Source: Blasia pusilla
Taxonomy: Eukaryota
Assembly (NCBI GenBank): GCA_050084515.1
Contig: CM114271.1
Location: forward strand, 31,868,001-31,932,000
DNA length: 64,000 bases
Direction: 5' to 3'
Shown: piece after piece, positions 1-64,000 of the stretch
Numbering within the stretch: position 1 is the stretch's first letter
How the letters are laid out: each line of letters starts with the position of its first letter
Program-made: the position numbers and the translations under genes
Notes under the pieces: generated by a model
The model's input: only the letters and a program-made list of their open reading frames with translations
What the model was told of the DNA's origin: nothing
Databases searched by the model: none

Positions 1-1760
1 GTACTGCTCTTGGTGTTGTTGCTCCACATAGTTTTGTTGCTGTAAGGCTCCTATTCTCATATCTGCCTTCTTCTTGAAGCAAAACTTTGCATAGTGACCC
101 TTTATTCCACAGTAATTGCAAGATCCAGGAACCCTCTATTGCTGACCTCCACCCCAACGGTTTCCACCATCACCACCATGTGATTGTGTCTGGTACTGGT
201 TTGTAGTTGATCGAGTGACGTTATATTGAGTGCCTCTTCCTCCATATGTTTGATATCCACCACGACCACGGAAGTTTCTACCACGACCCCTCACTCTGTT
301 TGATCCATAACCTGCAAATAGCGCACTCTCTTGCAGACTAGACGAGCTATCGCTACCTACTAGGCGCATCTCTTCACTGATCAACAGAGGAACTAACTCT
401 TGAAAGGTTGGATATTTCTCTCTCACAGAGATAGAGATCTCAAAAGACTTGTAGTCCTTTGGAAGGCCTTGAAGAGTGAATAAGATCAGATCATCATCTT
501 CTACTATCACTCCAATGTTATTACACTGATCAAAAATATGTCTGATATTCAAAATATAATCATTGATGCTTTTGCGATCATTTCCTCATTTCGTTCAATT
601 GTTGTTTCAATTGAAGCTTTCTAGCCTTTGTAGATGTGTGGAACTTTTTTTCCAATGCATCCCAGGCCTCCTTTGGGGTATCAACATCTTGGATGTGACC
701 TATCATTGGCAAATTGATCGTTATTGAAATGTAGTGGATTACTTGCCTTGCGCGCTTGTTCCAAGCGCGAACATTCAAGTCTGTTGAGTCACCTTCTGGC
801 TTGGCCTCATCACGTGTGACAAGCTCCCATAGTTCTTGACCCATGAGAAATTTTTTCATGCGAAACTTCCAGACATTGTAATTCTACTTGTCTAGCTACT
901 CGCCTGTGATTGCTGTTGAGGAATACTCCATGATAAACGATTTCACTCACAAAAAATATAATTTCAGGATTTCTACTGCTCCAATTGAAGCATAGACCAC
1001 TCCTATACAGAAATTGACCTGAAATTTTCCAAAATTTATCAACTGTATGAAAGAACTAGTCAAAATTGGCATGTAGAAAGCAAACTGCACAACTTTTCTT
1101 CACTAATTGTACTTTCCTACACTTAAATTGTTGCTGCAGGAGCTCAGAGTGTCAAAATCAAGCGATTTTGGGTGCGTTGGAAAGCTCTCGATGAGCTCTA
1201 TAAGATGACTTGAACCAATCTTTCGTACCTTTCTAGCCGCTTCGGACCTTGACGATTGAATCGACCGGGAAAGCCCTAAAAAACGCCTTCAAAGTTTTAT
1301 CACCATCAAAGCTCCACTTGAAATCTGTACCCACTGAGCTCAGAGTAAAATTTCCTTCTCCCAAACTGAAATTGTGCCTTCTCTTGCCTCTCTTCTCTCT
1401 TCAAACACCAAGTATTTCAAGTGATGTTCTCCTCCCGCTGTGATACCATGTGGAAAATTGTTAAACAAGCATAACTGGTGGAAAACGGCTCTCACACACA
1501 CCCACCACCATGGAGAACAAAATTTGCAATGAGAGAATGAGTGGAGGCTGATCCTCTTCTCAATTATATAGGATATGTACAAGAAACCGTAACCCTATCC
1601 TTAACCATAGTCTCGAGTTAGCCTAACTTTGATTAACTAACCCTAGTTAAGATAATCGTGCTTAAGTGACTAACCAAGATTAAGCTTCCCTACTTCGTGT
1701 GAGTGCCAAATGTAGTAGTTCAGGTGTCTCATGAGATTGACTGTAACTCAATCTTAAATA
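1..1760 (-). mobile_element. Ty1/copia LTR retrotransposon, 5' part (LTR, PBS, disrupted gag); continues off the left edge
   Basis: Minus-strand gag pieces 578-859 (MKKFLMGQELWELV...TPKEAWDALEKKF) and 136-552 (UBN2-like LFTLQGLPKDYKSF, RGRG-rich linker) are followed by a CCHC knuckle near 75-125. PBS TGGTATCACAGC at 1437-1448. LTR about 1449-1760 ending in CA. Stops and frameshifts are present. Confidence 0.85.
1437..1448 (-). promoter_or_regulatory. Primer binding site (tRNA-iMet type) of the copia element
   Basis: Minus strand reads ...TTCCACA TGGTATCACAGC, one mismatch from the canonical TGGTATCAGAGC, immediately after the LTR-terminal CA. Confidence 0.8.
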
Positions 1761-2206
1761 TTTTGGCCCTCAACCCAACTCCATAGATAGTCATTTTTGG
1801 AAAGTTCCTCTAGCTCTACTTATGCGTTTGCTAAGATCTTTGGAATTGGCTTTGCATAAGATTTCTAACACCATTTTACTTATCCCAAATGCATCTTCGG
1901 ACTAAAAGTTATGGTCCAAAATACATTCAATCCCCCAAAAGCTATTCACGTTCCAAGTCCGGTTCTCACATCTTGGGCAACCCCTCTTCCTATACTCAAC
2001 TCCTCTCAAGTCTAAGTTCACGTTTGGTTCAAGTTTCCTACTTGCAACCATAAATGCATGAAATGCTCAACCTTGTTTGCGTCTCATCTTTTGTGTCTCT
2101 AACGTCTCTTCCAAGAGACCACTCCGACACCGAAACCATCCTAGCGTGAGCCCGATAGAGTTCTGATATTCCGCTTAACGCTCGTTTGGTTATGAGGGTC
2201 GTGACA
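1761..2206 (-). mobile_element. Probable gypsy-type LTR fragment interrupted by the copia element
   Basis: Begins TGTCACGAC on the minus strand at 2206, the same terminal motif as the gypsy repeats at 35990 and 52374. No coding content. Confidence 0.35.
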
Positions 2207-5200
2207 TAAGGTGTCTTTGAGTAGATCGGAGGAAAACCTCATGAAGTCTATAATGACCTATTGAGGATTAGGATAACCTAAGATAGTAGGATTCACCTTA
2301 TTTTAGACTCATAATTGTCATCTATTTTACAAGGAGGAAGTTGCCCAAAGTGGGCGGGCGCATTGGGCATCTCCAAAGTATATACACTGTCAAACACAAG
2401 AAGTCGCGATTGTGCTACATCAGTTAAGATGGATGGAAGAGTGTAAGTAAGTGTAGTGCTTGGCGTACATAGTAAGAGCATGAAAGATGGAAGGGCAAGC
2501 AACATTGGGAAGGATAGAAAAAGCAATGTGGCTTGCGGAGAAGGGTGAGGAATGCAACTTTACTTTATCAAATCTCACCTATCTTGAGAGACGGTTTCAA
2601 GTTGGCCGAGTTCTAGAGATAGTCAAGCTCTGGAGAAAGGAACCATCCTTTTGAGAGAAAACAAGTTCAATTCATTTAAGAAATATATGCATATACGTGT
2701 GAGTTTTAGTCATATCTGTGTGAATTGCACTTCTAAAATTAAAGCCCTTTTCTTGTTCTTTTCCCCACTAAAGAAGAGTACTACAAATTCATGGTCTTTC
2801 ATTATAGCTTGCGAGAAACCAAGAAATAGACCTCGTGCCTTGGTGGAACAATCGTAAAGAGGAGAGAGGAAGAATGTACCCTGTCACTATGTCTTTATGC
2901 TTAAACTTGGCTGCAAAGTTCCTTGCAAACCTCTGCCTTGAAAGGCCTCTCCAGAGTGATTAGAAAAACTCCATGATTGTTTAGACCCTCGTAAAACTTA
3001 AGTTGCCTCAAAGGTGATTGTTTCATTGATACTAGTCTACGTTATTTACATATAAGATATCGTGGATAAAGATTCTAGTCACAAAATCATCCCATTGCAT
3101 ATGAATGAATCCCCTAAGCTTAGAGCCATAAAGTTTGTCGATTTTGGGTCTATGGAGCAATTTGTTGCGTAAGATCAGCAAGTCAAGGTCTCATCTCCAC
3201 AAGTTTCCATAGTTCTAGTAAAATGATTATAATATAAAGCCCTCTGAAGATCGTCATGAGGGTCAATTTTCCATACAACCCTCTCATGAATCTAATCAAG
3301 TAAGTCAATTTTTTTCAAATGTTTCCCCTTGACTTTGAATGAGTTCTTGCTCCCTCTTACAAAAAGCTCTTATTTTATCCTCTCATATATCAAAACCTTA
3401 CAGTTCTCGAATAGTAGTTGATATTGCTCAAGTGGGCTTCTAATTAATGTCGGAGCGCTTTGATCTACAATGTGGAATTATTCAAGTAAGCTATGAGGCA
3501 AACATTTATTCAAAATTGATTTAATAGATGAACAATGTGCCCACGTTTTGGCAATTACAATCACATAAATGAAATCTTGGCAATCCAAACGCAATAATCA
3601 TTTTCCTCTAAATTTTCTTCTTTTTTATGTTGTGTATATTAGATTCTTTACCTCACTATCTATATTGATAAAATAGAGTGCATATGCCACTAATCAACAA
3701 AATTATCAACATTTAAAAATTTTACTTTCTCTCGTTATGCATTACATTTGAAGAGGACCTTTAGGATGAAGAAGTGGACAATTAAGGGAGGTTGTCAACT
3801 ACTCCAAAATCTTGTTTATTTAATGTACAAAAGTCATTATTCCGAGAAAAATTCACACCTTCATAATACCTCCTAGTTGACTATATTCCAAACAAAGGAA
3901 TGAACCATATCTGTTCAATTATATTCTTGAACAGAATACTTGACTTTTCAACCTACCACTACATGATTTGTGTTTGAAGATCATGTTTTAACGAAACATG
4001 AATGGTTTAAAGGGATATGCAAATTGTATTCAACTGTTGCCTTTTGTTTTCATACATCCTATGATAGATATTTCAGATTACTCAAAGGAGAAGTATTTGA
4101 AATCAAATCTCCATTCCATATATCCCATTCATTACATCAAACTCTAATCTACTATTCAATCTAGGTGAATTTCTACTCCTTGCTCTTCCAAGATTTGCAA
4201 AAGATTGAAATTTGTTTTCCAATTCATATATATTCTCATGATAAATTCTATGTGACATTATCTAGAATTGGCTTTGGAAATTTTACTTACATTAAACTCA
4301 AAAGCAATCCACAATCAACACCAAGCCAATGAATTCCACTTCCTTTTAATTGTGAAGTCATATATAAAGAGATTATGAGTGAAATAAAAAGACTTTATGT
4401 ACTTCTGTGGACAATTTATTTTAGCCCATGTATTGCGTGAGCATCTCACTAGTTCAACTCCACTCCAATTCCAAACTGATTTAATAGATGAACATGCTCG
4501 GTTTTTGCCAATTGCGAATCACTAACAAAATTTGGTGCCATGAGAAAATTCTAGGAAAATGGCCATCATTTTCCTAGAATTTTTCTATTGTATGCACTAG
4601 TGAAATTCCTAAGAAATGCACTGTTCTGCCAAATCAGATATTCACATATTCAAAAGAGCACAATCGCCCACAAAAGTTTTTCACACATCACATCTCTTGG
4701 CTCCCCTTTCTAAAGGATGCTAAGTGTGCTTTTCAAACTCAGCAATGACTTTCCTTCTTATAGAAGTGAAGCATCACTTACAAAGACAATAACAACCCCA
4801 TTTCTCCCATTATAGTATAGATTCGGATTAGTAAACACCTTGCTATCTTGGTATATTGGCATATGTCCATGATAACCCATTAAAAACTTGGTTGCATAAT
4901 GGTGGAATAGTGATGGATACGCAATCTTATGTACAAGATACCCTCAACTCCACTCACTGTGCCTTGAGGGATGTATATCCCATGGACGAATACTCTCAAG
5001 ACTTTGATCTCGTGAGAAGTGCGGGATGAAATTGTGTGTCAAATGCGAAATGAGCACATGTCCTCCCTAAATACTCTTTCACCACAAGGCAATGCTCACT
5101 TCTACTCTGGTATGATAGGAAGGCGAAATAGCAAACATTCACAACATGCCTACTTCACGTATGAGCTTCATATCACCTGAAACGTAGGCCAGGGAATGCC

Positions 5201-6885
5201 CTTGCAAAACTTTTAGAAAAGAGCCGGAGAGTTTCACTCCAAATACACCCATACATGAACCAGGCAATAACAAGCTTGGATAGACATCTGTACAAGAGCC
5301 ATCCAAAGCCCAATCCTTGAATCCAAATGCCTTCCCACGTATGATTTAGCAACTTCAACTCTACCAAAACCGTGGCCTTTTGCCACTCTTCCACCAACAC
5401 ATGGATCTTTCCTGTAGAGAATACAAGAACATCATACATCAAGATTAAAATCACCAGCAACGAATAGAGAAGTGATCCATCAGAGAATAGACTCTAGGGG
5501 TAGGCCAGCGGAATCAAAATCACTCCATGGTGCTCGAGAAGGTGTGACATTTATAACATCTCCTGATCTCAGATACAAACAAGGAAGATTCCAACAAACA
5601 TGACAGATCAAAATCACAAAAGATGGCTGGATAAATATTAGAGAAACATCGAATCATTTCGATTAAGTTACAACTGGTCGAGCAGAACTTGCAAATCTTG
5701 AGAAAAATTATGGGAACAATTTTCAATGCATGATTTGGCTAAGTGAGGAAGAAATGCCGCAATATGCGCACATTGAGGTTGTCATGAGGGGAAACCAAGG
5801 GGCCTGTTGACCAGGTTGCAATACACGGCTTTGTTGTGTGCAGAGATTATGGAAAGTTAGCACAGTTTCTACCCTGGCTCCAGAAGTTGGAAGCAATAAG
5901 AGAGGAAACACCAATCACATACAATAAGTTAACATTCACATTTTGGATAAAACATAAAAACAAACTGTGATGACGAGTTTTATATTGCAGAATCAGTCAG
6001 CATTTGTGATGAGATTTAAGACCTCAGTAGCTAGGGATTGAAATTTCCTCAGGAACTTTGCATCAGACGTGTGTACCACATTGGAGTCACATGCAAGCCA
6101 ATGGTCTTTCCATGGGAATGAGAATGGAGAGAAATGAATGAGTCTGCTGTTTTACAATCAAGTCCCACATACGCACTCAGATTCCACACCTTCATGATTT
6201 AAAAGTTCTTCTGTCAATGGATGTTTACCTTAGGAAAGGCCCAAGGGGTACATTTCACTCAGGAATGAGTGCTAGTTTTACCAGAGCGGCCGTGGAATTA
6301 ATTCTACGTCATCCGCCAAGACTCTGAGTATATAAGGCAATCTTGCATAAATACAGCCCACAAAGGAGAGAATTTTGACTCATTAATGAGTTGTAAATCA
6401 TCAGAGCGGCTGCAGAAGTTTACATCATCAGCTCAGCTTCTGAGTATATCAGGGGATTTTCCATGTATTGGAACCCACATTCAGAGCGGCCGCAGAAGTT
6501 CATTTCACCAGCTCAGCTCTTAGGTCTATGGTGGGATGTACCTGATCTGATATACCCCCAAAGGGTTTTTTCACATCAGAATTATATCGGGGTAGCCTGA
6601 AAAAAAAAATGTCTAGACGTTCTAGTTCCTCAACCTCAATGACAACCTAAATTCGGTCGCACATCCACTATGTAGTTACACAGAACTACACTACCATCTC
6701 GCATAGATAGCACTCCACTAGCTTTGTTCTTTGTGAATAAGCTGAGAATTTGGGCTGAAATAGGCTACTTTAAAACTAGCTAACTTTACAGTCTAGAATC
6801 CCTGCGTAACTGGGATTTCCAAGACGTTGAGATATCGACTCTCCCTGCCCTATGACTTGACAGGGGTCCAATTGGTAGCACTATA

Positions 6886-9800
6886 CTAGGGATTGATGGT
6901 TATTGACGACTCAGGAGCAGGCTGAATATACACAAACTTAAGTGCTTGGCCAGGTTTCAAAGTTTGCTGCCACATAGGAAAGGTGTAACTGTTCTTAATT
7001 CCTGTCACAGGGTTAAGACCGTAAACAGGTCCATACAAGTCATCAAAGGCCAAGGTGAACTTGGTTAAGTCGCTCTTCTCGTTGTTGGTCAGTTCGCCGA
7101 CGTATTTGTAATAAATTTTCCCATCTGCTTTCCATGAGGAGGTGAGCTGTTGGGTGATTGTCAAAGGCTTTTTATCCTCGTCTGCCACAGTACAGAGCTT
7201 ATTAGCTACTTTTTTGGAAATTCTACCTTTTCTCATCAAGAGAAATGGTTTTGTCCGTGAGAATTAAGGACTCTTACCTTTCTCTGTTGAGTTGTCAATT
7301 GAGAATACACAGCATCACAGAAAGATCTAAAGGTGCAGCATGTTAAAACTTACTGGGATCCATTGGACCAGGTGGAGGTGCCTTTGGTGCAGGAAGACTT
7401 ACACCTGTTTCTGCCAACCAACCCCACACAAACAGAAATTATTTTGGCTTCTGCTGCAGTGGTCAGGTCCACAAACTGAGTTTTCTAAGTCACCTGAAAA
7501 ATCATAACATATGTCAGATAATACCGGAAAGGAAATACAATTTTGCAGACTCTATAAGATGGAAACATCTAATTTATTGTTGTTCCCATTTCCTTACCTG
7601 ACTTGCTTTGGTATATGGGACCAACACACAACCGCGCCAACACACCAACTAAAGGGCCATTATTGTATAGACATGCTTCAGTCATCTGGTAGTTGTCCCG
7701 CTCATCTGCAAAGTTGTCATTTGCATCTGGTCCTCCAACCAGAGCCCCGATTAAGAGGTTTGGATTACCTATCGGCTTATTGTACCAGTCTGCATATCCT
7801 TCCTTGCAGTCAACATGCGCTGAGTCTACCTTTATAGATACAATTGAGGCTCCACGGTGGTGCACCTCTTTAGGGTAGTTTTTGGTGAATCCCACCATGT
7901 AACTAGTCCCTCTTGGGTTATCTCCCAGTATGTAATCAATCTGCATTATATGAAACCAGACCACAGTTTTATTAGCTAACTCGAATGTGTAGTTCTGGAA
8001 TCGCAACACGCTAAAATCTTTGGGTAGGCAGAATGATCTTTTCCAGCAGGTCTCACAACTGAAGATTGGTTTTTTATACCTGTCTCTGTGCAGTGCTCAA
8101 TAGTTCAGAGGCGGGGACAGGTGAGCCAGAGCAGGTAAGTTGCTGGTTGGCAGCATTCAAATAATCCGAGTACACTGTTAGCAAAAATGCGGCTGAGGTG
8201 ACAAATTGCATGTTATTCCAGGGTTGAGTCCAGAACATTCCTCCAGGAGAACGTTGCATGTTCTTCCCATTGTTCTTGCTCAGTGCAGCACAAAGATAGT
8301 AAGTTGCTTGAGATTGATAGGCTTGGAGTGAACTTGTAAAAGTTCCTCCTCTTTCTTCCAATAGGATCTGCGCACAGCATGCACATCATCCAGTCATTAA
8401 GTAAAGCATCTCTCCTAAACAAGTTGATTTCGACACGCTTTCCACAAGCATGTTGAAATCATGTTTACTAACGGGGATGCTAAATATTTCTTTCTAAGAC
8501 AGCTAATAGGCGTTAAAACACTTCACATTCTATTACACTACTATTAGTCACTCACTTTTGCAGCAACAACTTGAAGACCGGCGTATTTCACATCCCAGCC
8601 AAACTGAGTCATAGCCCAACCGGTACCACCAAGCGCCTCAGCATTTTGTGCAGTATATTCTAAGTACTTTTTTTCGCCAGTTGCCTCAAAAAGCCAAAAC
8701 GCAGCCCATAGTAATTCATCCTGTAATCCACAGAACTTTCTCAATGACTGTATGATTGCAAGAAAACTGCAGTGTGGAGCCATAATCTCAGGAACTGGGA
8801 AAATTACCAGCCAGGGCAGGAAATCTTCCTCACCCACAATCCCCCATTCAACATACACCAGTTTACTACACATGACAAAACAGATTTGATGCGCAAATAC
8901 CATTGTTTTTCACTTACCCCATAGCCACTTACGGACGTGTAATAACCTTGTACAACGGGAATGCTCCTGTCATATTTCCCCCTGTAGCTGTCAGCGAATG
9001 TGAATAGCTGGCGCAGTTCAACGAGTTCATATTTAGTTAGTTCCAGTATATGTAAACCGGAGCGACGCACTAGTAACAAATTTTGCACACATTAAAAAAT
9101 TCTCCAGAAAAAGAGACGAACGACAAATAGTTCCTATCCAATTGTAGAAAGCTTAAACCAAGGGGAATTCTTTCTTGCATGAAGCTCTCTGTTATTTACT
9201 TCTTTCATCACAGCGAACTACCATCCCACAGAGTGTCCACAAACTTTACTACTATCCATTCAAAAGGATTGTACAGAATTTCAGTGGCGAAGTAGCCGGG
9301 GTAGCAACAGACGCTAGCGGAAATTTGACTGACCTGCTGCGCGTGAGTTAGCAGCGTCTGGGAATATTCAGGATCCCTTTCCTTGAAGACAATAGAAGCT
9401 GCAGCCATGGCCGCTGCTGTCTCCCCAGCAACTTCGGATCCAGGGTTATTTTCATCGACTTTGTAGGCTTTTCTGGACGTAGTCATATCCTCCGGCCTCA
9501 TCCAACACTCGTGATCCGTTGTTCCATCTCCGACCTGCGGACCAGAAAGTACGACAAAAATTCATAACTGGGCCCACATGCGCGTCACAGAAGTGTACAC
9601 TACCACTTCGGTAGCATGAGCCGGTCTAGGATTCGTCTGCAGAACATTCACCGATGGTTAAACAGAATCTGAACAAGGTCAGAAAGACAAGAAATCCTTC
9701 TGACGCGAAGACTCACGCTCCGAACGCATGACACCTGGGCGTCTTTGAATGGAGCCTAGACAGCGGTTCGCGTGCAAAGGTGGGAAGGAAATTCACCAGC

Positions 9801-11429
9801 GCATATTTGCACTGCGTAAGGAACAGTACTCCTGACTGGATCAAAGCAACCTAAGCAATCATATATTGACAGGCCCACCATCATACACGACGCACGAGCT
9901 ATCACGCCCAATATCACCGATGGAGATTGACAACGTTCTAGCGGTAGGGCAGGCAAGTCAGAGTGGATGATACGAGGTCTACTGAAAGTTTATTACCTCC
10001 ACACTCGCCATAAGTGCGTTTACAAAGCAGTGACCTTCGTGAAACTCTTTTTCAGCACAATTATCCCATCACATTGGCACAGTGCGGACAGTGAAAGTGC
10101 GAGGACAATTGTAAACAACACACAGGACGTCACAATATTAGGGAGGAGGGACAAGAAATAGAAAAGAACAGGTACTCCATACCTCAGACCAGAGGAGATT
10201 AGGAGTCGGGTGCGCCTTGATGAAATAGTCCGTGCCCCATCTGATAGAGCTCAAAGCATGATCCAGTTGCCCTTCCGTCTGGAGCTGGGAGTGATACTCA
10301 ATAACGCTCCACGACAACATTGTGACTGTGTACGCCATGGGCAACTGAAATTTGACGTTGTCCCCAGCGTCATAGTATCCTCCCACGAGGTCGACCTGCT
10401 CAAGCCAAAATTCAGTCTAGTTTCCATCGTCCAACCAAATCTCAGGTGTGAGAAGAGAAATCATCCTCACAACACATTCACTCGGGGCCCTGAATTCTGA
10501 GCCTGTAGCGGCTGAATCATCGCAACTCAATGACTCATCGCAAATCAAGTAACAGAAAACTCCAGATCTAGTTCAAACTGGTCCGACAGGAAATGCCAGG
10601 TACGAATATCAAGAAAATGGAGAGAAAGGATTCAGATAGAATTATATGGAGTCATTTCATTCTCCACGCAGCCTACGCAGGAACGTCAACGCTTTTGATA
10701 ACCACCGCGATGACTATAGATCTCTCCCCAGATGTGGTTAAAGAACGCGGATGACCCAGTACACATGTACTACCCCTCAAGGTCTTTCCACAAACCCAAG
10801 AATCATGTTGATTCTCTGGTCGTCGCCAATAAATCCAGAATTATTACTGGACATAAAAGTTAGCAGATATTCTGACTCGGGTTTCTTCCCAAAAGGTAGG
10901 ATTGTATGTGCAATTCTGTGAACGTCACCGCATCTTTCGTTACCACATCTCTCGCGGATGAAATCTCCGAAGCATTGGATTCCCAGCAAAAGATAGCAAT
11001 CCTCCAATACAAAACGTTGATACGCGAAATTCCGCTATCTCATAACTAAATTTGTACACTGTCGGCTCGCTGCGACAAGGATGGATGCTCGACTTAACAC
11101 AATCTGGTCTAAACAAGTGAGTAGATTTGTAAACCTTAACCGCGTGCACCTCGGGGTACAGTACGCATAACTTGGTGGTGATGTACGGGGAAAGTGTCGA
11201 AGCTTACATTCACATCCTTGCCGTCGTCAAGGCCGGAATGACTGCGCCACGTGACGCGCTGATCCGAAGGAAGATATCCAGAGCGTTGAGCCTCAAAAAA
11301 ATACAAGCTCAAACGGAGAGCCTCCGCATAATCTGGACCAGCATCGATCACCACAGCTAACGAGCTGGCAGTCAGAATCATTGCAAGCGTTGCCCATGTC
11401 AATCGCATTCCAGCTCTCAGGTCCTCCAT
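6886..11429 (-). CDS. GH9C: Endo-1,4-beta-glucanase, glycoside hydrolase family 9 class C (signal peptide + GH9 + Pro-rich linker + CBM49), about 9 exons
   Basis: Exons with GT/AG borders: 11429-11208, 10395-10183, 9534-9334, 9007-8918, 8720-8556, 8367-8080, 7940-7598, ~7410-7354, 7181-6886. Motifs [56 protein letters not shown] and [12 protein letters not shown]. Hydrophobic N-terminus. Last exon is CBM49-like ([13 protein letters not shown]...TFPMWQQTL...FVYIQ). Confidence 0.95.
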
Positions 11430-13876
11430 CTTCGACTATGCTTGACTTTGATCTTGCGTACTGTCGAATGAGCACGCCGAAGAGAGGTGAGCTCGGGAAT
11501 GCGCGGAAAAACTATTGACCCCTCTGCATTCTGCAAGAGGTCGAGACCAGAGTTCTCTAATGTGACAAATACACAGTCGAAGACAGGCGATTCCTCACTG
11601 AAAGATCACGGGCAGGCGGGTAATTTGAGGAGCAAGTATGTGAGTTCCAGGTTCTCAGAAAGATTGACCTGTTATAAATTGACCAGTGGCAGGGCCGATC
11701 GGATTGCTGCGAAGAAGGTTCCCGCTGGAACGTGGTCCATTCAGGAGCGAGGGAGGACTCGAGCTTCAACGAGCATAGGCGTAACACTATAGGGCAGAGA
11801 GACCTTTCAGTTAGTGTAGTTGCACTGCTCGCAGCAAGGGAGGGATCACCAAAAGTGTAGAATGAAGAGCTACCGGTGATAGTCCCGAAATATAAATGCG
11901 AGGGGAAAGTACAGATCGTAACTATGAAAGAAACAGGCGCCCAACTTCAGCGCCATATGCAAGGACAGACGGGACGAGTTTAGCCTGCTCCAGTCCGCTT
12001 CACCGTTTCTTCCCTGCACCATCGATCATCCACACTAATTCCTGTACTCGGCGCGCAGCCGAGTATAGGAAGGCAGGGCAACGCACGCCGCCGGCAATCC
12101 CTCCCCTGATCTCTCTCTGAGCGCTCTTACCACTAACTGCTACCACGCTCTGCTCTCCTCCGTTACATCTGGGCCCACTCTCGGACACACCAAAGTTTAG
12201 GCACTCGCGGTGCCGCAGGAACAAAGTCCATCCCTCTCAGTCAATCACGGGACAAACGACCATAATGGGCACATTCTGGATGCACCTAAATCACCAGTCA
12301 AATCGCATTTTCTTCCTCGCCCCACTTGTTTGCCTCGGAATTTTACGGTTTGGAAGCAAGCAATGAAAGAGGAGTCGGTGACATGATAGCAGCCCAACTC
12401 GCCGCCTTCTCGCTTCATGGCATGCTCAATTTTTTATAAAACTGTTTTTTACTTATTTTAACTATTAAAATGAACATTTACATAAAATATTTCACTTTGA
12501 TACATGACATTTAATATATCTTTGAATTATGAGTTTAGGAATATAAAATGCTTCGTGAATCCTACTATCAATGCTAAAATTAGCTTGTCCATCTATCAAA
12601 TTTAAAATAGAATGAGTGAATGAGGGGAAGGGAGATTCTCAATAAAACTTTTGTATGGAAGGGGACGGTAGATAAGATAGTTGGAGACAATTAGAAGAGA
12701 GGAACCTACCCGTATTTCTCCTATCTAATTAGGAGCATCAATTCAGTTCCTCTAAAAAATAAGGGGTGAACCCTCCCCATACCTCTTTAAAGGGACTTAG
12801 AGTAGAGGGACATAGTCCTTCTTCATCTACCCATCTCCATTTCTACCCTCTTTGGAGATAACCAACATAGGAAAGGACGAATAGAGAGTATCGAGTTAAA
12901 AATATCATTTGGAGATAACCAACATACGAAAGCATGAGTGGTTGAACCACTCATGCTTAAAAATATTAAATCATTAGTTTATGATTAGAGTAAATAAAAT
13001 GAAAATCACCATGTAAATCTCATTATCCATCATATGCCACGTGAATCCACAAACCACTATCATTCACTAGCTTCATTTGCATGAAGCTATTTCTTTTGGG
13101 TTAAGAATTGTGGGAGCTTATTATATATTTTGAGGCCAAACTAGAAGATGACTAAACATATTTGAATATTCGTGCAAGACAAGTAATCTTGTATATTTCA
13201 AAAACAATCAATTTTCTAATGATTGGTCATATTCAAGATGTTGATACTCCAAAGGAGACTTGGGATGCATTGGAAAAGTTGTTCCAAACATCTACAAAGG
13301 CAAGAAAGCTTCAATTGAAACAATAAATGAACGAAATGAGGAAATGATTGTAAAGTATGAGTGATTGTGTTTTGAATATCAGATATATTGTTCATCAATT
13401 CAATAACATTAGAGTGACTGTAGAAGATGATGATATAATTTTGTTTACTCTTCAAGGATTTTCAAAAGATTACAAGTCTTATGAGACATTTATCTATGTG
13501 AAAGAGAAATATTAAACCTTTCAAAAGTTAGTCCCATTATAAATTAGTAAGGAGCTGCGCCTAATTGGCAGTAGAAGCTCGCATAGTATGCAAGAGAGTG
13601 CCTTATTTGTAGATAATGGATCAAACAAAGGCAAAGGTCTTGGTAGAAGCTTCTATGGTTGTGGTGGATATCAAACATATGAAGGGAGAGGTATTCAACA
13701 TAATTTCACTTAGTCAATTATGAACTAGTACCAAATACAATCACAAGGCGATGATGGTAGAAATTGTTGGAGTCAAGGTCAACAATAGAGGGTTCTTGGA
13801 TCTTACAATTATTATGGGATGAACGATAATTATATAAAAAAAAATTCAAGAAAAAGACCAATATGTAAACGGGAGT

Positions 13877-16800
13877 TGTCGTGCGCATACACATCGCTAC
13901 ACAACCCACATTGCCGGTCACATCTACACATCACACAACACCAATCTTCCCCAATATACGGATAGATCCACACATAAACTAAATACACTCACGCATATAC
14001 ACCGAGACACCCAACAAAATCTAAGTAGTAAAAATAGCTCATCCCGCCTAAAACTCCACTCATGAAACTACTTCGACATATCAAACCACGTCCATCCTCC
14101 GCTATAAGGGAATCCGAACGCTAGCACCCTAACTTCTATACACCCACACACGTATATGCAAGAAAGGCACTCCTAAGGCTCAACATGAGAATGATGGCTT
14201 GAGAAAGCCATCTCTCTCACTCTTAACCCTTGAGAAGAGCCAAAAGGCTCTTCCCTCCAAAAAAGCCCTCGCACTGGTAACCTACGTGCACACGTTACCG
14301 GGTGACACTTGACTCGGTCAACCAGTCATATGAAGGACTAAGACCAAAATAGGGAAATCTCCATAAACAACATTTTTGCCGCAACAGACCTGTCGCCAAT
14401 CTCATATGACATCCCGGGGTCAAAGTTACACACAAACAACCCGTTGACTTTCTATGTCGTCGACGCGATAGAACTCTACCTACATCAAAAAAAGATGTGA
14501 CAACTGTCATGCGCATACACATCGCTACACAACCCACATCGCTCATCACACCTACACACCATACAACACCGATCTTCCCCAACATATAGGTAGATCCACA
14601 CATATACGAAATACACTCACGCATATACACCGAGATCCCACAACTGCCCTACTAATTTCCAGTTGGGTTCCCCTAACTCCAAATAGTAAACACATATGTA
14701 CCTAACATGATCTACCAGCCTATACACATGTAGCACCATCGGTTCCGTCATCCCCGCAACACTGCAACAAAATAGCAACCCGCAGTTTTGATCCCTCCTA
14801 AGAGATCTAACACTCTTGTACCCTGCTCCAAACATAGGCACGGCTTCACGCCTGCCTCAAGAGCTCGTCTACACTTCACGTATCTCAACGCTCGTTCCCA
14901 ACAACAATAATGAAGCTCCGCACCATGGGAAGAGTCATCCACCATGGCATGTATCTCCGTGGGACTATCCGCTAGGGGAATGTCCTCCGCATGTGTGCTC
15001 CTCTCCTCGAAACCTCCTGATAAGCTAGCAGTACCTGTGAACGTTGCCAACTTGGTTATCGTATCCTAACGTGGTCGACCACCACTACTCCCTATAAACA
15101 ACACTGGTAGATGGCTCACTCGTCCATCACCTGATCACCACCCTGGCCGATAAGAAACCGTCTCCTCCAAAAAATCCAGAATAAACCCAAGGGGATACAA
15201 CACCGTTATCCCTACCAACACATCATATGACTCTCCCGGTGTCATAATCACCTGAGTGTGCACCATTGCACTATCCGACTCATGCTGTGGCCGAAGTCTA
15301 ACCACCAACTACTGTCGAGTCATGTACTGCATGGGGGATACGCCCCCAATAGAGGATTGTATCTGAAAGAGACAACGCTCCATGTCGCCTTTCAGCAATC
15401 CCAATGCCAAACATGCCGCCTTCCATAGCATCAAGGGTCGTGCTCCCGAATCAAGTAGGACGCGTTGGGGGTGGTACATTTTACCTGTGGGACTTACCAA
15501 GCGAAACACTCCAGCTCGGTTACCCAATAACACCATACATGGTGTGATCATGGCTCGCTCTATCGCCGGCCTAGCTGGCATATCTACCAACTTCACCGTT
15601 GACGCATGCCATAACACTCAATGGGGGACGTCTTGAGCACCTACTCCGAGGGCAAGTCCACCACCTCCTCAACTACCTCTGAATGAGAAGAAGTCACCTC
15701 TCCATGCTCATTCAATGTGGCAGCCGGCCGGAACACCTCCGGTGGTCCAACTCCCAACGTCGCCAACTCTATGGCGGAAAATAATGGAGTAGGCTCACCC
15801 TAATGACTAGCTCCAACAATGTGGTCCACACTGGCTCCACCTGAGCCGTCTCAGAAGTTGTCTCTCCAACTCCTCATGACGTTGACACACTTGCCTCTCC
15901 CGTGGGTACTATCGGTCATAAAGGCACCATCGACGGTGTATGTAGTGCCTCTGATACTGTGAACAACTGGGGAACCCTGGCCTGCCGCCCATTGGTCCTC
16001 TCATGTGGATCAGTCTCAACCCCACCTCTCGATGGATCGGTTATTCTTGCAGCACCCGGAGTCACCATCGCAGTAGCCTCAACCTGAGCCGCACTACACA
16101 TAAATCCCATCCCCGCTGAATCCTCACCAACATCGTGGTAAGATGTGGAGGTTGGCGCCACACTAGCTACTCTCAACTCCACGCCTGCCTTTAGCTGCAT
16201 CATCGTCATGGTAGCAATCATTAGCTCCAACTGATCCATGCGCGTAAGGAGCGCTGCATCGGGTGCACGTTCTCCATCTCGTGTGACTAGTGATGGCACT
16301 CTTCCACCACGATCATCCACAACTCGATCTCCACCAACTCTCTCGCCCCCAAGTGCTCTACCTACCTTTGGACGTACCTCTTGGCAAAGATCAAAACACC
16401 TATCCCTAGTATGACCATATTGGTGACAATGATCACATTGCAACTGTGGTGCGGCCATCCTCTATGGCTCCTGAGCAATTGGAGGCGCCCGTGGCCCTCT
16501 CCCATGTTGTGGGCAGTCCCTCTGCCTATGTGATCCACCATACGTCCAACAAGCCAACCCTGGTCCTTTCTGGGAAACATATGTTGATATAGGTTGTTGC
16601 CTCATCGGCTCACGATACCCACCTTGCTCTCTAGGCCCACCGGCCCGCTCCCGTGGTATTGGTGCATGCTAGGGCACTTGTGGGTCTACTCCTACTTGTC
16701 GACTCGTTGAATCCTGCAAAAATCTCGTGGTCACCACTGCTCCTCACTCATGTTGAGTTCTATCCACTCAGACAACTCGAAAGATCACCTTCAATGTTGG

Positions 16801-17099
16801 TTTCGCCGTGTGAAGCAACATCGCATCCCGAATTCTCCTCCCTAGCTCCTCGTCCAACACTCTGTACCAATACTGGAATGGCTGTGCCTCAGTCATCCCA
16901 TATGTGGCAATGATCAACCGTCGCATGCACGTGAACGCTTCCCTCGGACTCTCACCCGATCTCCGTTGAAAATCCTTTAGACTCTTCAGCTTGTCGATTT
17001 TCACACCCTCGTAGCTCCTACTAAACTATTGGAAGAACTCCACTGTTGGACTGAAACTCGGTGGTCCTCTACCACGATATCCATGAATTAGATACTCAT
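13877..17099 (-). mobile_element. Internally deleted Ty3/gypsy element of the MTase-bearing group (gag, protease, MTase motif I stub, 3' B1-A2-B2 repeats)
   Basis: Gag (PPSFSPTVEFFQ, KLKSLKDFQRRSGES, CDHCHQYGHTRDRC), protease (RVLLDSGARPLML, 15309-15617) and EQGTRVLDLLGGIKT near 14790-14830 are all homologous to ORFs 57801-61623. Direct repeats at 13877-14014 and 14505-14643. Confidence 0.85.
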
Positions 17100-17630
17100 T
17101 GTTGTAATAGTAAGAGAAAGTGTACAAAGGACTCCAAAATATGTATGATATTTGATCAATCCTAACCCACTCTTCAAGAGAGAATCCAGGCTCAATACAT
17201 GCAAGGTGCATTACATCACGGATCCCAATATGGGTCTAATCTTAAGGAAGATGAGCTCCATATGAGCTTCATCCGAGGTATACCTCCCTTGAGTACCTCC
17301 ATGGATAACCTGTATCCATAGGTCACCTTCCTCCTAGTAGGTAACTACCAACCTGTAATACAAAAGTACTAACTCTCCAACAACTACACATATGATCCTT
17401 TCATGATACCAAATACCAACTAACCCTTGACCCTATATGTCTAAGTGGAGCCACACATGGTTGGGAGGCTAAACCTCTCCAAGGTTGCCACTCCTCATAA
17501 AGGGAAGGGTGATCTACACTCGTAGGTCACCTCCTAAGAGTTGGTCACATATGACCTCTCAAAAGAGGGAAGTACAAGACCCCTCTAAGGCCTCGATACT
17601 ATCTTGCCCTATCTCTTATCTATCATGACA
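17100..17630 (-). mobile_element. LTR-like segment of a related gypsy subfamily (about 530 bp)
   Basis: Minus strand starts TGTCATGATAGAT and ends ...TTACAACA. Shares motifs with the A repeat (GGTGACCT..CAGGTTA, GGAGGTATACCTC, GAGCTCAT, GAGTGGGTT). No matching TSD is seen. Confidence 0.5.
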
Positions 17631-20469
17631 CAGATCTCAATATATGGCATAAGAGAATTATGCATACAAATCTTCAAAAATTACATAATCTTTCATAATC
17701 TAATCTAGTAATAGGAGTTTAGGAATTATTGAGCCATACTTTGTTAGATGTATGCCTTGCTTACCAATTTAGAAAATAAGTTATATTTCCATTTCCAAAG
17801 CAAGGTAGAAGAGCATACAAGGTATTGGAGTTGATTCACACTGATATGGGACAATATCACAACATAGCTTTAGTAGTTGCTAGTACTTTGTTTCATTTAT
17901 TTATAACTTCTCTAGGTATGTAAGGATATAGTTTTTGAAAGACAAGTCAAAATAATTCTCAATGTTCCAAACATTTGGAATTCTAGTAGAAGAAAACTTG
18001 ATAAACAATCTTAAATTGTGTCGTAATAGAGAAGGAGAGAATCTTTCAATAGAGTATGATGACTAATTACGTTAAAATGACATCCAAAAATAAGTCACCA
18101 GCCATTCTATTTCATAAAAAAATGGATTGGTTGAATGGGAGAATCAACATATTTTTTAGGCCATATATACTATGTTGAATGAAAAGAACATGCCTAAGGT
18201 GTATTGGGATGAGGTTGTGGTGTGCATAATCTTCTTAATCAACCAAACTTCAACAACAAGAGTTTAAGATAAGACTCCATTTGAAATCTTCACAATATTG
18301 AAACCTGAATTTTTCATTCCTTAAAGTTTTTGGGTGTATTTGTTATGCTCATGTTCCTTTTGAAAGATGTCACAAATAAAATCCCAAAATATTAAAGATG
18401 TATCTTCATTGGTTACAGTTATGAAACTAAGGGATATAAGTTCTACATTTATCCTCTAGGCATCTTATTATTTGTTGCAATATTATTTTTTATGAGTTGA
18501 AGTCAAGATATGCTCCATCTGAGCATACTTCACCTCCATAATTTTCTATTGAGGGGAAGAATATAAATATAAAGGAGCAGATATTGCCTATTAGGATGAG
18601 GAGAGGTCATAGACTCTCCAATTAAAGTTGTCAATCCATGGTCGGAAAGAGTATATTTTTAGTCTCTTAACACTAGTTAGAGCTTAAGTCAGATGTTAAA
18701 AGATTCCACCTTTAAACAACAACTTCGTAGAATAAGTAAAGTCACATATCTTGTTCATAGATTCATAAACAATGGATTCCTTACAACACATCATGCATAT
18801 ATGATGACTACTCTTCAAGAATAAGAACCAAGTTATTTTGAAGAAGCTGCATATAAGGTCAAATAGATTCGAGTTATGGGCTAAGGGCTTGTTGCATTAA
18901 GATATCAATAGACTTGGAAACTGGTTAATATACCTTACGATAAGGAAATTATTTGTCATAGATGGATTTACAAAGTCAATTGCAATCAAGATGGTATAAT
19001 AAAAAAATACAAAACTAGGTTGATAGCTAAGGGCTATGTACAACAATATAACATCGATTATAATGAGATATTTAGTCATGTTGCAAAGATGGCAAAAATG
19101 AGAATAGTGGTTGCACTTGCAGTGTGTAACGAGTGGAGACTACATCACATGGACATCCATAATGCCTTCTCGAATGGAGATCTACATGAGGAGGTATACA
19201 TGGCTAAACCACTTCGATATGAACATCTAGAATTTCCATTCCACGTGTGTCAATTAAAGCAAGATCTATATGGGGGCTCAAGCAAGCTCCAAGAGAAATA
19301 TTTTATCTATTTATTATATATCATATATATTGTATTAGTTTTAAAATACTACATATATTCTGTAAAAGTTTGGCTTTAGTGTTTGTGATTCTACTTCCCC
19401 TCCATATGTCTTGAAAGGACAAGGTCATACAATTATTAGTGTATTGTATGTTGAAGACCTCTTAGTTACTAGGAGTATTGAGGATATGGTACAATAGGTC
19501 ACGGCTAAAATTACACGTAGATTTGATATGAAGGACTTACAAGAACTCAAGTCCTTCCTTAGTATTGAAATCATTAGGGTTGGAGGGAGCATGTGGTTAC
19601 TACAACGACAATATGTTCTTCATATGCTTTCAAAATATGGTATGATGGCTTGTAACCCGACCTTTAAACCATTGGACCAGAGTGTGAAGTGAAGAGTAGA
19701 TTAAGGAGAGTGGCTTGCATATTCTAATATATACATGCGTATGGTCGGAAGTTTAATCTATCTGACTATAATTAGGCCAGACTTAGGCTAAGTAGTTCAC
19801 CCAATGAGCCAATCTTTGAAACCTCATGTTGATACTATGAGGAGGATTGTGAGGTATGTGAAATTCTTGGCTTAGTTTGGGCTTCAAATTGAACCTTCTA
19901 TACACTTACAAGGATTCACAAATGTTGATTCGGTAGGAAGCATATTTGATAGACACTCTACCCTTGGTTATTCCTTCACTTTGGGAAGTGCACTTATAAG
20001 TTGAGCTTCAAAGAAGCAACCTATAATTGCTTTATCTTCAAGAAAAGATGAATATAGAAGAGCAACCAATGCAACATGTGAAATGGTGTGGCTTCATCAA
20101 TTACTTATTGAGATTGATGTTAGTAACTTAAAACTATATGCAATTAATATTAGTAGCATGAAACTAACTAATAATCTTTTGTTTTATGCTCAAACAAAGC
20201 ATGTTGAGGTGCACTACCACTTTATCAAAGAGAAAGTACTTACATGAGAAGCTATTCTTATATCCATAGGTACAAATCAGAAAATTGATGATATTTTTAC
20301 AAAGGCATTTCCTATAAATAAGTTGCAAAATTTTAGAAATGATTTAGATGTTAGAGATATCGATATGAGCTTGAGGGAGAGTATTGAAGACTAAGTTCAT
20401 CGACCACACGAATTGTGATTAACTAACCTTAGTTAAGATAATCATTCTTAACTAACGAAGATTAACTTT

Positions 20470-21197
20470 TCTTTCTCCTTCCACTTACTTGCCTTCGTGT
20501 TCCATATTCCCTCGTTTCTTCCTCACTCCACCTCCACTCCCTCCTCCCTCATTGCTCCACTCATCCTTGCCTTGCCTTCCATCATGGACTATAAAGTGTG
20601 GATCCCACCTCTTGGAACCCATGTCTGTCCTAAGGAAGGACTTGTCCGTTTTTGTGAAACCATGGCCAAGAGCCGGCCATGTAGACCCGGGTTGACGGAG
20701 CCCCCATCCGTTGCGTAGCCCACCCTACAAGCCTACGGCGGGTCGTGGTGGGCCACGCAATGAGTGCAAGCTCCGTCAATCCAAGTGTTCGCGGAGGGCT
20801 CGAGTGTAGGTCGGGCATGTCCGTGGACATATCCAGACTTGTCTGTTCCCGTGCAACCTTGCTTAGTCAAGTTCTAAGTAATGATCTATTATATAGTGTT
20901 CCGCAAAAGAACATGGATTACCAAAAAGCCCACAAGTTGATCCCTGGGAGGACAAGTTCGTACACATTGAAAGACATGGTTTGCAAAAGGTGGAAAGCTT
21001 GGCGGTGGCGGACAAGGCAACAAGGGGGAAGAGAATGGGATATTGCGAGGGGAAAGGGAGGAAGTAGCAAGTGAGCTCAGGACACATGGGAAAGTTGGAA
21101 AATATGGGGGAAGAAGGAGATGGGGCCCATATGGACAAGTCCTTCTATACGATAGATGTAAGTCCACAGATATGGACTTTGTCCATGTGCAACCTTG
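20470..21197. mobile_element. Cluster of degenerate MITE copies related to 22504-22821
   Basis: 20490-20662 is a direct homolog of 22640-22821. 20912-21197 is an inverted homolog. The terminal motif GTGCAACCTTG occurs at 20851 and 21187. Confidence 0.65.
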
Positions 21198-22503
21198 CAT
21201 GATTCTAGATGAAGAGGTGCTACTCTATATGCTCTTGGAACTTCTAGAGAGAGAGAGAGAGAGAGATCCTAATGCTTGACCTGCTCATGAAAACTCACAA
21301 ACTCGCTAAAATTTGGTAGCTCCGCTACTTTGAAGGTGTTGTTGTAATGAAGGCATCCCATGAATGGTGCATTGAGTGGGATGAACCGATGATAAGACTT
21401 GTATTCAAAATAGATGCTCATTCTGAATATTCTCCCAATCCCAAGACATAAAGCCTTGAATATGCAAGGAGGTTTCACAATGATCCCTCACAATGAACCT
21501 TGAGTATAGATGTAGAAGAAGAAGAGTCATTAGGGGAAGAGGTGGGAGATGAATGAGTTAGTAGTGGAAGAATATATATGGCAAACAAATAAGATTCCTT
21601 GGTTTTGTATCAAGATTATGATGAGCTAGAGGATGAGTGGGAAGGGGTAGGGAAGAAATGCAAGGAGTGTAATAGGTTATGGGTATCAAGAGGAAATTGT
21701 ATACATCTATATATAGCTACAAAGAAGAGGTTGACCCTGAGGAGAGGTTACAATTGTCCAACTCCATATCGATAGTTCCCCTCATAGAACCCTTGATAGA
21801 ATAGGAAGTTGACATCGCATTCAAAATAAGTAGAAACATAATGAGTTAGAAACGAAGTAAAGGGAAAGTATTAGAATAAGAGCTATAATAAGAGGAGTGG
21901 GATCCATCACTAAAAAAAAAAAGATGGAGAGAATTACAGCATAAAAAAGGAAGATTTATGATTTAAACTCACTTCGAGAAAAAGAAAAAATATCAATTGG
22001 ACTTGAGAAAATTTTGAAGAAAGGAAGAAGCAACCCACATGGAGTCAAAAGAAGCATCTAGAAAATATGAATCTAGAATGAGCGTAAAGAGATAGAAAAT
22101 CTATGCAACAATGGAAAAGTGAGGTAAAGTCCTTACTCTTCAAAAACTTAAGAAAAATTTGTGAGAAGAATTTACACTAGAAATTCCACACAAAAAATAG
22201 GTATCAATGGGGAAGAAAGGAAAATAAGAAAAACCTCTTTATATGAAAAGAACCAAATCGCCAAGAAAATCATAACAAGACCAAGCACACCCAAAATCAA
22301 CACTCAAGGAGAAAGTTATAAAGAGAATTGGAACTACCAAAAAGAAAGTTAAAATGACCCACCAATTATTGATATGAAGGAATGGGTTCGTAGTGTTCAG
22401 CCCTTTCATCTCATTGGAATAAGAAGTTGTACTATGAAGAGAGTGTAATTTTTGAGTTACGATTAGGGTTCTATCACTTCTATGAGCATATCCATGAGAG
22501 GAG

Positions 22504-22821
22504 CAAGGTTGCATATGGACAAAGTCTGTGTCCGTAGACATGTCCATGTCTTTGGACTTACGTCCGTTGTATAGAAGGACTTGTCCATGTGTGCCCCATC
22601 TCCCCCTTCTCTCTCATCCCTAGCACTTGCCTTTGTGATATGTACTTTCGTGTTTCTTCCTCCTCTCACCTCCACTCTCTCCCCCCTTCTTGCCTGCCCT
22701 GTTCACCCTTGCCTTGCCTTCCACCATGACCTATAAGTGTGGAAATCACCTTTTACAATTCGTGGACATGTCCAAACTTGTCCGTCCTAAGGATGGACTT
22801 GTCTGTTTTTGTGCAACCAAG
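22504..22821 (+). mobile_element. hAT-type MITE, 318 bp
   Basis: Imperfect TIR CAAGGTTGCA...TGCAACCAAG. Flanked by an 8-bp near-duplication GAGAGGAG (22496-22503) / GAGAGGGG (22822-22829). An 8-bp TSD is typical of hAT. Confidence 0.7.
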
Positions 22822-23113
22822 GAGAGGGGTCCAAAGATGATAGAGCGTTTCTTTCCTACTCCTTCAACTTTGACCTAGTCATCTGAAGCTCTCATAAAAT
22901 CCTATTTTAAGTAATCCCATGGGAATTTGGAGATTCTGATGCAAGTCAGAAAAAGTTATCCAAGGATGAGATAAAATGACGTGAAGATATTTTCCTTGTC
23001 TTGCTTAAGTCAAGATGTTTTTCAAAATCTTAATAATTGCTCAAGGGCAACAAGGTGGCATGAATAGCATGATTGCATAAAAATGCTAAATTTGGTTCTC
23101 ACACAAAGTAAGC

Positions 23114-23256
23114 AAAGTTAATCTTGGTTAGTTAAGAATGATTATCTTAACTAAGGTTAGTTAATCACAATCAGTATAACTCAAGATTATGTTTAGAATT
23201 AGGATTAGGGTTGCTTTCACATACCTTATATAATTGAGAAAGGAGCCTCATTCTCT
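23114..23256 (+). mobile_element. Remainder of the copia 3' LTR
   Basis: Homologous to the reverse complement of the LTR at ~1535-1685 (TTAATCTTGGTTAG..., TATATAATTGAGAA..GAGCCTC). Confidence 0.65.
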
Positions 23257-23430
23257 AGGGAGATCTTGGGTAATTCATCCTCTCTTTGTTACAAGGTTTG
23301 GATAAAACGTAAAGTGAAATTTCCAATACTAAAATTTTGCACCATTTGAAGCCCACAAAAATATAGCTAAGTGTGCATCAAAATTGGCTTAGAGTAGCAA
23401 CATAAATCTTGAGACTAGCTATATCCTAGC

Positions 23431-23977
23431 TATTACGAATGTTTGGATAGATCGGTGGGATCTAGCAGAGCGTCTGCACGAGTCGTGGAGGACAAGCCCA
23501 GGAGGTCGAGGATGACCTATTGAGGCCCCGGGAAACCTGAGAGACCAGGTTTCCCCTTTGTTTCGGCTCATTTGGAGCCATATAGAGAAACTTACTATTT
23601 TGGGTAAGTTTCCATGTTAGGGATTCCATACACCTCCAGAATCGCAAATCCGACAGCACTTGCGCCCATATTCATGCACACAGAAATCCGCAATTTCCAC
23701 TTTGGTAAGTGGCCCTTGACCCGCTACAATATGTCAAGAGCCAAGGAGATGACCTACGAGCATAGGTTATTGTTGAGAGGGCTTGGGGGAGGGAAGGGGG
23801 TATACTTCCAAGAGAGAGAGCTTGAGAGCTCATTCTCTCTTTGTTGAACCTCTTGGCATAAGGCGGCGGTGCTGTGGTCCCTTGCCTTGTGAGTGTAACC
23901 CAAGCCTCTGAGAGATAGCACACCTTTGAGAGCTATGGTGTGAGATGGTGTAGAGAGAGAGATTGGATCTTACTTTA
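23431..23977 (+). repeat. Terminal repeat A1 (5' end of the gypsy element)
   Basis: Colinear with 35990-36577, 52374-~52890 and 51953-52373. Similarity to the 3' copy stops at GATTGGATCTTACTTTA. Confidence 0.9.
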
Positions 23978-26823
23978 CAAAGAGAGAATGAGAGAGTGAG
24001 AGAGCTTCATGGGGGAGCTTGCTGGTCACTCATTGTTTTTTCAGGTTGCGGATCGTGTTCCCCGTTCAGCGGCTCATGGGAGTGCTCACCGGAGCAAGGG
24101 CTACTTTGATTGTTCTTTGCATTTGCCGATTTTTCGTGTGGAAGACTGGCGCGCAGAAGCGCTGCCCAATTTCTGAAAGGGATTGATTATGGGGGTAGAT
24201 TTCCCATGTTGGTGCTCTCGGGAGCACCATGTAGCTTTCTGATTTTTATTTTTATAGGTTTTACATTTTTGTTGGGAGAAATCAATGCGGAAGCGCTGCC
24301 CAATTTTGTGTAGGAGAAAGAGACATTGGGCTTTACAAAAGTCCCTGTCAGCTTTTACTCAAATATTTGATTCTAAATATTTTTTGATGGTGTTGTAGAT
24401 CATGAAGCTGTGCACGCTGTGCAACAAACAATGTGCAATTTGGATTTTGAGCCAAAAGTTATGGTCAATCTTGCAAAACTGCCATTGCTAGGAAATTTTT
24501 ACAGTGAAATTGTTCAAACCCTAAACTAGCCGCCACGCTGGCGGCCGCCGTCTCCGTTTTAGGTCAACCATCATCATCAATGGTCAATTTTCACCGTCAA
24601 CGGTCCACCGTCCATTGTCCATCCTTTGGTTGCCATTGCCGCCTTTACGGAGAGGAGGGTCTTCCACGACGTTCGTTGATTCTCTAACTTCCGTCGCCAC
24701 CACGTACTTTGTTTTGGCCACCACCGTCATCACAGTTTTGTCATCAACCAGTGATGGAAGATGACCTCCGATTATGGTGTTTGAGTTTTGATTTCATGCT
24801 GCTATGTTGTGATTGGTAGGCGCACGACGATCGAGTACTGTGCCGTGACGCCCGTAGCCGCAACGTGTCGCTGATTGCTGTGCCGTGCCGCTCATGGCCG
24901 CACTGCATCATCTCGATCGTAGAACCGCTGATTCACTAAGGAGCAGAGCGTGTGAATTTTTGGTTGAGGAGGATATGCCGTCGAGTGCCGCACCCCATTC
25001 TCTAGTGTCGTGCTGTTTGTAGTCGTTCCGTGCCCCACTAGACCGCTCGACGCGCACCGCACATCGAGGAGGTTGAGTGGCGTCAATACGAGAGGAGTAC
25101 GACTTGCTGATTGGAGGAGTTCTCTTCATGACTGAGTTGGGTCGGAATTTGCAATTGCTGAGGAGCGACATCGACATGTGTTCAGGTTACCCATTGTGGT
25201 CCTTTACCCTACACGTGTGAGGGATTATGGGATTTGGGTAGTTTATTTGGGGATATTGGGTTGTGTGGATGCTGAGAGCATCATTCATGTATGTGGTTTA
25301 GGGAACATATACATATGTGGGATGTCCGAAGTTGAGGGTAGGTTGTCGATGAGATGATAGTCTGGTCGATTTGCCGCACCACGCCGCGTGTTGTCGCACG
25401 TTACACGTCTCGGGGAGGGAGAGTGTAGATCGAGTGCCGCATGTTTGGGATGGAGAGATTGAGGGATTACTCGCGAGGTTGAGAGTGATTGGGTGAGAGG
25501 GGCACTAGGGTCGTCATGGCGTCCGTTCGGGACTTTGAGAGGCGAGGTGGTGAACCCGAGAGTAGCTCTAGAGGTTTGACGCGGAGTGGCGCGAGGTTCC
25601 GAGGGTCTCCACGTGAGGGACCACCTCAACCTCCTTGTGTGTAATCATCAGACAAGGGGAAGGATGTAGAGGAGTTTGTGAGCACATCGCCACACATTGT
25701 GAGTGGTCCTACCAGTTGGGCGTACCAGATGGACGACCAGGGTAGAGGACCGCGTAGGTTTTCAGATGCAGTAGGCACGATTGAGTTGCACGATTTCATA
25801 GCAGAGTTTAGGAGTTGGTGCAGCTCCTAGCAAACCAAGAACTCTAGAAATTTCAACCCATTTACGTATGGAACGATATGTTCGAGCATTTAGAGGGGGC
25901 GCCCATGGACGATTACCATGAGTTCTCTCAGAGATATGCACGTGAGATCGAGGCGTGGAGGCTCTACTATGACCCACATTATGTGTCATGGACGGAGCCG
26001 TTCCCAGATGAGGAGGAGGAGTCATGAGAGGTTGTTGGATAACCGAGGAGATGTCTTCCAGTTGGTGAGTCCCAGAGGTAGAGCTTTTAGTCTGCAGCGC
26101 GTCTTGTTGGATTCAAGAGCGCAACCCTTGATGTTGGGGAAAGCGTCATTCAGAGGATTGGGCTTGACAAGAGCCGATGTGGAGCGTTGTCCATTACGGA
26201 TATAGACATCCTTGGGTGGAGCAAGTATCAGACAGTATATCACCCGACAGGAGGTCGTGGTGAGGATTCGCCCGGGACATCCTATAGATGAGTCCGTGGT
26301 GCGAGCCAAGGCGATAGTGATTGATGCAGAGTCCTACGACGTCTTGGTTGGTGGAGCAATGTTATACCCCATGGGGTTTTCCCTAGAATACTGGGAGGAG
26401 TCAACGTCCTACAGACAAAGATGGCAGTCAGGTGATGGGTGCCTTAGCTCATTACCCGTTTGATTCACATGTGCAGTGATCGAGCGACGGCCAGGAGAGG
26501 TGGCGGCCTTAGCAGCAATTTGGAGTGCCATCACTTGGCCTAGTGATTTGATTGAGGGACATGTCCATGCAGAGGATACTCCCGTTCCTGACATTTCTAT
26601 GGAGAGGAGTGTTATGGTAGCCGCATCATTCCGTGGAGGAGAGGTGCCGTTGTGGGGCTTGACTGAGGAGCTTCGACGTTTGGCAGATGAGCATGTGCAG
26701 ACCGCGTGGAGCGAGGCGCTTGCACCCGAGCGTGACGGGTCTGAGGAACCTGAGGTAGCATGGAGTGCTACGATGACATCCTTGAATACCACACCCATTG
26801 TGTGGTGTATCCCGGAGGAGGAT

Positions 26824-27745
26824 ATTCGAGTGTTAGATCTCTTTGGAGGGATTAGCACCGGGTTAGCTGTTGTTTTGCAGGCAGGAGTGCGAGTGCAGCG
26901 GTACTTGTATGTGGAGAGTGATGATGTTGCAAGGCGCGTCTCACTACGATATGTGGCGCAGTTACGCCTATGTTTTTCCAACTTATTGTTTGCGTCCGCG
27001 GTACAAGGGTACCAGAGTTCCCTACCGAGGGATATTTCATTGCTGGGGGCGCAAGACTGAGAGCGGGTAGGGACCATTGATTTGGTCATTTCCGGTTGGC
27101 CATGCCAAGGCCAATTGAGTGTTGGACAAGGCACTGGGTTGGCTGATACTCGGTCCAAGTTGTTTTGGGAGATGTTGAGGGTCTTACGGCAGTTGTAGGA
27201 GCACCAATCTCGTTCTCTAGCCTACATTCTGGAAAATTTGCCGATCTTAGGAGTCTCCAAGTCAAGGGTGGTGAGGTGCGTGCCTGGATCAACCCAGAAG
27301 TGTTTTTGGATGTGGCGAGTGTAGGTTCTAGAGCCCATCGCCCGCGTCTATGGTGGACCAACTTGGTGCCCCATGCGGTATTATAGAGGGCATATGCGAG
27401 AGTGGATCGCCCCTCCCATTCGTTAGTGGATTCCATTCTGGATCCATGTCATCGATCACAGGCAGTGAGGCACGATGATCGACCATCGTTGATTGTGGCC
27501 AACAGGGTAGGTAGGCCGCGGGCAGCCTTGCCCACGTTTGTGAGTTTTTCCGCTTCCTATGCATACAAGGAGGCCATTCCTGGCTTGGTTTGGGATGACC
27601 AGGTTCATCAGTTGGTAGAGCCCAATGCCGACGAGAGAGAGCGAGCGATGGGATTTCCCATAGGAGTGACGACAGTACCGTTAGTGTCAGAGGCATCATG
27701 ACGCCATGTCTTGGGTCAGGCGATGGACCTGAACTGCTTGACATG
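26824..27745 (+). pseudogene. DNMT3-like C5 cytosine DNA methyltransferase domain inside gypsy pol (copy 1; stops and a frameshift)
   Basis: Motif I IRVLDLFGGISTG; motif II YLYVESD; motif IV DLVISGWPCQG (CCATGC at 27100); motif VI YILENL; motif VIII AHRPRLWWTNL; motif IX ERERAMGFP; motif X RHVLGQAMD. Confidence 0.9.
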
Positions 27746-29860
27746 GATCCTCAGCTTAGGAGTGGCTGAGCAGCGCCGTATGAGGTCGCGATAGATCACA
27801 GCGGTTGCGTTGGTGAGCCCCATGCCTACCGGGACGATGGAGGCAATGGCTGGGGGCAAGACCGGAGGAGATCTACACACCAAGGGAGATTGGGAGAGAC
27901 ACCCTTGGACTTCTTGGGATGTTTTGCAGGTACGCCAAGAGATGATAGCCACAATATCGAGCGTAGTTCCGGGCACTGCACATGGAGGAGATCAGAGTTT
28001 GCAGTTGGCTGCAAGAGAGCGGCCGAGTGTTGTTGTTCGAGACGGGGTTGCACCATAGCAACCACCGATACCCGCGCCAGAGAGTCCTATCGTAGTCACG
28101 ATGGAGACTTGGGAGCCAGATATGGGCCCTAATTGACAGGAGGAGAGCAGCGCCGGATATATTAGTTCCTCAGGAAATACAGGAGCTGCTTTGAGTTTTG
28201 CATGGAGGATTTGGGTATGCTGAAGGGACCGGGGATCCGCAATGAGTTGTCGAGTGATACGCCGATGTTTCGATGACCCTACAAGTATAGTGAAATGGAG
28301 AGGGATTTGATTTAGAGTAGGAGCCAGGACTAGTGGAGATGTCGCATGGGGAGTACGCGTGTGCCACTATCATGCCCGCCAAGAAGGATGTGCATGGCAA
28401 CTGGACGCATAGGCGGATGTGTGGGGATTACCGACCTATCAATCGGCACACGAAGTCGGATAGGTATGCCATGCCCACCCTTGAGGAGATCTTTGAGGCA
28501 ATTGGTCACGCAAAGGTCTTCAGTTCATTGGATTTGCAAGCCGGATACCATCAGTTGCCTATCAGATTGGAGAACAAGCGAGAAGACGGCATTTTGGGAC
28601 ATCGATCCTCACTTGAAGGATTGTTTGTACTAGTGGCGGTTCTTACCATTTGGGTTAAAGAACACCCCAACTGAGTTTCAGAGGGTCACGGATAGGATCT
28701 TGGCTGGGCTGGATTTTACTAGGTGTTATATTGATGACATCGTAGTCTTTAGCGCCACGGTTGAGGAGCATGAGCAACATCTAGAGGAGATGATTTGACG
28801 ATTGTAATAATATGGGCTGAAGCTACATCCAGGCAAGTGAAAGTTCTTCTACGACCAGATTGAGTACTTGGGTCATACGATATACCCAGGGGGCCTTGGT
28901 GTTCAACAGACAAAGGTAGAGGCTATCTCACGCATTCCACGCCCTACACATGTGACTCGTGTTCGCGCATTCATGGGATTGGCACATTTCTATCGGCGGT
29001 ATGTCAAGGGATTCAATTCGATTGCGAAGCTGCTAACCTTGCTGACCAAGGTGGATCACGAGTGGCACTGGGAGGATGAGCAGAAGCGAGCATTTTAGTT
29101 GCTCAAGGGCAGATTGTCGTCCGCGCCCATCTTGAGGAGATCGATCAGGGGGCGTCCTTTCCAGTTGCACACAGATTAGAGCATGTTGGGACTTGGAGCG
29201 GTGCTCACCCAACATGATGATGAGGGTAGAGAGTTCGTGGTGACTTATGCTAGCCGCTCGAACAACGCTACAGAGGCAAAGTACAGCTCGCATGAGGGTC
29301 AGTGCTTGGTTGTAGTGTGGGCTGTTGCGCATTTTAGGTGTTACTTATTCGGCAACCCCTTTACCATCATCACTGATCATCAACCATTGAAGTGGTTGAT
29401 GGAGTCCGAGAATCATACAGGGAAGCTTGCGAGATGGGCTCTGTTGTTGAAGGAGTATGATTTTCACGTGGTGCATAGACCTGGGACACTCAATCAAGAT
29501 GTAGATGGGTTGAGTCGTAATCCATGCCCTAGTCACCGAGATGGGACTGGAGCTCGATGGTATGGAGAGAGTGATGAGGAGTCAGTGCCAGGATGGCATG
29601 CGTCAGCCTATTTAGGCATGTTGGCTATGGAGAGCTAGAGTGTGGAGACTTTGATGGCGAGGTCTAGTGGAGAGTCCTTGGATCCCGAGGCGAGTGAGGA
29701 GACGACATGTGGCCGAGATATTCATGATGATGGAGTAGTCTTGTAGTACCTTTGTACAGGTAGCGTTGCGAGACCCGTGGGTACTAGAGAGCGGGATCGG
29801 ATCCTACAGCGGGCCAGACGGTTCCGTTGCGAGGGGACATATGTTTTGAGGGTTTGGGAG

Positions 29861-32800
29861 GTAAATGGTAAATGGTAAATAGATCAAGCCCGTGGGACCC
29901 AAAGGGTCAAAAGGCTGAAAAACACATTACAAGTCATTCATTGACGACTGAAAAAAGATCCTTAAGACCTTCTCCTAGCTCTGACCTAGAGCACTTGAGC
30001 GATGAATGATGACGTCCCTAATATAACAACCTAAATCATAGGCACTAGCTGTAGTAAAGAATAGAAATTCTCCACATCTATTTTATGAGCTAGTCTTATT
30101 TCTCCATACCTTGGACATGTAACAAACATATGCTCTTCATCCTCAATATTTTCTCCGTCACATAACCTACAAATTCGTTCACTTCTATCAATTTTAAACC
30201 ATCGTCCTTCCTCAATTCCTAGCCTATGAGACCCAGTTCTATGACGTGCGATAATATATCGTAAGAACGTGGAGATCCTTGCAAGTAGGTATCCTTGTTC
30301 ACAATATACAAGCATAGGATTAACATGAAGTTGATAAAACTCCATTTTGGTGCCCGCACTGCTCCAAATGATGTTGAGAGATTGCTTCAGTAGATGCTCA
30401 CGGAGGGCCATCAGTTTCAAGTCCCAATCGCGTTCTGCCACATTCCACTTTGAAGACCAAGTCACCACATCCTCCATCCACCCTATGGAACGTGTGGCTC
30501 GCAAAGCTTGATGAGGGAGGCGAGAAACATCAAGAGATCTCACTCTTTACTTGATCAAGTGATGGTCAAGTAAAGAGCTTCAGCTTCTAGAGGAAGAAAA
30601 CCTGTTTCCGCAAGAAGAATAGCATACGGAGTTTGGTTTCTTACACCCAATTCTTCTTGTAGAAAGATCTTTTGCACTCTTTCCACGCGCTCCCAACCTG
30701 TCTTCTTACAACTAGGGCCCCAAACTTGGGTCCCATATAAGACCACCGGCAACACTAAGCTCCTAAATAAGAATTTCCTAAGACTCCAAGACACAAGATG
30801 AGCTCTTCTACACCGGTTTAAAAATGAATATAGAGCTTTGTAACCAGCTTCTACTCTCTTTTGCACGTAAAGTGCCCAACTATAGTCATGAGACAAATCA
30901 ATGCCTAGATGTTTGTAACTCTTCACTTGTTCTAATTGTAGACCTTTGTAAAAGAACGAGAACTTGGATCTAGTACCCACTATAATGACTTTAGACTTCT
31001 CCATATTAACCTCCATCTGATTGTGGGTACAAAACCTTGCCAAAGTGTCGAGGTGCTTTTGTAAACTAATGTCATCAGGTGCTAGTAATATGATATCATC
31101 TGCATACAATAGAGCTTTGATGACAAAGTCCCCAAGCTTGACCCCTTCACTATTACATTCCTCCAACCACTTTTCGATATCATCTATGAAAACTCCAAAG
31201 AGTGTAGGGGACAGAGGGCAACCTTGAATGACTCCAATGGTGCTCAAGATCTCTTGAGTTTGTGAACTTTGATCTTGGCCCGAACGGAATGGTATAACGT
31301 GGCCACGGCTGCTAGGAGATTTTGTGGAACTCCAATGGCCTTTCCCATAAGAGCTTGCGAGGTACAGTATCAAAAGCTTTCTTGAAATCGATGAAGCCGC
31401 AAAACAAAGCTTTTCCATTGCCCTTAGATTTCTCCCATAAAACACGCAAGGCCAAGATATGATCGATGGTGTTGTATGTTGGACGAAAACCAGCTTGGAC
31501 CCGTGCTCTCTTTTGGAAAGACTCTGTCCATGTGCTCAACTTCGACTCCACCAATTTCCCAAACAACTTGGCAAAAACACTACCCACCATGATAGTGCGA
31601 TAGTTTGTTACCAAGTCCTTCCTTCCTGATTTATGAATAGGGACAATCTCCGTAGCGACCAGGATGAAGGAAAACCATAGATAGCAGCATCACCCAATAA
31701 TTTGGTGAGGATCGGTCCAATACAATCTCCTCCCCACTTGAAAAGTTCAATAGAAAGACCATCCAAATCCTCACATTTACCATTCGCCAATCTTCTTAGT
31801 TGAGTCATCACCTCTCCTTCAGAGAATAAGCCACGTATTCCTTCACAACGTGGCATAGACGTAGCATCGGGGAAGAAATAGAGCTTTTCGGCAAAAGATA
31901 TCAAAGACTTGGGATCAAGAATAGGTTTTGAAGACCGTACTACTAACCGTCTCCAAAATGATTTGGGGTCCTCATGCACTCCTTGTCAAGGACTCTTGTT
32001 TTCGCCAAGCAAGAAAGCTCGTTTTTCGATTTCACCAAGTATTTGTAAAGGCTCGTCATAATAAGCCGACTTGGGATATCCAAAGATTTATCACTGCTCG
32101 TGCCCTTGCTTGCTTGCATTGAGTCAAACCACCCATTACAAGGCGACCTCCTAGCACTTCTATCCCTGTGGCGCGAAAAAGAACTTAAATGCACTTTGTT
32201 TTTGAGCAATTCCGTTAGTTGCATACTTGCCGTGTTTGGATCAGGGCTCCATACAATGCGAGTCAAGTGTTCTTGTAAATGTAGCATATAAAGATCTTTT
32301 TACCAGGATCTAAGCGAAACTTGGGAGAAGCTAAAATAGATTGACATGTCGAGAGAGGAATTTCCTTTGACAAAGTGAGAGAGTAAACAAGAGAGGTGCA
32401 TGATCCGATTCAGTGAGGTTCTAGAATATCAAATGTAGAGATAAGAGAGCTATCGTGAGGCGAGGGACAGAAGATAATCGATGGTGCTAGCGCCGGTAGA
32501 GGAGAAACACATATTGGAGTGAGAGTTGGGAAAATGAGAGGTTCCATTAAGAACTTTCAAATTACAAGTGGCTCCAAAGGTTAAAAAAATACTCTGTCAA
32601 AGGATTTGTAGAAAGATCTCAAGAGATTCTAGACCATAAACCATCCTCATATTCTTGAGAAGAGGAGAAATCAAGGAATCACTGAATTGGGTAAATTGAG
32701 CAAGATGCGTGTGCGAGCATTGAAATCTCCAACTAGAAAGACTTCACCTTTGCTTTGATATTTGAGAACATCCCCAATAAGTCGATGGAACGGTTGACTT

Positions 32801-34522
32801 CGATTGTGAGTGCGTGTTGAGTAGATAGGCATGGAGAGTGGTGTAAAATAACAAAGCGCCAAATAACAATAAGATCCCGAACCAAACCAAGACGTAGCCA
32901 ATGATATTGACCCCGATATCTTGATCTTCTAGATGAATGAGAGGTAGAAATTGAGACTGATGAAAGTAGCAATACCGCCATAACCCCTTCTGCCCGTTGC
33001 CTTCTCGATTCCATGTCGATCCTACCAAAGTAAACCCTTGCATCTCTGCAATAGTATTGCTCTCATGTTCCCAAGTCTCCACAATATTAATAATATCTGC
33101 CATCTCCCAAATTGGTAGAGCACTCACATACTTTGCTGTTGAAAGGCCTCGTATATTCCACATCAACACTCTCAGCTTCTTGGATTGCTAGGTTGATAAC
33201 TCTCTTTTTCTCTTGGTAACAATTGCTCGCCCATCTCGTAGATAAGCAATAAAACCTGCTTCTTGAGCCTCTTTGACCTTTGCAAGCTCCTTTCTCCTAG
33301 CTTCGACTTGTAGAGGTGTGAGATCAGGATCCAACCATATCCTCCGTCCTTTGAGAATGGCCTTGTTAGCCATGGCGAGATCACGTTGAGTTTGATCAAC
33401 AAACTTGACTACAATGGCACGAGGTTGTGTGCCCGTTTTCCCAATACGAAAAGCTTGAGCCAAGTCCGGGTTATGAACATGAAGTGTATCAACCAAGAAC
33501 TTAGTGACAACACTCTTCACCTCTTCGCTCTCTGTTTCCGGTAAACCTGAGATTCTCACATTCTTTCTACGGGCAAATTGGTTTTCTTTTTCTATCTCTT
33601 GCTCTTGTGAGAAAGAGATATGAGCAACCTTGTAGCTTCAAAGATAAGATTTCATTTTCACTTCTAAAGTTTCAACAACCTCATGCAATCCTAAACTATT
33701 GGGAGTAGTCACCAAGGATGATGCCTTCTCTTGAACATCCGCAACAGATTTGGAAAGATCCAGCATCACACTAGAACTATCTTTCAACACTTTCTTCAGA
33801 ACCTCTTGCGTTGCCTTCAACTCTCGGATTTGAATATGTGCATGGTTTAATTGAAAATTTTGTACCTTGAATTCTTGTCGAAGCTCTTTCACTTCATGCA
33901 AGACCACTTGCACTAGATTCAAGATTTCGTCTTGAGTGGTCATCCTGTAGTCGACTTCACTGCATCCCAGAAAGTATAATTGAATCTCCAACACCACACA
34001 ACTTCTGCTCTAGAAGTTGGTTGTACTTGAAATTTCTAGGATTAAGACGCCTCTAGAAATTTCACGTTGAGTCCAAATCTCAGCTTCATATGACACTCCA
34101 CCTCAAAGTTATGGCCTCAGCAAGATTCAGATCTGAAATGCTCAAATCTAGAAGTGCAGAAACTCAAATCTTTCACAACTTCGTATATATAACTCGGTTG
34201 TGCTTGCAAATCTGAGAGCTAGGGAGCCTCTTTATACTTCACGTTGCCTCCAAATCTTAGCTTCATATGACACTCCACGTCAACGTTATGGCCTCGGCAA
34301 GATTCAGATCTGAAATGCTCAAATCTAGAAGTGCAGAAACTCAAATCTCTCACAACTTCGTGTGTATAACTTGGTTGTGCTTGCAAATCTGAGAGCTAGG
34401 GAGCCTCTTTATACTCCACGTTTCCTCCAAATCTCAGCTTCATATGACACTCCACCTCAAAGTTATTGTCTCGGCAAGATTCAGATCTGAAATGCTCAAA
34501 TCTAGAAGTGCAGAAACTCAAA
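29861..34522 (-). mobile_element. Near full-length non-LTR retrotransposon (LINE, RTEX-like), inserted antisense in the gypsy integrase
   Basis: ORF1 ~33943-33188 has a coiled coil and RISGLPE...FRIGK...PRAIVVKF...IWLDPDLT (RRM/Tnp22-like). ORF2 has an APE endonuclease (WNIRGL, VETW, GDFNAR), RT (NYRTI, QAGFR, FIDFKKAFD, GVIQGCPLSPTLF, LLYADD) and a C-terminal CRLC...EDEEH...C finger. 3' tail (ATTTACC)n. Several frameshifts. LINE identity is firm; the clade name is tentative. Confidence 0.9.
34061..34522 (-). repeat. 177-bp tandem repeat (about 2.6 units) forming the LINE 5' UTR
   Basis: CTTCATATGACACTCCAC starts at 34084, 34261 and 34438 (period 177). Units are near identical. Confidence 0.92.
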
Positions 34523-35873
34523 AATGGCAGAGGATGCATAGTGCCACATCCTTCATAGAGAGCACGACTAGTGCAGCATGCCCATGAGGAGTTGGGTCAC
34601 TTTGGGATGAAGCGGATGTACAACTTGCTCTTGATGCAATATTGGTGGCGAGGCATGCAGATTGACGTTCAACATTTTGTTGCCAAGTGCATGGTGTGTG
34701 ATCGGGTTTGAGCATCGTTCAATGCTCTGACTCCACAGTTGCATCCATTAACGATCATGGGCATAGGGTATATATGAATTTTGGATTTTGTAGCACCTTT
34801 GCCTTTGACGGAGCGTCAGAGTCGTTATGTGTTGGTGATGGTCGAGACTTCTCATAGTGGATCGAGTTGGTTGCATTGCCTAACAAAGCGAGTGAGGGAG
34901 TAGCTTATGCCTTCCTTGACAGAGTGTTGAGTCATTATGGTGCACCGGCTGAGGTATTGACAAACGAGGGTACCGAGTTTCGTGGTGAGTTCCAAACCTT
35001 GTGTTATTAGGCGCTGATCGACCACCACACGACTTCGCGAGATCATCCTGAGACAGATGGATTAGCCGAGAGAGTTATGCAGACGGTGAAAAGGGGTTTA
35101 CGCAAATATGGCTTGAAGAGAGATCACCTAGGAGATTGGGACCTCCAGTTGCCGTGGTTGGCGATGGGATACAGATTCAGCAGGCAAGCATCCTTAGCGT
35201 CTTTTTCACCGTACTTGCTACTTTATGGCCGAGAGCCAGATTTACATGCGGCCATTCGTCGAGATGCTGAAGAGGTGTTGGACCTTGATGACCCAAATGT
35301 ATGGATGCGAGCATGTTCTCAAAGGGCTGAGTTGTTTCGGAGAGTGATGCCCATGGCGTTCGAGAACTTGGTGATTGTGCAGCATTGGGATACGTTGAGG
35401 TACGCGACTATTCGGGATGGTGGTTATCGACCAACTGTCCGGAGGTTTCATTAGGGAGGTTATGTGTACTTGCAGCAGACGACACCGACGACGTTGGATG
35501 TGACTGCAGGGCGCACTATCCTGAGAGTGCGTGACGTTTTTCCATCTGGTGTTCTCTTCCTGGAGGGACGCGATGGTATGGTATGGAAGGACCATGTGCG
35601 TAATTGTGCGCCATGTTACCTTCCTAACATTGATGGTACAATAGATCCGAGCTTAGTAGTAGTTCCTACAGGCTTTGGCGTTGTATGTTGTGTGGTTTTG
35701 CTCGTGGTGGATCTGCTCGTGGTGTGACATGGATGACAGGAAGGCGACTAACGATGGGGCCACATGAGCACGCGACCTTTCTGCTCTTAGCATCATAGAG
35801 ATGTATGTCGTGGTAGGTAGGGATAAATGACTATCAGGAGTAAGAGGGACCTTACCACCAACTAGGGGGCGAT

Positions 35874-36704
35874 TGTAGATATTTTGGTACTTCTCACCTC
35901 TATGTATGGATGCCATGAGTAAGCATGGGATCGTGTGTGTTCGATAACAACAATGTATGTTGTGTAGCGATGTGTATGCGCTCGACAACTGTCACGACTG
36001 TTATGATAGATCGGTGGGATCTAGCATAGCGTCTGCACGAGTAGTGGAGGACAGGCCCAAGAGGTCGAGGATGACTTGTTGAGGCCCCACGAAACCTGAG
36101 AGAGTAAGTTTCCCCTTCGTTTTGGCTCATTTGGAGCCATATATAGAGACTTACTATATCGGGTAAGTTTCCATATTGGAGATAGTTGACTTTCCACTTT
36201 GGGAAGTGGCGCTTGAGCTCTCAAGCTCTCTCTACTTGAGGTATACCCCCTTCCCTCTCCCAAGTCCTCTCAATGGTAACCTATGCTCGCAGGTCATCTC
36301 CTTGGCTCTTGGGAGATGACCTGCGAGCATAGAGAGGGTTACCGTCGAGAGGGCTTGGGAGAGGGAAGGGGGTATACCTCCCACAGAGAGAGCTTGAGAG
36401 CTCATTCTCTCTTTGTTGAACCTCTTGGCACAAGGCGGAGGAGCTATGGTCCCTTGCCTTGTGAGTGTAACCTAAGCCTCTCATTAGGAGAGTTGGTTTG
36501 GTTTGACATGAGAGAGAGTGCACACCTTTGAGAGCTATGGTGTGAGATGGTGTAGAGAGAGATTGGTTCTTACTTTATTGGAGATATTTTGGTACTTCTC
36601 GCCTCTGTGTATGGATGCCATGAGTTAGCATGGGATTGTGTGTGTTTGTGTGTGTGTTCGATGATAGCGATGTATGTTGTGTAGGGATGTGTATGCGCAC
36701 GACA
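35874..36704 (+). repeat. 3' terminal block B1 (35874-35987) - AC - A2 (35990-36577) - B2 (36578-36704)
   Basis: B1 and B2 both read AGATATTTTGGTACTTCTC...GATGTGTATGCGC(T/A)CGACA. A2 matches A1. Confidence 0.9.
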
Positions 36705-39652
36705 TAGCCGACACCAACGCTATTTCAAAATCTTGGATGATCCTAGCCACTAAAGTCGACATCCACCCAAAGGTTCTCCATATTATGGTCGACTTTATCA
36801 TCCATGTGATGCTAGATTTTTAATGTCTCGAAAAAAAATGTAATGAAGAGATAGTAGGAGCAATTCAACTGAAGGGGTTAAGGTGGGCTACAAAACCTTA
36901 TAGAAGTTTAATCTTTTAGTTTACTTATAGAAGATTTTGCACATGTGAGTTCATGTGGAAATTTTTCTAATATTTTGTCTAGAAGTGACGGTGGGAACAC
37001 TTTGTCGTCGCCCTCTATAATGGACAACGACTTCTTACCTAGTTTAGGTGAAAAAATATTAGAGGTTTATTTTAATGTGTGTTTAATTGTGAAGCAAATA
37101 GCTGATTTTGAAGAGGAAGATTACGCACACTTTTTTTGGAGACATACTTGAATTTGGACCTAGATCTATGGCCTCAAAGGCAGGAGATAATTTGAATGCT
37201 TTTATGGAAGAACCCTTTATATTTTCATATTAGCATAAATAATGGGAAGAATAATAGAGCAATATGATAGTTGTGCAAAGGGAAATTCACATCTAATCTT
37301 ATTAGACTACAACAATATCTAATTGAGAAATCCATTCAAAAAATAGAATGGAAAGAGGCAGTTGCAAGATATTCAAATTTGATGGCAATTTTCCGTATTC
37401 AACATAGTTGCAAAAAAAATTGTTAGTCGGTACATAGATGGCAAGTACATTTGGGAGGATAGCTTGTGTTCAATCTCAACGCGAAGAGAATGAAGCAATT
37501 TTCCAAATTTACAAATCTACAATCTCCATACTTGATGTTTCTACCAAGCAAGATTTGAATCATGAAATTCGTGCCAATACTATTAGTATCCATTGGTGAG
37601 TCCTCTAAGTTATGATTAGTTTAGGAAAACTCCTATAAAATCATCCTATAAGACACCAAAATATTCCTTGTTCAACAAAGAAATTGTAGATTTTAATTTA
37701 AATATGGGAAGGGGCACATTTTAAGATCCATTACCTTCTTTATGAAAAAAATTAAAATCATGATGATATCCATTGGAAGTTTGTGCTTACATTTATTATA
37801 TTGGGATGGTTTTTCGACTCAACTTAAAATCCATATTCTCAAAAGGTTGTAAGGATGGTCATCGTTGCTAAATTGGGAAATGTATACTAGATTCAATCCA
37901 AATCAAATGAGATATGATAACTTACCTTTGTGGAATTCTCATAGTGAGATAAATATGAAAAGGACAATAGAGAAAGGGAAGAGATACAAGTATTATCATT
38001 TCTAGCAATAATTGGACCATATCAAGGAATGCCTCTTATGAATATTTTGGTAACATGTATAAGGGCAAGTTGTTTAAGTCATGATAAAAAAATACAAAAC
38101 AATTAATAGGAAGGACTACTCTTCAAGCCAAGAAGATGGATCCAAAGGAATTTCTTTAGCGTATCCCAAATAATATGGTGTTCTGCAAGTCAGAAGTTTA
38201 TTTTTTTAATATATATGCTATGGAAATCCTTCCTTGTGGGGGAGGATTTCTATAGCAAGTATGGAATTTCCTTAGCATAAATTAATTCTCCGAAAAAAAT
38301 AGGTGCCAACATGTAGACAAGAGAAACTTAAAAACTCATTTGGTAAGAAAAGAACAAGAAGATTGTAACAAGATCATGCAGTCCAAAAATTGATAGACTA
38401 AAAGAAAGTTGAAAGGAAATTGGAAACAACAAAAAAGAGGATGTGAAGGAGAATGTGAAAACTACCTCCCAATTATTGGCATGAAAAATTGAGATCATGA
38501 TGTTAGGCCCTGCAAGTAGCAAAAGGTTGATAAAAGCAAGGAGAATTATTTGGATTGATTGCAACCTTTCCAGTATAAGGAGGGCATGTGTACATTTACA
38601 GCTAAAAATCTATGAGCTCATGAGAAGAAGGTCCATGCTTCTTGAATTAAGTGGAAAAGATTTTCTAAATTGAAGTTTGAAAAGATGAATAAGTTTAATC
38701 TAAGATCAAAACTAAATTAAAATAGTTACTAACAAAACACCCAACAATATTTCAGGTCTTTCTCCTCCTCCACCTACCTTTCAAAACTCATACATTTTAT
38801 TTTCTTACATACTCATGACTTTTACTAATAATTTCTATTTTTTCCCAATTTAGAATAGATAAAACTATTTAATGTTTTATTCATAAATACCCACATTTAA
38901 CTAGTTGATTTGTTTCATTTTTTCACGTAAGAGTTTGCTGTTACAGAATACATAATTTGATGCTCTTGAAGTGGAAAGATCAAATGGAATAAAAACAAAA
39001 AATTTGGACTAATTCCAATGATAGGGTTATTTCTAGTTGAATATGTTTTGCAAACCCACCAAATCAATAATTATATTGTGAAACAATTGTTACTAATTTC
39101 GAAATTTATCATGCAAAATAGTAAATCAAAATAAGAAAGATAAACATCTAATTAGATTCACACTAATCCCATGTCCAGTTTCCTTGGGAATGAAAATTCA
39201 CAATTTCCTTTGTATATTTAGTAGGGTTATGAATGCAAATTCACCCTTAGTATAAAAAAGTAAGAAAAAAACAACGAACATTTCTATCTACCTACTCATC
39301 CTTGGACGTTCAACGTAATACAACCGTTGTTGATAATCACATTAGTAACTTCACTTTTAACTTGATAAGGGTACTAAAGAAAATTTTCAAGCTTTAAATT
39401 CTTACAATAACCCAAATAATAAAATGACAATAATCTCACCTTAATAATAGAGAATGTTTGTGGACAAAAGTCAATCCTGTCCATAATAGCATTATATAGA
39501 CCCATTTCAAAAACAATCTACTAACTTTGGTTAGGGAGCTACGATTATTACAATCCCTTCCAAATTCGGAGTGGACTATTCTGTAGATATTTTGGTACAT
39601 ATAAATTTCTACTAAACACTATAACATCAGTATAAAGGCTGGCAAAACACAG

Positions 39653-42600
39653 CTAAAGTTTAGATGTAGCCGCTAGCTGAACACTTCCAGGAAGAGGAGG
39701 TCCCTGCTTGATCAGAACATCTTTCCTTCCATCCTCTGCAATAGAGCTATTTGGAGGAGGCAAATCTATGGCAGGGGAGCAGTTGAAGAAACCGTGTGGC
39801 TGGCCAGATCAACAAGAAGCGTATCAGTTCCACTGTGGCAGTTAACATTTATTTCATTCCCAACCCATCAGAGGCACTCATATGCTACAGATCCTTCACC
39901 ACAAAGCTGCAAAATTGTCTGTAACAAAAAGAATCAACGGGAAAATCCAACCATCATAGTTGACCATAAGCAAGTACACACCTGCAGAGTGAACCCAATG
40001 TGTTCAACAGGCATAACTGGCCAATCCTCCAGGCGCGGAATATGGGTCACACCAAAGACATACCTGAAATATAAATGGTACCACACTGCAAGTAAGGTGA
40101 CAATCCCATACCTGGACTGTTCAAAACGATGATGATTTCTGAGGTTTGTCTACCATCACAAACAGTTTTCTCAAGTTGCTCAAGTTGAACAGCCTACCAT
40201 AGTACTAGATCTGCTTCCTCCAATTTTCTATCCGCCTGTGTCCAGGTGGGCAGACCTTCAGCAATTCGGGGATTCTGGTTTGGAAACTCTCCCCCAGGAA
40301 ACAGCTCGTTTTTGTGAAACTGGGTGACCCAAAGGTTGTGCTTTAAAAAGGCAGCTCTTCTAAGAAACTTGGCATCTGGACCAGCAAAAGGGAGACAGTT
40401 CGAGCCAGGTACTAGCTTGTAGCCAACTAGTTGCCCTGTTCTGTTAACCATCCGTGAATTGCGAACCTGATAAAGCACACAATAACTGAATTAGCATACT
40501 AAATCCATACAGTCAATGCAGGCAAACTAATTGGATTGATAACTACTGAGCCCCAAGTTTAATAACAATCAAGAAATGATCAGAACTTGATGGAGCATTC
40601 TCCACAGTCCCCAAGCTCCAAGAATATGCCAAAAGGACTTTTTACAGTGAAAGACCATTGGGTAACACTATGTCGAAACAGACTGCACAAGCAACCACAG
40701 GCTGGACGTTTTGAAGTCAACAACACAGAAATCGAGAACACCGAAATTGTAGCAACAACCTTCCAAATGGATTTACCGGACAAACCAAAGCTTAAAGAGA
40801 TGGAGGACACTGAAATAGTACCAACAAGCATCCAAATGGACTTACCACACAAACCAAAGCTTGAAGAGATGGACACTGAAATGGTGCCAACAATAATCCC
40901 AATGGACTTGCAAAAGAAACCAAAGCTTAATAAGCTCTGCACACATATTAATCTATCAAATAATGGACCTACTCACAATCCAATGTCGTGCTGACAGAGC
41001 ATTACAGTCTCGTTGTGCCTGCAATTCAGATCGTAGTAGAGTTTCCTCGGCATAAAATGCATTATTGTGAGCATTATCTGGACCGGAATCCTCTATCTTC
41101 ACATTGACTTCCACAACCTGTGTTCCGGGATCATGATCATTAACATATACACCCCTCCTAAACTCCCATCGCGGAGACACTGCCGGTAATGGTTTTTGAG
41201 ATGACGAGACCGTTAAAAATAGCATTTACTATTCCCGACTTACATTTCTCAGGAGTAGTAATTTCTGCATAAGCCTGATCAGGCTTTATGCAAATTTTAC
41301 TCCAACGTATTTTACACAGCACTGTGTCTCCATGTGCTGGTCTGTACTTTTGCTAACAATTGGCAATTCTTGATCAAGACACACAGCTTCGAGAGTCACA
41401 TCAGTACCTGATTTGTTGCTTCTCCAGGCTTACTATCAATTGCCATGTCCATCCGGGCTACAAAGAAATGCTGGTGAGTAGGAGCGTAGAGACCAGGGGC
41501 TATGACAGTTCCATACTTCCTAAACTCTCCTGCCTTTAAAGCTCCCAGACTAAGGATTCCTGTGAGCTTCACTTCTGCCTCAATCTTACCATCCTGCAAA
41601 TAAGCAAGCAATCGGTGAGTCTATATTTTGAAGCATACATCTACGACAGCACACACAATGAAGAATTTCAATTTTGCCAGTCATTAGACACGGTACATCC
41701 ACATCAAGATTGCACAGTGGTCTCAGATGCTCAGATCACGTTCTTAAGAATCTTCTGTTTCCATTGAATTAAATCTATGGGATCATTAACAGTGGTGGCT
41801 GTAGAGGCCAGGTATGCTCACTTTCTCCAGCAACAAATCACATCCAAGCAATAAGAAAAATAAAATGTCAGCAGAAAATACTGAAATTCGCTTTAAAACA
41901 AAGCAGTAGGTTAGCTAGTGATTTGAGACATTATGTCCAACCATCAGCTGTCATAAACCCAGATGAATCATGACAATCAAGATATGTTAATATACTACAA
42001 AAGAGATTATACAAGAACAGACACTGGATGACTCGATACCTGATAAAAATGCCAGAAGAAGCCATACTCATAATTTGCAACAGTACAGAAGAAAGAAAGT
42101 GTGAGTCGTCTAGATCGGCGCACTTCAGTCAACCCTGTACGCCAATCTTGATGTTTCCAGAGGATCCCATGGTCCTCTTCATGCATGCAAACGCAATTTT
42201 CAATGGTTTCCACTCCACCAAGGAAATTTGTGAAATGGGCATCAAAATACTTTATGGCTCCCAAACAGTCACAGCCCTGTACACTTTATCAATGATATTT
42301 CAGAAACGCTTCAAATTACTCTAGGTTCTCTACATAACAAGCTGATATAAAGTATTGTCAGTTTGTACTAGCACTCAACCATCCCGTTTACTGAAACAAA
42401 CTGACAAGCGCCCAAAAAGGTGTCAAAATGAACTGACCCTCTTCAAAGAGTGAGCATTCTTCCCCAGACCATCCTCTCCTGCATCGAATGCATTTTTTCG
42501 ATAATGAGGATCGTGAGGATCTCCATATGGAACGACCATTTCAACAAAACTCAACCGATGTGCCACAGATCGACGACCCCGGCTGCCGTCATGATATGCG

Positions 42601-45600
42601 ATGGTGTGGATGATAAGTCCTTCTCGCGGAGTGAACCCAACTCGAAAGTTCCACTGTCAACCATGAGCAATTGACAGGTCAAGGATGCTGAATACAACAA
42701 AAACTTTGCTGAACACATATCTTACCATGCAACCCACTTCTCTCCTGCAGAAAAGATTTTCATGTCCTTGAGTTGAATATATTTAAGTTCGACAATAACT
42801 AGAAATAAGAAATGACCCTTTAGAAGTTGCATTATCAAGATATGCATAAGTATCTTCAATTGATGTTATGTACGGGCCCACCAAATCTTCTTGCTCTCTA
42901 GAAAAGCCCCAGAAGGATTTCCTTAGCTCCATCCAGACCACCTGCAGCCTCTTAGCTCTTTCAGTTCCCACTTAATCTTCCTAGATGGGCCTAATCCAAT
43001 GTACTCCAATGTTCTTTCCCTCGGGAGAAACAAGTTGGGCTTGTAAGTGCCTTGAAGTGGATGTACTAAGTAGGCTGTTTCTTAACTACTCTTTGAATAC
43101 CAATTTGCCCAACCAATCACAAATCCAGTAATGATTCAATCCTCATGAAAGTAGATTGAGAGACAAACTTTCTGCCACTCGACGGCATAACCATTCACTC
43201 GAAAGCTGGGTCCCTCTGGTTGAGTAATAATCAAAGGCTTGATATCTGCTCGATCCACTCCACCACGCGTCTCCGCAGATGTATAGTTACGAAGAGGATC
43301 AGGGGGTGGAAGTGGAATAAATTCACGATCCTCAAAGTCTAGAATCTCATAGTTTCGGATATCAACAAGTACTCTCACACCCTCTACAGGGCGTGCATAC
43401 CCATTTTCCATCGGACAGTCACTTTCTGTCCTGCAAAAGAACAATGGCCTAGCGAGCCTCCTGCTTGGAGCATCCTCTTCACTGTAATATCCAACACACC
43501 TGCAGCAAGGATTTTGTAGAGAATTAATGTCAGTCATATAATGGATGCATGGCTTGGGTTGTCAGTTGCTTCTGATGCAAAAAAACGAAGTCATCACCAA
43601 TTTAAAATCTGCTTCAGTGTGACTCCCACCACCATTCAACACTGATGCATCCCAAGGAGACTATGATTTCAGTCTTGACAATTTTCAGCATACCATGGAT
43701 CAACCATTACAAGATCCATGTCCTCAATTCCTCTCTTTCTCATCGCTTCTATGAACGGGGGATAGCTCTTCACACATGCTTCACATTGGGCATATTCCTC
43801 CGCATCCTGAATAACCACCAAATGTGTGAGCTAGCATAACAATGAAATCCTAACAAAGCACCAAGTATGTGGGAACTAGCATGCCAATTGCAATCGAAAA
43901 CTATTCATGACAACCAGGTGATAGATTCAATTATTGATTTGTTGTGTCAGACTCCTAAGAAGTAATCACTCTCATCATATCTTAAGCAGTAACAGCCTGT
44001 TGAGAATATTTTCATACATGCACAGTAATGTAGGAAAACGGCCTAGGGTCAAGGACTTCACCATGGGAGGCTGAACATCAGGAACAACATCGCAGTTGAT
44101 GACCTTCCCACGATGGTGCCCTCCTCGAGCAGCAGCATGCACCTGAGTCAACTCCACCGACCAGACACTAGTCTCGTTTGTGTTCTTGTTATATACTACT
44201 AGTCTTGCTTGTCTGGGAGGAAGTTGTAGAGGAACTATAGCTCCACCCTTTCCCTTAGAGAAGACAGCTGGTTGATAAGGAGGAAAGAAAAAGGCATCCG
44301 CAAGAGCAATCACATTCTTGTCCGGCTCCTGGAGTACAACCTCGAAGAAGCGCATCCCATCTCGCAGCTGCACCCAGACGCTTAGGGATAAGATGCAAGA
44401 GATACTTCAGCTGAATCTCATATCATGCAATCCGCAACTACTACACAGTAAATTGCACATTAAAATGAAAGTACCTCAGGTGTGGCTCCTGCTGCTCTAA
44501 CTGTGGCCACTGCCACTGCTATTTCAGTTGGACTCAATGGATCCAGCGGATGAACTGATTGTGAACGCACAGAAACTCCCGTACCTGTGGCACGACAAAT
44601 TCTAACAACTTCATCATCTCGATGGTGGTGACAGATGCTAGCAACATCTCTACAGCAGGCATGCGCAAGCAACAGACATACTTGGACTGTCATGAAATGG
44701 AATTTCATGCCAGGAGGAACGCTGACATGGTCATGAAAATGTTTTCCGACATTATGATACTCCGCACATCTCCGTCGGCCACAATAACTAGAAAAGTTTG
44801 CTCATTAAGCTTCTCGTTAGAATATCATTAGGTTGCAATTCTGGTTAATATGCTAGCTTTCCAAACCAGGTAGCCACTAAGAGGTGATAGTTGCGTGGAC
44901 CTAGGATGGTATTTTCAGACTGGTAGACTGACGTTCCATCGACAGTAAGAAGGAAATGAACTTTGGATCCTTGAAAGTCTATACAGCTGACATACCATAT
45001 CTGGAGGCATCACCCTTGCACTCCCTCTCCATACATCTCGGGAGAGAAGGTCTCCGTATGATGACTGAAGATGCACACTCCATATTGGGCGGTAGATCAC
45101 AGTAACAGATGAGTCTAATCCCAAATTGAGGCATCTGGTTTTGCAAGCCACAGCTTAGGTTTCAATGGATCATCCAGACGATGAAAGGGAAGTGTTTAAT
45201 CAGACCTGGAGATATTTACCACTTCCCACAAGCTCTCCTGGGTTTAAGAATGACATATTCCCTATACATCTCAAATTTGGTGTTCCTATTAGGACAGAGA
45301 ATAGTTAGAAGTTAATTGACATTCCTAAACCTGACACTGCACTTTCTCACTTTCCGTTCTGGCTCTACATCGACTCCTCGCATTTAAAGTTAGTCATCGC
45401 GTCTAGAAAATTTTCGAAATGTCATGATGCAATCCACTTCCACGCAGACTTCGACCACCGATAAAATATGCTGTAGAAGTAACGCATGCTAGAGGATCCT
45501 CAACATTACCTTTCAGTGAGCTGCTCACAACACTGGCAGTCACCGTCTCCACAGGGGACGCTGACGATGTAGGACTTATGTCGATTGTCGTCTCTGAATG

Positions 45601-45735
45601 CTCTCCTTCAGGATCATCTTTCAATCTCGGAGACCGTACTAGATTCTGCGGGGGATTTCTAGCCATCTCATTGGAATCCAGATTAGCGGAGGCCGACTGG
45701 CAGCAAAGCGCCTGCGCGTTCGAACGTGAGGCCAT
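39653..45735 (-). CDS. CuAO: Copper-containing (TPQ) amine oxidase, peroxisomal type, about 12 exons
   Basis: Exons with GT/AG borders: 45735-45510, 44584-44475, 44367-44061, 43806-43694, 43499-43169, 42653-42438, 42276-42040, 41593-41408, 41117-40977, 40466-40198, 40063-39982, 39799-39653. Motifs HPLDPL, TVANYEY (TPQ site), HQH and [13 protein letters not shown] (Cu ligands). C-terminus ...ATSKL* (PTS1). First exon and start codon are less certain. Confidence 0.95.
40735..40930. repeat. Three tandem 66-69 bp units in a CuAO intron
   Basis: ACAC(C/T)GAAAT...AATGGA(T/C)TT...AAACCAAAGCTT occurs three times. Confidence 0.85.
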
Positions 45736-48529
45736 TGGCAAGGATTCGCGACGTCCCCAATTCCTCTCCACGCTTTCCCTCTTTCCCCTCTATCAGACAT
45801 ACAGCAAAACGCTTTTCTTCGACCTCCAATTACCTCACAAAGAAAAGACAATCTCCAAAACCCGGCAACAACAATCAACTTTTGGGTGCCAAAGGTGGAA
45901 GTGCAGATCTCTCCTCCTTTTCGTCGAGTGATAGTAAAGTTGATCGCTGATGTTCAAACAGGACGAAGAATGATGAGGATCTCAAATCGTTTCCACATTC
46001 GACTGAGCACTCAGGATTATCTCACAACTTGAAAGAAAACTTTTGCCAACACAAGCCTCACAAATGTCACCATCAGCTCGAGATCCTGCGCAGACTCCCT
46101 TCTACACAACAGATGAGCGCATCTATAATTCAGAAGTACCACCTCAACGCGGACAATAATAAGGAGACCGGAATCAATTGATGATCGACTGACTCTCCCT
46201 CTATGCTCTTCAGGAGCACTGAAAGTAAGCACAACGACCGCTATGCAAAGTGAACGCAGGCAGGGGAAGACGGAGATCCAGTGAGGCTGATGGTCGTTGA
46301 AGATGGAGAGAAGAATGACCGAAAGACGGTCCTAAAGAAACTAACTCTCACGCATGCATTGGTAAGCTATTTATTGGGCACAACCACTCTTTCGTCTCTA
46401 TCAGCTTTGTCTTAAAATATGATTTTCATAGCAACCCAGAATCCATTCTTCTGTCACTCGACGTCAACCACTCCCTGACATATATGGACACGAGATGTTT
46501 CCTTCCCAGGATTTCTAGATATTCGGTATATTTGACGCTTGCGTGGACTCGTGGAATATAACACATTTAAGAGAATTGGACAGAGGAGCTTATCTATCTG
46601 CCGATTCGCTGCTCATTACTGAGACGGTGACAAGTGATGTTGCAACGCCATCCACGAATTCAGACGTACTATTATAAGGAAACCCTTATTGACATAAGAC
46701 AAAATAGTAACACGGTGTGATTCTCAGTTTCATTTACAACCCAATGACGAAGCTCGAATGCAACCCGTGATTACTGCACCTACTAGGCACTAATAAATTT
46801 TTCGTTATGCCATGTGTACGGCTGGGGAGAGGAAGGAGAATGAAAGTTCTCATGCAATTTTCAACCGTCGATGGGTTATGTGTGGGGTTTAAAAACTCAT
46901 TCCTCCATGTTAAATAATTTCTCTATCGTGTTTCTCATGTGGTTACTCCCTTCGTAAATGCCGTGTTCTCCTCCCGTGTTCACGCCTTATTCACTTTACT
47001 CCTTATATCTCCAAACCTGAAACCGGGCCCATATTCGTTGAATATGGACTAATCATGGACTAATCGATCCACTTCGACGCCCCGTGCGGAATGCCCCCAA
47101 AAGATACCACAGACTAGTCGACTACGTGGGCCCCGTGGCCCACCGCCCCTAAGTTCCACCGGGCCCACCCACCAGTACGACGCCCCCTAACCGGTTGTCC
47201 GCGTGGGGTTTTTTTCTTCTCTATGCCCCTAGCTTGTATTCTCATGGGTTTCCCATCCAATCTTCTATTTAAGTTTTAACTTCAAACAAACAATAGATTA
47301 TATAAAAATTAGTATTTCATAGATAAAAACTTTTTAATATAAAACAAATAAGTTTTTAATTAAAATAATGAAATCCGTATAAATCACACTTAAAGATTCA
47401 AGTTTGTATCAATGAAATTAGAATGATAAAATGAATCTTATTGATTTTAAAATAAAATCAGAGGAATCCCATTGATAATAAATATTGTCATATGAATCTA
47501 GTAAGTATTGTCACGAATCCAATTAACTTCAAATCACACAAACCAAGTTGATGTGTTAGATAGCCGGCTGGTCCAGGGAACAAAACATACATGTAGGGGG
47601 CGTATTGATGTTGTTTAGCGCGGACGTATTGATGCTAATGAATGCAAAACGGCGCCTAGAATCCAGTCTTTGTTTGGTTGAGTTCAAGAAGCTCAGGGTT
47701 AGCGTGGAAGGGTTGGGCGTGAGACCCAAAGCTCATGCCATTAAACGGAAGCTCGGTAGTCCTCCTACAGACGGGTGGGTTGGCTAGAGTGGGTTTAGAC
47801 TCTAGAGTCGACGCCACATGACGGAAAGATATCCAAGTTCCCGACAAGCAGCTACGTCGTTGGAGCTTTTCTCGCAATGGATATCCAGACTGGGGATCCC
47901 ATGGATGGTCGTTATTACCATGGACATGAGCAATGCCGCGGGATGGAGCATGCCCTCCATCATCATGCTTAGATGTGTATCAAATTTCAAATTTGATTTT
48001 TTTAAAGGTCAGGCCAAGGTACACCATTCATACTTGCCACTGCCTTCAATCTGTAGTGGTCTCGTCATGTCGCCACTATGTTCTCTTGGCCCTGTCCATT
48101 GTGGTTGTATCAATTGCTTGCCCATATTCAAATCATCAGTGCTCCGTTGGATGATCTACAATTGCTCTACTACTCTGTTTGCCCTCTATTCACCTCATGT
48201 CATTGATCCCCTTGTGTCATTTTTGTCATATCGGAGGTCCTGTGTCTCCGCACCTTGATGCGTGGAGCTTGTTTTTCAGTTACTCCGTTTCAATTTTTTG
48301 GCTTTGTTTGTTGTGCAAGAGGATTTGCATGATGCAATCTTCAGTAGCTCCTTGTTGCTTCCTTACATCTGCAAGTTGTTCATTGTTGCAAATTTCTTCC
48401 TATGCTTCTCGCTGTATTTTCTAGCAAGAATGTAGATTATGGGGTGTGGATTTTCCAAGGCCACTATTATCTTCGGTGTGGAGTTGCCAACGTCACGGCA
48501 ACTATTCGTCGAGGAATCTACGGCATAAC

Positions 48530-50560
48530 ATAATGCTTTCCACATTAATCGCACATAAACCATTCCAGAGACCATCTCTTTCCACCTTTCTCAGCCACCG
48601 GCTCCTACTGCTACTCCCTCCACTTATTCGTCCTAAGCAATGTTGAAGCAATTGGCTTCAAGCCATCGTTGTTGCTTTCCTTCTAGAGTCTGGTCCACCT
48701 TTATCATTGTAGGTGGAATGTTTTCCACATGAAGGACAAGGATATCATTCTGTGGAATTTGATTGCCATTTGTTAGGGAAAGGCTCATGTTCCAAAGAAT
48801 GCTTACTAAAAAACATTTTCAGGAATCTATGGCACAACGGAATGGTTTTCACATTAATCACACGAAAACCATTCTGAAGACCATCTATTGCAATCTCTTA
48901 CCATCTCTTTCCGCAACTCTCTTTCCATCTTTCTCAACCGTCGGCTCCAATTGGTAATCCTCTACTATTGGTCCTAAACAACAAGCACCGTTGAAGTAGT
49001 TGGTTCCAAGCTAATGTTGTTGCTTTCCTTATAGAAGTTGGCTTGCCATTGTCATTGTAGATGGAATGTTTTCCTCATGAAGAATAGGGAAACCATTCCC
49101 TGGAATTTGACCGCCATCCATCAAGAAAATGCTCATGCTTCAAAGAATGCTTCCTAAAAAAGTTGAAGATCAAAGGGTTTAGTTGGGGTCCTACTATAAT
49201 AGGATAATATTCCATCATTCTGATGTCATGGTTTAGATCAGTGATTTGAAGCCCATATAATTTGTTGTGGCCACACTCAAAATACAATTCTTCATTATGC
49301 ATATGAAAAGAGAATTTTCTTGATGAATGCCCATAATTGAAAATGATGTTGCACTTGTAACATGATTTGTTGTGCTTGGATCATTTACATTATTTCTATT
49401 GATAACTTGAGAATTTATTTGATGGCTTGTGGAATTCTTTATAGAGTATGGAATGGTTTTCATGACATGTGTAATGGTGTCCACAACAGAAAAGAACTTC
49501 AATAATAGATATCTGCAGGAACCTTGAAGGATAGAACTGGAAATGGCGTACAGCCCATGGGTAGTTTCATGTGCAGAAATAGTTGCATTTTCATATATCA
49601 TTCCAATGTCCATCTTGAAAAAATTATCTTGTATTGGTAACCTGAGATTGGAATCCATGCCATGTGGATTGTTTTGAATGGTGCGTGGAATGGTCTCCAG
49701 GAAATGTGGAATGATGTCCATCACGCAGATCATGTTCTTTTAGAGAACCTTAAAATCCTTGAAGGAAGGAATGGAAAATGGATAAGCGTTCATGGGTGGT
49801 TTCTTGAGCCAACAATTTTGAATATTCATACATCATGTCAATACACAATCTTCAAATAATTTATGTGCAATGGTAACTTGAGAATGGTTTCCACACTAGG
49901 TGGAGTGGATTACTTTCCATGGTTTAGGGAATGGTATCTAGAACACATAATAAGTTATATTATAGAAAACCTCAAAAATATGCAAGTAAGAAACCGAAAA
50001 TGGCCGTAGGGTCATGAAAGGTTTCTCATGCAAGAAAATTTTTAATATTCATATATCATGCCAATGACCATCTTTAAGTTGCGTGTATGTATTGGAAACT
50101 TTAGAATTATTTGTGCCATATGGATTGCCTTCAATGATGTGTGGAATGGTAAACATGGGATGTTGAATGGTTTCCAAAAAATAGAACAAGTTCCAATATA
50201 GAGAACCTCATAAACCTTGCAAGAAGGAAAAATGATGTTGCATTTGTAACATGCTTTTTGTGCATCAATCATTTGTTTTATTTGTATTGGTAACATGATA
50301 TTGTTTTCCATGCGATGTGGAATGATTGCCACAAAACATACATAGTTCCATCATATATAAGCTTTGAAACCACATTCAATTATTGATTGAGCCTTGGAAA
50401 AAGGAATTCAAATGGCGTTGGATCCTTGAGTATTTTCATGCGTGGTTTATGAAGTAGAAGAAGAAGAAGTTGCATATTCATACACCATATTGTTTATAGA
50501 TTATTTGTATTCTCAATGTGAGAGTGGTTTCCGTGCCATATGGAGTGGTGTTGAGAATTC
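48530..50560. repeat. Degenerate tandem repeat region (two ~350-bp units, then several ~220-bp units)
   Basis: 48570-48812 is similar to 48918-49161 (CATTGTAG.TGGAATGTTTTCC.CATGAAG). TTCATA(T/C)ATCAT-like motifs at ~49590, 49826, 50048 and 50477. GATGTTGCA.TTGTAACATG at ~49345 and ~50235. Confidence 0.6.
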
Positions 50561-51703
50561 AAGATAAGTCACACTACACATAACCTTGGGAACCACCCTC
50601 AAATTGAATAAAATATAAAGAAGAATACAATAAAAAATGAAAAGAATGCTTTTTTATTTCTCAACTTCCAAAATGAACATCAAAATTTTTGGACAACATT
50701 TTATATGTTACTTCCTAAAAGAATAGGAAGGCATGTCAATTTCAAAAGCCTTGGTGCGTCCTCCACATTCCGTATGTGTTTGTAGAGATTGATGAGGCAA
50801 TGGCTGCTTCTTTATCTAGTTGGGCTTGTGGGCCCAACTTTGTCTTTATGGATTTTTCTTTGGGGAATCAAAAAGGTAGGTTGATGAATGAGTTGTTTGG
50901 GTTTTGTGTATCATTCACGTGTGTTATGGATCCTGCTGATCTTCTTCTACGTCGCGATCAACATTCAATGTTTGATTGAACTCGTGTAATGGAATTATTG
51001 TTGAAGAATCCATTTTGAAAAGTGGAAAATGGATTCCTTGGTTGAGGGGTCAACCCATTATCGACCACTATTTTGGCAGACTTTATCCTTTCATTAAGCT
51101 TCTTGAGAGCTCCTGTAGTCAAAGTAAGAAGGCGAGAATTCTCAACACATGACAGTCCTGTACTTAAGAACAAGTTGTTGATTTCTTTGATACTAGAGTT
51201 AGTTACAAGGTTGGAAGTGTCTAAGGATATTTCACTTCCTTGTGGAATGGGCGTCTTGGAGGCCAACACCAAAGATGGAAAATAATTAGTTTTGAAGGAG
51301 CAACAACTTATATATATGAAACTTAAGGTTGAAATATGAGTCCTATGATAACCCTAGAAGTATACATGACTTGATGTTCTATTTTTATTTATCTTCATTT
51401 GCATGTTTGTAAATAGTGTTAGCTTGGTTTGGATCATTCTCCAATTCCTCATTGGATTGTTGCCTTATGAACTTGAGATGAGCCATCCCGCCATGTCTTA
51501 TTCCTAACCTTGTTCCTAAAATCTTTACCAAATCTGCTTCATTGTAATTTTCCTCCAATAAGGCAAGAATGCGTATGCCCATTTTTAAATCGAAAAAGGT
51601 AGTATAATACCTCTTCAATACATATGGAAACTACTATGGAACATTTTGTTTCAAAAGAATGAGAATACAAGAATGTAAGAGGCCTTTACAATATGCTTGC
51701 ATA

Positions 51704-51952
51704 TGTCACATCTTTTAGAATAGATAGGCGAGTTCTAGTAGAGCGCCTTCAGAGATACTGAAGGACAACCTCAAGAGGTCAAGGATGACTTGTTGAGGCC
51801 ACGGGTAACTTGCGAGAGCATGTTTTCCCTTCGTTTCGGCTCATTTGGGAGCCATATTGAGGAACTTACTATTTTGGGTTAGTTACTATTTTTGGTAAAG
51901 TTGACTTTCCACTTTGGGAAGTGGCCCTTGACCCACTACAACTGGTCAAGAG
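51704..51952 (+). mobile_element. 5' part of an A repeat of another family member, interrupted at 51953
   Basis: Starts TGTCACA and is colinear with the first ~250 bp of A. Breaks at GTCAAGAG, where a new A copy begins. Confidence 0.8.
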
Positions 51953-54900
51953 TATCATGACTTTCAGGATAGATCGACAAGATCTAGTAGAGCGCCTTCA
52001 GAGATATTGGAGGACAACCTTAGGAGGTCGAGGATGACCTATTGAGGCCACAAGTAACTCGAGAGAACAGGGTAAGTTTCCATTTAGAGTATAGTTGAAT
52101 TTCCACTTTGGGAAGTGGCCCTTGACCTGCTACAACACGTCAAGAGCCAAGGAGATGACCTGCGAGCAGAGGTTAACGAGGACATGGCTTGGGAGAGGGA
52201 AAGGAGTATACCTCCAATTGAGCTCATTCTCTCTTTGTTGAACCTCTTACCACGAGGCGGCGGAACTATAGTCCCTTGCCTTGTGAGTGTAACCAAAACC
52301 TCTCATTAGGAGAGTGGGTTTGGTTTGACATTTGAGAGAGACATGTGAGAGTGCACATATGTGAGAGCTATGGTGTCACGTCTTTTAGGATAGATCGGTA
52401 AGATCTAGTAGAGCGCCTTCGCGAGTAGTAGAGGACAAGGTCAAGAGGCCGAGGATGACGTGCTGAGGCTCCGGGAAACTTGAGAGAGCAGGTTTTCCTT
52501 TCGTTTCGGCTCATTTGGAGCCATATTGAGGAACTTACTATTTTAGGCAAGTACCATTTTAAGTATATGGTCAACTTTCTATTTTTTGGAAGTGGCCCTT
52601 GACCTCCTACATCAGGTCAAGAGCCAAGGAGGTGACTTGGGAGCATAGGTTACCATGGAGAGAGCTTGGGAGAAGGGAGGGGTATACCTCGAAGAGAGAG
52701 AGCTTGAGAGCCCATTCTTTCTTTGTTGAACCTCTTAGCATGAGGCGGTGGAGCTATGGTCTTGCTTGCCTTGTGTGTGTAACCCAAGCCTCTCATTAGG
52801 ATAGTGGGTTTGGTTTGACATTTAGAGAGACATGTGAGAGTGCACACATTTGAGAGCTATGGTGTTGAGAGAGATTGGATCTTGATTTATTCGAGATATT
52901 TTGGAACTGCTCGTCTCGTTGTTTGGATGCCATGAGTTAGCATGGGATCGTGCATGTTTGTGTGTGTGTTTGGTGACACCGATGAATGTTGTGTAGCGAT
53001 GTGTATGCGCACAACAATGGTGTTGTAAGGGAGATTTGATCTTATTTAACAAAGAGAGAATGAGAGGTTGAGAGAGCTTCAATGGAGAAGCTCGCCAGTT
53101 ACTCGCTATTGGTGCAGGTTGGGGATCGTGTTCCCCATTCAGCGGCTCATGGGAGTGCTCATCGAAGCAAGCGCTACTTGTTTTTTTGTTTTCCATTGCC
53201 AATTTTTTGTGTGGAAGAATGGCGTGCGGAAGCACTACCCAAATTTCTTTAGAGATGAAGTTTGGGGGCGGATTTCCCCATGCCAATGCTCTCGGGAGCA
53301 CCAAGTAGCTCAATAGTTTGTGAATTTTACATGTCTGAAGTTTTGTGTGGAAGAAATTAGCACGGAAGCGCTGCCGATTTTGTCCTAGGAGTGCAAATTT
53401 GAAGACTGCATGACACTTCTCGTCAGTTTTTGTGGGAAAGTTGAATGAAAAAAATTAGACAACATCATAGATCTCAAAGTTGTGCACGTTGTGGAAGAAA
53501 TGGTGCGCAATTCTAAGCTGCGAGCAAAAATTTATGGTTGATCTTGCAAAATTGCCATTGCTAGGCAATTTTTAGGGTTAAATTGTTCAAACCCTAAACC
53601 AACCTCCGCGTGGGCGCCGGCGGCGTCTGTCACCATCACCATCATCGTCAACGCTCCGCAGTCAATCGTCAACCGTCACTATCAAATATCCTCCGTCAAC
53701 GGTGCACCGTCACCGTCACCGATCCACCGCCGCCATCATCGTAGTTTCGTCATCAACCAGTGATGGTAGATGACCTCAAGTTGACGGTTTTTTGAGTTTT
53801 CATTTCATTCTGCTATATTGTGATTGGTAGTCGCTCGACAATGATCGAGTACCATGCCGTGACGCCCGTAGCCGCAATACGCCGCTCGTGGCCACACTGC
53901 ACTGTCTCGATCGCGGCCGCTCCTTCACTTAGGTGTAGAGCGTGTGTATTGCTAATTGAGGAGGATATGATGCGGAGTGCCGCATCCCATTGTCGAGTGT
54001 CATGCTGTTTTGTAGCCATTCGGTGCCGCCAGCACCGCACCGTGCCACTGGATCCGCACCGCATAATGAGGAGATTTGAGCATCGTCAATAGCATAGGGG
54101 TACGACTTACTGATTGGAGGATTTTGTTGTCCCGACTGAGTTGGGGTCAAGGTTTGCAGTTGCTAAGGAGCAATCGACATTTGTTCAGGTTACCAATTCT
54201 GGTCTTTTTCCTATACGTGTCAGGGAATTCCGGGTATTGGGTAGTTATTTGGGATATTGGGTTTCATGCAGATGCTAAGAACATCGTTGATGCATGGGTT
54301 TAGGGCACATAGACCTGTGTGGGGTGTCCAGAGTTGAGGGTATGTGCTCTTCATGAGATGATAGGATAGTAGTTGATTTGTCGCACCACGCCGTTTGTTG
54401 CCGCACAACAAACTTCTCAGTGAGAGAGACCGTAGATTGAGTGCCGCATGTTATATTGCACCATAGCAACCACCAACACTTGCGCCGGAGAGTCCTTCAA
54501 TAATCATGATGGAGACTTGCGAGCCAGATATGGGCCCTAAGTTGACAGGAGGAGAGCGGCGCCGGATACATCAGTTCCTCAGGAGTTATAGGAATTATTT
54601 TGTATTTAGCATGAATGATTTGGGTACATTGAAGGATCCAACCATCCACATTGAGTTGTCGAGCGACACGCCGATCTTCTGATGACCCTACAGGTACAGT
54701 GACATGGAGAGGGCTCTGATTCAGAGTAGGAGCCAAGACTTGGTTGGAGTAGGACTAGTGGAGATGTCACATGGAGAGTATGCATCTGCCACTATCATGC
54801 CCGCCAAGAAGGATATGCATGGCAACTGGATAGATAGGCGGATGTGTGGAGATTATTGACCTATCAATCAGCAGACGAAGTCCGATAGGTATGTTATGCC

Positions 54901-56871
54901 CATCCGTGAGGAGATCTTTGATACTATTGGGTATGCAAAGGTCTTCACTTTGCTAGATCTTTGAGTTGGATACCATCAAGTGCCTATTAGATTGGAGGAC
55001 ATGTAGAAGACGGCATTTTGGGGCATCGATCCTCACGGGAAGGATTATTTGTACCAGTGGCGGTTCTTACCATTTGTGTTAAAGAATGCCCCGGATGAGT
55101 TTCACAGGGTTATGGTTAGGATCTTGACAGGTCTAGATTTTGCTAGGTGTTATATTAATGACATCGTAGTCTTTAGTGCCACGGTTGAGGAGCATGAGCA
55201 ACATCTAGAGGATGTATTTTGACGATTGCAATTACATGGGCTCAAGCTACATCCAGGCAAGTGAAAGTTCTTCTATGACTAGATTGAGTACTTGGGTCAT
55301 ATGATATATCTAGGTGGCCTTGGTGTGCAGTAGACAAAGGTGGAGGCTATTTTACACATTCCACGCCCTAAAAATGTGAGTCGAGTTTGTGCATTCATGG
55401 GATTTGCAAACTTTTATCGACAGTACATCAAGGGTTTCAATTCGATTGCAAAGCACCAAGATGGATCAGGAGTGGCACTGGGGGGATGAGCAGAAGATAG
55501 CATTTCAGCTGCTCAAGGACAGATTGATGTCCACGCCTATATTGAGGTGATCGATAGGGGGCGTCCTTTCCAATTATATACGGATTGGAGCATGTTGGGG
55601 CTTGGAGCCGTGCTCACCCAGCATGACGATGATGATAGAGAGTTCGTGGTGGCTTACACTAATCGCCCGAAAAACGTTGTAGAGGCAAAGTATAGGTCGT
55701 ATGAGGGTGAGTGCTTGGCTATAGTGTGGGCTGTCGCACATTTCAAGTGTTATCTATTTGGCAACCTCTTTACCATTATTACTGATCATCAGCCACTTAA
55801 ATGGTTGTGGAGTCCGACAAGCTTACAGGGAAGCTTGCCATGTGGGCTCTGTTGTTGCACGAGTATGATTTACAGGTGGTGCATAGACCTGGGATGATTA
55901 GCCATGATGCATATGGTTTGAGCCGTTATCCATGCCCGAATCAGCGATATGTGACTGGAGCTCGTTGGCATGGTGAGAGTGATGAGGAGTTGATGTCAGG
56001 ATGGCACGCGTCAGCCTAGTTGGGCTTGTTGGCTATGGAGAGCCAGATTGATGAGACTTCGATGGCGAAGTCTGATGGAGAGTCCTTAGATCCAGAGGCC
56101 GGAGAGGAGACGATAGATGGCCGAGATATTCATGACGATGGAGTAGTTTTGGAATACTTTTGTATTGGTAGGGTTGCGAGCACAGTGGGCGCTAGAGTGC
56201 GGGATGGAATCCTACCGCAAGCCAGATGGTTCCGGTGGGAGGGGACACATGTGTTGCAAACTTGGGAGGATGATACAGTACATGTAATGCCTCATCCTTC
56301 AGAGAGAGCGCGTTTGGTGCGTCATGCCTACGAGGAGTTAGATCACTTTGGAGTGAACCGGACGTACGTCTTGCTCCACATACAATATTGGTGGCGAGGC
56401 ATGCAGACTGACGTTCAGTAGTTTGTTGCCAGGTGTATGGTTTGTGATCGGGTCTAGGCATCGTTCAATGCTCCAACTCCACAGTTGCATCCACTTTCGA
56501 TCATGAGTTTAGGTTATAGATGAAGTTTGGATTTTGCAGAACCTTGACCTTTGACAGAGTGCCATAGTTGTTATGTGTTCGTGATGGTCGAGCACTTCTT
56601 GAAGTGGATAGAGTTGGTTGCATTGACTGACAAAGAAAATGAGGGAGTAGCGTATGCATTCCTAGATTGAGTGTTGGGTCATTACGGCACACCAGCTGAG
56701 GTGTTGACAGACTGGGGTATAGAGTTTGGGTACATAGTTCCAGGCCCTATATGATGAGGAGCTGATCGACCACCTTACCACTTCGTGAGATCATCCTGAG
56801 GAAGATGGACTAGCGGAGAGGATTGCGGAGACGGTGAAGAGAGGATTACCCAAGTATGGCTTGTAGAGAGG
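51953..56871 (+). mobile_element. Gypsy element of the same family as 23431-36704, with gag-protease-MTase deleted; interrupted at 52374 and 56872
   Basis: A1 (TATCATG start) joins directly to the internal leader 53050-54455, which is homologous to 23980-25445. It then jumps to sequence homologous to 28048 onward (RT, RNase H, integrase up to TVKRGL). Confidence 0.88.
52374..53016 (+). mobile_element. Solo A-B terminal unit (solo-LTR equivalent), 643 bp
   Basis: TGTCACG...GCGCACAACA, colinear with 35990-36704. Flanked by a 4-bp TSD ATGG (52370-52373 / 53017-53020). Confidence 0.9.
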
Positions 56872-58412
56872 TGTCATGACCATACGGATTATGTCGTAGA
56901 GTATAGTGTGCTAGTAGAGGCCATACCATATGTAGGGCTGCAGTATCTAGGTAGAGATGCGATTTCATACATAGGGTTGGGGGTTACTCAATTGAGGGTG
57001 ACTTTTCCACTAGGGCCCGCTCTTAGGTTGGAGGATATAAGGTGGAGTGCACTCAAAGAACAGTTAGTTCTTTGAGTTGAGCCTATTGCGTTGGGAGTTA
57101 GCCTTGGTAGTGAGTAGAGCTCTTGGCTATTGTGTTTCCCACAAGCTTTGACCTAGATTCTCCCATCGTGGAGTGGGTTTGGCTCGATTGTATGTGATTC
57201 TATACATGTTTTATGACAGTAGGTCTTCGAGGCAACTTGTGGTAGCTCGGGGCGAGTGGGCGTGAGAGGCGGAGTAAGGAGCAAGGAGCAAGCAAGCAAG
57301 CTTGCTTGCTTGAGCGTGAGGCAGTTTTTGCAGGATTTGTGATTTGAGTGTTGCATAACTGGTCACCCATCTTTGGGCTATTCTGCCTGAAAGACGCTTA
57401 ACTGCTGAGTTCTTAACTATGTTAGTGTACACACTGGTGTAGCTCATTTGGTGCTGTTCGGAGATGTGTTAGGCACTTTATGCATCTCAGGTTTTTGGTT
57501 GATGTACCTCTAGCACATAGTACGGTGTAGCCTCTCCATGCAAGTGATACTTTTAGGTGCTGCGAGTCCGACTAGCACGTCATAGACCCGCGGCGCAGTA
57601 GCTATTACGTTAGAATTGTGTGGTGGGTTCTGTGGATTCAGGGGGCGCCACGTTTGGTGGATTGTGTTACCTTGATTTCCATTTGCGATTGGAGGGTTGT
57701 TCGTTGGACTTCCTGTGTTTGGATCTCCTCCATCGTTGCTTCTTGCTTGCACGCCCATTGTTAGAGACTCCAACTCAATGGTTGGAGTCCTCCCATTGAG
57801 TTGGAGGACTTCATGCAGGAGTTTGATACGTGGTGTGATATGCAGATGTCGCGGAACGCCACGTTGTTTACACCCTTCTTGGCTTGGAAGGGGTTGTTTC
57901 AGCACTTGGAGGGACCACCCATGGATGATTACCATGAGTTTAGGAAGGACCATGTTGCTGAGATTGAGGTGTGGAGACAATATTGGTCTCCAGGCTATGT
58001 GTCTATCACCCATGGTGGTATTGGTAGTAGTGCTCCTACTATGCCAGCCAGCCCGACGTTGAGTGGTACGAGTACGAGCCGGAGTGGGGGTACTAGTGGA
58101 GGTACCCATGGAGGTACCAGTGGAGATACCTATGGAGGTACCAGTGGGGGTACTAGTGCCCCACCATCGTTCAACCCGGTTGCAGAGTTCTTCAAGAGGT
58201 TGAAGAAGAACTATCAGGGAGTGAAGACAGAGAAGTTGAGGAGTCTTCAAGAATTTGAGCGAAAGATTGGTGAGAGTCTTCGTGAGGCATACACTTGTAT
58301 GCGACGCTTGATTTCAGTTACCCAGGGTGTGATTGAGGCTTAGGCAGTCCAATTTTGGTATGGGATGTTGGACAGAGAGTTGCGCCGTAGGGTACGTGAT
58401 GCTACTCTTATG

Positions 58413-58812
58413 GTAAATGGTAAATGGTAAATAGATCAAGCCCGTGGGACCCAAAGGGTCAAAAGGCTGAAAAACAAATTACAAGTCATTCATTCACTGA
58501 CCCTGAAAAAGATCCTTAAGACCTTCTCCTAGCTACAGCCTAGAGCACTTGAGCGATGAATGATGACGTCCCTAAGATAACAACATAAATCATAAGGCAC
58601 TAGTTGTAGTAAAGAATAGAAATTCTCCACATCTATTTTATGAGCTAGTCTAATTTCTTCATACCTCGGACATGTAACAAACACATGCTCTTCATCTTCA
58701 ATATTTTCTCCGGCACATAACCTACAAATTCGTTCACTTCTATCAATTTTAAACCATAGTCCTTCCTCAATTCCTAGCCTATGTGACCCAGCTCTATGAG
58801 GTGCGATAATAT
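58413..58812 (-). mobile_element. 5'-truncated 400-bp copy of the LINE inserted in gag
   Basis: Near identical to 29861-30258, including the (ATTTACC)n tail. TATG is duplicated at 58409-58412 / 58812-58815. Removing the insert restores gag ...RRVRDATL-M-SDDSPTL. Confidence 0.93.
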
Positions 58813-59808
58813 ATGAGTGATGATTCACCCACATTGACCCATGTGTTTGCTCTATCTGAGAAGATTGAGCTTAATATGGTGAAGGAGAGAGTGGTGACAT
58901 CCGCATTCAGTTTGGATACAACTACTACTTCTCGTGTTCAGCAGCCCACCTCACAGTCTTGTAGTAGTGGTGGTGGTAGTAGTAGTGGAAGTCGTGGGGG
59001 GTACACACGACCTCAGTCAGTCCTAGAGGGACACTTGCGCAGAGACCATTGCCTTCATTTGCTTCCCCGCAGCAAGGACAGTCAAGTTGGACATGTGGAG
59101 GTGATCATGTTAGGAAGTTTTGTCCCCAAGAGGATGGGAGACGGACTTTGGAGGATGGGCCTCAGTCGGCCCCAACTCAGTGTGATCATTGCGGGAGACT
59201 AGGTCATCTTCGAGAGCTTTGATCTTCATCCAGAGTTGAGATCAGGCCGCGGCCGTGTTGGAGTAGCTCCGAGAGGCCGAGGCGGTAGGGGTGGTAGAGG
59301 TGGACCAATGGTTGGAGAGCCTATGGTGGCTACCCCTACCACTCTGACAGTCGACTATGGTCGCTAGGATTGAGCTTGATTGGAGCGAAGTTGGCTACTA
59401 TGGTTGGTATCCAAAGATAGATCGAGTTCGAGAGAGCAGGGGCTTCCACCTCTTATGGAGGGATGATCTCTCTTATATGGCGAGTGCAAAGATGAGGTTG
59501 AGGCATCGGCTGCGATTCTGAGAGGAGCCACTCGGCGTCGAGCCACGTGGTGCTCTTGTGGAGTTGGACCCTGAGGGGTGAGGCGGGAGGCGGGCTAGGC
59601 TTCCCAGTCATTCTTGTTATGCGAGGTGCTTAGGCCTCCATCCATGGTTCCCACGCAACCTATTGAGCCGACATCGGGGAGGCATCTACATCGCGTGTAG
59701 TAGACACAGATCTGACATCGAGGCTTGATGTGCGGATGGCAACTTCAGTGTTGGGATCCCCATTGTTTTCGGCCACGGAGCTGATGGCTTTAGGAGTTGA
59801 TTTAGCTC

Positions 59809-61623
59809 GTGTATTTCAGCAAGCAGCCACATTGTGTGAACATGGGGGTGTTACTGCTACACGCTGAGGTGGATGAGGGTGTTGCGGTGGAGCAACCCTC
59901 TATGTCAGGTGTAGCATTGAGTACCAGTGCTACTTGGCAGGCAGAAGCGGAGAAGATGGATGCATTACCAGCCCGACCAGCCATTGATGGTGAGAGGCTT
60001 ACACCTTGTGCATATATGTTGGACAATCGGAGTGGGATATTCCGATTGGTGAGTCCTACAGGACAGGTGTATAGACCAGATAGAGTCTTGTTAGACTCTG
60101 GTGCCCAACCTTTGATGTTGGGAATGGCGGCATGTATTGGTTTGGGTATTCGGAGGTTAGAGCTTGAGCCTTGCCCATTCCAGATTCAAACATCACTTGG
60201 AGGAGCCAATGATAGGTCTCAATTCATGACAAGAGAGAATTTTTGTGTACAGTTGAGACTAGATCATGCGACTGATAGCTTTCGGTTGGGAGTATCTGCG
60301 GTAGTCACATTAGTCAAGTCGTATGATGTTCTAGTTGGAGGAGCAGTATTGTACCCAATGGGTTTTCAGATGGATTACTGGACTGAGACAGTGTCTTATA
60401 GACCTGGTTGGAAGTTTGGGGATGGACGTATGAGCCAAGTTCCTGTGAGATTTATTTATGGGGCTCGACCAGGAGGGTCTTCCCCAACAGTGTTAGCATC
60501 TGTGGCTGGTTTTAGTGGAGTAGTCACTTGGCGAGGAGACTTTTTGGAGGGTAATGTTTCTACTATGGATTCTCCTGTGCATGAGGAGGTCCCTATTTTT
60601 GCAGCAGTGGCATCCTCATCGTTGGATGTGCCACTTTGGAGTTCAGGCGGTGCACTATGGCAGGAGGCTGATCGCCTAGTGCAGGAGGCTTGGTGTGAGG
60701 TTGTTATACCTCACGAGGAAGAGGAGGCCCCACGACGGACTCCTACTTCTGGTCCAGTTGGGTTATCCCCTTTGGATACTACACTCATTGTATGGCAGTA
60801 TCCGCCGGAGGGCATTTGTGTGTTAGATCTCTTTGGTGGGATTAGCACTGGTTTGGCTGCAGTGTTGCAGGCCGGTATTCCTGTGCGGAGATACGTGTAT
60901 GTGGAGCGAGATGAGACGGCCCAGAGAGTCTCATCCCGACATATTGGTCAGTTGATGCGGAGATATCCTGAGTTTTTGCCGCCATCAGCTATTCGTGGGT
61001 ACCAGCGTGCTTTGCCGTCACACATTGCATTGTTGGGGGCGCCGGACCTTGAGAGGGTTGGTCTTGTGGATTTGGTGATTGATGGATGGCCATGTCACGG
61101 TCATATACGTGCTGGTCGTTGTGAGGGATTACACGACCCTAGGTCTCGATTGTTTTGGGAGATGTTACGGGTGTTACGACATCTTCAGGTTCATCAGGCA
61201 CGTGCTCTAGCTTACATTCTGGAGAAAGTTCCATTGTTGGGTGACACTCGGACCCGGATAATGACGAGTGTTCATGAGGTGCGGTCTTGGATTGGACCGG
61301 TGGTATTGTTGGATGCAGCGCAAGTTGGCTCTCGTGCACATCGTCCACGCTTGTGGTGGACAAACTTGTTGCCTAGGGAGGTTCTACGTCGAGCATATGA
61401 TGCAGTGCAGCGGGATCCTTGCCTTACAGTGGATAGTATCTTGGATATTGGGCGACTTTCTGAGGTGGTGAGGGTTATTGATCGGTCACCCATGGCAGTG
61501 GTGAACCGTGTGGGCCAGCCTAGGATGGCACTACCCACATTTGTGAGTTTTCCCTCGTCACATGCATACAGGGAAGGTGGTCCCGGGATTCCATTTCTGA
61601 GGCTTCACGACGTCATGTGTTGA
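59809..61623 (+). CDS. Gypsy pol segment: aspartic protease fused in frame to a DNMT3-like cytosine methyltransferase (C-terminal motif IX deleted)
   Basis: One open frame carries RVLLDSGAQP...SYDVLVG, then ICVLDLFGGISTG (60814), YVYVERD, DLVIDGWPCHG (CCATGT at 61090), RLFWEMLRVL, YILEKV and AHRPRLWWTNL. Motif X (RHVLSQAMD) follows out of frame at ~61611-61640. The start is not a true initiation codon because this is part of a broken polyprotein. Confidence 0.9.
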   Translation: MYFSKQPHCVNMGVLLLHAEVDEGVAVEQPSMSGVALSTSATWQAEAEKMDALPARPAIDGERLTPCAYMLDNRSGIFRLVSPTGQVYRPDRVLLDSGAQPLMLGMAACIGLGIRRLELEPCPFQIQTSLGGANDRSQFMTRENFCVQLRLDHATDSFRLGVSAVVTLVKSYDVLVGGAVLYPMGFQMDYWTETVSYRPGWKFGDGRMSQVPVRFIYGARPGGSSPTVLASVAGFSGVVTWRGDFLEGNVSTMDSPVHEEVPIFAAVASSSLDVPLWSSGGALWQEADRLVQEAWCEVVIPHEEEEAPRRTPTSGPVGLSPLDTTLIVWQYPPEGICVLDLFGGISTGLAAVLQAGIPVRRYVYVERDETAQRVSSRHIGQLMRRYPEFLPPSAIRGYQRALPSHIALLGAPDLERVGLVDLVIDGWPCHGHIRAGRCEGLHDPRSRLFWEMLRVLRHLQVHQARALAYILEKVPLLGDTRTRIMTSVHEVRSWIGPVVLLDAAQVGSRAHRPRLWWTNLLPREVLRRAYDAVQRDPCLTVDSILDIGRLSEVVRVIDRSPMAVVNRVGQPRMALPTFVSFPSSHAYREGGPGIPFLRLHDVMC

Positions 61624-64000
61624 GTCAGGCCATGGACGTGAATTGTTTGACCTGGATTTTGAGTCTTGGTATGGACGAGCAGCGTCGTCTTCGGACTATG
61701 TCTGTGGGTCTTCCACCCCTTGTAATGAGCTTGATGGCTACCGGGATGGTAGAGGCACCAGCTGGGGGCGAGAAGAGTAGTATTTTGCATTCTTGGAGTA
61801 AATGGGATGTAATGGTTGGGCATGTGGAGTTGGTTGCTCATGCTGGTGGAGGAGTTATTTGCTCAAATGATGGTGTAGCTAAGGGTGTACCATCTTGTGA
61901 GGGGGTTGCGTAGCAGCCAATGGCATCGTCCTCTCCCTCTAGTGTGCCAGTGGAGGAGACTTGGGAGCCATTACTTGGGCCCAAGCTTACGGGAGGTGAG
62001 AAACGACGCTTGACACAGTTCCTACGTGCTTATAAGAGTTGTTTTGCCTTTAGCATGAAGGAGTTGGATGGTCTGGTTGGACCCGGTATACGGATTGATT
62101 TGGCTAGTGATACGCCAATCTTTCGTCGTCCCTACCGATATAGTGATATGGAGAGGACCTGATTGAGTAGGGCGTTGGACCTTTTGGAGGCTGGATTAGT
62201 GGAATTGTCGCATGGAGAGTATGCATCATCCCCTTTGTCATGCTGCTAAAAAGGATATGCATGGCAACTAGCACTACGGATAGGCGGATGTGTGGAGATT
62301 ACCGTCCTATCAATCGGCAAACCAAGGCCGATAGGTATGCCATGCCTACACCTGAGGAGATCTTTGATGTGGTGGGACATGCAAAGATTTTCAGTACTTT
62401 GGATCTTCGGGCAGGATACATTGGGGAGAGTGACAAGGCCAAGACAACATTTTGGGGTGTCAACTCTCATGGCAAGGATTGTTTGTACCAGTGGAAATTC
62501 TTACCCTTTGGGTTGAAGAATGCACGTGCCGAGTTTCACACAGTGATGGACAAGATCCTAGCAGGGTTGGATTTTGTTCGGTGTTACATTGATGATATCT
62601 TGGTATCAATAACACGGTGGAGGAGCATCAGATACATTTGTAGATGGTGTTTGAGCGGTTGAAAGCTCATGGTCTATGTTTGCATCCAGGAAAGTGTAAG
62701 TTCTTCCATGAGGATGTTGAGTACTTGGGTCATGTGATCTATCCAGGTGGTTTGGGAGTTCAGCAAGCAAAGGTGGAGGCTATTGCACTTATTCCGCGTC
62801 CGGTAGATGTGAGTAGAGTTCGAGCATTCATGGGATTGGCGAACTACTATCGGAGGTATGTGAAGAGATTTAGTGCTATGGCAAAGCCTTTGAACCAATT
62901 GCTGAAATTAGATCAAGAGTGGCATTGGGGAGATGATCAGGAGAGAGCTTTTGTGGAGCTTAAGGCCCAGTTGGTGGCGACGCCTAACTTGAGGAGACCT
63001 ATCAGAGGGCGCCCATTTCAGTTACACAGTGATTGGAGTAGGTTGGGACTTGGAGCGGTGTTGACACAACATGATGATGAGCACATGGAGTTTGTGGTGG
63101 CCTATGCAAGTCGTTCGAATAATGCAGCGGAGTCGCGCTATAGTTCATATGCGGGAGAGTGCTTGGCAGTAGTGTGGGTGGTGGCACACTTTAGGTGTTA
63201 CTTGTTTGGCATACAGTTTACACTTGTTAGTGATCACCAACTGCTCAAGTGGTTGATGGAGACTGACAAGCTTACAAGGAAGCTTGCACGGTGGGCTCTT
63301 ATCTTATAGGAGTATGACTTCCAAGTGGTACATAGACCTGGAGTTGCCAACCTTGATGCTGATGGGTTGAGTAGGAACCCATGTACTAGCCAAGAGGATA
63401 CAATTGGGGCTAGATGGCATGGCGAGGTTGATGAGGAGATGGTGCCAGGTTGGCATGCACCCGCCTTTTTATGTTGGTTGGGGGTGGACTCTAGTATGGA
63501 CGACCACATGATATCTTACTCTAGTCAGAGGGTAGATGGCCAGCGTTCAGATCCTAAGGTTGGAGATGGCGGTACGGATCAGCGTGATATTCATGATGAT
63601 GTGTTGGTTTTGGAGTTCCTACGGACCAGTAGGATGCCAGGCATAGTGAGTGCCAAGGAGCGAGACCGTGTTCTTCAACGTGCTAAGAGGTATCGATTGG
63701 AGGGAACACATATTCTCCGTGTGTGGGAGGATGGTAGAGTACGAGTAGTGCCGCATTTGGCTCAAAGAGAGCGCATTGTGCAACATGCCCATGAGGAGTT
63801 GGGACATTTTGGGGTAAAGCGTACGTATAGCTTACTCCTTGGTCAATATTGGTGGCGTGGCATTCAACTCAGGTGCAGCAGTTGGTATCATGTTGTATGG
63901 TTTGTGACCGAGTGAGGGCATCATTCAATGCCCCTACACCACAGTTACACCCCTTGCCTATTATGGGGTTGGATTACCGTTGGAGTGTGGACTTTGCGGG

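Follow-up and report, generated by a model that had tools for sequence, protein, structure and literature searches.

Split terminal repeats and a predicted self-priming site in a Ty3/gypsy retrotransposon family that bears an integrase

The window, a stretch of 64,000 nucleotides, holds copies of a retrotransposon family which, judged by its coding domains, is a Ty3/gypsy family with a DDE integrase, and the repeats at its ends are split. To our knowledge, end repeats split as A ... B-A-B had been described only in another class of retroelements. Copies in the window read TSD, X, PBS, internal region, purine tract, B, two spacer nucleotides (NN), X, B and TSD again (Table 1), where X is the segment called A in the original prediction (X1 = A1, X2 = A2). 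This permuted layout is seen at both of the 5′ ends and both of the 3′ ends in the window, in addition to one solo X+B unit that has a TSD of its own, and the same junctions are present in reads of other copies. The claim that A ... B-NN-A-B characterises the family, rather than resulting from a one-off deletion, is thus supported. What is new here is a candidate self-priming site, which lies directly after the 5′ X and is complementary to X.

Table 1. Features of copy 1 and of related copies in the window
Feature	Position	Strand	Evidence or remark
Left TSD, TAGC	23427..23430	+	identical 4 bp at 36705-36708
X1 (=A1), sole repeat of the 5′ end	~23431..23976	+	direct repeat of 35990-36576
91-bp segment private to X1	23610-23700	+	skipped (23609 to 23701) by 572 reads
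TATA-like box, TATAC	23801..23805	+	sequence reading, putative function; ~28 nt upstream of the putative transcript start
Putative RNA 5′ end (R start, CTCATTC..), 16 nt complementary to PBS	23829..23844	+	perfect reverse complement of 23977-23992
Candidate self-priming PBS, directly 3′ of X1	23977..23992	+	16-nt perfect complementarity
Decayed gag/DNA-methylase-like region, RT, RNase H, N-terminal part of integrase	26032..29860	+	tblastn with copy 3 ORFs; Pfam
Nested non-LTR (LINE-like) element, foreign to the gypsy element	29861..34519	-	minus-strand RVT_1; 533 reads skip 29861 to 34524
Integrase zinc-finger end, catalytic core and C-terminal part, stop codons inside	34520..35451	+	integrase homology resumes at 34520
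Purine-rich tract adjoining B1, presumed plus-strand primer site	35860..35871	+	sequence; 134 reads join 35869 to B2-like B
B1, internal copy of the 3′-terminal segment	35872..35987	+	90.4% identical to B2, ungapped
2-nt spacer AC, centre of palindromic junction ..GACA NN TGTC..	35988..35989	+	sequence
X2 (=A2)	~35990..36576	+	direct repeat of X1
B2, 3′ terminus ending ..CGACA	~36577..36704	+	sequence, repeat comparison
Right TSD, TAGC	36705..36708	+	matches left TSD
Copy 2 own 5′ X, split by nested solo unit	51952..52373, resuming 53021-53047	+	repeat comparison, TSD
Nested solo X+B unit, 643 bp, TGTCAC..CACAACA	52374..53016	+	own TSD ATGG at 52370-52373 and 53017-53020
Copy 2 candidate self-priming PBS, 17 nt complementary to own X	53048..53064	+	sequence
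Copy 4 (diverged relative), 3′ end	13877..14635	-	B1′ 14635-14505, GT 14504-14503, X′ 14502-14008, B2′ 14007-13877

In copy 1, repeat comparison recovers the arrangement that had been described: TAGC stands at both ends, the 5′ X runs into the leader without B, and the purine tract adjoins B1, whose start is found at 35872 where 35874 had been claimed. Pieces of X1 and X2 are 87-96% identical without gaps and B1 and B2 90.4%, both far above chance, and X1 and X2 agree at 84.5% over aligned columns; the 5′ end reads TATTAC.., a decayed form of the TGTCAC found at X2. Copy 2 at first sight has a B (52890-53016) between X and the leader. This B belongs to the nested solo unit with the TSD ATGG, and therefore the 5′ end of copy 2 is of the same type as that of copy 1: once the solo unit is subtracted, the X of copy 2 itself runs directly into the leader motif of copy 1, and the junction claimed for a second copy holds true. 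At the 3′ end of copy 4, B1′ is preceded by a purine tract similar to that of copy 1. The 5′ ends of copies 3 and 4 were looked for within the window and were not found. The NN spacer is AC in copy 1, GT in copy 4 and AA in the consensus of reads. B1′ and B2′ of copy 4 are 88.5% identical and B copies from different elements only 77-87%; B1 and B2 of one element are more alike than B copies of different elements, and B1 copies do not cluster together across elements. As a structured RNA, B gave nothing, the folds of four B copies being no better than those of shuffles (z -0.05 to 1.84).

Raw reads (run X19) were also examined for junctions, and the joints given are the best 15 of 673, with a small part of the loose ends; other end forms, such as B followed by the leader, may exist among the rest. 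The end of X is joined to the leader without B in 320 reads (142 + 178), and the purine tract to B in 134. At least 1056 loose ends lie behind B2, with the consensus NN + TGTCAC.. (agreement 0.37). The family is very abundant, with a depth of ~1500-3300 at 80% likeness.

The order of coding domains is that of a gypsy pol, RT, RNase H and integrase of DDE type. Copy 3 shows RVT_1, RT_RNaseH and Integrase_H2C2 in this order in Pfam and copy 1 is collinear with it, with a strong RT_RNaseH (E 9e-32) and a weak RVT_1 (E 0.006; 16.7 bits, below the 29.6-bit cut-off). Integrase_H2C2 is matched by copies 2 and 3 (E 1e-8 to 1e-9), whereas the integrase of copy 1, whose gene is split by the nested minus-strand non-LTR element, gives fragments with weak rve matches (E 0.05-0.06) and an ORF at 35011-35451 that matches residues 1260-1333 of the Ty3 Gag-Pol chain 7q5b (E 2e-4). 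As read from these matches, the integrase of the element is real but broken. Together with the TG..CA ends and the 4-bp TSD, they bear out the integrase type that the original prediction had named. A search for a tyrosine recombinase, a check that had been suggested for intact copies, found none in a Pfam scan of 48 stop-free ORFs or ORF pieces of these decayed copies (0/48), 10 of them from copies 2 and 3 and ~8 in the nested non-LTR element; no chromodomain was detected in the Pfam scans of the element ORFs either. Every copy in the window is old and decayed.

In Tf1-type elements, the PBS adjoins the 5′ repeat and can pair with the bases that begin the transcript, and a cut by RNase H frees the 5′ primer. 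The element seems to have a site of this kind. At both 5′ ends (2/2), the 16-17 nt directly 3′ of X match the reverse complement of a site in X perfectly, and the next-best complementarity among 285 leader windows is 10 nt. The minimum-energy fold pairs nucleotides 1-16 with the candidate PBS (z -3.46), and the motif complementary to the PBS recurs in X2 (36401-36416) and in the X of copy 2 itself (52223-52238). Thus, the site after X is predicted to be a self-priming PBS of Tf1 type, with a transcript start that we infer from the TATA-like box. With such a PBS, a tRNA site would not be needed, and replication looks independent of tRNA as far as the sequence can tell, so that this half of the earlier proposal about replication stands. 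The other half, in which the junction of B1 and A2 served as template for both termini, is no more than a proposal; signals point instead to this junction as a putative recognition site for integrase, and the joint between A and B would be made anew in each cycle. ARAGORN detected no tRNA gene anywhere in the window. The last 33 nt of X, which begin with TGG, were also considered as tRNA-like, and this idea was set aside, because this stretch is the plain end of X in both copies. Self-priming is predicted for 12% of plant elements, and 4-bp TSDs are given for 6.2%, in the available part of Neumann et al. 2019 (PMC6317226). Literature on self-priming, and on the PBS of Marchantia LTR retrotransposons, was searched and no comparable element was found.

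To which class, then, does such a layout belong? The ends TGTCAC..CGACA and the short TSDs, TAGC in copy 1 and ATGG in the nested solo unit, are those of an LTR element. On the other hand, the integration ends are not the outer ends of two identical LTRs: 5′ ends carry X only and 3′ ends B-NN-X-B (copies 1, 2 and 4). Nor does a polypurine tract lie directly before a 3′ LTR, since the tract adjoins B1, 118 nt 5′ of X2, and the bases immediately 5′ of X2 are not rich in purines. The split direct repeats A1 ... B1-A2-B2 are those of DIRS, Ngaro and PAT, which insert without TSD, whereas here a 4-bp TSD is found in both of the units that have both ends in the window (2/2). It is to be noted that the repeat framed by the signals of reverse transcription (purine tract, B-NN-X, PBS) is offset from the integrated unit, which is X...B. 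Compared with the expected cDNA, the integrated copy is circularly permuted. Among the papers listed in literature searches on split direct repeats in retrotransposons and gypsy elements, none describes such a layout in an element that bears an integrase; on the evidence of titles and abstracts, those on split repeats in retrotransposons deal with recombinase elements or unrelated topics or are reviews.

How can an element of this form be copied? The best explanation, to which we would give a little less than an even chance, is a self-primed gypsy element whose cDNA ends are joined and whose integrase cuts the B/X junction. With the presumed transcript start and poly(A) site, the RNA would be R-U5-PBS ... 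purine tract-B-NN-U3-R, and its reverse transcription would give a linear cDNA with B-NN-X at both ends. The sole ends of integrase type (TG.., ..CA) would then be those in the palindromic B/X junction within the B-NN-X repeat. The right cDNA end (the end of X) might be joined to the left end (the start of B), either by formation of a 2-LTR-type circle or through a template jump from end to end, and integrase might cut the B/X junction of the repeat on the PBS side, so that the opened molecule is inserted with a 4-bp duplication. If so, both B copies of a new insertion would descend from B1 of the parent, and the joint between X and B would be made afresh in each cycle. Cutting of a palindromic LTR-LTR junction by integrase has precedent in the accessible parts of PMC1905944 and PMC1180852, and single-stranded ends derived from the primer are described on Tf1 cDNA (PMC11042837). 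A stronger form of the idea, toward which we are more doubtful than inclined, is that the element obligatorily integrates from end-joined cDNA, a 2-LTR-type circle or a tandem, with the built-in palindromic terminal junction as its att site. However, a 2-LTR-type circle has two identical junctions, and the alternative opening, X-B-NN-X-PBS...purine tract-B, is found at none of the four element ends in the window (0/4, a small number). Therefore, the circle model needs an unexplained bias. One-LTR circles, moreover, would yield X...B copies without repeats.

The same structure and the same self-priming might do without a circle. Reverse transcriptase, having reached the end of the right repeat, might jump to the start of B at the 3′ terminus of the minus strand and so add the terminal B, while integrase trims the 118-nt B-NN extension on the left and uses the end of the terminal B on the right. 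This route yields the observed form alone and so accounts for the missing alternative opening. It also agrees with the uniform joint without extra bases in both X-B joints of the family (X2 and B2 of copy 1, and the solo unit), and with the single-stranded, primer-derived ends that extend the cDNA of the self-priming element Tf1, according to the part of PMC11042837 at hand. Yet there is no homology at the joint to guide such a jump, and it must stop, or be cut, after exactly one B; we consider this route rather unlikely. A little less likely still is that the observed copies are dead-end by-products of masters structured otherwise, either ordinary elements whose two ends carry an identical repeat or episomal circles, which the window does not sample. 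Starting from the observed form, we could not work out how the two jumps of ordinary reverse transcription would restore B2, and only four element ends and the best 15 of 673 read joints have been seen. Nevertheless, the abundance of the family and the frequent joints of X to the leader do not look like those of by-products, and in two diverged lineages B1 and B2 vary together within each element, as expected if the observed form gets copied.

It is very improbable that the element is an ordinary gypsy with two full X+B LTRs, of which copy 1 has lost B and a tRNA-type site by a short-repeat deletion and keeps B1 as relic of a tandem LTR. This reading was suggested by copy 2, in which TGG.. comes one base after B, and by the resemblance of the X end to the stretch before the leader. 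It was dropped when the self-priming site was found, adjoining X in both 5′ ends, and when the stretch in copy 2 was re-read as the nested solo unit with its TSD, followed by TGG.. as the end of copy 2's own X. In addition, no B-to-leader joint is among the best 15 of 673 joints, in contrast to the many reads that join X to the leader, and the lack of grouping among B1 copies does not fit. It is hardly credible that a tyrosine recombinase, acting in trans or encoded in intact copies, makes use of the split repeats: the layout is indeed that described for DIRS, Ngaro and PAT in the parts of PMC5890265 and PMC7192593 consulted, but the recombinase search of 48 ORFs or ORF pieces was empty and the pol order, the TG..CA ends and two independent 4-bp TSDs point to a DDE integrase. 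Least credible of all is that the assembly is wrong or that tandem insertions occurred by chance at the 3′ end, for although no single read, nor any contig piece among those listed, spans the whole B1-X2-B2 block, two unrelated loci of the window share the layout in diverged sequence, and many reads show each junction, some of which are also present in contigs of three other runs.

Among known systems, self-priming gypsy elements of Tf1/sushi type, along with the plant lineages for which self-priming is predicted, share the DDE integrase and the order RT-RNase H-integrase; the candidate PBS, which would pair with the start of the presumed transcript and replace a tRNA site, is a further likeness. 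They differ in that integration takes place at the ends of two identical LTRs, where the element has B-NN-X offset from X...B, and in the chromodomain, which was not detected here. DIRS, Ngaro and PAT are alike in the split repeats, in which the two termini meet at an internal junction, and models in the consulted parts of PMC7192593 and PMC5890265 restore their ends via a joined or circular form; TOC1 is described as a non-autonomous DIRS element in PMC9940879, as excerpted. The integrase, the TG..CA ends, the TSD and the gypsy pol order set the element apart from them. The 2-LTR circle junction of retroviruses (foamy virus, HIV-1) is likewise a palindromic ..CA NN TG.. inside DNA and a possible integrase substrate. 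In retroviruses, that junction is not known outside unintegrated circles and is a side route; here each integrated element contains its own copy of the junction, and integration would have to take this route. Relatives were not met elsewhere: a metagenome scan with the conserved B end gave four loci, all of them chance matches without similarity to the window, prokaryote genomes scanned with the junction pattern gave none (0 matches), and viral contigs gave no relative by protein (0) and no match by DNA pattern (0).

Split terminal repeats are treated as a hallmark of tyrosine-recombinase elements, and their presence in an abundant gypsy family with integrase would mean that the hallmark is not exclusive. 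If the proposed mechanism is true, reverse transcription may yield a product whose ends differ from those of the integration substrate, and the family would be a natural system for asking whether integrase normally uses a junction of ends rather than free ends. Obligatory joined-end integration, if true, would have converged on the strategy of DIRS and Ngaro, and it would offer a natural example of the old model in which retroviruses integrate through a circle junction. LTR finders of the standard kind would take X1 and X2 as the pair and overlook B2, and their TSD check would fail; therefore, annotations probably give the family wrong bounds or leave it out.

One more likeness concerns domain content. 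KnitGypsy-Dnmt3 of Klebsormidium has a gypsy polyprotein with a C5 DNA-methyltransferase domain, and the excerpted text of PMC5890265 mentions neither liverworts nor unusual terminal repeats. PF00145 is carried by a 605-aa ORF of copy 3 and by its bryophyte homologues, the domain in the window scoring 21.3 bits, just below the Pfam cut-off of 22. The best protein matches are liverwort proteins, and the host is bryophyte-like.

The layout of repeats in this gypsy family is well supported. The repeat positions of the original prediction for copy 1 were borne out: a longer repeat (A there, X hereafter) stands at the 5′ end, and a shorter repeat B, a two-base spacer (NN), a second X and a second B follow one another at the 3′ end in place of two LTRs. 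X itself ends at 23976 in X1 and at 36576 in X2. X2 begins with TGTCAC, of which the start of X1 is a decayed version, B2 ends with CGACA, and TAGC is found on both flanks. X1 shares 84.5% of aligned columns with X2 (87-96% in ungapped blocks). The window offers only a few cases (two at the 5′ end, two at the 3′ end, and one solo unit), and every copy there is old and broken. X2 also contains an inverted duplication of about 100 nt from the promoter-side part of X, the direct arm of which adjoins the putative transcript start with its outer end. Opposite-strand read joints (91-110 reads each) indicate that this type of duplication is present in other copies too, and it might have arisen by snap-back synthesis at the 5′ end of the RNA.

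Positions of repeats and other features in the window
Feature	Position	Strand	Remark
Copy 1, A1 (X1 to 23976)	23431-23977
Copy 1, B1	35872-35987
Copy 1, spacer AC	35988-35989		two bases between B1 and X2
Copy 1, A2 (X2 to 36576)	35990-36577
Copy 1, B2	36578-36704
Copy 1, TAGC flanks	23427-23430 and 36705-36708
Copy 1, putative primer-binding site (PBS)	23977-23992		complement within X1 at 23829-23844
Copy 1, inverted duplication in X2	36214-36404
Copy 1, ORF matching Ty3 integrase region	35011-35451
Nested non-LTR element	29861-34519	-	RVT_1 on minus strand
Tandem repeats of non-LTR element	33982-34522		three of 177 bp, its 5′ side
Fragment of non-LTR element	58412-58814		94% identity
Copy 2, partial upstream X	51704-51950		X positions 1 to about 250
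Copy 2, solo unit	52374-53016		TGTCAC..CACAACA, 643 bp
Copy 2, ATGG flanks of solo unit	52370-52373 and 53017-53020
Copy 2, PBS	53048-53064		17 nt
Copy 3	59806-64000
Copy 3, 605-aa gag-side ORF	59806-61623	+	26032-27587 in copy 1
Copy 4, gag part	14874-15611	-	residues 44-293 of copy 3 ORF
Copy 4, B1′	14635-14505	-
Copy 4, spacer GT		-
Copy 4, X′	14502-14008	-
Copy 4, B2′	14007-13877	-

Is the 5′ X, which is followed by no B, just a product of deletion? The 16 nt right after X1 are the perfect reverse complement of a site within X1, and X2 too carries a motif complementary to them. Copy 2, a second copy of the element, has 17 nt of complementarity to its own X at the same place. Of 285 windows in the leader, the sequence after the 5′ X, the runner-up reaches only 10 nt. 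The complementary motif in X sits about 28 nt downstream of a TATA-like box, and if RNA from 23829 to 23996 is folded, its first 16 nt pair with the PBS (z -3.46; none of 200 shuffles as good). Self-priming LTR elements of the Tf1 type have just such a complementary site directly after the 5′ repeat, and judging from sequence, the 5′ ends of copies 1 and 2 would be of this kind. Because this complementarity adjoins X, the junction of X and leader would be a working arrangement of repeat and primer site, and deletion is rejected as its origin.

It had also been claimed that copy 2 has the same junction, and this holds once a nested unit is recognised. A B repeat at 52890-53016 lies between X and the leader, and could be taken as copy 2's own. 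This was rejected, since it belongs to a solo unit that has ATGG on either flank, and the sequence flanking this unit aligns with the X end and PBS of copy 1 (24/30 columns on the left, 26/40 on the right). Thus, the unit is a solo X-B nested within the 5′ X of copy 2, and it gives a second, independent instance in which a 4-bp duplication encloses an X start and a B end. A partial X immediately precedes copy 2's own X, and copy 2 may be nested in an older unit of its own family. Its homology to copy 1 ends at 56870, and its 3′ end lies outside the window.

The junctions are also found in raw genomic reads. About 1 in 100 reads of run X19 were sampled, and 171,150 reads aligned at a likeness of at least 80%. 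Read depth over the gypsy parts was about 1100-3300-fold in this sample, so the family is very abundant. Among the 15 joints listed of 673, 142 reads (36553->23954) and 178 reads (36509->23945) run from the end of X into the leader with no B between them, the largest shorter side being 84 and 61 nt, well into the leader; no joint of a B end to the leader is found among these 15. The same listed joints include 134 reads from the purine tract to a B2-like B, a joint also seen in contigs of three other runs, 25 reads from an X1-like X to B, and 533 reads that skip the nested non-LTR element. Loose ends behind B2 amount to 1056, and their consensus (agreement 0.37) starts with two bases and continues as TGTCAC... 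Therefore, B-NN-X is the commonest continuation after B.

The 3′ end is repeated in copy 4, a diverged element on the minus strand, which has a purine-rich tract, B1′, GT, X′, B2′ and then unrelated flank. B sequences of the two families are alignable over the last 29-57 nt only, and the whole architecture is still kept. The purine tract adjoins B1 in both, and bases right before X2 are not purine-rich. Within an element, B1 and B2 are 90.4% (copy 1, ungapped) and 88.5% identical, against 77-87% to any B of another element, and B1 copies of different elements do not cluster together. Thus, a single template seems to have supplied both B copies of an insertion. Of coding sequence copy 4 keeps a gag part only; about 240 bp after it the purine tract and B1′ are reached, so that copy 4 has an internal deletion. 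The window does not include its 5′ end.

What enzyme, then, does the family use? On the plus strand, the pol region of copy 1 has a weak match to reverse transcriptase, a strong one to RNase H (E 9e-32) and an integrase. It is collinear with copy 3, a better-preserved diverged relative, whose domain order is RVT_1, RT_RNaseH and Integrase_H2C2. For the integrase core of copy 1, no more than weak rve matches were obtained in stop-free pieces (E 0.05-0.06), and one ORF of this copy matches the integrase region of a solved Ty3 Gag-Pol chain (E 2e-4). No tyrosine recombinase match was obtained in any of the 48 ORFs or ORF pieces scanned. The A ... B-A-B layout is described as typical of DIRS-type elements in two papers (PMC5890265, PMC7192593), and TOC1 appears in another as a non-autonomous DIRS element (PMC9940879). 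DIRS-type elements rely on a tyrosine recombinase, and an internal junction serves to restore their ends. The present family thus has the layout in common with them, and perhaps the logic, but the enzyme differs, and the family makes target duplications. Compared with ordinary LTR elements, it lacks two defining features, identical LTRs at both ends and a purine tract beside the 3′ LTR, and shows the remaining ones. No integrase-bearing element with split direct repeats was found in the literature searched, which covered few subscription journals.

We infer the following route of replication. Signals for reverse transcription frame the repeat as purine tract/B-NN-X/PBS; the unit set by integration is X ... 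B, which has TG..CA ends, a 4-bp duplication and the solo form X-B. RNA would start in X1 and extend to a poly(A) site in X2, and would be copied with the usual two jumps into [B-NN-X]-PBS-internal-purine tract-[B-NN-X]. If the right end of this cDNA (X end) is joined to the left end (B start), and the product is cut within the repeat beside the PBS, at its palindromic ..GACA NN TGTC.. junction, exactly the integrated form, X-PBS-internal-purine tract-B-NN-X-B, would result. No sequence of homology-guided jumps was found that places B after the right-hand X, and there is no homology at the X/B joint. Therefore, the joint must arise by end joining, as in a 2-LTR-type circle, or by an end-to-end template jump. 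By either route the B/X junction would serve as integrase site, and two papers report cutting of such palindromic junctions by integrases of a foamy virus and of HIV-1 (PMC1180852, PMC1905944). The weak point of the circle is that it would hold two identical junctions, yet the alternative opening is seen in 0/4 ends in the window. Joining of ends would account for three features: the co-variation of B1 and B2, the boundaries of the repeats (X stopping at the PBS, B beginning at the purine tract), and the X-B form of solo units.

The 4.66-kb minus-strand non-LTR element, with a 3′ end made up of a 7-nt simple repeat, interrupts the integrase gene of copy 1 at 29860/34520. On the gag side, the 605-aa ORF of copy 3 has its best protein matches in Marchantia polymorpha (59-66% identity), Sphagnum and Calypogeia, which points to a bryophyte-like host, probably a liverwort. 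It matches C5 DNA methylase weakly (PF00145, E 2e-4, 21.3 bits, below the cut-off of 22). PF00145 is a precomputed domain in many of its homologues from these three, and one Marchantia protein has it together with RVT_1 and RNase H. For Klebsormidium, DNMT-bearing gypsy elements are described, in passages that do not mention liverworts (PMC5890265). Loose read ends are abundant on both sides of 26031 (1107 before, 1359 behind), which indicates that copy 1 is without a segment between leader and gag that most copies have; the read consensus before this break includes an ATG well placed for the start of gag.

Follow-up and report, generated by a model that had tools for sequence, protein, structure and literature searches.

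The main weapon of the host against transposons is cytosine methylation, and because this modification serves host defence, a transposon that carries its own DNA methyltransferase (DNMT) presents a paradox. A candidate C5 cytosine methyltransferase (MTase) lies at positions 26824-27745 of a 64,000-nucleotide stretch of Blasia pusilla DNA, hereafter the window, within an element that we call copy A. The locus raises the question of whether this domain is a working part of the element's lineage, kept by selection, or something that the element merely picked up. We conclude, with a probability of about 90%, that it is a DNMT3-type MTase belonging to the element and kept by selection in the active lineage. 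That selection acted on the active lineage and not on copy A, nor on copy C, a divergent second copy in the window; both are pseudogenes, and no activity is possible from either.

The MTase of copy A (26824-27745, plus strand) is a DNMT3-type C5 cytosine MTase pseudogene, recognised by a match to PF00145 and by 61-64% identity with bryophyte homologues. The PF00145 match covers a 45-residue piece at 27061-27195 (E 3.9e-7, 30.2 bits, with a Pfam cut-off of 22). Among the motifs of such enzymes, motif I (FxGxG) binds SAM, motif IV (PC) holds the catalytic cysteine and motif VI reads ENV. On the plus strand of copy A we read motif I as DLFGGIS (26836-26856), motif IV as GWPCQG (27094-27111), motif VI as ILENLP (27226-27243), motif VIII as GSRAHRPRLWWTN (27324-27362), motif IX as EPNADERERAMGFP (27618-27659) and motif X as LGQAMD (27711-27728); motifs VIII, IX and X are all retained, and the order is unrearranged. 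An uninterrupted reading frame is absent from the domain. Alignment to copy C revealed four in-frame stops and a frameshift within 27058-27701 (plus strand), the stops being TGA at 27058, TAG at 27196, TAG at 27384 and TGA at 27699, opposite CTT, CAG, CGT and CGA in copy C, and the frameshift lying near 27273-27282. The preliminary description had looked to copy A for a retained motif IX-X. Both motifs are indeed present, but a stop falls between them and the copy is not an intact source of either.

The surrounding sequence indicates that copy A (about 23435-36704) is probably an old, dead Ty3/gypsy LTR retrotransposon in a bryophyte-type genome. Its direct LTRs, which are 80-88% alike, comprise a 5' region at 23435-23977 that matches 35994-36577 piecewise and a 3' region at 35994-36704 identified by similarity to the 5' one (both plus strand). 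The protease region (26032-26460, plus strand), located by tblastn with P0011 and the copy C frame, has DSR in place of the DSG motif and two in-frame stops, at 26203 and 26461. Decayed RT and RNase H domains follow at 28321-29860 on the plus strand (RVT_1 E 1.1e-10; RT_RNaseH E 8.7e-32), with six stops in the 316 codons that can be aligned to copy C. The element is split at 29861-34524 (minus strand) by an insertion of non-LTR type, with its RT on the minus strand (RVT_1 E 2.8e-16, 30558-31535), and after it comes a tandem repeat (33997-34522). The sequence of copy A picks up again at 34520-34539, and an integrase remnant lies at 34559-35122 (plus strand; Integrase_H2C2 E 1.2e-15), matching 56285-56870 of copy B. 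The Ty3/gypsy order of RT, RNase H and integrase is seen in copies A and C with the RVT_1, RT_RNaseH and Integrase_H2C2 profiles, and the protease was placed by homology. The MTase sits between protease and RT in both copies, the same position in pol that had been proposed for it.

Copy C begins with a gag start at 57765-58408 (plus strand), a 192-residue open frame; residues 1-40 of P0011 match 58299-58418. A 403-base insertion in gag (58409-58811), with 94% identity to 29860-30259, is skipped in related copies, as RNA reads and three DNA contigs join 58408 to 58812. A 605-codon open frame (59806-61620, plus strand), identified with PF00145 and tblastn, runs from the last part of gag through the protease and into the MTase as far as a deletion. 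PF00145 scores this frame at E 2.1e-4 and 21.3 bits, slightly below the cut-off of 22; homologues score 27-43 bits. The MTase domain (60814-61660, plus strand), delimited by motif reading and alignment to copy A, contains DLFGGIS, GWPCHG and ILEKVP, with the catalytic Cys and Glu retained and adjacent residues altered. The claim that every catalytic motif is kept therefore fails for copy C: three nearly invariant residues are substituted, PCQ having become PCH (61084-61101), ENV EKV (61216-61233) and LGQ LSQ (61620-61637), and motif IX is lost. The H of PCH and the K of EKV occur at those columns in none of 47 family members. Motif IX fell within a deletion of about 94 nucleotides, copy C being without the sequence at 27588-27683 of copy A, and the break and frame change at about 61590 are where motif IX-X had been described as partly deleted. 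The portion with RT, RNase H and the first part of integrase (62171-64000, plus strand; RVT_1 E 8.6e-10, RT_RNaseH E 1e-30, Integrase_H2C2 E 1.4e-9) contains frame changes and a stop and extends beyond the end of the window.

Two further copies were observed in the window. Copy B (51704-56870, plus strand) is a relative of copy A (76-82% identity) that lacks the protease and MTase, equivalent to 25446-28047 of copy A, with the junction at 54452-54456. Copy D (14952-16926, minus strand; tblastn with P0011 residues 1-571) is a fragment of the same family that spans gag and protease and contains no part of the MTase.

Nucleotide identity between copies A and C over the MTase domain is 64% and protein identity 62%, with codon position 3 at 0.46 and the first two positions at 0.74. 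Two 24-mers quoted in the preliminary description (26838-26861 and 60828-60851) encode the same amino acids and differ at two third-codon positions. For 277 MTase codons we obtained a pS of 0.697 and a pN of 0.238, giving a dN/dS of about 0.14, a ratio that is imprecise because a pS of 0.70 is near saturation and to which neutral decay contributes, since both copies are pseudogenes. Without correction the ratio was 0.34 (bootstrap 95% range 0.28-0.42). RT and RNase H gave a dN/dS of about 0.12 (uncorrected 0.24) over 316 codons. The linker ahead of the MTase gave 0.38, and out-of-frame controls on the same aligned bases of A and C gave 0.76 and 1.57. The leader and LTR of copy C showed no alignment at all to those of copies A or B. 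No similarity to the LTR regions of copies A or B was found in the region upstream of copy C; the suggestion that the terminal repeats differ thus stands for the 5' side of copy C, the 3' LTR lying beyond the window.

The comparison was widened to 82 copies, made up of 80 metagenome loci together with A and C. All copies were binned by divergence for dN/dS because only 2 of the 80 related loci have an uninterrupted MTase domain. Stops number a median of 4 per 316 codons in 71 copies, and most of the MTase-bearing family consists of dead copies. Across 3215 MTase pairs the median dN/dS was 0.91 at dS below 0.05, 0.57 at dS 0.2-0.4, 0.21 at dS 0.7-1.2 and 0.17 at dS above 1.2, and RT and RNase H reached 0.15 in deep pairs; the figures are descriptive only, as they come from a protein-guided alignment and pooled, non-independent pairs. 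We conclude that purifying selection on the MTase was roughly as strong as that on RT and RNase H while the A and C lineages were active, and that each copy decayed neutrally following insertion.

Relatives were found in Marchantia, Calypogeia, Sphagnum and green algae, and a profile search for the MTase family returned 365 clusters (50% identity) at E<=1e-30. The gag-protease-MTase order is common to relatives from several bryophytes. In 47 diverse family members the catalytic Cys and the Glu of ENV are both present in 47/47, the Q of PCQ in 43/47 and the N of ENV in 41/47, and the residues of motifs VIII and IX are nearly invariant. The residue before the catalytic Cys is more variable, being E in 21/47 (EC) and P in 24/47 (PC). 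The invariant Cys and Glu, the shared gene order in several bryophytes and the dN/dS of about 0.14 agree with the earlier view that the MTase is old and selected. The closest sequences of solved structure were DNMT3A (E 6e-12), followed by 3B, 3C, DRM and bacterial enzymes. A first AlphaFold run on a shallow alignment of 10 sequences gave a pLDDT of 43.5 and was discarded, and the run was repeated with 47 diverse sequences. For P0001, a natural intact homologue that is 79% identical to copy C, the model had a pLDDT of 92 and a pTM of 0.90. Among the matches listed by Foldseek for this model, all were DNMT3A, 3B or 3C (E down to 6e-19), with a target TM of 0.80-0.85 against catalytic-domain chains of DNMT3 structures. 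P0001 is predicted from this model to fold as a complete DNMT3-type domain, the model being of the natural homologue and not of the window copies. With natural intact relatives of this kind available, there was no need to rebuild a complete domain from copies A and C, as the preliminary description had envisaged. In an MTase tree built with FastTree, with SH-like support only, read as unrooted and with host plant DNMT3 left out, the 43 rows with the order RT-RNase H-MTase formed one clade (SH-like 99), apart from the 13 rows with the MTase before RT, and the clade that includes copy C had an SH-like support of 100.

The gag-protease-MTase frame of copy A ends at a conserved in-frame TAG (28056-28058, plus strand) in the context TAG-CAA-CCA. 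Reading of copy B gave the same TAG-CAA-CCA at 54464 (plus strand), and in copy C the TAG at 61911-61913 (plus strand) has the context TAG-CAG-CCA, with the RT leader going on in the same frame. The stop lies at the same codon in 56/57 related loci, CAA-CCN comes next in 53 of those 56, and six gene models terminate at this site. The first frame of this family thus comprises gag, protease and the DNMT3-like MTase and closes with TAG, then CAA-CCN. Downstream, still in that frame, lie RT, RNase H and integrase, which, judging from the sequence, would most likely be reached through stop-codon readthrough; this would place the MTase within the more abundant upstream product. The tobamovirus-type leaky stop context is CAR-YYA, and the CAA or CAG followed by CCN observed after our stop resembles it. 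The in-frame UAG between upstream and downstream polyprotein parts is also like that of gammaretroviral gag-pol, for which UAG readthrough is described in the accessible text of PMC5009743. Unlike in gammaretroviral gag-pol, the stop here comes after protease and MTase and not after gag alone.

In three RNA-seq runs carrying the same species label we observed strand-biased depth of 42-82 across the MTase bins of copy C, the strandedness type of the library not being on record. Only 29-45 of 3783-4109 RNA reads were at least 99% alike, and reads with loose ends flanking the deletion in copy C indicate that the transcribed relatives carry the sequence it has lost. The reads derive from related copies, and relatives of copy C are transcribed. 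It is conceivable, and we put this forward tentatively, that the MTase-bearing Ty3/gypsy elements are no oddity of a single charophyte but form an ancient family spanning the green lineage with two architectures, in which the land-plant (bryophyte) branch is still transcribed and has the MTase as the tail of an abundant gag-protease product before a programmed leaky stop.

Several other explanations of the domain were weighed. The MTase might be neutral baggage, a captured host fragment that drifts and looks alike between copies only through their youth, and the dN/dS of about 0.9 in near-identical pairs and the many copies riddled with stops could be read in this way. Copies A and C, however, are synonymously saturated and still 62% identical in protein, with position 3 at 0.46 against 0.74; dN/dS drops to about 0.2 with depth, as it does for RT; and the domain is present across bryophytes and green algae. 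The out-of-frame controls oppose an alignment artefact. With deep pairs at about 0.2 and those controls at 0.76 and 1.57 we rejected drift, which we regard as very improbable. We judge it just as improbable that A and C captured their MTases independently from a host DNMT3 gene, even though retrotransposons have repeatedly captured DNMTs, as the accessible text of PMC5890265 documents, and our tree does not tell one capture from several in the wider family. In A and C the domain occupies the same position, with the protease before it and the same conserved stop after it, homology continues through the flanking linkers, and both copies group by similarity with the bryophyte gag-protease-MTase set, the clade of copy C having an SH-like support of 100. 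The shared position, shared stop and homologous linkers led us to reject separate captures. That the region is a domesticated host DNMT3 gene and no part of a transposable element is hardly credible: some Marchantia models of the family are annotated as ordinary proteins, but it is surrounded by the protease, RT, RNase H and integrase regions and by LTRs, stops interrupt the domain, and further copies of it occur within the window and at 80 loci, and on these grounds this reading was rejected also.

A different question is what the selected MTase may do for the element. It is possible that the enzyme acts as a de novo DNA cytosine methyltransferase on the element's new cDNA or integration site, a doubtful assignment; this is the role proposed for known retrotransposon DNMTs. 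We consider it unlikely that the domain is instead conserved without methylating element DNA, through RNA methylation or as a non-catalytic chromatin- or DNA-binding tether for targeting. The Klebsormidium nitens Gypsy DNMT3 domain, in the only published activity test of a Gypsy DNMT3 according to the accessible text of PMC5890265, gave no DNA methylation in yeast, a result which that study did not treat as conclusive, and in about half of the wider family the residue ahead of the catalytic Cys is E, giving EC in place of PC (21 E, 24 P, n=47). The Cys and the ENV Glu are nevertheless retained in 47/47 and the residues of motifs VIII and IX are nearly invariant, as expected for an active enzyme, and in fold as in nearest sequences the domain goes with the DNA enzymes DNMT3A/B/C and not with DNMT2.

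A retrotransposon with its own DNMT is rare and has already been described (KnitGypsy-Dnmt3, 2018), and the MTase of copy A alone, in a dead copy, adds little. The arrangement is common in bryophytes, a genetic model species included, and in green algae. This frequency, the RT-like selection, the transcribed relatives and the position of the MTase before a conserved stop make the question of function easier to approach experimentally. If our reading is correct, the leaky stop would let the element supply far more methyltransferase than reverse transcriptase, and the many copies in the model liverwort Marchantia would make the role of a transposon-borne DNMT genetically testable. Our literature search, of limited coverage, returned the K. 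nitens case along with references of a general kind to 'streptophytes', with no description of the bryophyte elements, the two architectures or the stop, and the accessible portions of PMC5784723, PMC6453930, PMC10952607 and PMC9940879 do not mention bryophyte DNMTs borne by transposons.

Among known systems, the catalytic domains of mammalian DNMT3A/3B/3C are the best sequence and fold matches and share the unrearranged order I-IV-VI-VIII-IX-X, but identity is only about 20-23%, and our domain has no PWWP or ADD and lies in a retroelement polyprotein. Green-algal Ty3/gypsy polyproteins in database entries, such as the 'pol' of Scenedesmus sp. PABB004 and models from Haematococcus, Chromochloris and Cymbomonas, have the order RT, RNase H, MTase, integrase, PHD. 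Their MTase is of the family described here (profile E 1e-50 to 1e-110) and its catalytic motifs are conserved, but it comes after RNase H and not before RT, and the polyproteins end in a C-terminal PHD finger. SymbioDIRS-Dnmt3 and SymbioLINE-DNMT of Symbiodinium are, like our element, retrotransposon-borne C5 MTases under purifying selection, and SymbioDIRS-Dnmt3 methylates CG de novo in yeast, as the accessible text of PMC5890265 reports; unlike ours, they are of the DIRS and LINE classes in dinoflagellate hosts. The closest parallel in kind is KnitGypsy-Dnmt3 of K. nitens (de Mendoza et al. 2018, PMC5890265), which we compared through the accessible published text, word-limited sequence-database searches having returned no Klebsormidium relative by name. 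It too is a Ty3/gypsy polyprotein with a DNMT3-related, non-rearranged MTase, conserved key residues and a streptophyte host, and purifying selection is evident in both, with Ka/Ks < 0.2 on the MTase there and dN/dS of about 0.14-0.2 in deep pairs here. Its acquisition was placed 'in the K. nitens lineage' and its repeats are arranged DIRS-like, unlike the ordinary direct LTRs of copy A; in our element the MTase is encoded within a gag-protease-MTase frame, ahead of a conserved stop.

A C5 cytosine DNA methyltransferase (MTase) domain is encoded on the plus strand at 26824-27745, within copy A, one of four related Ty3/gypsy elements (copies A, B, C and D) in the 64-kb window, which we recognised by self-comparison of the window, Pfam scans and tblastn with database homologues. 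The domain carries motif I (DLFGGIS, 26836-26856), motif IV (GWPCQG, 27094-27111), motif VI (ILENLP, 27226-27243), motif VIII (GSRAHRPRLWWTN, 27324-27362), motif IX (EPNADERERAMGFP, 27618-27659) and motif X (LGQAMD, 27711-27728), all on the plus strand. The Pfam family PF00145 (DNA_methylase) matches a 45-residue open piece at 27061-27195 with 30.2 bits (E 3.9e-7), above its curated cut-off of 22 bits. The domain is interrupted by four in-frame stops (27058, 27196, 27384, 27699) and by a change of frame near 27273-27282, and over all codons alignable to copy C we counted 16 stops in copy A, which is a broken copy, an ordinary pseudogene. Two of the four MTase stops, 27196 (CAG to TAG) and 27699 (CGA to TGA), are single C-to-T changes relative to the copy C codons. 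In the MTase regions of both A and C the observed/expected ratio is 0.73-0.76 for CpG, with TpG+CpA in excess at 1.23-1.35. Together these features are consistent with silenced copies whose methylated cytosines have been deaminated.

Copy A lies on the plus strand at about 23435-36704 and encodes protease, MTase, reverse transcriptase (RT), RNase H and integrase. The low likeness (80-88%) between its LTR regions, 23435-23977 and 35994-36704, marks copy A as old. It is split by a 4.7 kb minus-strand element with a reverse transcriptase (29861-34524), at the far end of which lie tandem repeats of ~177 bases (33997-34522, 83-89% alike). Copy C, which holds the second MTase (60814-61660), runs on the plus strand from about 57765 to beyond 64000, and no similarity was found between its upstream 2 kb and the LTR regions of A and B. 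Its open frame of 605 codons (59806-61620) spans the protease and most of the MTase; a deletion of ~94 nt with a frame change follows at ~61590, and the RT/RNase H region has further frame changes and one stop. The gag region of copy C contains a 403-base insertion (58409-58811). This segment is 94% identical to 29860-30259, one end of the minus-strand element splitting copy A, and is probably a truncated copy of that same non-LTR element. Three DNA contigs of related copies skip the insertion, as do RNA reads in all three sequencing runs (28, 1 and 41 reads), so it is specific to copy C or to a few copies. Copy B (51704-56870, plus strand) is 76-82% identical to A and lacks exactly A's 25446-28047, the stretch of protease and MTase; its junction at 54452-54456 is clean. 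Copy D (14952-16926, minus strand) is truncated, with gag and protease only; near it lies an inverted pair, 101-864 and 13823-13076, 78.5% alike.

In an alignment of 47 diverse family members, from which residues were counted per column, the catalytic Cys and the Glu of ENV are present in 47 of 47. The Gln of PCQ is found in 43 of 47 (His in none), the Asn of ENV in 41 of 47 (Lys in none) and the Gly of the motif X LGQ in 43 of 45. In copy A these positions read PCQ, EN(L) and LGQ; in copy C they read PCH, EKV and LSQ. The preliminary description had every catalytic motif kept; this holds for the motif sequences of A but not for its reading frame, with its stops and frame change, and it fails for C, where these three motifs are altered and motif IX is lost to the ~94-nt deletion. 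It was correct that motifs IX-X are present in A and partly deleted near 61590 in C, and the 24-mers it quoted as evidence of synonymous change are located at 26838-26861 and 60828-60851, differing at two third-codon positions.

The closest database proteins (31 matches, up to 79% identical to C) are Marchantia polymorpha, Calypogeia fissa and Sphagnum gene models, which join a CCHC gag, protease and MTase, some also with RT and RNase H. The MTase of copy C is 73-79% identical to the bryophyte homologues. That of copy A is 61-64% identical to all of these and to C, and so represents an outlying lineage. The fold was predicted with AlphaFold, using the 47-sequence alignment, for a natural intact homologue (P0001, 79% identical to C) and not for the window copies, giving a model with pLDDT 92 and pTM 0.90. 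Among sequences of solved structures P0001 was closest to DNMT3A (E 6e-12), followed by DNMT3B and 3C, plant DRM and bacterial enzymes. The Foldseek matches listed for the model were DNMT3A, 3B or 3C throughout, with E values down to 6e-19 and target TM scores of 0.80-0.85 for catalytic-domain chains. The domain is thus a DNMT3-type MTase, and it is encoded within a Ty3/gypsy element.

We compared A and C by the Nei-Gojobori method over codon pairs from tblastn segments of C's open frames against A, excluding stops and gaps. For the MTase (277 codons, pS 0.697, pN 0.238) dN/dS was 0.14, and for RT plus RNase H (316 codons, pS 0.638, pN 0.153) it was 0.12, these corrected A versus C ratios being imprecise because pS is near saturation; the linker before the MTase gave 0.38. 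The uncorrected MTase pN/pS was 0.34 (bootstrap 95% range 0.28-0.42), with identities of 0.46 at third positions and 0.74 at positions 1 and 2. When these aligned bases were read out of frame, the two alternative frames gave 0.76 and 1.57, and the selection signal is therefore tied to the reading frame. As both A and C bear neutral post-insertion changes, the estimate for the active lineage is, if anything, too high. The preliminary description had proposed selection on the domain, and this is borne out: the A versus C ratio is far from 1, and the MTase is better conserved than the leader.

A larger sample came from metagenome contigs scanned with the family alignment, which yielded 80 loci, only two with an uninterrupted MTase domain. 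In-frame stops numbered 0-9 per copy (median 4) in the 71 copies (A, C and 69 of the loci) for which 280 or more of the 316 domain codons could be mapped. Across 3215 MTase pairs, non-independent and hence descriptive only, the median dN/dS was 0.91 at dS below 0.05, 0.88 at 0.05-0.1, 0.66 at 0.1-0.2, 0.57 at 0.2-0.4, 0.47 at 0.4-0.7, 0.21 at 0.7-1.2 and 0.17 above 1.2. For RT plus RNase H (939 pairs, likewise descriptive) it was 0.35 at dS 0.2-0.4 and 0.15 above 0.7. Such a fall is expected for neutral decay after insertion combined with purifying selection on both domains in the active lineage, in which the MTase domain is conserved by selection.

When 1.84 billion representative proteins were searched with the profile, 5266 matched at E<=1e-3, 1367 at E<=1e-10 and 365 at E<=1e-30; polyproteins of 1000-3400 residues are numerous among them. 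Among 269 stored proteins matching the MTase profile, the RT precedes the MTase in 99, the MTase precedes the RT in 14 and an RT is absent from 156. In the first group, which includes Scenedesmus, Haematococcus, Chromochloris and Cymbomonas models, the domains run RT, RNase H, MTase, integrase, PHD. Green-algal gypsy polyproteins (P0041, P0048, P0064, P0140 and others) contain this MTase family between RNase H and integrase and have a C-terminal PHD finger, one with a Tudor domain too. In an 85-row FastTree phylogeny, read as unrooted, all 43 RT-before-MTase rows group in a single clade (SH-like support 99) and all 13 MTase-before-RT rows, including C, lie outside it; copy C sits within a 12-row bryophyte-type clade (support 100). 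The MTase between RNase H and integrase is thus a second architecture with its own clade, and the unrooted tree does not settle the number of MTase captures.

Between MTase and RT, copies A, B and C share an in-frame TAG on the plus strand, at 28056-28058 and 54464-54466, each followed by CAA-CCA, and at 61911-61913, followed by CAG-CCA. In copy C the MTase frame ends at this stop and the RT leader resumes in the same frame; the deletion in copy B ends a few bases upstream of it. Six database gene models end at the conserved stop. Among the 57 loci with a post-stop peptide, 56 have the stop at the same codon, 53 of them followed by CAA-CCN (35 TAG, 18 TAA); in the three further loci the CAA has turned into TAA. 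The stop codon itself is TAG, or TAA in decayed copies. Leaky stops with a CAR-YYA-type context are known from work on plant viruses. From its sequence context, the conserved stop with CAA/CAG-CCN looks like a programmed readthrough stop. Readthrough of a gammaretroviral UAG is treated in a review (PMC5009743). If the stop in this family is leaky, the MTase would form the last part of the abundant gag-protease product rather than of the less common RT-integrase extension.

We mapped three RNA-seq runs, whose species label is that of the best-matching DNA, to 51500-64000 at a likeness of at least 90%. Over the MTase bins of copy C (60674-61924) the depth was 42-82 for pairs with a minus-strand first mate and 0-5 for pairs in the opposite orientation, which would mean sense RNA if the library is of the usual stranded type. 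Few reads were at least 99% alike (45 of 3783, 29 of 3993 and 45 of 4109), and the RNA therefore comes from related copies. At the copy C deletion, 33-52 reads in each row listed continue, from both sides, into sequence without a counterpart in C; among these rows the left side is represented in two of three runs and the right side in all three. We interpret the overhanging ends as encoding the family residues that flank C's missing segment. The highest depth in the region (56-141) was over the LTR region of copy B, 52334-53167, which contains internal duplications.

The protease may release the MTase from the first polyprotein, and the enzyme would then methylate cytosines in newly made cDNA or at the site of integration. 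Methylation of cDNA or of the integration site is likewise the hypothesis for known cases in the discussion of PMC5890265, section 10 of which reports the sole assay published for a gypsy DNMT3 domain, negative and judged inconclusive. An RNA-directed or non-catalytic role is also conceivable, but that the catalytic residues are invariant speaks for catalysis. In the literature searched, we found neither the bryophyte elements nor the two architectures nor the conserved stop described. A later preprint refers to 'streptophytes (Gypsy-DNMT3)' (10.64898/2026.05.21.726589) and another paper to DNMT3 'embedded within retrotransposon structures' (PMC12344493). The closest described system is KnitGypsy-Dnmt3 of Klebsormidium nitens (PMC5890265). 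A gypsy element with a DNMT3 domain is thus a kind already known, to which copy A adds a member.

What the first reader, a model, noticed from the sequence alone, without database searches (positions are those of the whole stretch)
59809..61660. Ty3/gypsy retrotransposon with a DNMT3-like cytosine methyltransferase between protease and RT
Seen: a single 604-aa frame joins the protease (LLDSGA) to C5-MTase motifs I (LDLFGG), II, IV (catalytic PC), VI (ILEKV; ILENL in the sister copy) and VIII (AHRPRLWWTNL), and RT, RNase H and integrase follow. Established: DNMT3 catalytic domains read approximately RVLSLFDGIATG / DLVIGGSPC / FENV / AHRARYFWGNL, and ordinary gypsy pol has nothing at this position. 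From memory, MTase-carrying retrotransposons have been reported in dinoflagellates and charophyte algae (de Mendoza et al. 2018), so the concept is not new, but I know of no description in a land-plant genome. Inference: the domain is packaged with pol and could methylate the element's own cDNA or its target site.
Basis: partly seen in the sequence, partly recalled or inferred. Interest (0 to 1): 0.9.

Follow-up and report, generated by a model that had tools for sequence, protein, structure and literature searches.

The report
Gypsy retrotransposon carrying DNMT3-like methyltransferase
This is a worn-out copy of a jumping gene in a liverwort-like plant genome that carries its own DNA-methylating enzyme, a kind of element that has so far been described in print only from algae.

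Summary
Window 59806-61623 (+) is one 605-codon frame joining a DSG protease region to a collinear DNMT3-type C5-methyltransferase domain (motifs I, II, IV, VI, VIII). RT, RNase H and the integrase zinc finger follow. The copy is dead. It is 5'-truncated and split by a LINE fragment. A 31-residue deletion with a frameshift removed motif IX, PCQ reads PCH, ENV reads EKV, and pol is frameshifted. Three more copies lie in the window: one with stops, one truncated after motif I, one with protease and methyltransferase cleanly deleted. The family is real and constrained. The named relatives are all bryophytes (Marchantia, Calypogeia, Sphagnum). 153 related stretches occur in metagenome contigs. Methyltransferase dN/dS is 0.21, against RT 0.17, RNase H 0.16, gag 0.19 and protease 0.26. 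Strand-biased RNA reads from other copies cover the domain, including the motif IX segment lost here. Full relatives end in integrase plus a PHD finger. A larger sister group with chlorophyte-named members has the methyltransferase between RNase H and integrase. The host gene nearby is most like liverwort genes. The concept is known (Klebsormidium Gypsy-DNMT3, 2018). I found no printed description for land plants. Function is inferred, not shown.

The parts
57793..64000 (+). Copy C: 5'-truncated, decayed Ty3/gypsy element with the MTase domain; it runs off the window end
   Evidence: tblastn of Marchantia polyproteins P0012, P0009 and P0017. RNA reads continue upstream of 57793 with sequence unlike the window, which reads PRRYSGAVG, the gag N-terminus of the relatives (table 7).
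57795..58424 (+). gag, first part
   Evidence: 60% identity to P0017 residues 21-219; dN/dS 0.19 against 31 loci.
58412..58814 (-). Inserted 3' fragment of a LINE, 94% identical to 29860-30259
   Evidence: Self-blastn. RNA and DNA reads of other copies skip 58408->58812 (table 5). The strand bias of reads is reversed here.
58813..59861 (+). gag, second part, with frame changes
   Evidence: tblastn of P0012 and P0017.
59806..61623 (+). The 605-codon frame of the finding: protease region, linker and MTase motifs I-VIII
59983..60450 (+). Protease-like region (DSG at 60088-60105; SYDVLVGG at 60319-60342)
   Evidence: Motif and position. Asp_protease_2 matches only 1 of 15 relatives (E 0.0012) and P0161 (E 2.8e-4, below cut-off). 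No PDB sequence match. dN/dS 0.26.
60454..60765 (+). Conserved linker with no known family
   Evidence: No Pfam hit; dN/dS 0.29 against 66 loci.
60772..61590 (+). DNMT3-type C5-MTase domain, motifs I-VIII; it reads PCH for PCQ, EKV for ENV, and VIDGW for VIAGW
   Evidence: 74% identity to Calypogeia P0005; PDB DNMT3A hit; motif tally; dN/dS 0.21 against 76 loci.
61590..61590 (+). Breakpoint: a 31-residue deletion (P0005 part 274-304, including motif IX) with a frameshift
   Evidence: tblastn alignment. RNA loose ends at 61587 and 61589 carry the missing LVWDSHVRQL... and ...GFATGVTAV segment.
61593..61643 (+). Motif X remnant (ISEASRRHVLSQAMDVN) in frame +3
   Evidence: it matches DNMT3A motif IX/X stretch 2 of the profile search.
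62171..62662 (+). Reverse transcriptase (RVT_1, partial)
   Evidence: Pfam E 8.6e-10.
62644..63309 (+). RT C-terminal end and Ty3/gypsy-type RNase H
   Evidence: PF17917 at 1e-30 and PF17919 at 6e-29.
63310..63915 (+). Integrase N-terminal zinc-binding domain
   Evidence: PF17921 at E 1.4e-9.
23435..36577 (+). Copy A: sister subfamily with both LTRs (23435-23977 and 35990-36577, 89-93% alike), interrupted by a LINE at about 29860-34500 (-)
26032..27845 (+). Copy A protease (DSR for DSG) and MTase with motifs I-X; 5 in-frame stops and 1 frameshift within the MTase
35374..35676 (+). Copy A integrase C-terminal tail; the PHD finger that follows in relatives is missing
   Evidence: tblastn of the P0024 C-terminus covers residues 1-101 of 152 only.
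51704..56870 (+). Copy B: same subfamily as A, with protease and MTase cleanly deleted (A 25445->28048 corresponds to B 54452->54456)
   Evidence: Self-blastn.
14748..17067 (-). Copy D: gag, protease (DSG 15458-15441) and MTase motif I (LDLLGG 14810-14793), then cut off

Best explanation
The feature is a dead copy of a Ty3/gypsy LTR retrotransposon family. Its single gag-pol frame reads gag(CCHC), protease, DNMT3-type C5 cytosine methyltransferase, RT, RNase H, integrase, PHD finger. Shown here: the domain order, the collinear DNMT3-like motif set I-X in relatives, purifying selection on the methyltransferase as strong as on the canonical pol domains, and strand-biased transcripts of other family copies in the coded species whose DNA run best holds this stretch. 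Inferred: the methyltransferase is made as part of Gag-Pol and travels with RT and integrase in the particle. There it would use S-adenosylmethionine to methylate the element's new cDNA or the freshly integrated copy de novo, while the PHD finger on integrase reads histone H3 tails to choose the landing site. I give about 0.35 to self-methylation of cDNA or the new insertion as the selected function. Identity and selection carry the confidence given below. The window copy itself is inactive.
For: Frame and motifs. DNMT3A is the best solved relative (single sequence E 3.6e-10; family profile E 2.6e-16). It ranks ahead of DNMT3C and 3B, tobacco DRM (2.3e-7), HaeIII (5.5e-5), DNMT2 (2.6e-4) and Arabidopsis DRM2 (3.6e-4). 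No DNMT1 was listed. The order is I-IV then VI-X, as in DNMT3 and not as in DRM. RT, RNase H and integrase Pfam hits follow downstream. A near-intact relative, L038, has one frame (321-6809) with only 2 stops, holding zf-CCHC, PF00145 (49 bits), RVT_1, RT_RNaseH, Integrase_H2C2 and rve. Fifteen of 30 protein hits are named, and all 15 are bryophytes: 11 Marchantia, 2 Calypogeia, 2 Sphagnum. 153 of 300 candidate metagenome stretches encode relatives. Median dN/dS of the window copy against loci: MTase 0.21 (76 loci, range 0.145-0.327), gag 0.19, protease 0.26, RT 0.17, RNase H 0.16, integrase N-terminus 0.20. Bootstrap intervals: L004-L038 0.17 (0.11-0.25), L004-winC 0.215 (0.15-0.29); the close copies L004-L006 give 0.83 (0.44-1.55), as expected for decay after insertion. 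Catalytic motifs are kept in most copies: LFGG 71 of 81, WPCQ 61 of 82, LENV 72 of 82. Three RNA runs cover the whole element at depth about 40-140, almost all with the first mate on the minus strand. Reads are mostly 90-99% alike (X22: 33 of 2769 at 99% or more), so they come from other copies, and they carry the motif IX segment. PHD finger at the C-terminus of relatives.
Against: The window ORF itself scores 21.3 bits on PF00145, below the 22-bit cut-off. It lacks motif IX and has EKV and PCH at catalytic motifs. Most relatives are also decayed: only 5 of 80 loci have a stop-free best MTase match, and only 2 of those span the whole domain. The structure prediction never finished, so no fold was compared. 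No activity, methylome or protein evidence was available. In de Mendoza et al. 2018 (section 10 read in full) the Klebsormidium Gypsy DNMT3 domain gave no detectable methylation in yeast; the authors call that result inconclusive. All dN/dS values share the window copy, so they are not independent, and dS of 0.6-0.85 is fairly high. The library protocol of the RNA runs is not on record, so sense orientation is inferred from the usual convention. Transcripts do not prove translation.
Confidence: 0.85

Rival explanations
1. The domain is kept for a role other than catalysis. It could be a DNA-binding or partner-recruiting module in the manner of DNMT3L, bringing host methyltransferases or chromatin factors to the element.
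For: No activity is shown anywhere for a Gypsy-borne DNMT3 (the yeast test was negative or inconclusive; PMC5890265 section 10). DNMT3 enzymes work as oligomers. Selection alone does not say which function is selected.
Against: Catalytic residues are the best kept columns: P429, C430, E473 and V475 are invariant and N474 nearly invariant in alignment A1. WPCQ is kept in 61 of 82 copies and LENV in 72 of 82 despite decay. The SAM-binding motifs I and II are kept too.
Confidence: 0.12
2. The enzyme acts mainly on something other than the element's own cDNA: on host chromatin in trans, on flanking DNA at the landing site, or on RNA.
For: de Mendoza et al. 2018 raise RNA and host-genome effects (Discussion read in full). 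The PHD finger suggests a link to chromatin. DNMT2, an RNA enzyme, is a detectable though weaker relative (E 2.6e-4).
Against: DNMT3A similarity is about 12 orders of magnitude stronger than DNMT2 similarity. The position inside pol next to RT favours action within the replication complex. No data here separate these targets.
Confidence: 0.15
3. A host DNMT3 fragment was captured passively by a few copies and has no function.
For: The window copies are all broken, and copy B has lost the domain outright.
Against: dN/dS is 0.21, equal to that of the essential domains. The domain occurs in at least 3 of the 4 window copies, in 153 metagenome stretches and in three bryophyte genera. 477 clusters at 50% identity match at E<=1e-30.
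Confidence: 0.02
4. The juxtaposition is an artefact: a host DNMT3 gene next to or nested with a gypsy insertion, or an assembly chimera.
For: The region is a nest of transposons, with LINE insertions in two copies.
Against: One uninterrupted frame spans the protease region and the MTase. The same junction recurs in copies A and D, in L038 in a single frame, in Marchantia and Calypogeia gene models and in RNA reads.
Confidence: 0.01

Closest known systems
KnitGypsy-Dnmt3 of the charophyte alga Klebsormidium nitens (de Mendoza et al. 2018, PMC5890265; passages and sections 10-11 read)
   Same: A non-rearranged DNMT3-type domain sits inside the Pol frame of a Gypsy LTR element in a streptophyte. 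Key residues are kept. The paper reports purifying selection with Ka/Ks below 0.2; here the value is 0.21. The copies lack introns.
   Different: The host here is a land plant (liverwort-like), and the named relatives are mosses and liverworts. Copy A has ordinary direct LTRs, whereas the paper's Fig. 4 legend describes a DIRS-like repeat arrangement. Relatives carry a PHD finger after integrase. The text I could read does not give the position of the domain in the Klebsormidium Pol, and I had no Klebsormidium sequence, so common origin is open.
SymbioDIRS-Dnmt3 of Symbiodinium dinoflagellates (same paper)
   Same: A DNMT3-type domain in a retrotransposon polyprotein. This is the only case with shown de novo CG methylation, in yeast.
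   Different: It is a DIRS element with a tyrosine recombinase in an unrelated host lineage, and the paper states it was an independent capture.
Cellular DNMT3 (human DNMT3A/3B catalytic domain; plant DNMT3 such as Physcomitrium DNMT3b; DRM as the permuted plant paralogue)
   Same: Motif order I-X, a short target-recognition region, and the best sequence match among solved structures.
   Different: No PWWP, ADD or plant DUF domain was found. The domain is embedded in gag-pol. About 62 bits to DNMT3A, against 230-580 bits among the transposon-borne relatives.
RT-RH-MTase-INT-PHD gypsy elements; the named members are from Monoraphidium neglectum and Haematococcus lacustris (database proteins, no paper found)
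   Same: The MTase domain is the sister group in the tree (27 against 89 rows, support 98). The integrase tail plus PHD finger aligns end to end at 45-53% identity with 47 of them.
   Different: The MTase lies between RNase H and integrase, not between protease and RT.
Chromoviruses and 'EpiLTRs' (preprint 10.64898/2026.05.21.726589, passages read)
   Same: LTR elements that add chromatin modules: a reader domain at the integrase C-terminus and methyltransferase domains.
   Different: The methyltransferase is DNMT3-type, not DNMT4-like or adenine-specific. That preprint still lists only 'streptophytes (Gypsy-DNMT3)' for this type.

Membership tests
C5 cytosine methyltransferase (PF00145) | Score at or above Pfam's gathering cut-off (22 bits) | tested here: not met
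   The window ORF scores 21.3 bits, E 2e-4. Relatives pass: P0002 42.7, P0005 35.2, P0012 27.1, P0009 29.0, the L038 piece 49.0 and L004 31.3. The shortfall belongs to this decayed copy, not to the family.
C5 cytosine methyltransferase (PF00145) | Conserved motifs I (FxGxG), IV (PC), VI (ENV), VIII, IX and X | tested here: met
   The family consensus has all of them. The window copy C has I, II, IV (PCH), VI (EKV), VIII and X, and has lost IX.
DNMT3 subfamily | Non-permuted motif order (I-V before VI-X), unlike DRM | tested here: met
   Collinear alignment to DNMT3A chain residues 7-198 and 8-173 plus 238-267. DRM chains match only with their C-terminal half (residues 224-347).
DNMT3 subfamily | Closest to DNMT3 among characterised methyltransferases | tested here: met
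   Profile E-values: DNMT3A 2.6e-16, 3C 2.4e-13, 3B 1.2e-12, tobacco DRM 2.3e-7, HaeIII 5.5e-5, DNMT2 2.6e-4. This ranks solved structures only and is not a phylogeny.
DNMT3 subfamily | Placement inside the DNMT3 clade in a tree with named DNMT1, DNMT3, DRM, CMT and DNMT5 references | not tested
   No named reference sequences could be brought in.
DNMT3 subfamily | N-terminal reader domains (PWWP/ADD in animals, a DUF in land plants) | tested here: not met
   No such Pfam hit in the window ORF or in the 15 relatives of A1. A PHD finger sits far downstream, after integrase.
DNMT3 subfamily | De novo DNA cytosine methylation activity | not testable with these tools
   This needs an enzyme assay or a methylome.
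Ty3/gypsy LTR retrotransposon | Pol order protease-RT-RNase H-integrase with gypsy-type RNase H | tested here: met
   RVT_1, PF17917, PF17919 and PF17921 in that order in copy C. L038 adds rve.
Ty3/gypsy LTR retrotransposon | Long terminal repeats | tested here: met
   Copy A: 23435-23977 and 35990-36577, with segments 89-93% identical. Copy C: none seen; its 5' end is truncated and its 3' end lies beyond the window.
Ty3/gypsy LTR retrotransposon | Retropepsin-type protease | tested here: inconclusive
   A DSG motif plus a hydrophobic-G motif at the right place. Asp_protease_2 matches 1 of 15 relatives (E 0.0012) and P0161 (22 bits against a 24.3 cut-off). No PDB sequence hit. No structure model was obtained.
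KnitGypsy-Dnmt3 (Klebsormidium) | DNMT3 domain inside Gypsy Pol, under purifying selection | tested here: met
   (0.21 here; the paper reports below 0.2, passage).
KnitGypsy-Dnmt3 (Klebsormidium) | Shared origin of the DNMT domain and of the element backbone | not testable with these tools
   No Klebsormidium sequence was on hand. The paper's supplements are closed, and the figure with the domain order is not held.
KnitGypsy-Dnmt3 (Klebsormidium) | DIRS-like arrangement of repeats (paper, Fig. 4 legend) | tested here: inconclusive
   Copy A shows a plain direct LTR pair with a 98-base internal inverted segment. I did not search for a second repeat set.

The most novel reading that the evidence does not exclude
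One old lineage of PHD-finger Ty3/gypsy elements, spread from chlorophyte algae to mosses and liverworts, has carried a DNMT3-type methyltransferase throughout, shifting its place within pol at least once. It is still transcribed in a living liverwort-like plant. Its enzyme writes methylation on the element's own new DNA, so part of de novo methylation in early land plants is transposon-encoded. The nesting of Sphagnum copies among liverwort copies at dS about 0.8 would then reflect transfer between mosses and liverworts.
Probability: 0.3. Interest if true: 0.8.

Novelty: new member of a known kind. Interest (0 to 1): 0.55.

Why it matters
Cytosine methylation is the host's main weapon against transposons, so a transposon that keeps its own de novo methyltransferase under selection is a paradox. 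Its purpose has been open since 2018. The published cases sit in Symbiodinium and Klebsormidium. This family is present in Marchantia polymorpha, an established experimental liverwort (mutants, knock-downs and methylomes in the passages), and in Sphagnum. Other copies of it are transcribed in the coded species whose DNA run best holds this stretch. If intact copies exist there, the function of transposon-borne DNMT3 becomes directly testable. Tests could ask whether new cDNA is methylated, in which sequence context, and what happens to transposition and silencing when the catalytic cysteine is removed. The finding also shows that plant LTR-element reference classifications miss an extra pol domain and a PHD finger: the REXdb survey text has no mention of either. 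Finally, genome annotations label these copies as cellular DNA methyltransferases or hypothetical proteins. That can inflate DNMT counts in bryophytes.

Tried and rejected

**Names for unnamed representatives.** The ESM Atlas gave only a 57-member cluster labelled Streptophyta and phage methylase clusters, which was no help.

**Protease.** The profile of the protease region found no meaningful solved relative. The only hit was an antibody chain at E 0.086.

**Sequencing-run index.** No RNA holder was listed among indexed runs. The RNA evidence comes from raw runs added by species label and then laid on the window.

**Pairwise dN/dS among 24 close metagenome copies.** The median is 0.55 (300 pairs). 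I read this as a mixture of selection and post-insertion decay, not as weak constraint, because close copies approach 1 and distant ones 0.2. The script stopped with an error after 9 of 15 pairs.

**Literature.** One search was mis-set (min_terms 1) and gave nothing useful.

**Considered and rejected.** DRM was rejected on motif order, and DNMT1, CMT and bacterial-type methylases on ranking. Host gene capture and nesting are treated under the rival explanations.

**An oddly labelled relative.** One relative (P0363) is labelled as a bacterial MAG (Minisyncoccia). With RT, RNase H, integrase and PHD domains it is most likely a mis-binned eukaryotic contig.


Full report
**What is there.** The window holds a stop-to-stop frame at 59806-61623 (+) of 605 codons. 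It contains LLDSGA (60088-60105), then about 240 residues later LDLFGG (motif I, 60823-60840), YVERDE (II), GWPCH (IV, 61084-61098), ILEKV (VI, 61216-61230) and AHRPRLWWTNL (VIII, 61336-61368). Downstream, in other frames, Pfam finds RVT_1 (62171-62662), RT_RNaseH and RT_RNaseH_2 (62644-63309) and Integrase_H2C2 (63310-63915). The sister copy it mentioned exists at 26032-27845 with ILENL.

**Is it a methyltransferase, and of which kind.** The window ORF alone hits PF00145 at 21.3 bits, just below the 22-bit cut-off.
- Against solved structures its best relatives are DNMT3A catalytic domains (E 3.6e-10). The alignment is collinear from motif I to beyond motif VIII.
- A profile of 12 relatives raises this to 2.6e-16 and adds a second aligned stretch over motifs IX and X.
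- The ranking in that search is DNMT3A, 3C, 3B, then tobacco DRM (2.3e-7), HaeIII, DNMT2 and Arabidopsis DRM2. DNMT1 is not listed.
- DRM chains match only through their C-terminal half, as expected for their permuted order. The domain here has the unpermuted DNMT3 order.
- This ranks solved proteins and is not a phylogeny. I could not bring named plant DNMT3 or Klebsormidium sequences into a tree.
- The structure prediction never finished, so the fold test remains open.

**State of the window copies.** None is functional.
- Copy C (57793 to the window end) is 5'-truncated. RNA reads from other copies run on upstream of 57793 into sequence that encodes the gag N-terminus seen in Marchantia.
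- Copy C carries a 400-base LINE fragment at 58412-58814, which other copies lack.
- At 61590 it has a deletion of 31 residues with a frameshift. The deletion removes motif IX, and motif X survives in frame +3 at 61593-61643.
- At columns that are invariant or nearly so in relatives it reads PCH for PCQ and EKV for ENV. Its RT to integrase part is split over four frames.
- Copy A (23435-36577) has both LTRs at 89-93% identity and all motifs I-X. It also has five in-frame stops and a frameshift in the domain, DSR for DSG, a LINE inserted at about 29860-34500, and no PHD finger.
- Copy B (51704-56870) is a deletion derivative: 2.6 kb holding protease and methyltransferase is replaced by 3 bases.
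- Copy D (minus strand, 17067-14748) has gag, protease and motif I, and is then cut off.

**The host.** No genome is held. A GH9 endoglucanase gene lies at about 6886-11435 (-). One exon is 81% identical to Marchantia polymorpha, 76% to Calypogeia fissa and 74% to Riccia fluitans. The other plants among the 120 listed hits lie at 59-70%. The host is most likely a liverwort that is not itself in the protein database.

**The family.** Of 30 protein relatives found with the domain, 15 carry names, and all 15 are bryophytes: 11 Marchantia, 2 Calypogeia, 2 Sphagnum. Marchantia Mp_2g26090 carries RVT_1, RNase H and PF00145 in one model.
- In JGI metagenome contigs, 153 of 300 candidate stretches encode relatives, and 80 were fetched.
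- Most are decayed by stop codons with few indels. Only 5 of 80 have a stop-free best match, and 2 of those cover the full domain.
- L038 is nearly intact. It has one frame of 6.5 kb with two stops, reading zf-CCHC, PF00145 (49 bits), RVT_1, RNase H, Integrase_H2C2 and rve.
- The C-terminus of full relatives is an integrase tail followed by a PHD finger. Pfam scores are 36.7 bits in Marchantia P0024 and 40.5 and 37.1 bits in L035 and L080. tblastn gave 35 matches in the loci.
- The full architecture is therefore gag, protease, methyltransferase, RT, RNase H, integrase, PHD.

**Selection.** I computed Nei-Gojobori dN/dS between the window copy and the loci, domain by domain. The medians are:

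| Domain | Median dN/dS | Loci |
|---|---|---|
| gag | 0.19 | 31 |
| protease region | 0.26 | 47 |
| linker | 0.29 | 66 |
| methyltransferase | 0.21 (range 0.145-0.327) | 76 |
| RT | 0.17 | 48 |
| RNase H | 0.16 | 33 |
| integrase N-terminus | 0.20 | 26 |

dS was 0.6-0.85. The methyltransferase is thus as constrained as the parts the element cannot do without. Independent pairs agree: L004-L038 gives 0.17 (bootstrap 0.11-0.25). Near-identical copies approach neutrality: L004-L006 gives 0.83 (0.44-1.55) (the script stopped after 9 of 15 pairs). Among 24 close copies the median over 300 pairs is 0.55, which fits selection along lineages plus neutral decay after insertion. The values share one sequence and are not independent. 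Catalytic motifs survive in most copies: LFGG 71 of 81, WPCQ 61 of 82, LENV 72 of 82.

**Expression.** Three RNA-seq runs carry the same coded species label as the best DNA holder. They cover the whole of copy C, including the methyltransferase, at depths of about 40-140, with only 6-12% of each run read.
- Reads lie almost entirely with the first mate on the minus strand (for example 60 against 0-5 across the domain). The bias flips over the antisense LINE fragment.
- By the usual convention this means sense transcripts. The protocol is not on record, so this is an inference.
- Only 33 of 2769 reads in X22 are 99% or more alike, and the rest are 90-99% alike. The transcripts therefore come from other copies.
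- Their loose ends at 61587 and 61589 encode the LVWD...GFATGVTAV segment that this copy has lost.
- The family is thus transcribed with an intact motif IX region. Translation is not shown.

**Wider relatives.** A profile search of 1.84 billion representatives gave 7075 hits at E<=1e-3 and 477 at E<=1e-30.
Thirteen show protease-MTase or MTase-RT adjacency, as here. Seventy-three show RNase H-MTase or MTase-integrase adjacency, mostly as RT-RH-MTase-INT-PHD. Fifty-four hold the domain alone, and eight gave no match to my probes.
- A FastTree of the 116 rows with a full domain splits them cleanly into 27 rows (this type plus domain-only rows) and 89 rows (the other type plus domain-only rows), with support 98. 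The rows left out were the partial ones.
- Named members of the second type are from Monoraphidium neglectum and Haematococcus lacustris, among 120 listed hits. One is labelled as a bacterial MAG, probably mis-binned.
- The integrase tail plus PHD finger of the Marchantia element aligns end to end at 45-53% identity with 47 second-type proteins.
- The two architectures therefore share a backbone, and the methyltransferase has changed place within pol. Whether the Klebsormidium element belongs to either type I could not test.

**How it probably works.**
- Shown: the domain order, the selection and the transcription.
- From established knowledge of Ty3/gypsy replication: Gag-Pol is packaged, protease releases the pol products, and cDNA is made in the particle and integrated.
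- Inferred: the methyltransferase is present where the cDNA is made and methylates it, or the new insertion, de novo. The PHD finger steers integrase by reading histone H3 tails, as chromodomains do in chromoviruses.
- Why this would pay is open. de Mendoza et al. 2018 (Discussion read in full) list several ideas: avoiding recognition as foreign DNA, protection from deaminases, shaping chromatin at the landing site, or self-limitation.
- I put self-methylation of cDNA or the new copy at about 0.35, other targets at 0.15, a non-catalytic role at 0.12, and the remainder undecided.

**Comparison with what is known.** The closest described system is KnitGypsy-Dnmt3 of Klebsormidium nitens (PMC5890265; abstract, passages and sections 10-11 read).
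- A 2026 preprint still lists only 'streptophytes (Gypsy-DNMT3)' (10.64898/2026.05.21.726589, passages).
- Marchantia methylation papers that I searched by passage name only the cellular MpDNMT3 genes (10.1101/2021.02.12.428880; 10.1101/363937). The passages of PMC6453930 concern Physcomitrium DRM mutants and a reference-list entry, not Marchantia genes.
- The plant LTR-element reference survey has no occurrence of 'methyltransferase', 'PHD' or 'Marchantia' in its text (PMC6317226).
- Searches found no paper describing such an element in a bryophyte or any land plant.
- The library lacks most subscription journals, and supplements were closed. The trees in the supplements of the 2018 and 2025 papers may include bryophyte copies.

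**Verdict.** The finding is real and correctly read, apart from the missed pseudogene state. It is a new member, in a land plant, of a known kind of element. The added results are selection equal to that on core pol domains, transcripts of other family copies, a PHD finger, and a large sister group whose named members are chlorophytes. These make it a useful lead rather than a surprise of the first order.

Noticed in passing
window 29860-34500 (-) and 58412-58814 (-): A non-LTR (LINE) element with RVT_1 (30555-31535) and a C-terminal Cys/His motif is inserted in copy A. A 3' fragment 94% identical to it is inserted in copy C. RNA reads over the fragment have the opposite strand bias, so this LINE family is transcribed too.
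   Followed up: partly
L001-L033 subset (24 loci), MTase region: Decay is dominated by C>T and G>A changes: 997 of 1299 minority differences, at both CG and non-CG sites. This explains the many stop codons with almost no indels, and it fits deamination of methylated cytosines. CpG observed/expected in window copy C is 0.55.
   Followed up: partly
P0166, P0187, P0274, P0357 and about 70 further representatives: A large sister group of gypsy elements has the MTase between RNase H and integrase and a C-terminal PHD finger. Named members are from the chlorophytes Monoraphidium and Haematococcus. I found no paper on them.
   Followed up: partly
L035:7237-7689, L080:10015-10467, P0024 residues 563-607; window 35374-35676: Relatives of the window's element end in an integrase tail plus a PHD finger, at the place where chromoviruses carry a chromodomain. 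Window copy A has the tail but lacks the finger.
   Followed up: yes
tree (P0013 Sphagnum, P0012 Marchantia, P0005 Calypogeia, window copy C): Sphagnum and the metagenome copies nest among liverwort copies, and window copy C is their sister (support 85). dS is about 0.8 and protein identity about 77%. Either old subfamilies were sorted or elements moved between mosses and liverworts. No host dS was available to decide.
   Followed up: no
window 51704-56870: Copy B has lost exactly the protease and methyltransferase part: 2.6 kb of copy A corresponds to 3 bases. gag, RT, RNase H and integrase are kept. It could be a non-autonomous derivative.
   Followed up: partly
P0024 (Marchantia Mp_7g09570): This annotated 'PHD-type domain' protein is a gene model stitched from pieces of such an element: protease end, MTase fragments, integrase tail and PHD finger. 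Such models can be mistaken for cellular chromatin genes.
   Followed up: partly
window 6886-11435 (-): A multi-exon GH9 endo-beta-1,4-glucanase gene, the only clear host gene I examined. It was used to place the host near liverworts.
   Followed up: partly
window 18912-19379 (+): A Ty1/copia reverse transcriptase fragment (RVT_2, E 2e-32).
   Followed up: no
window 23735-23832 and 36214-36311: The LTR of copy A contains a 98-base segment that is present in inverted orientation next to its direct counterpart. The LTR of copy B (51704-53016) has internal tandem duplications.
   Followed up: no
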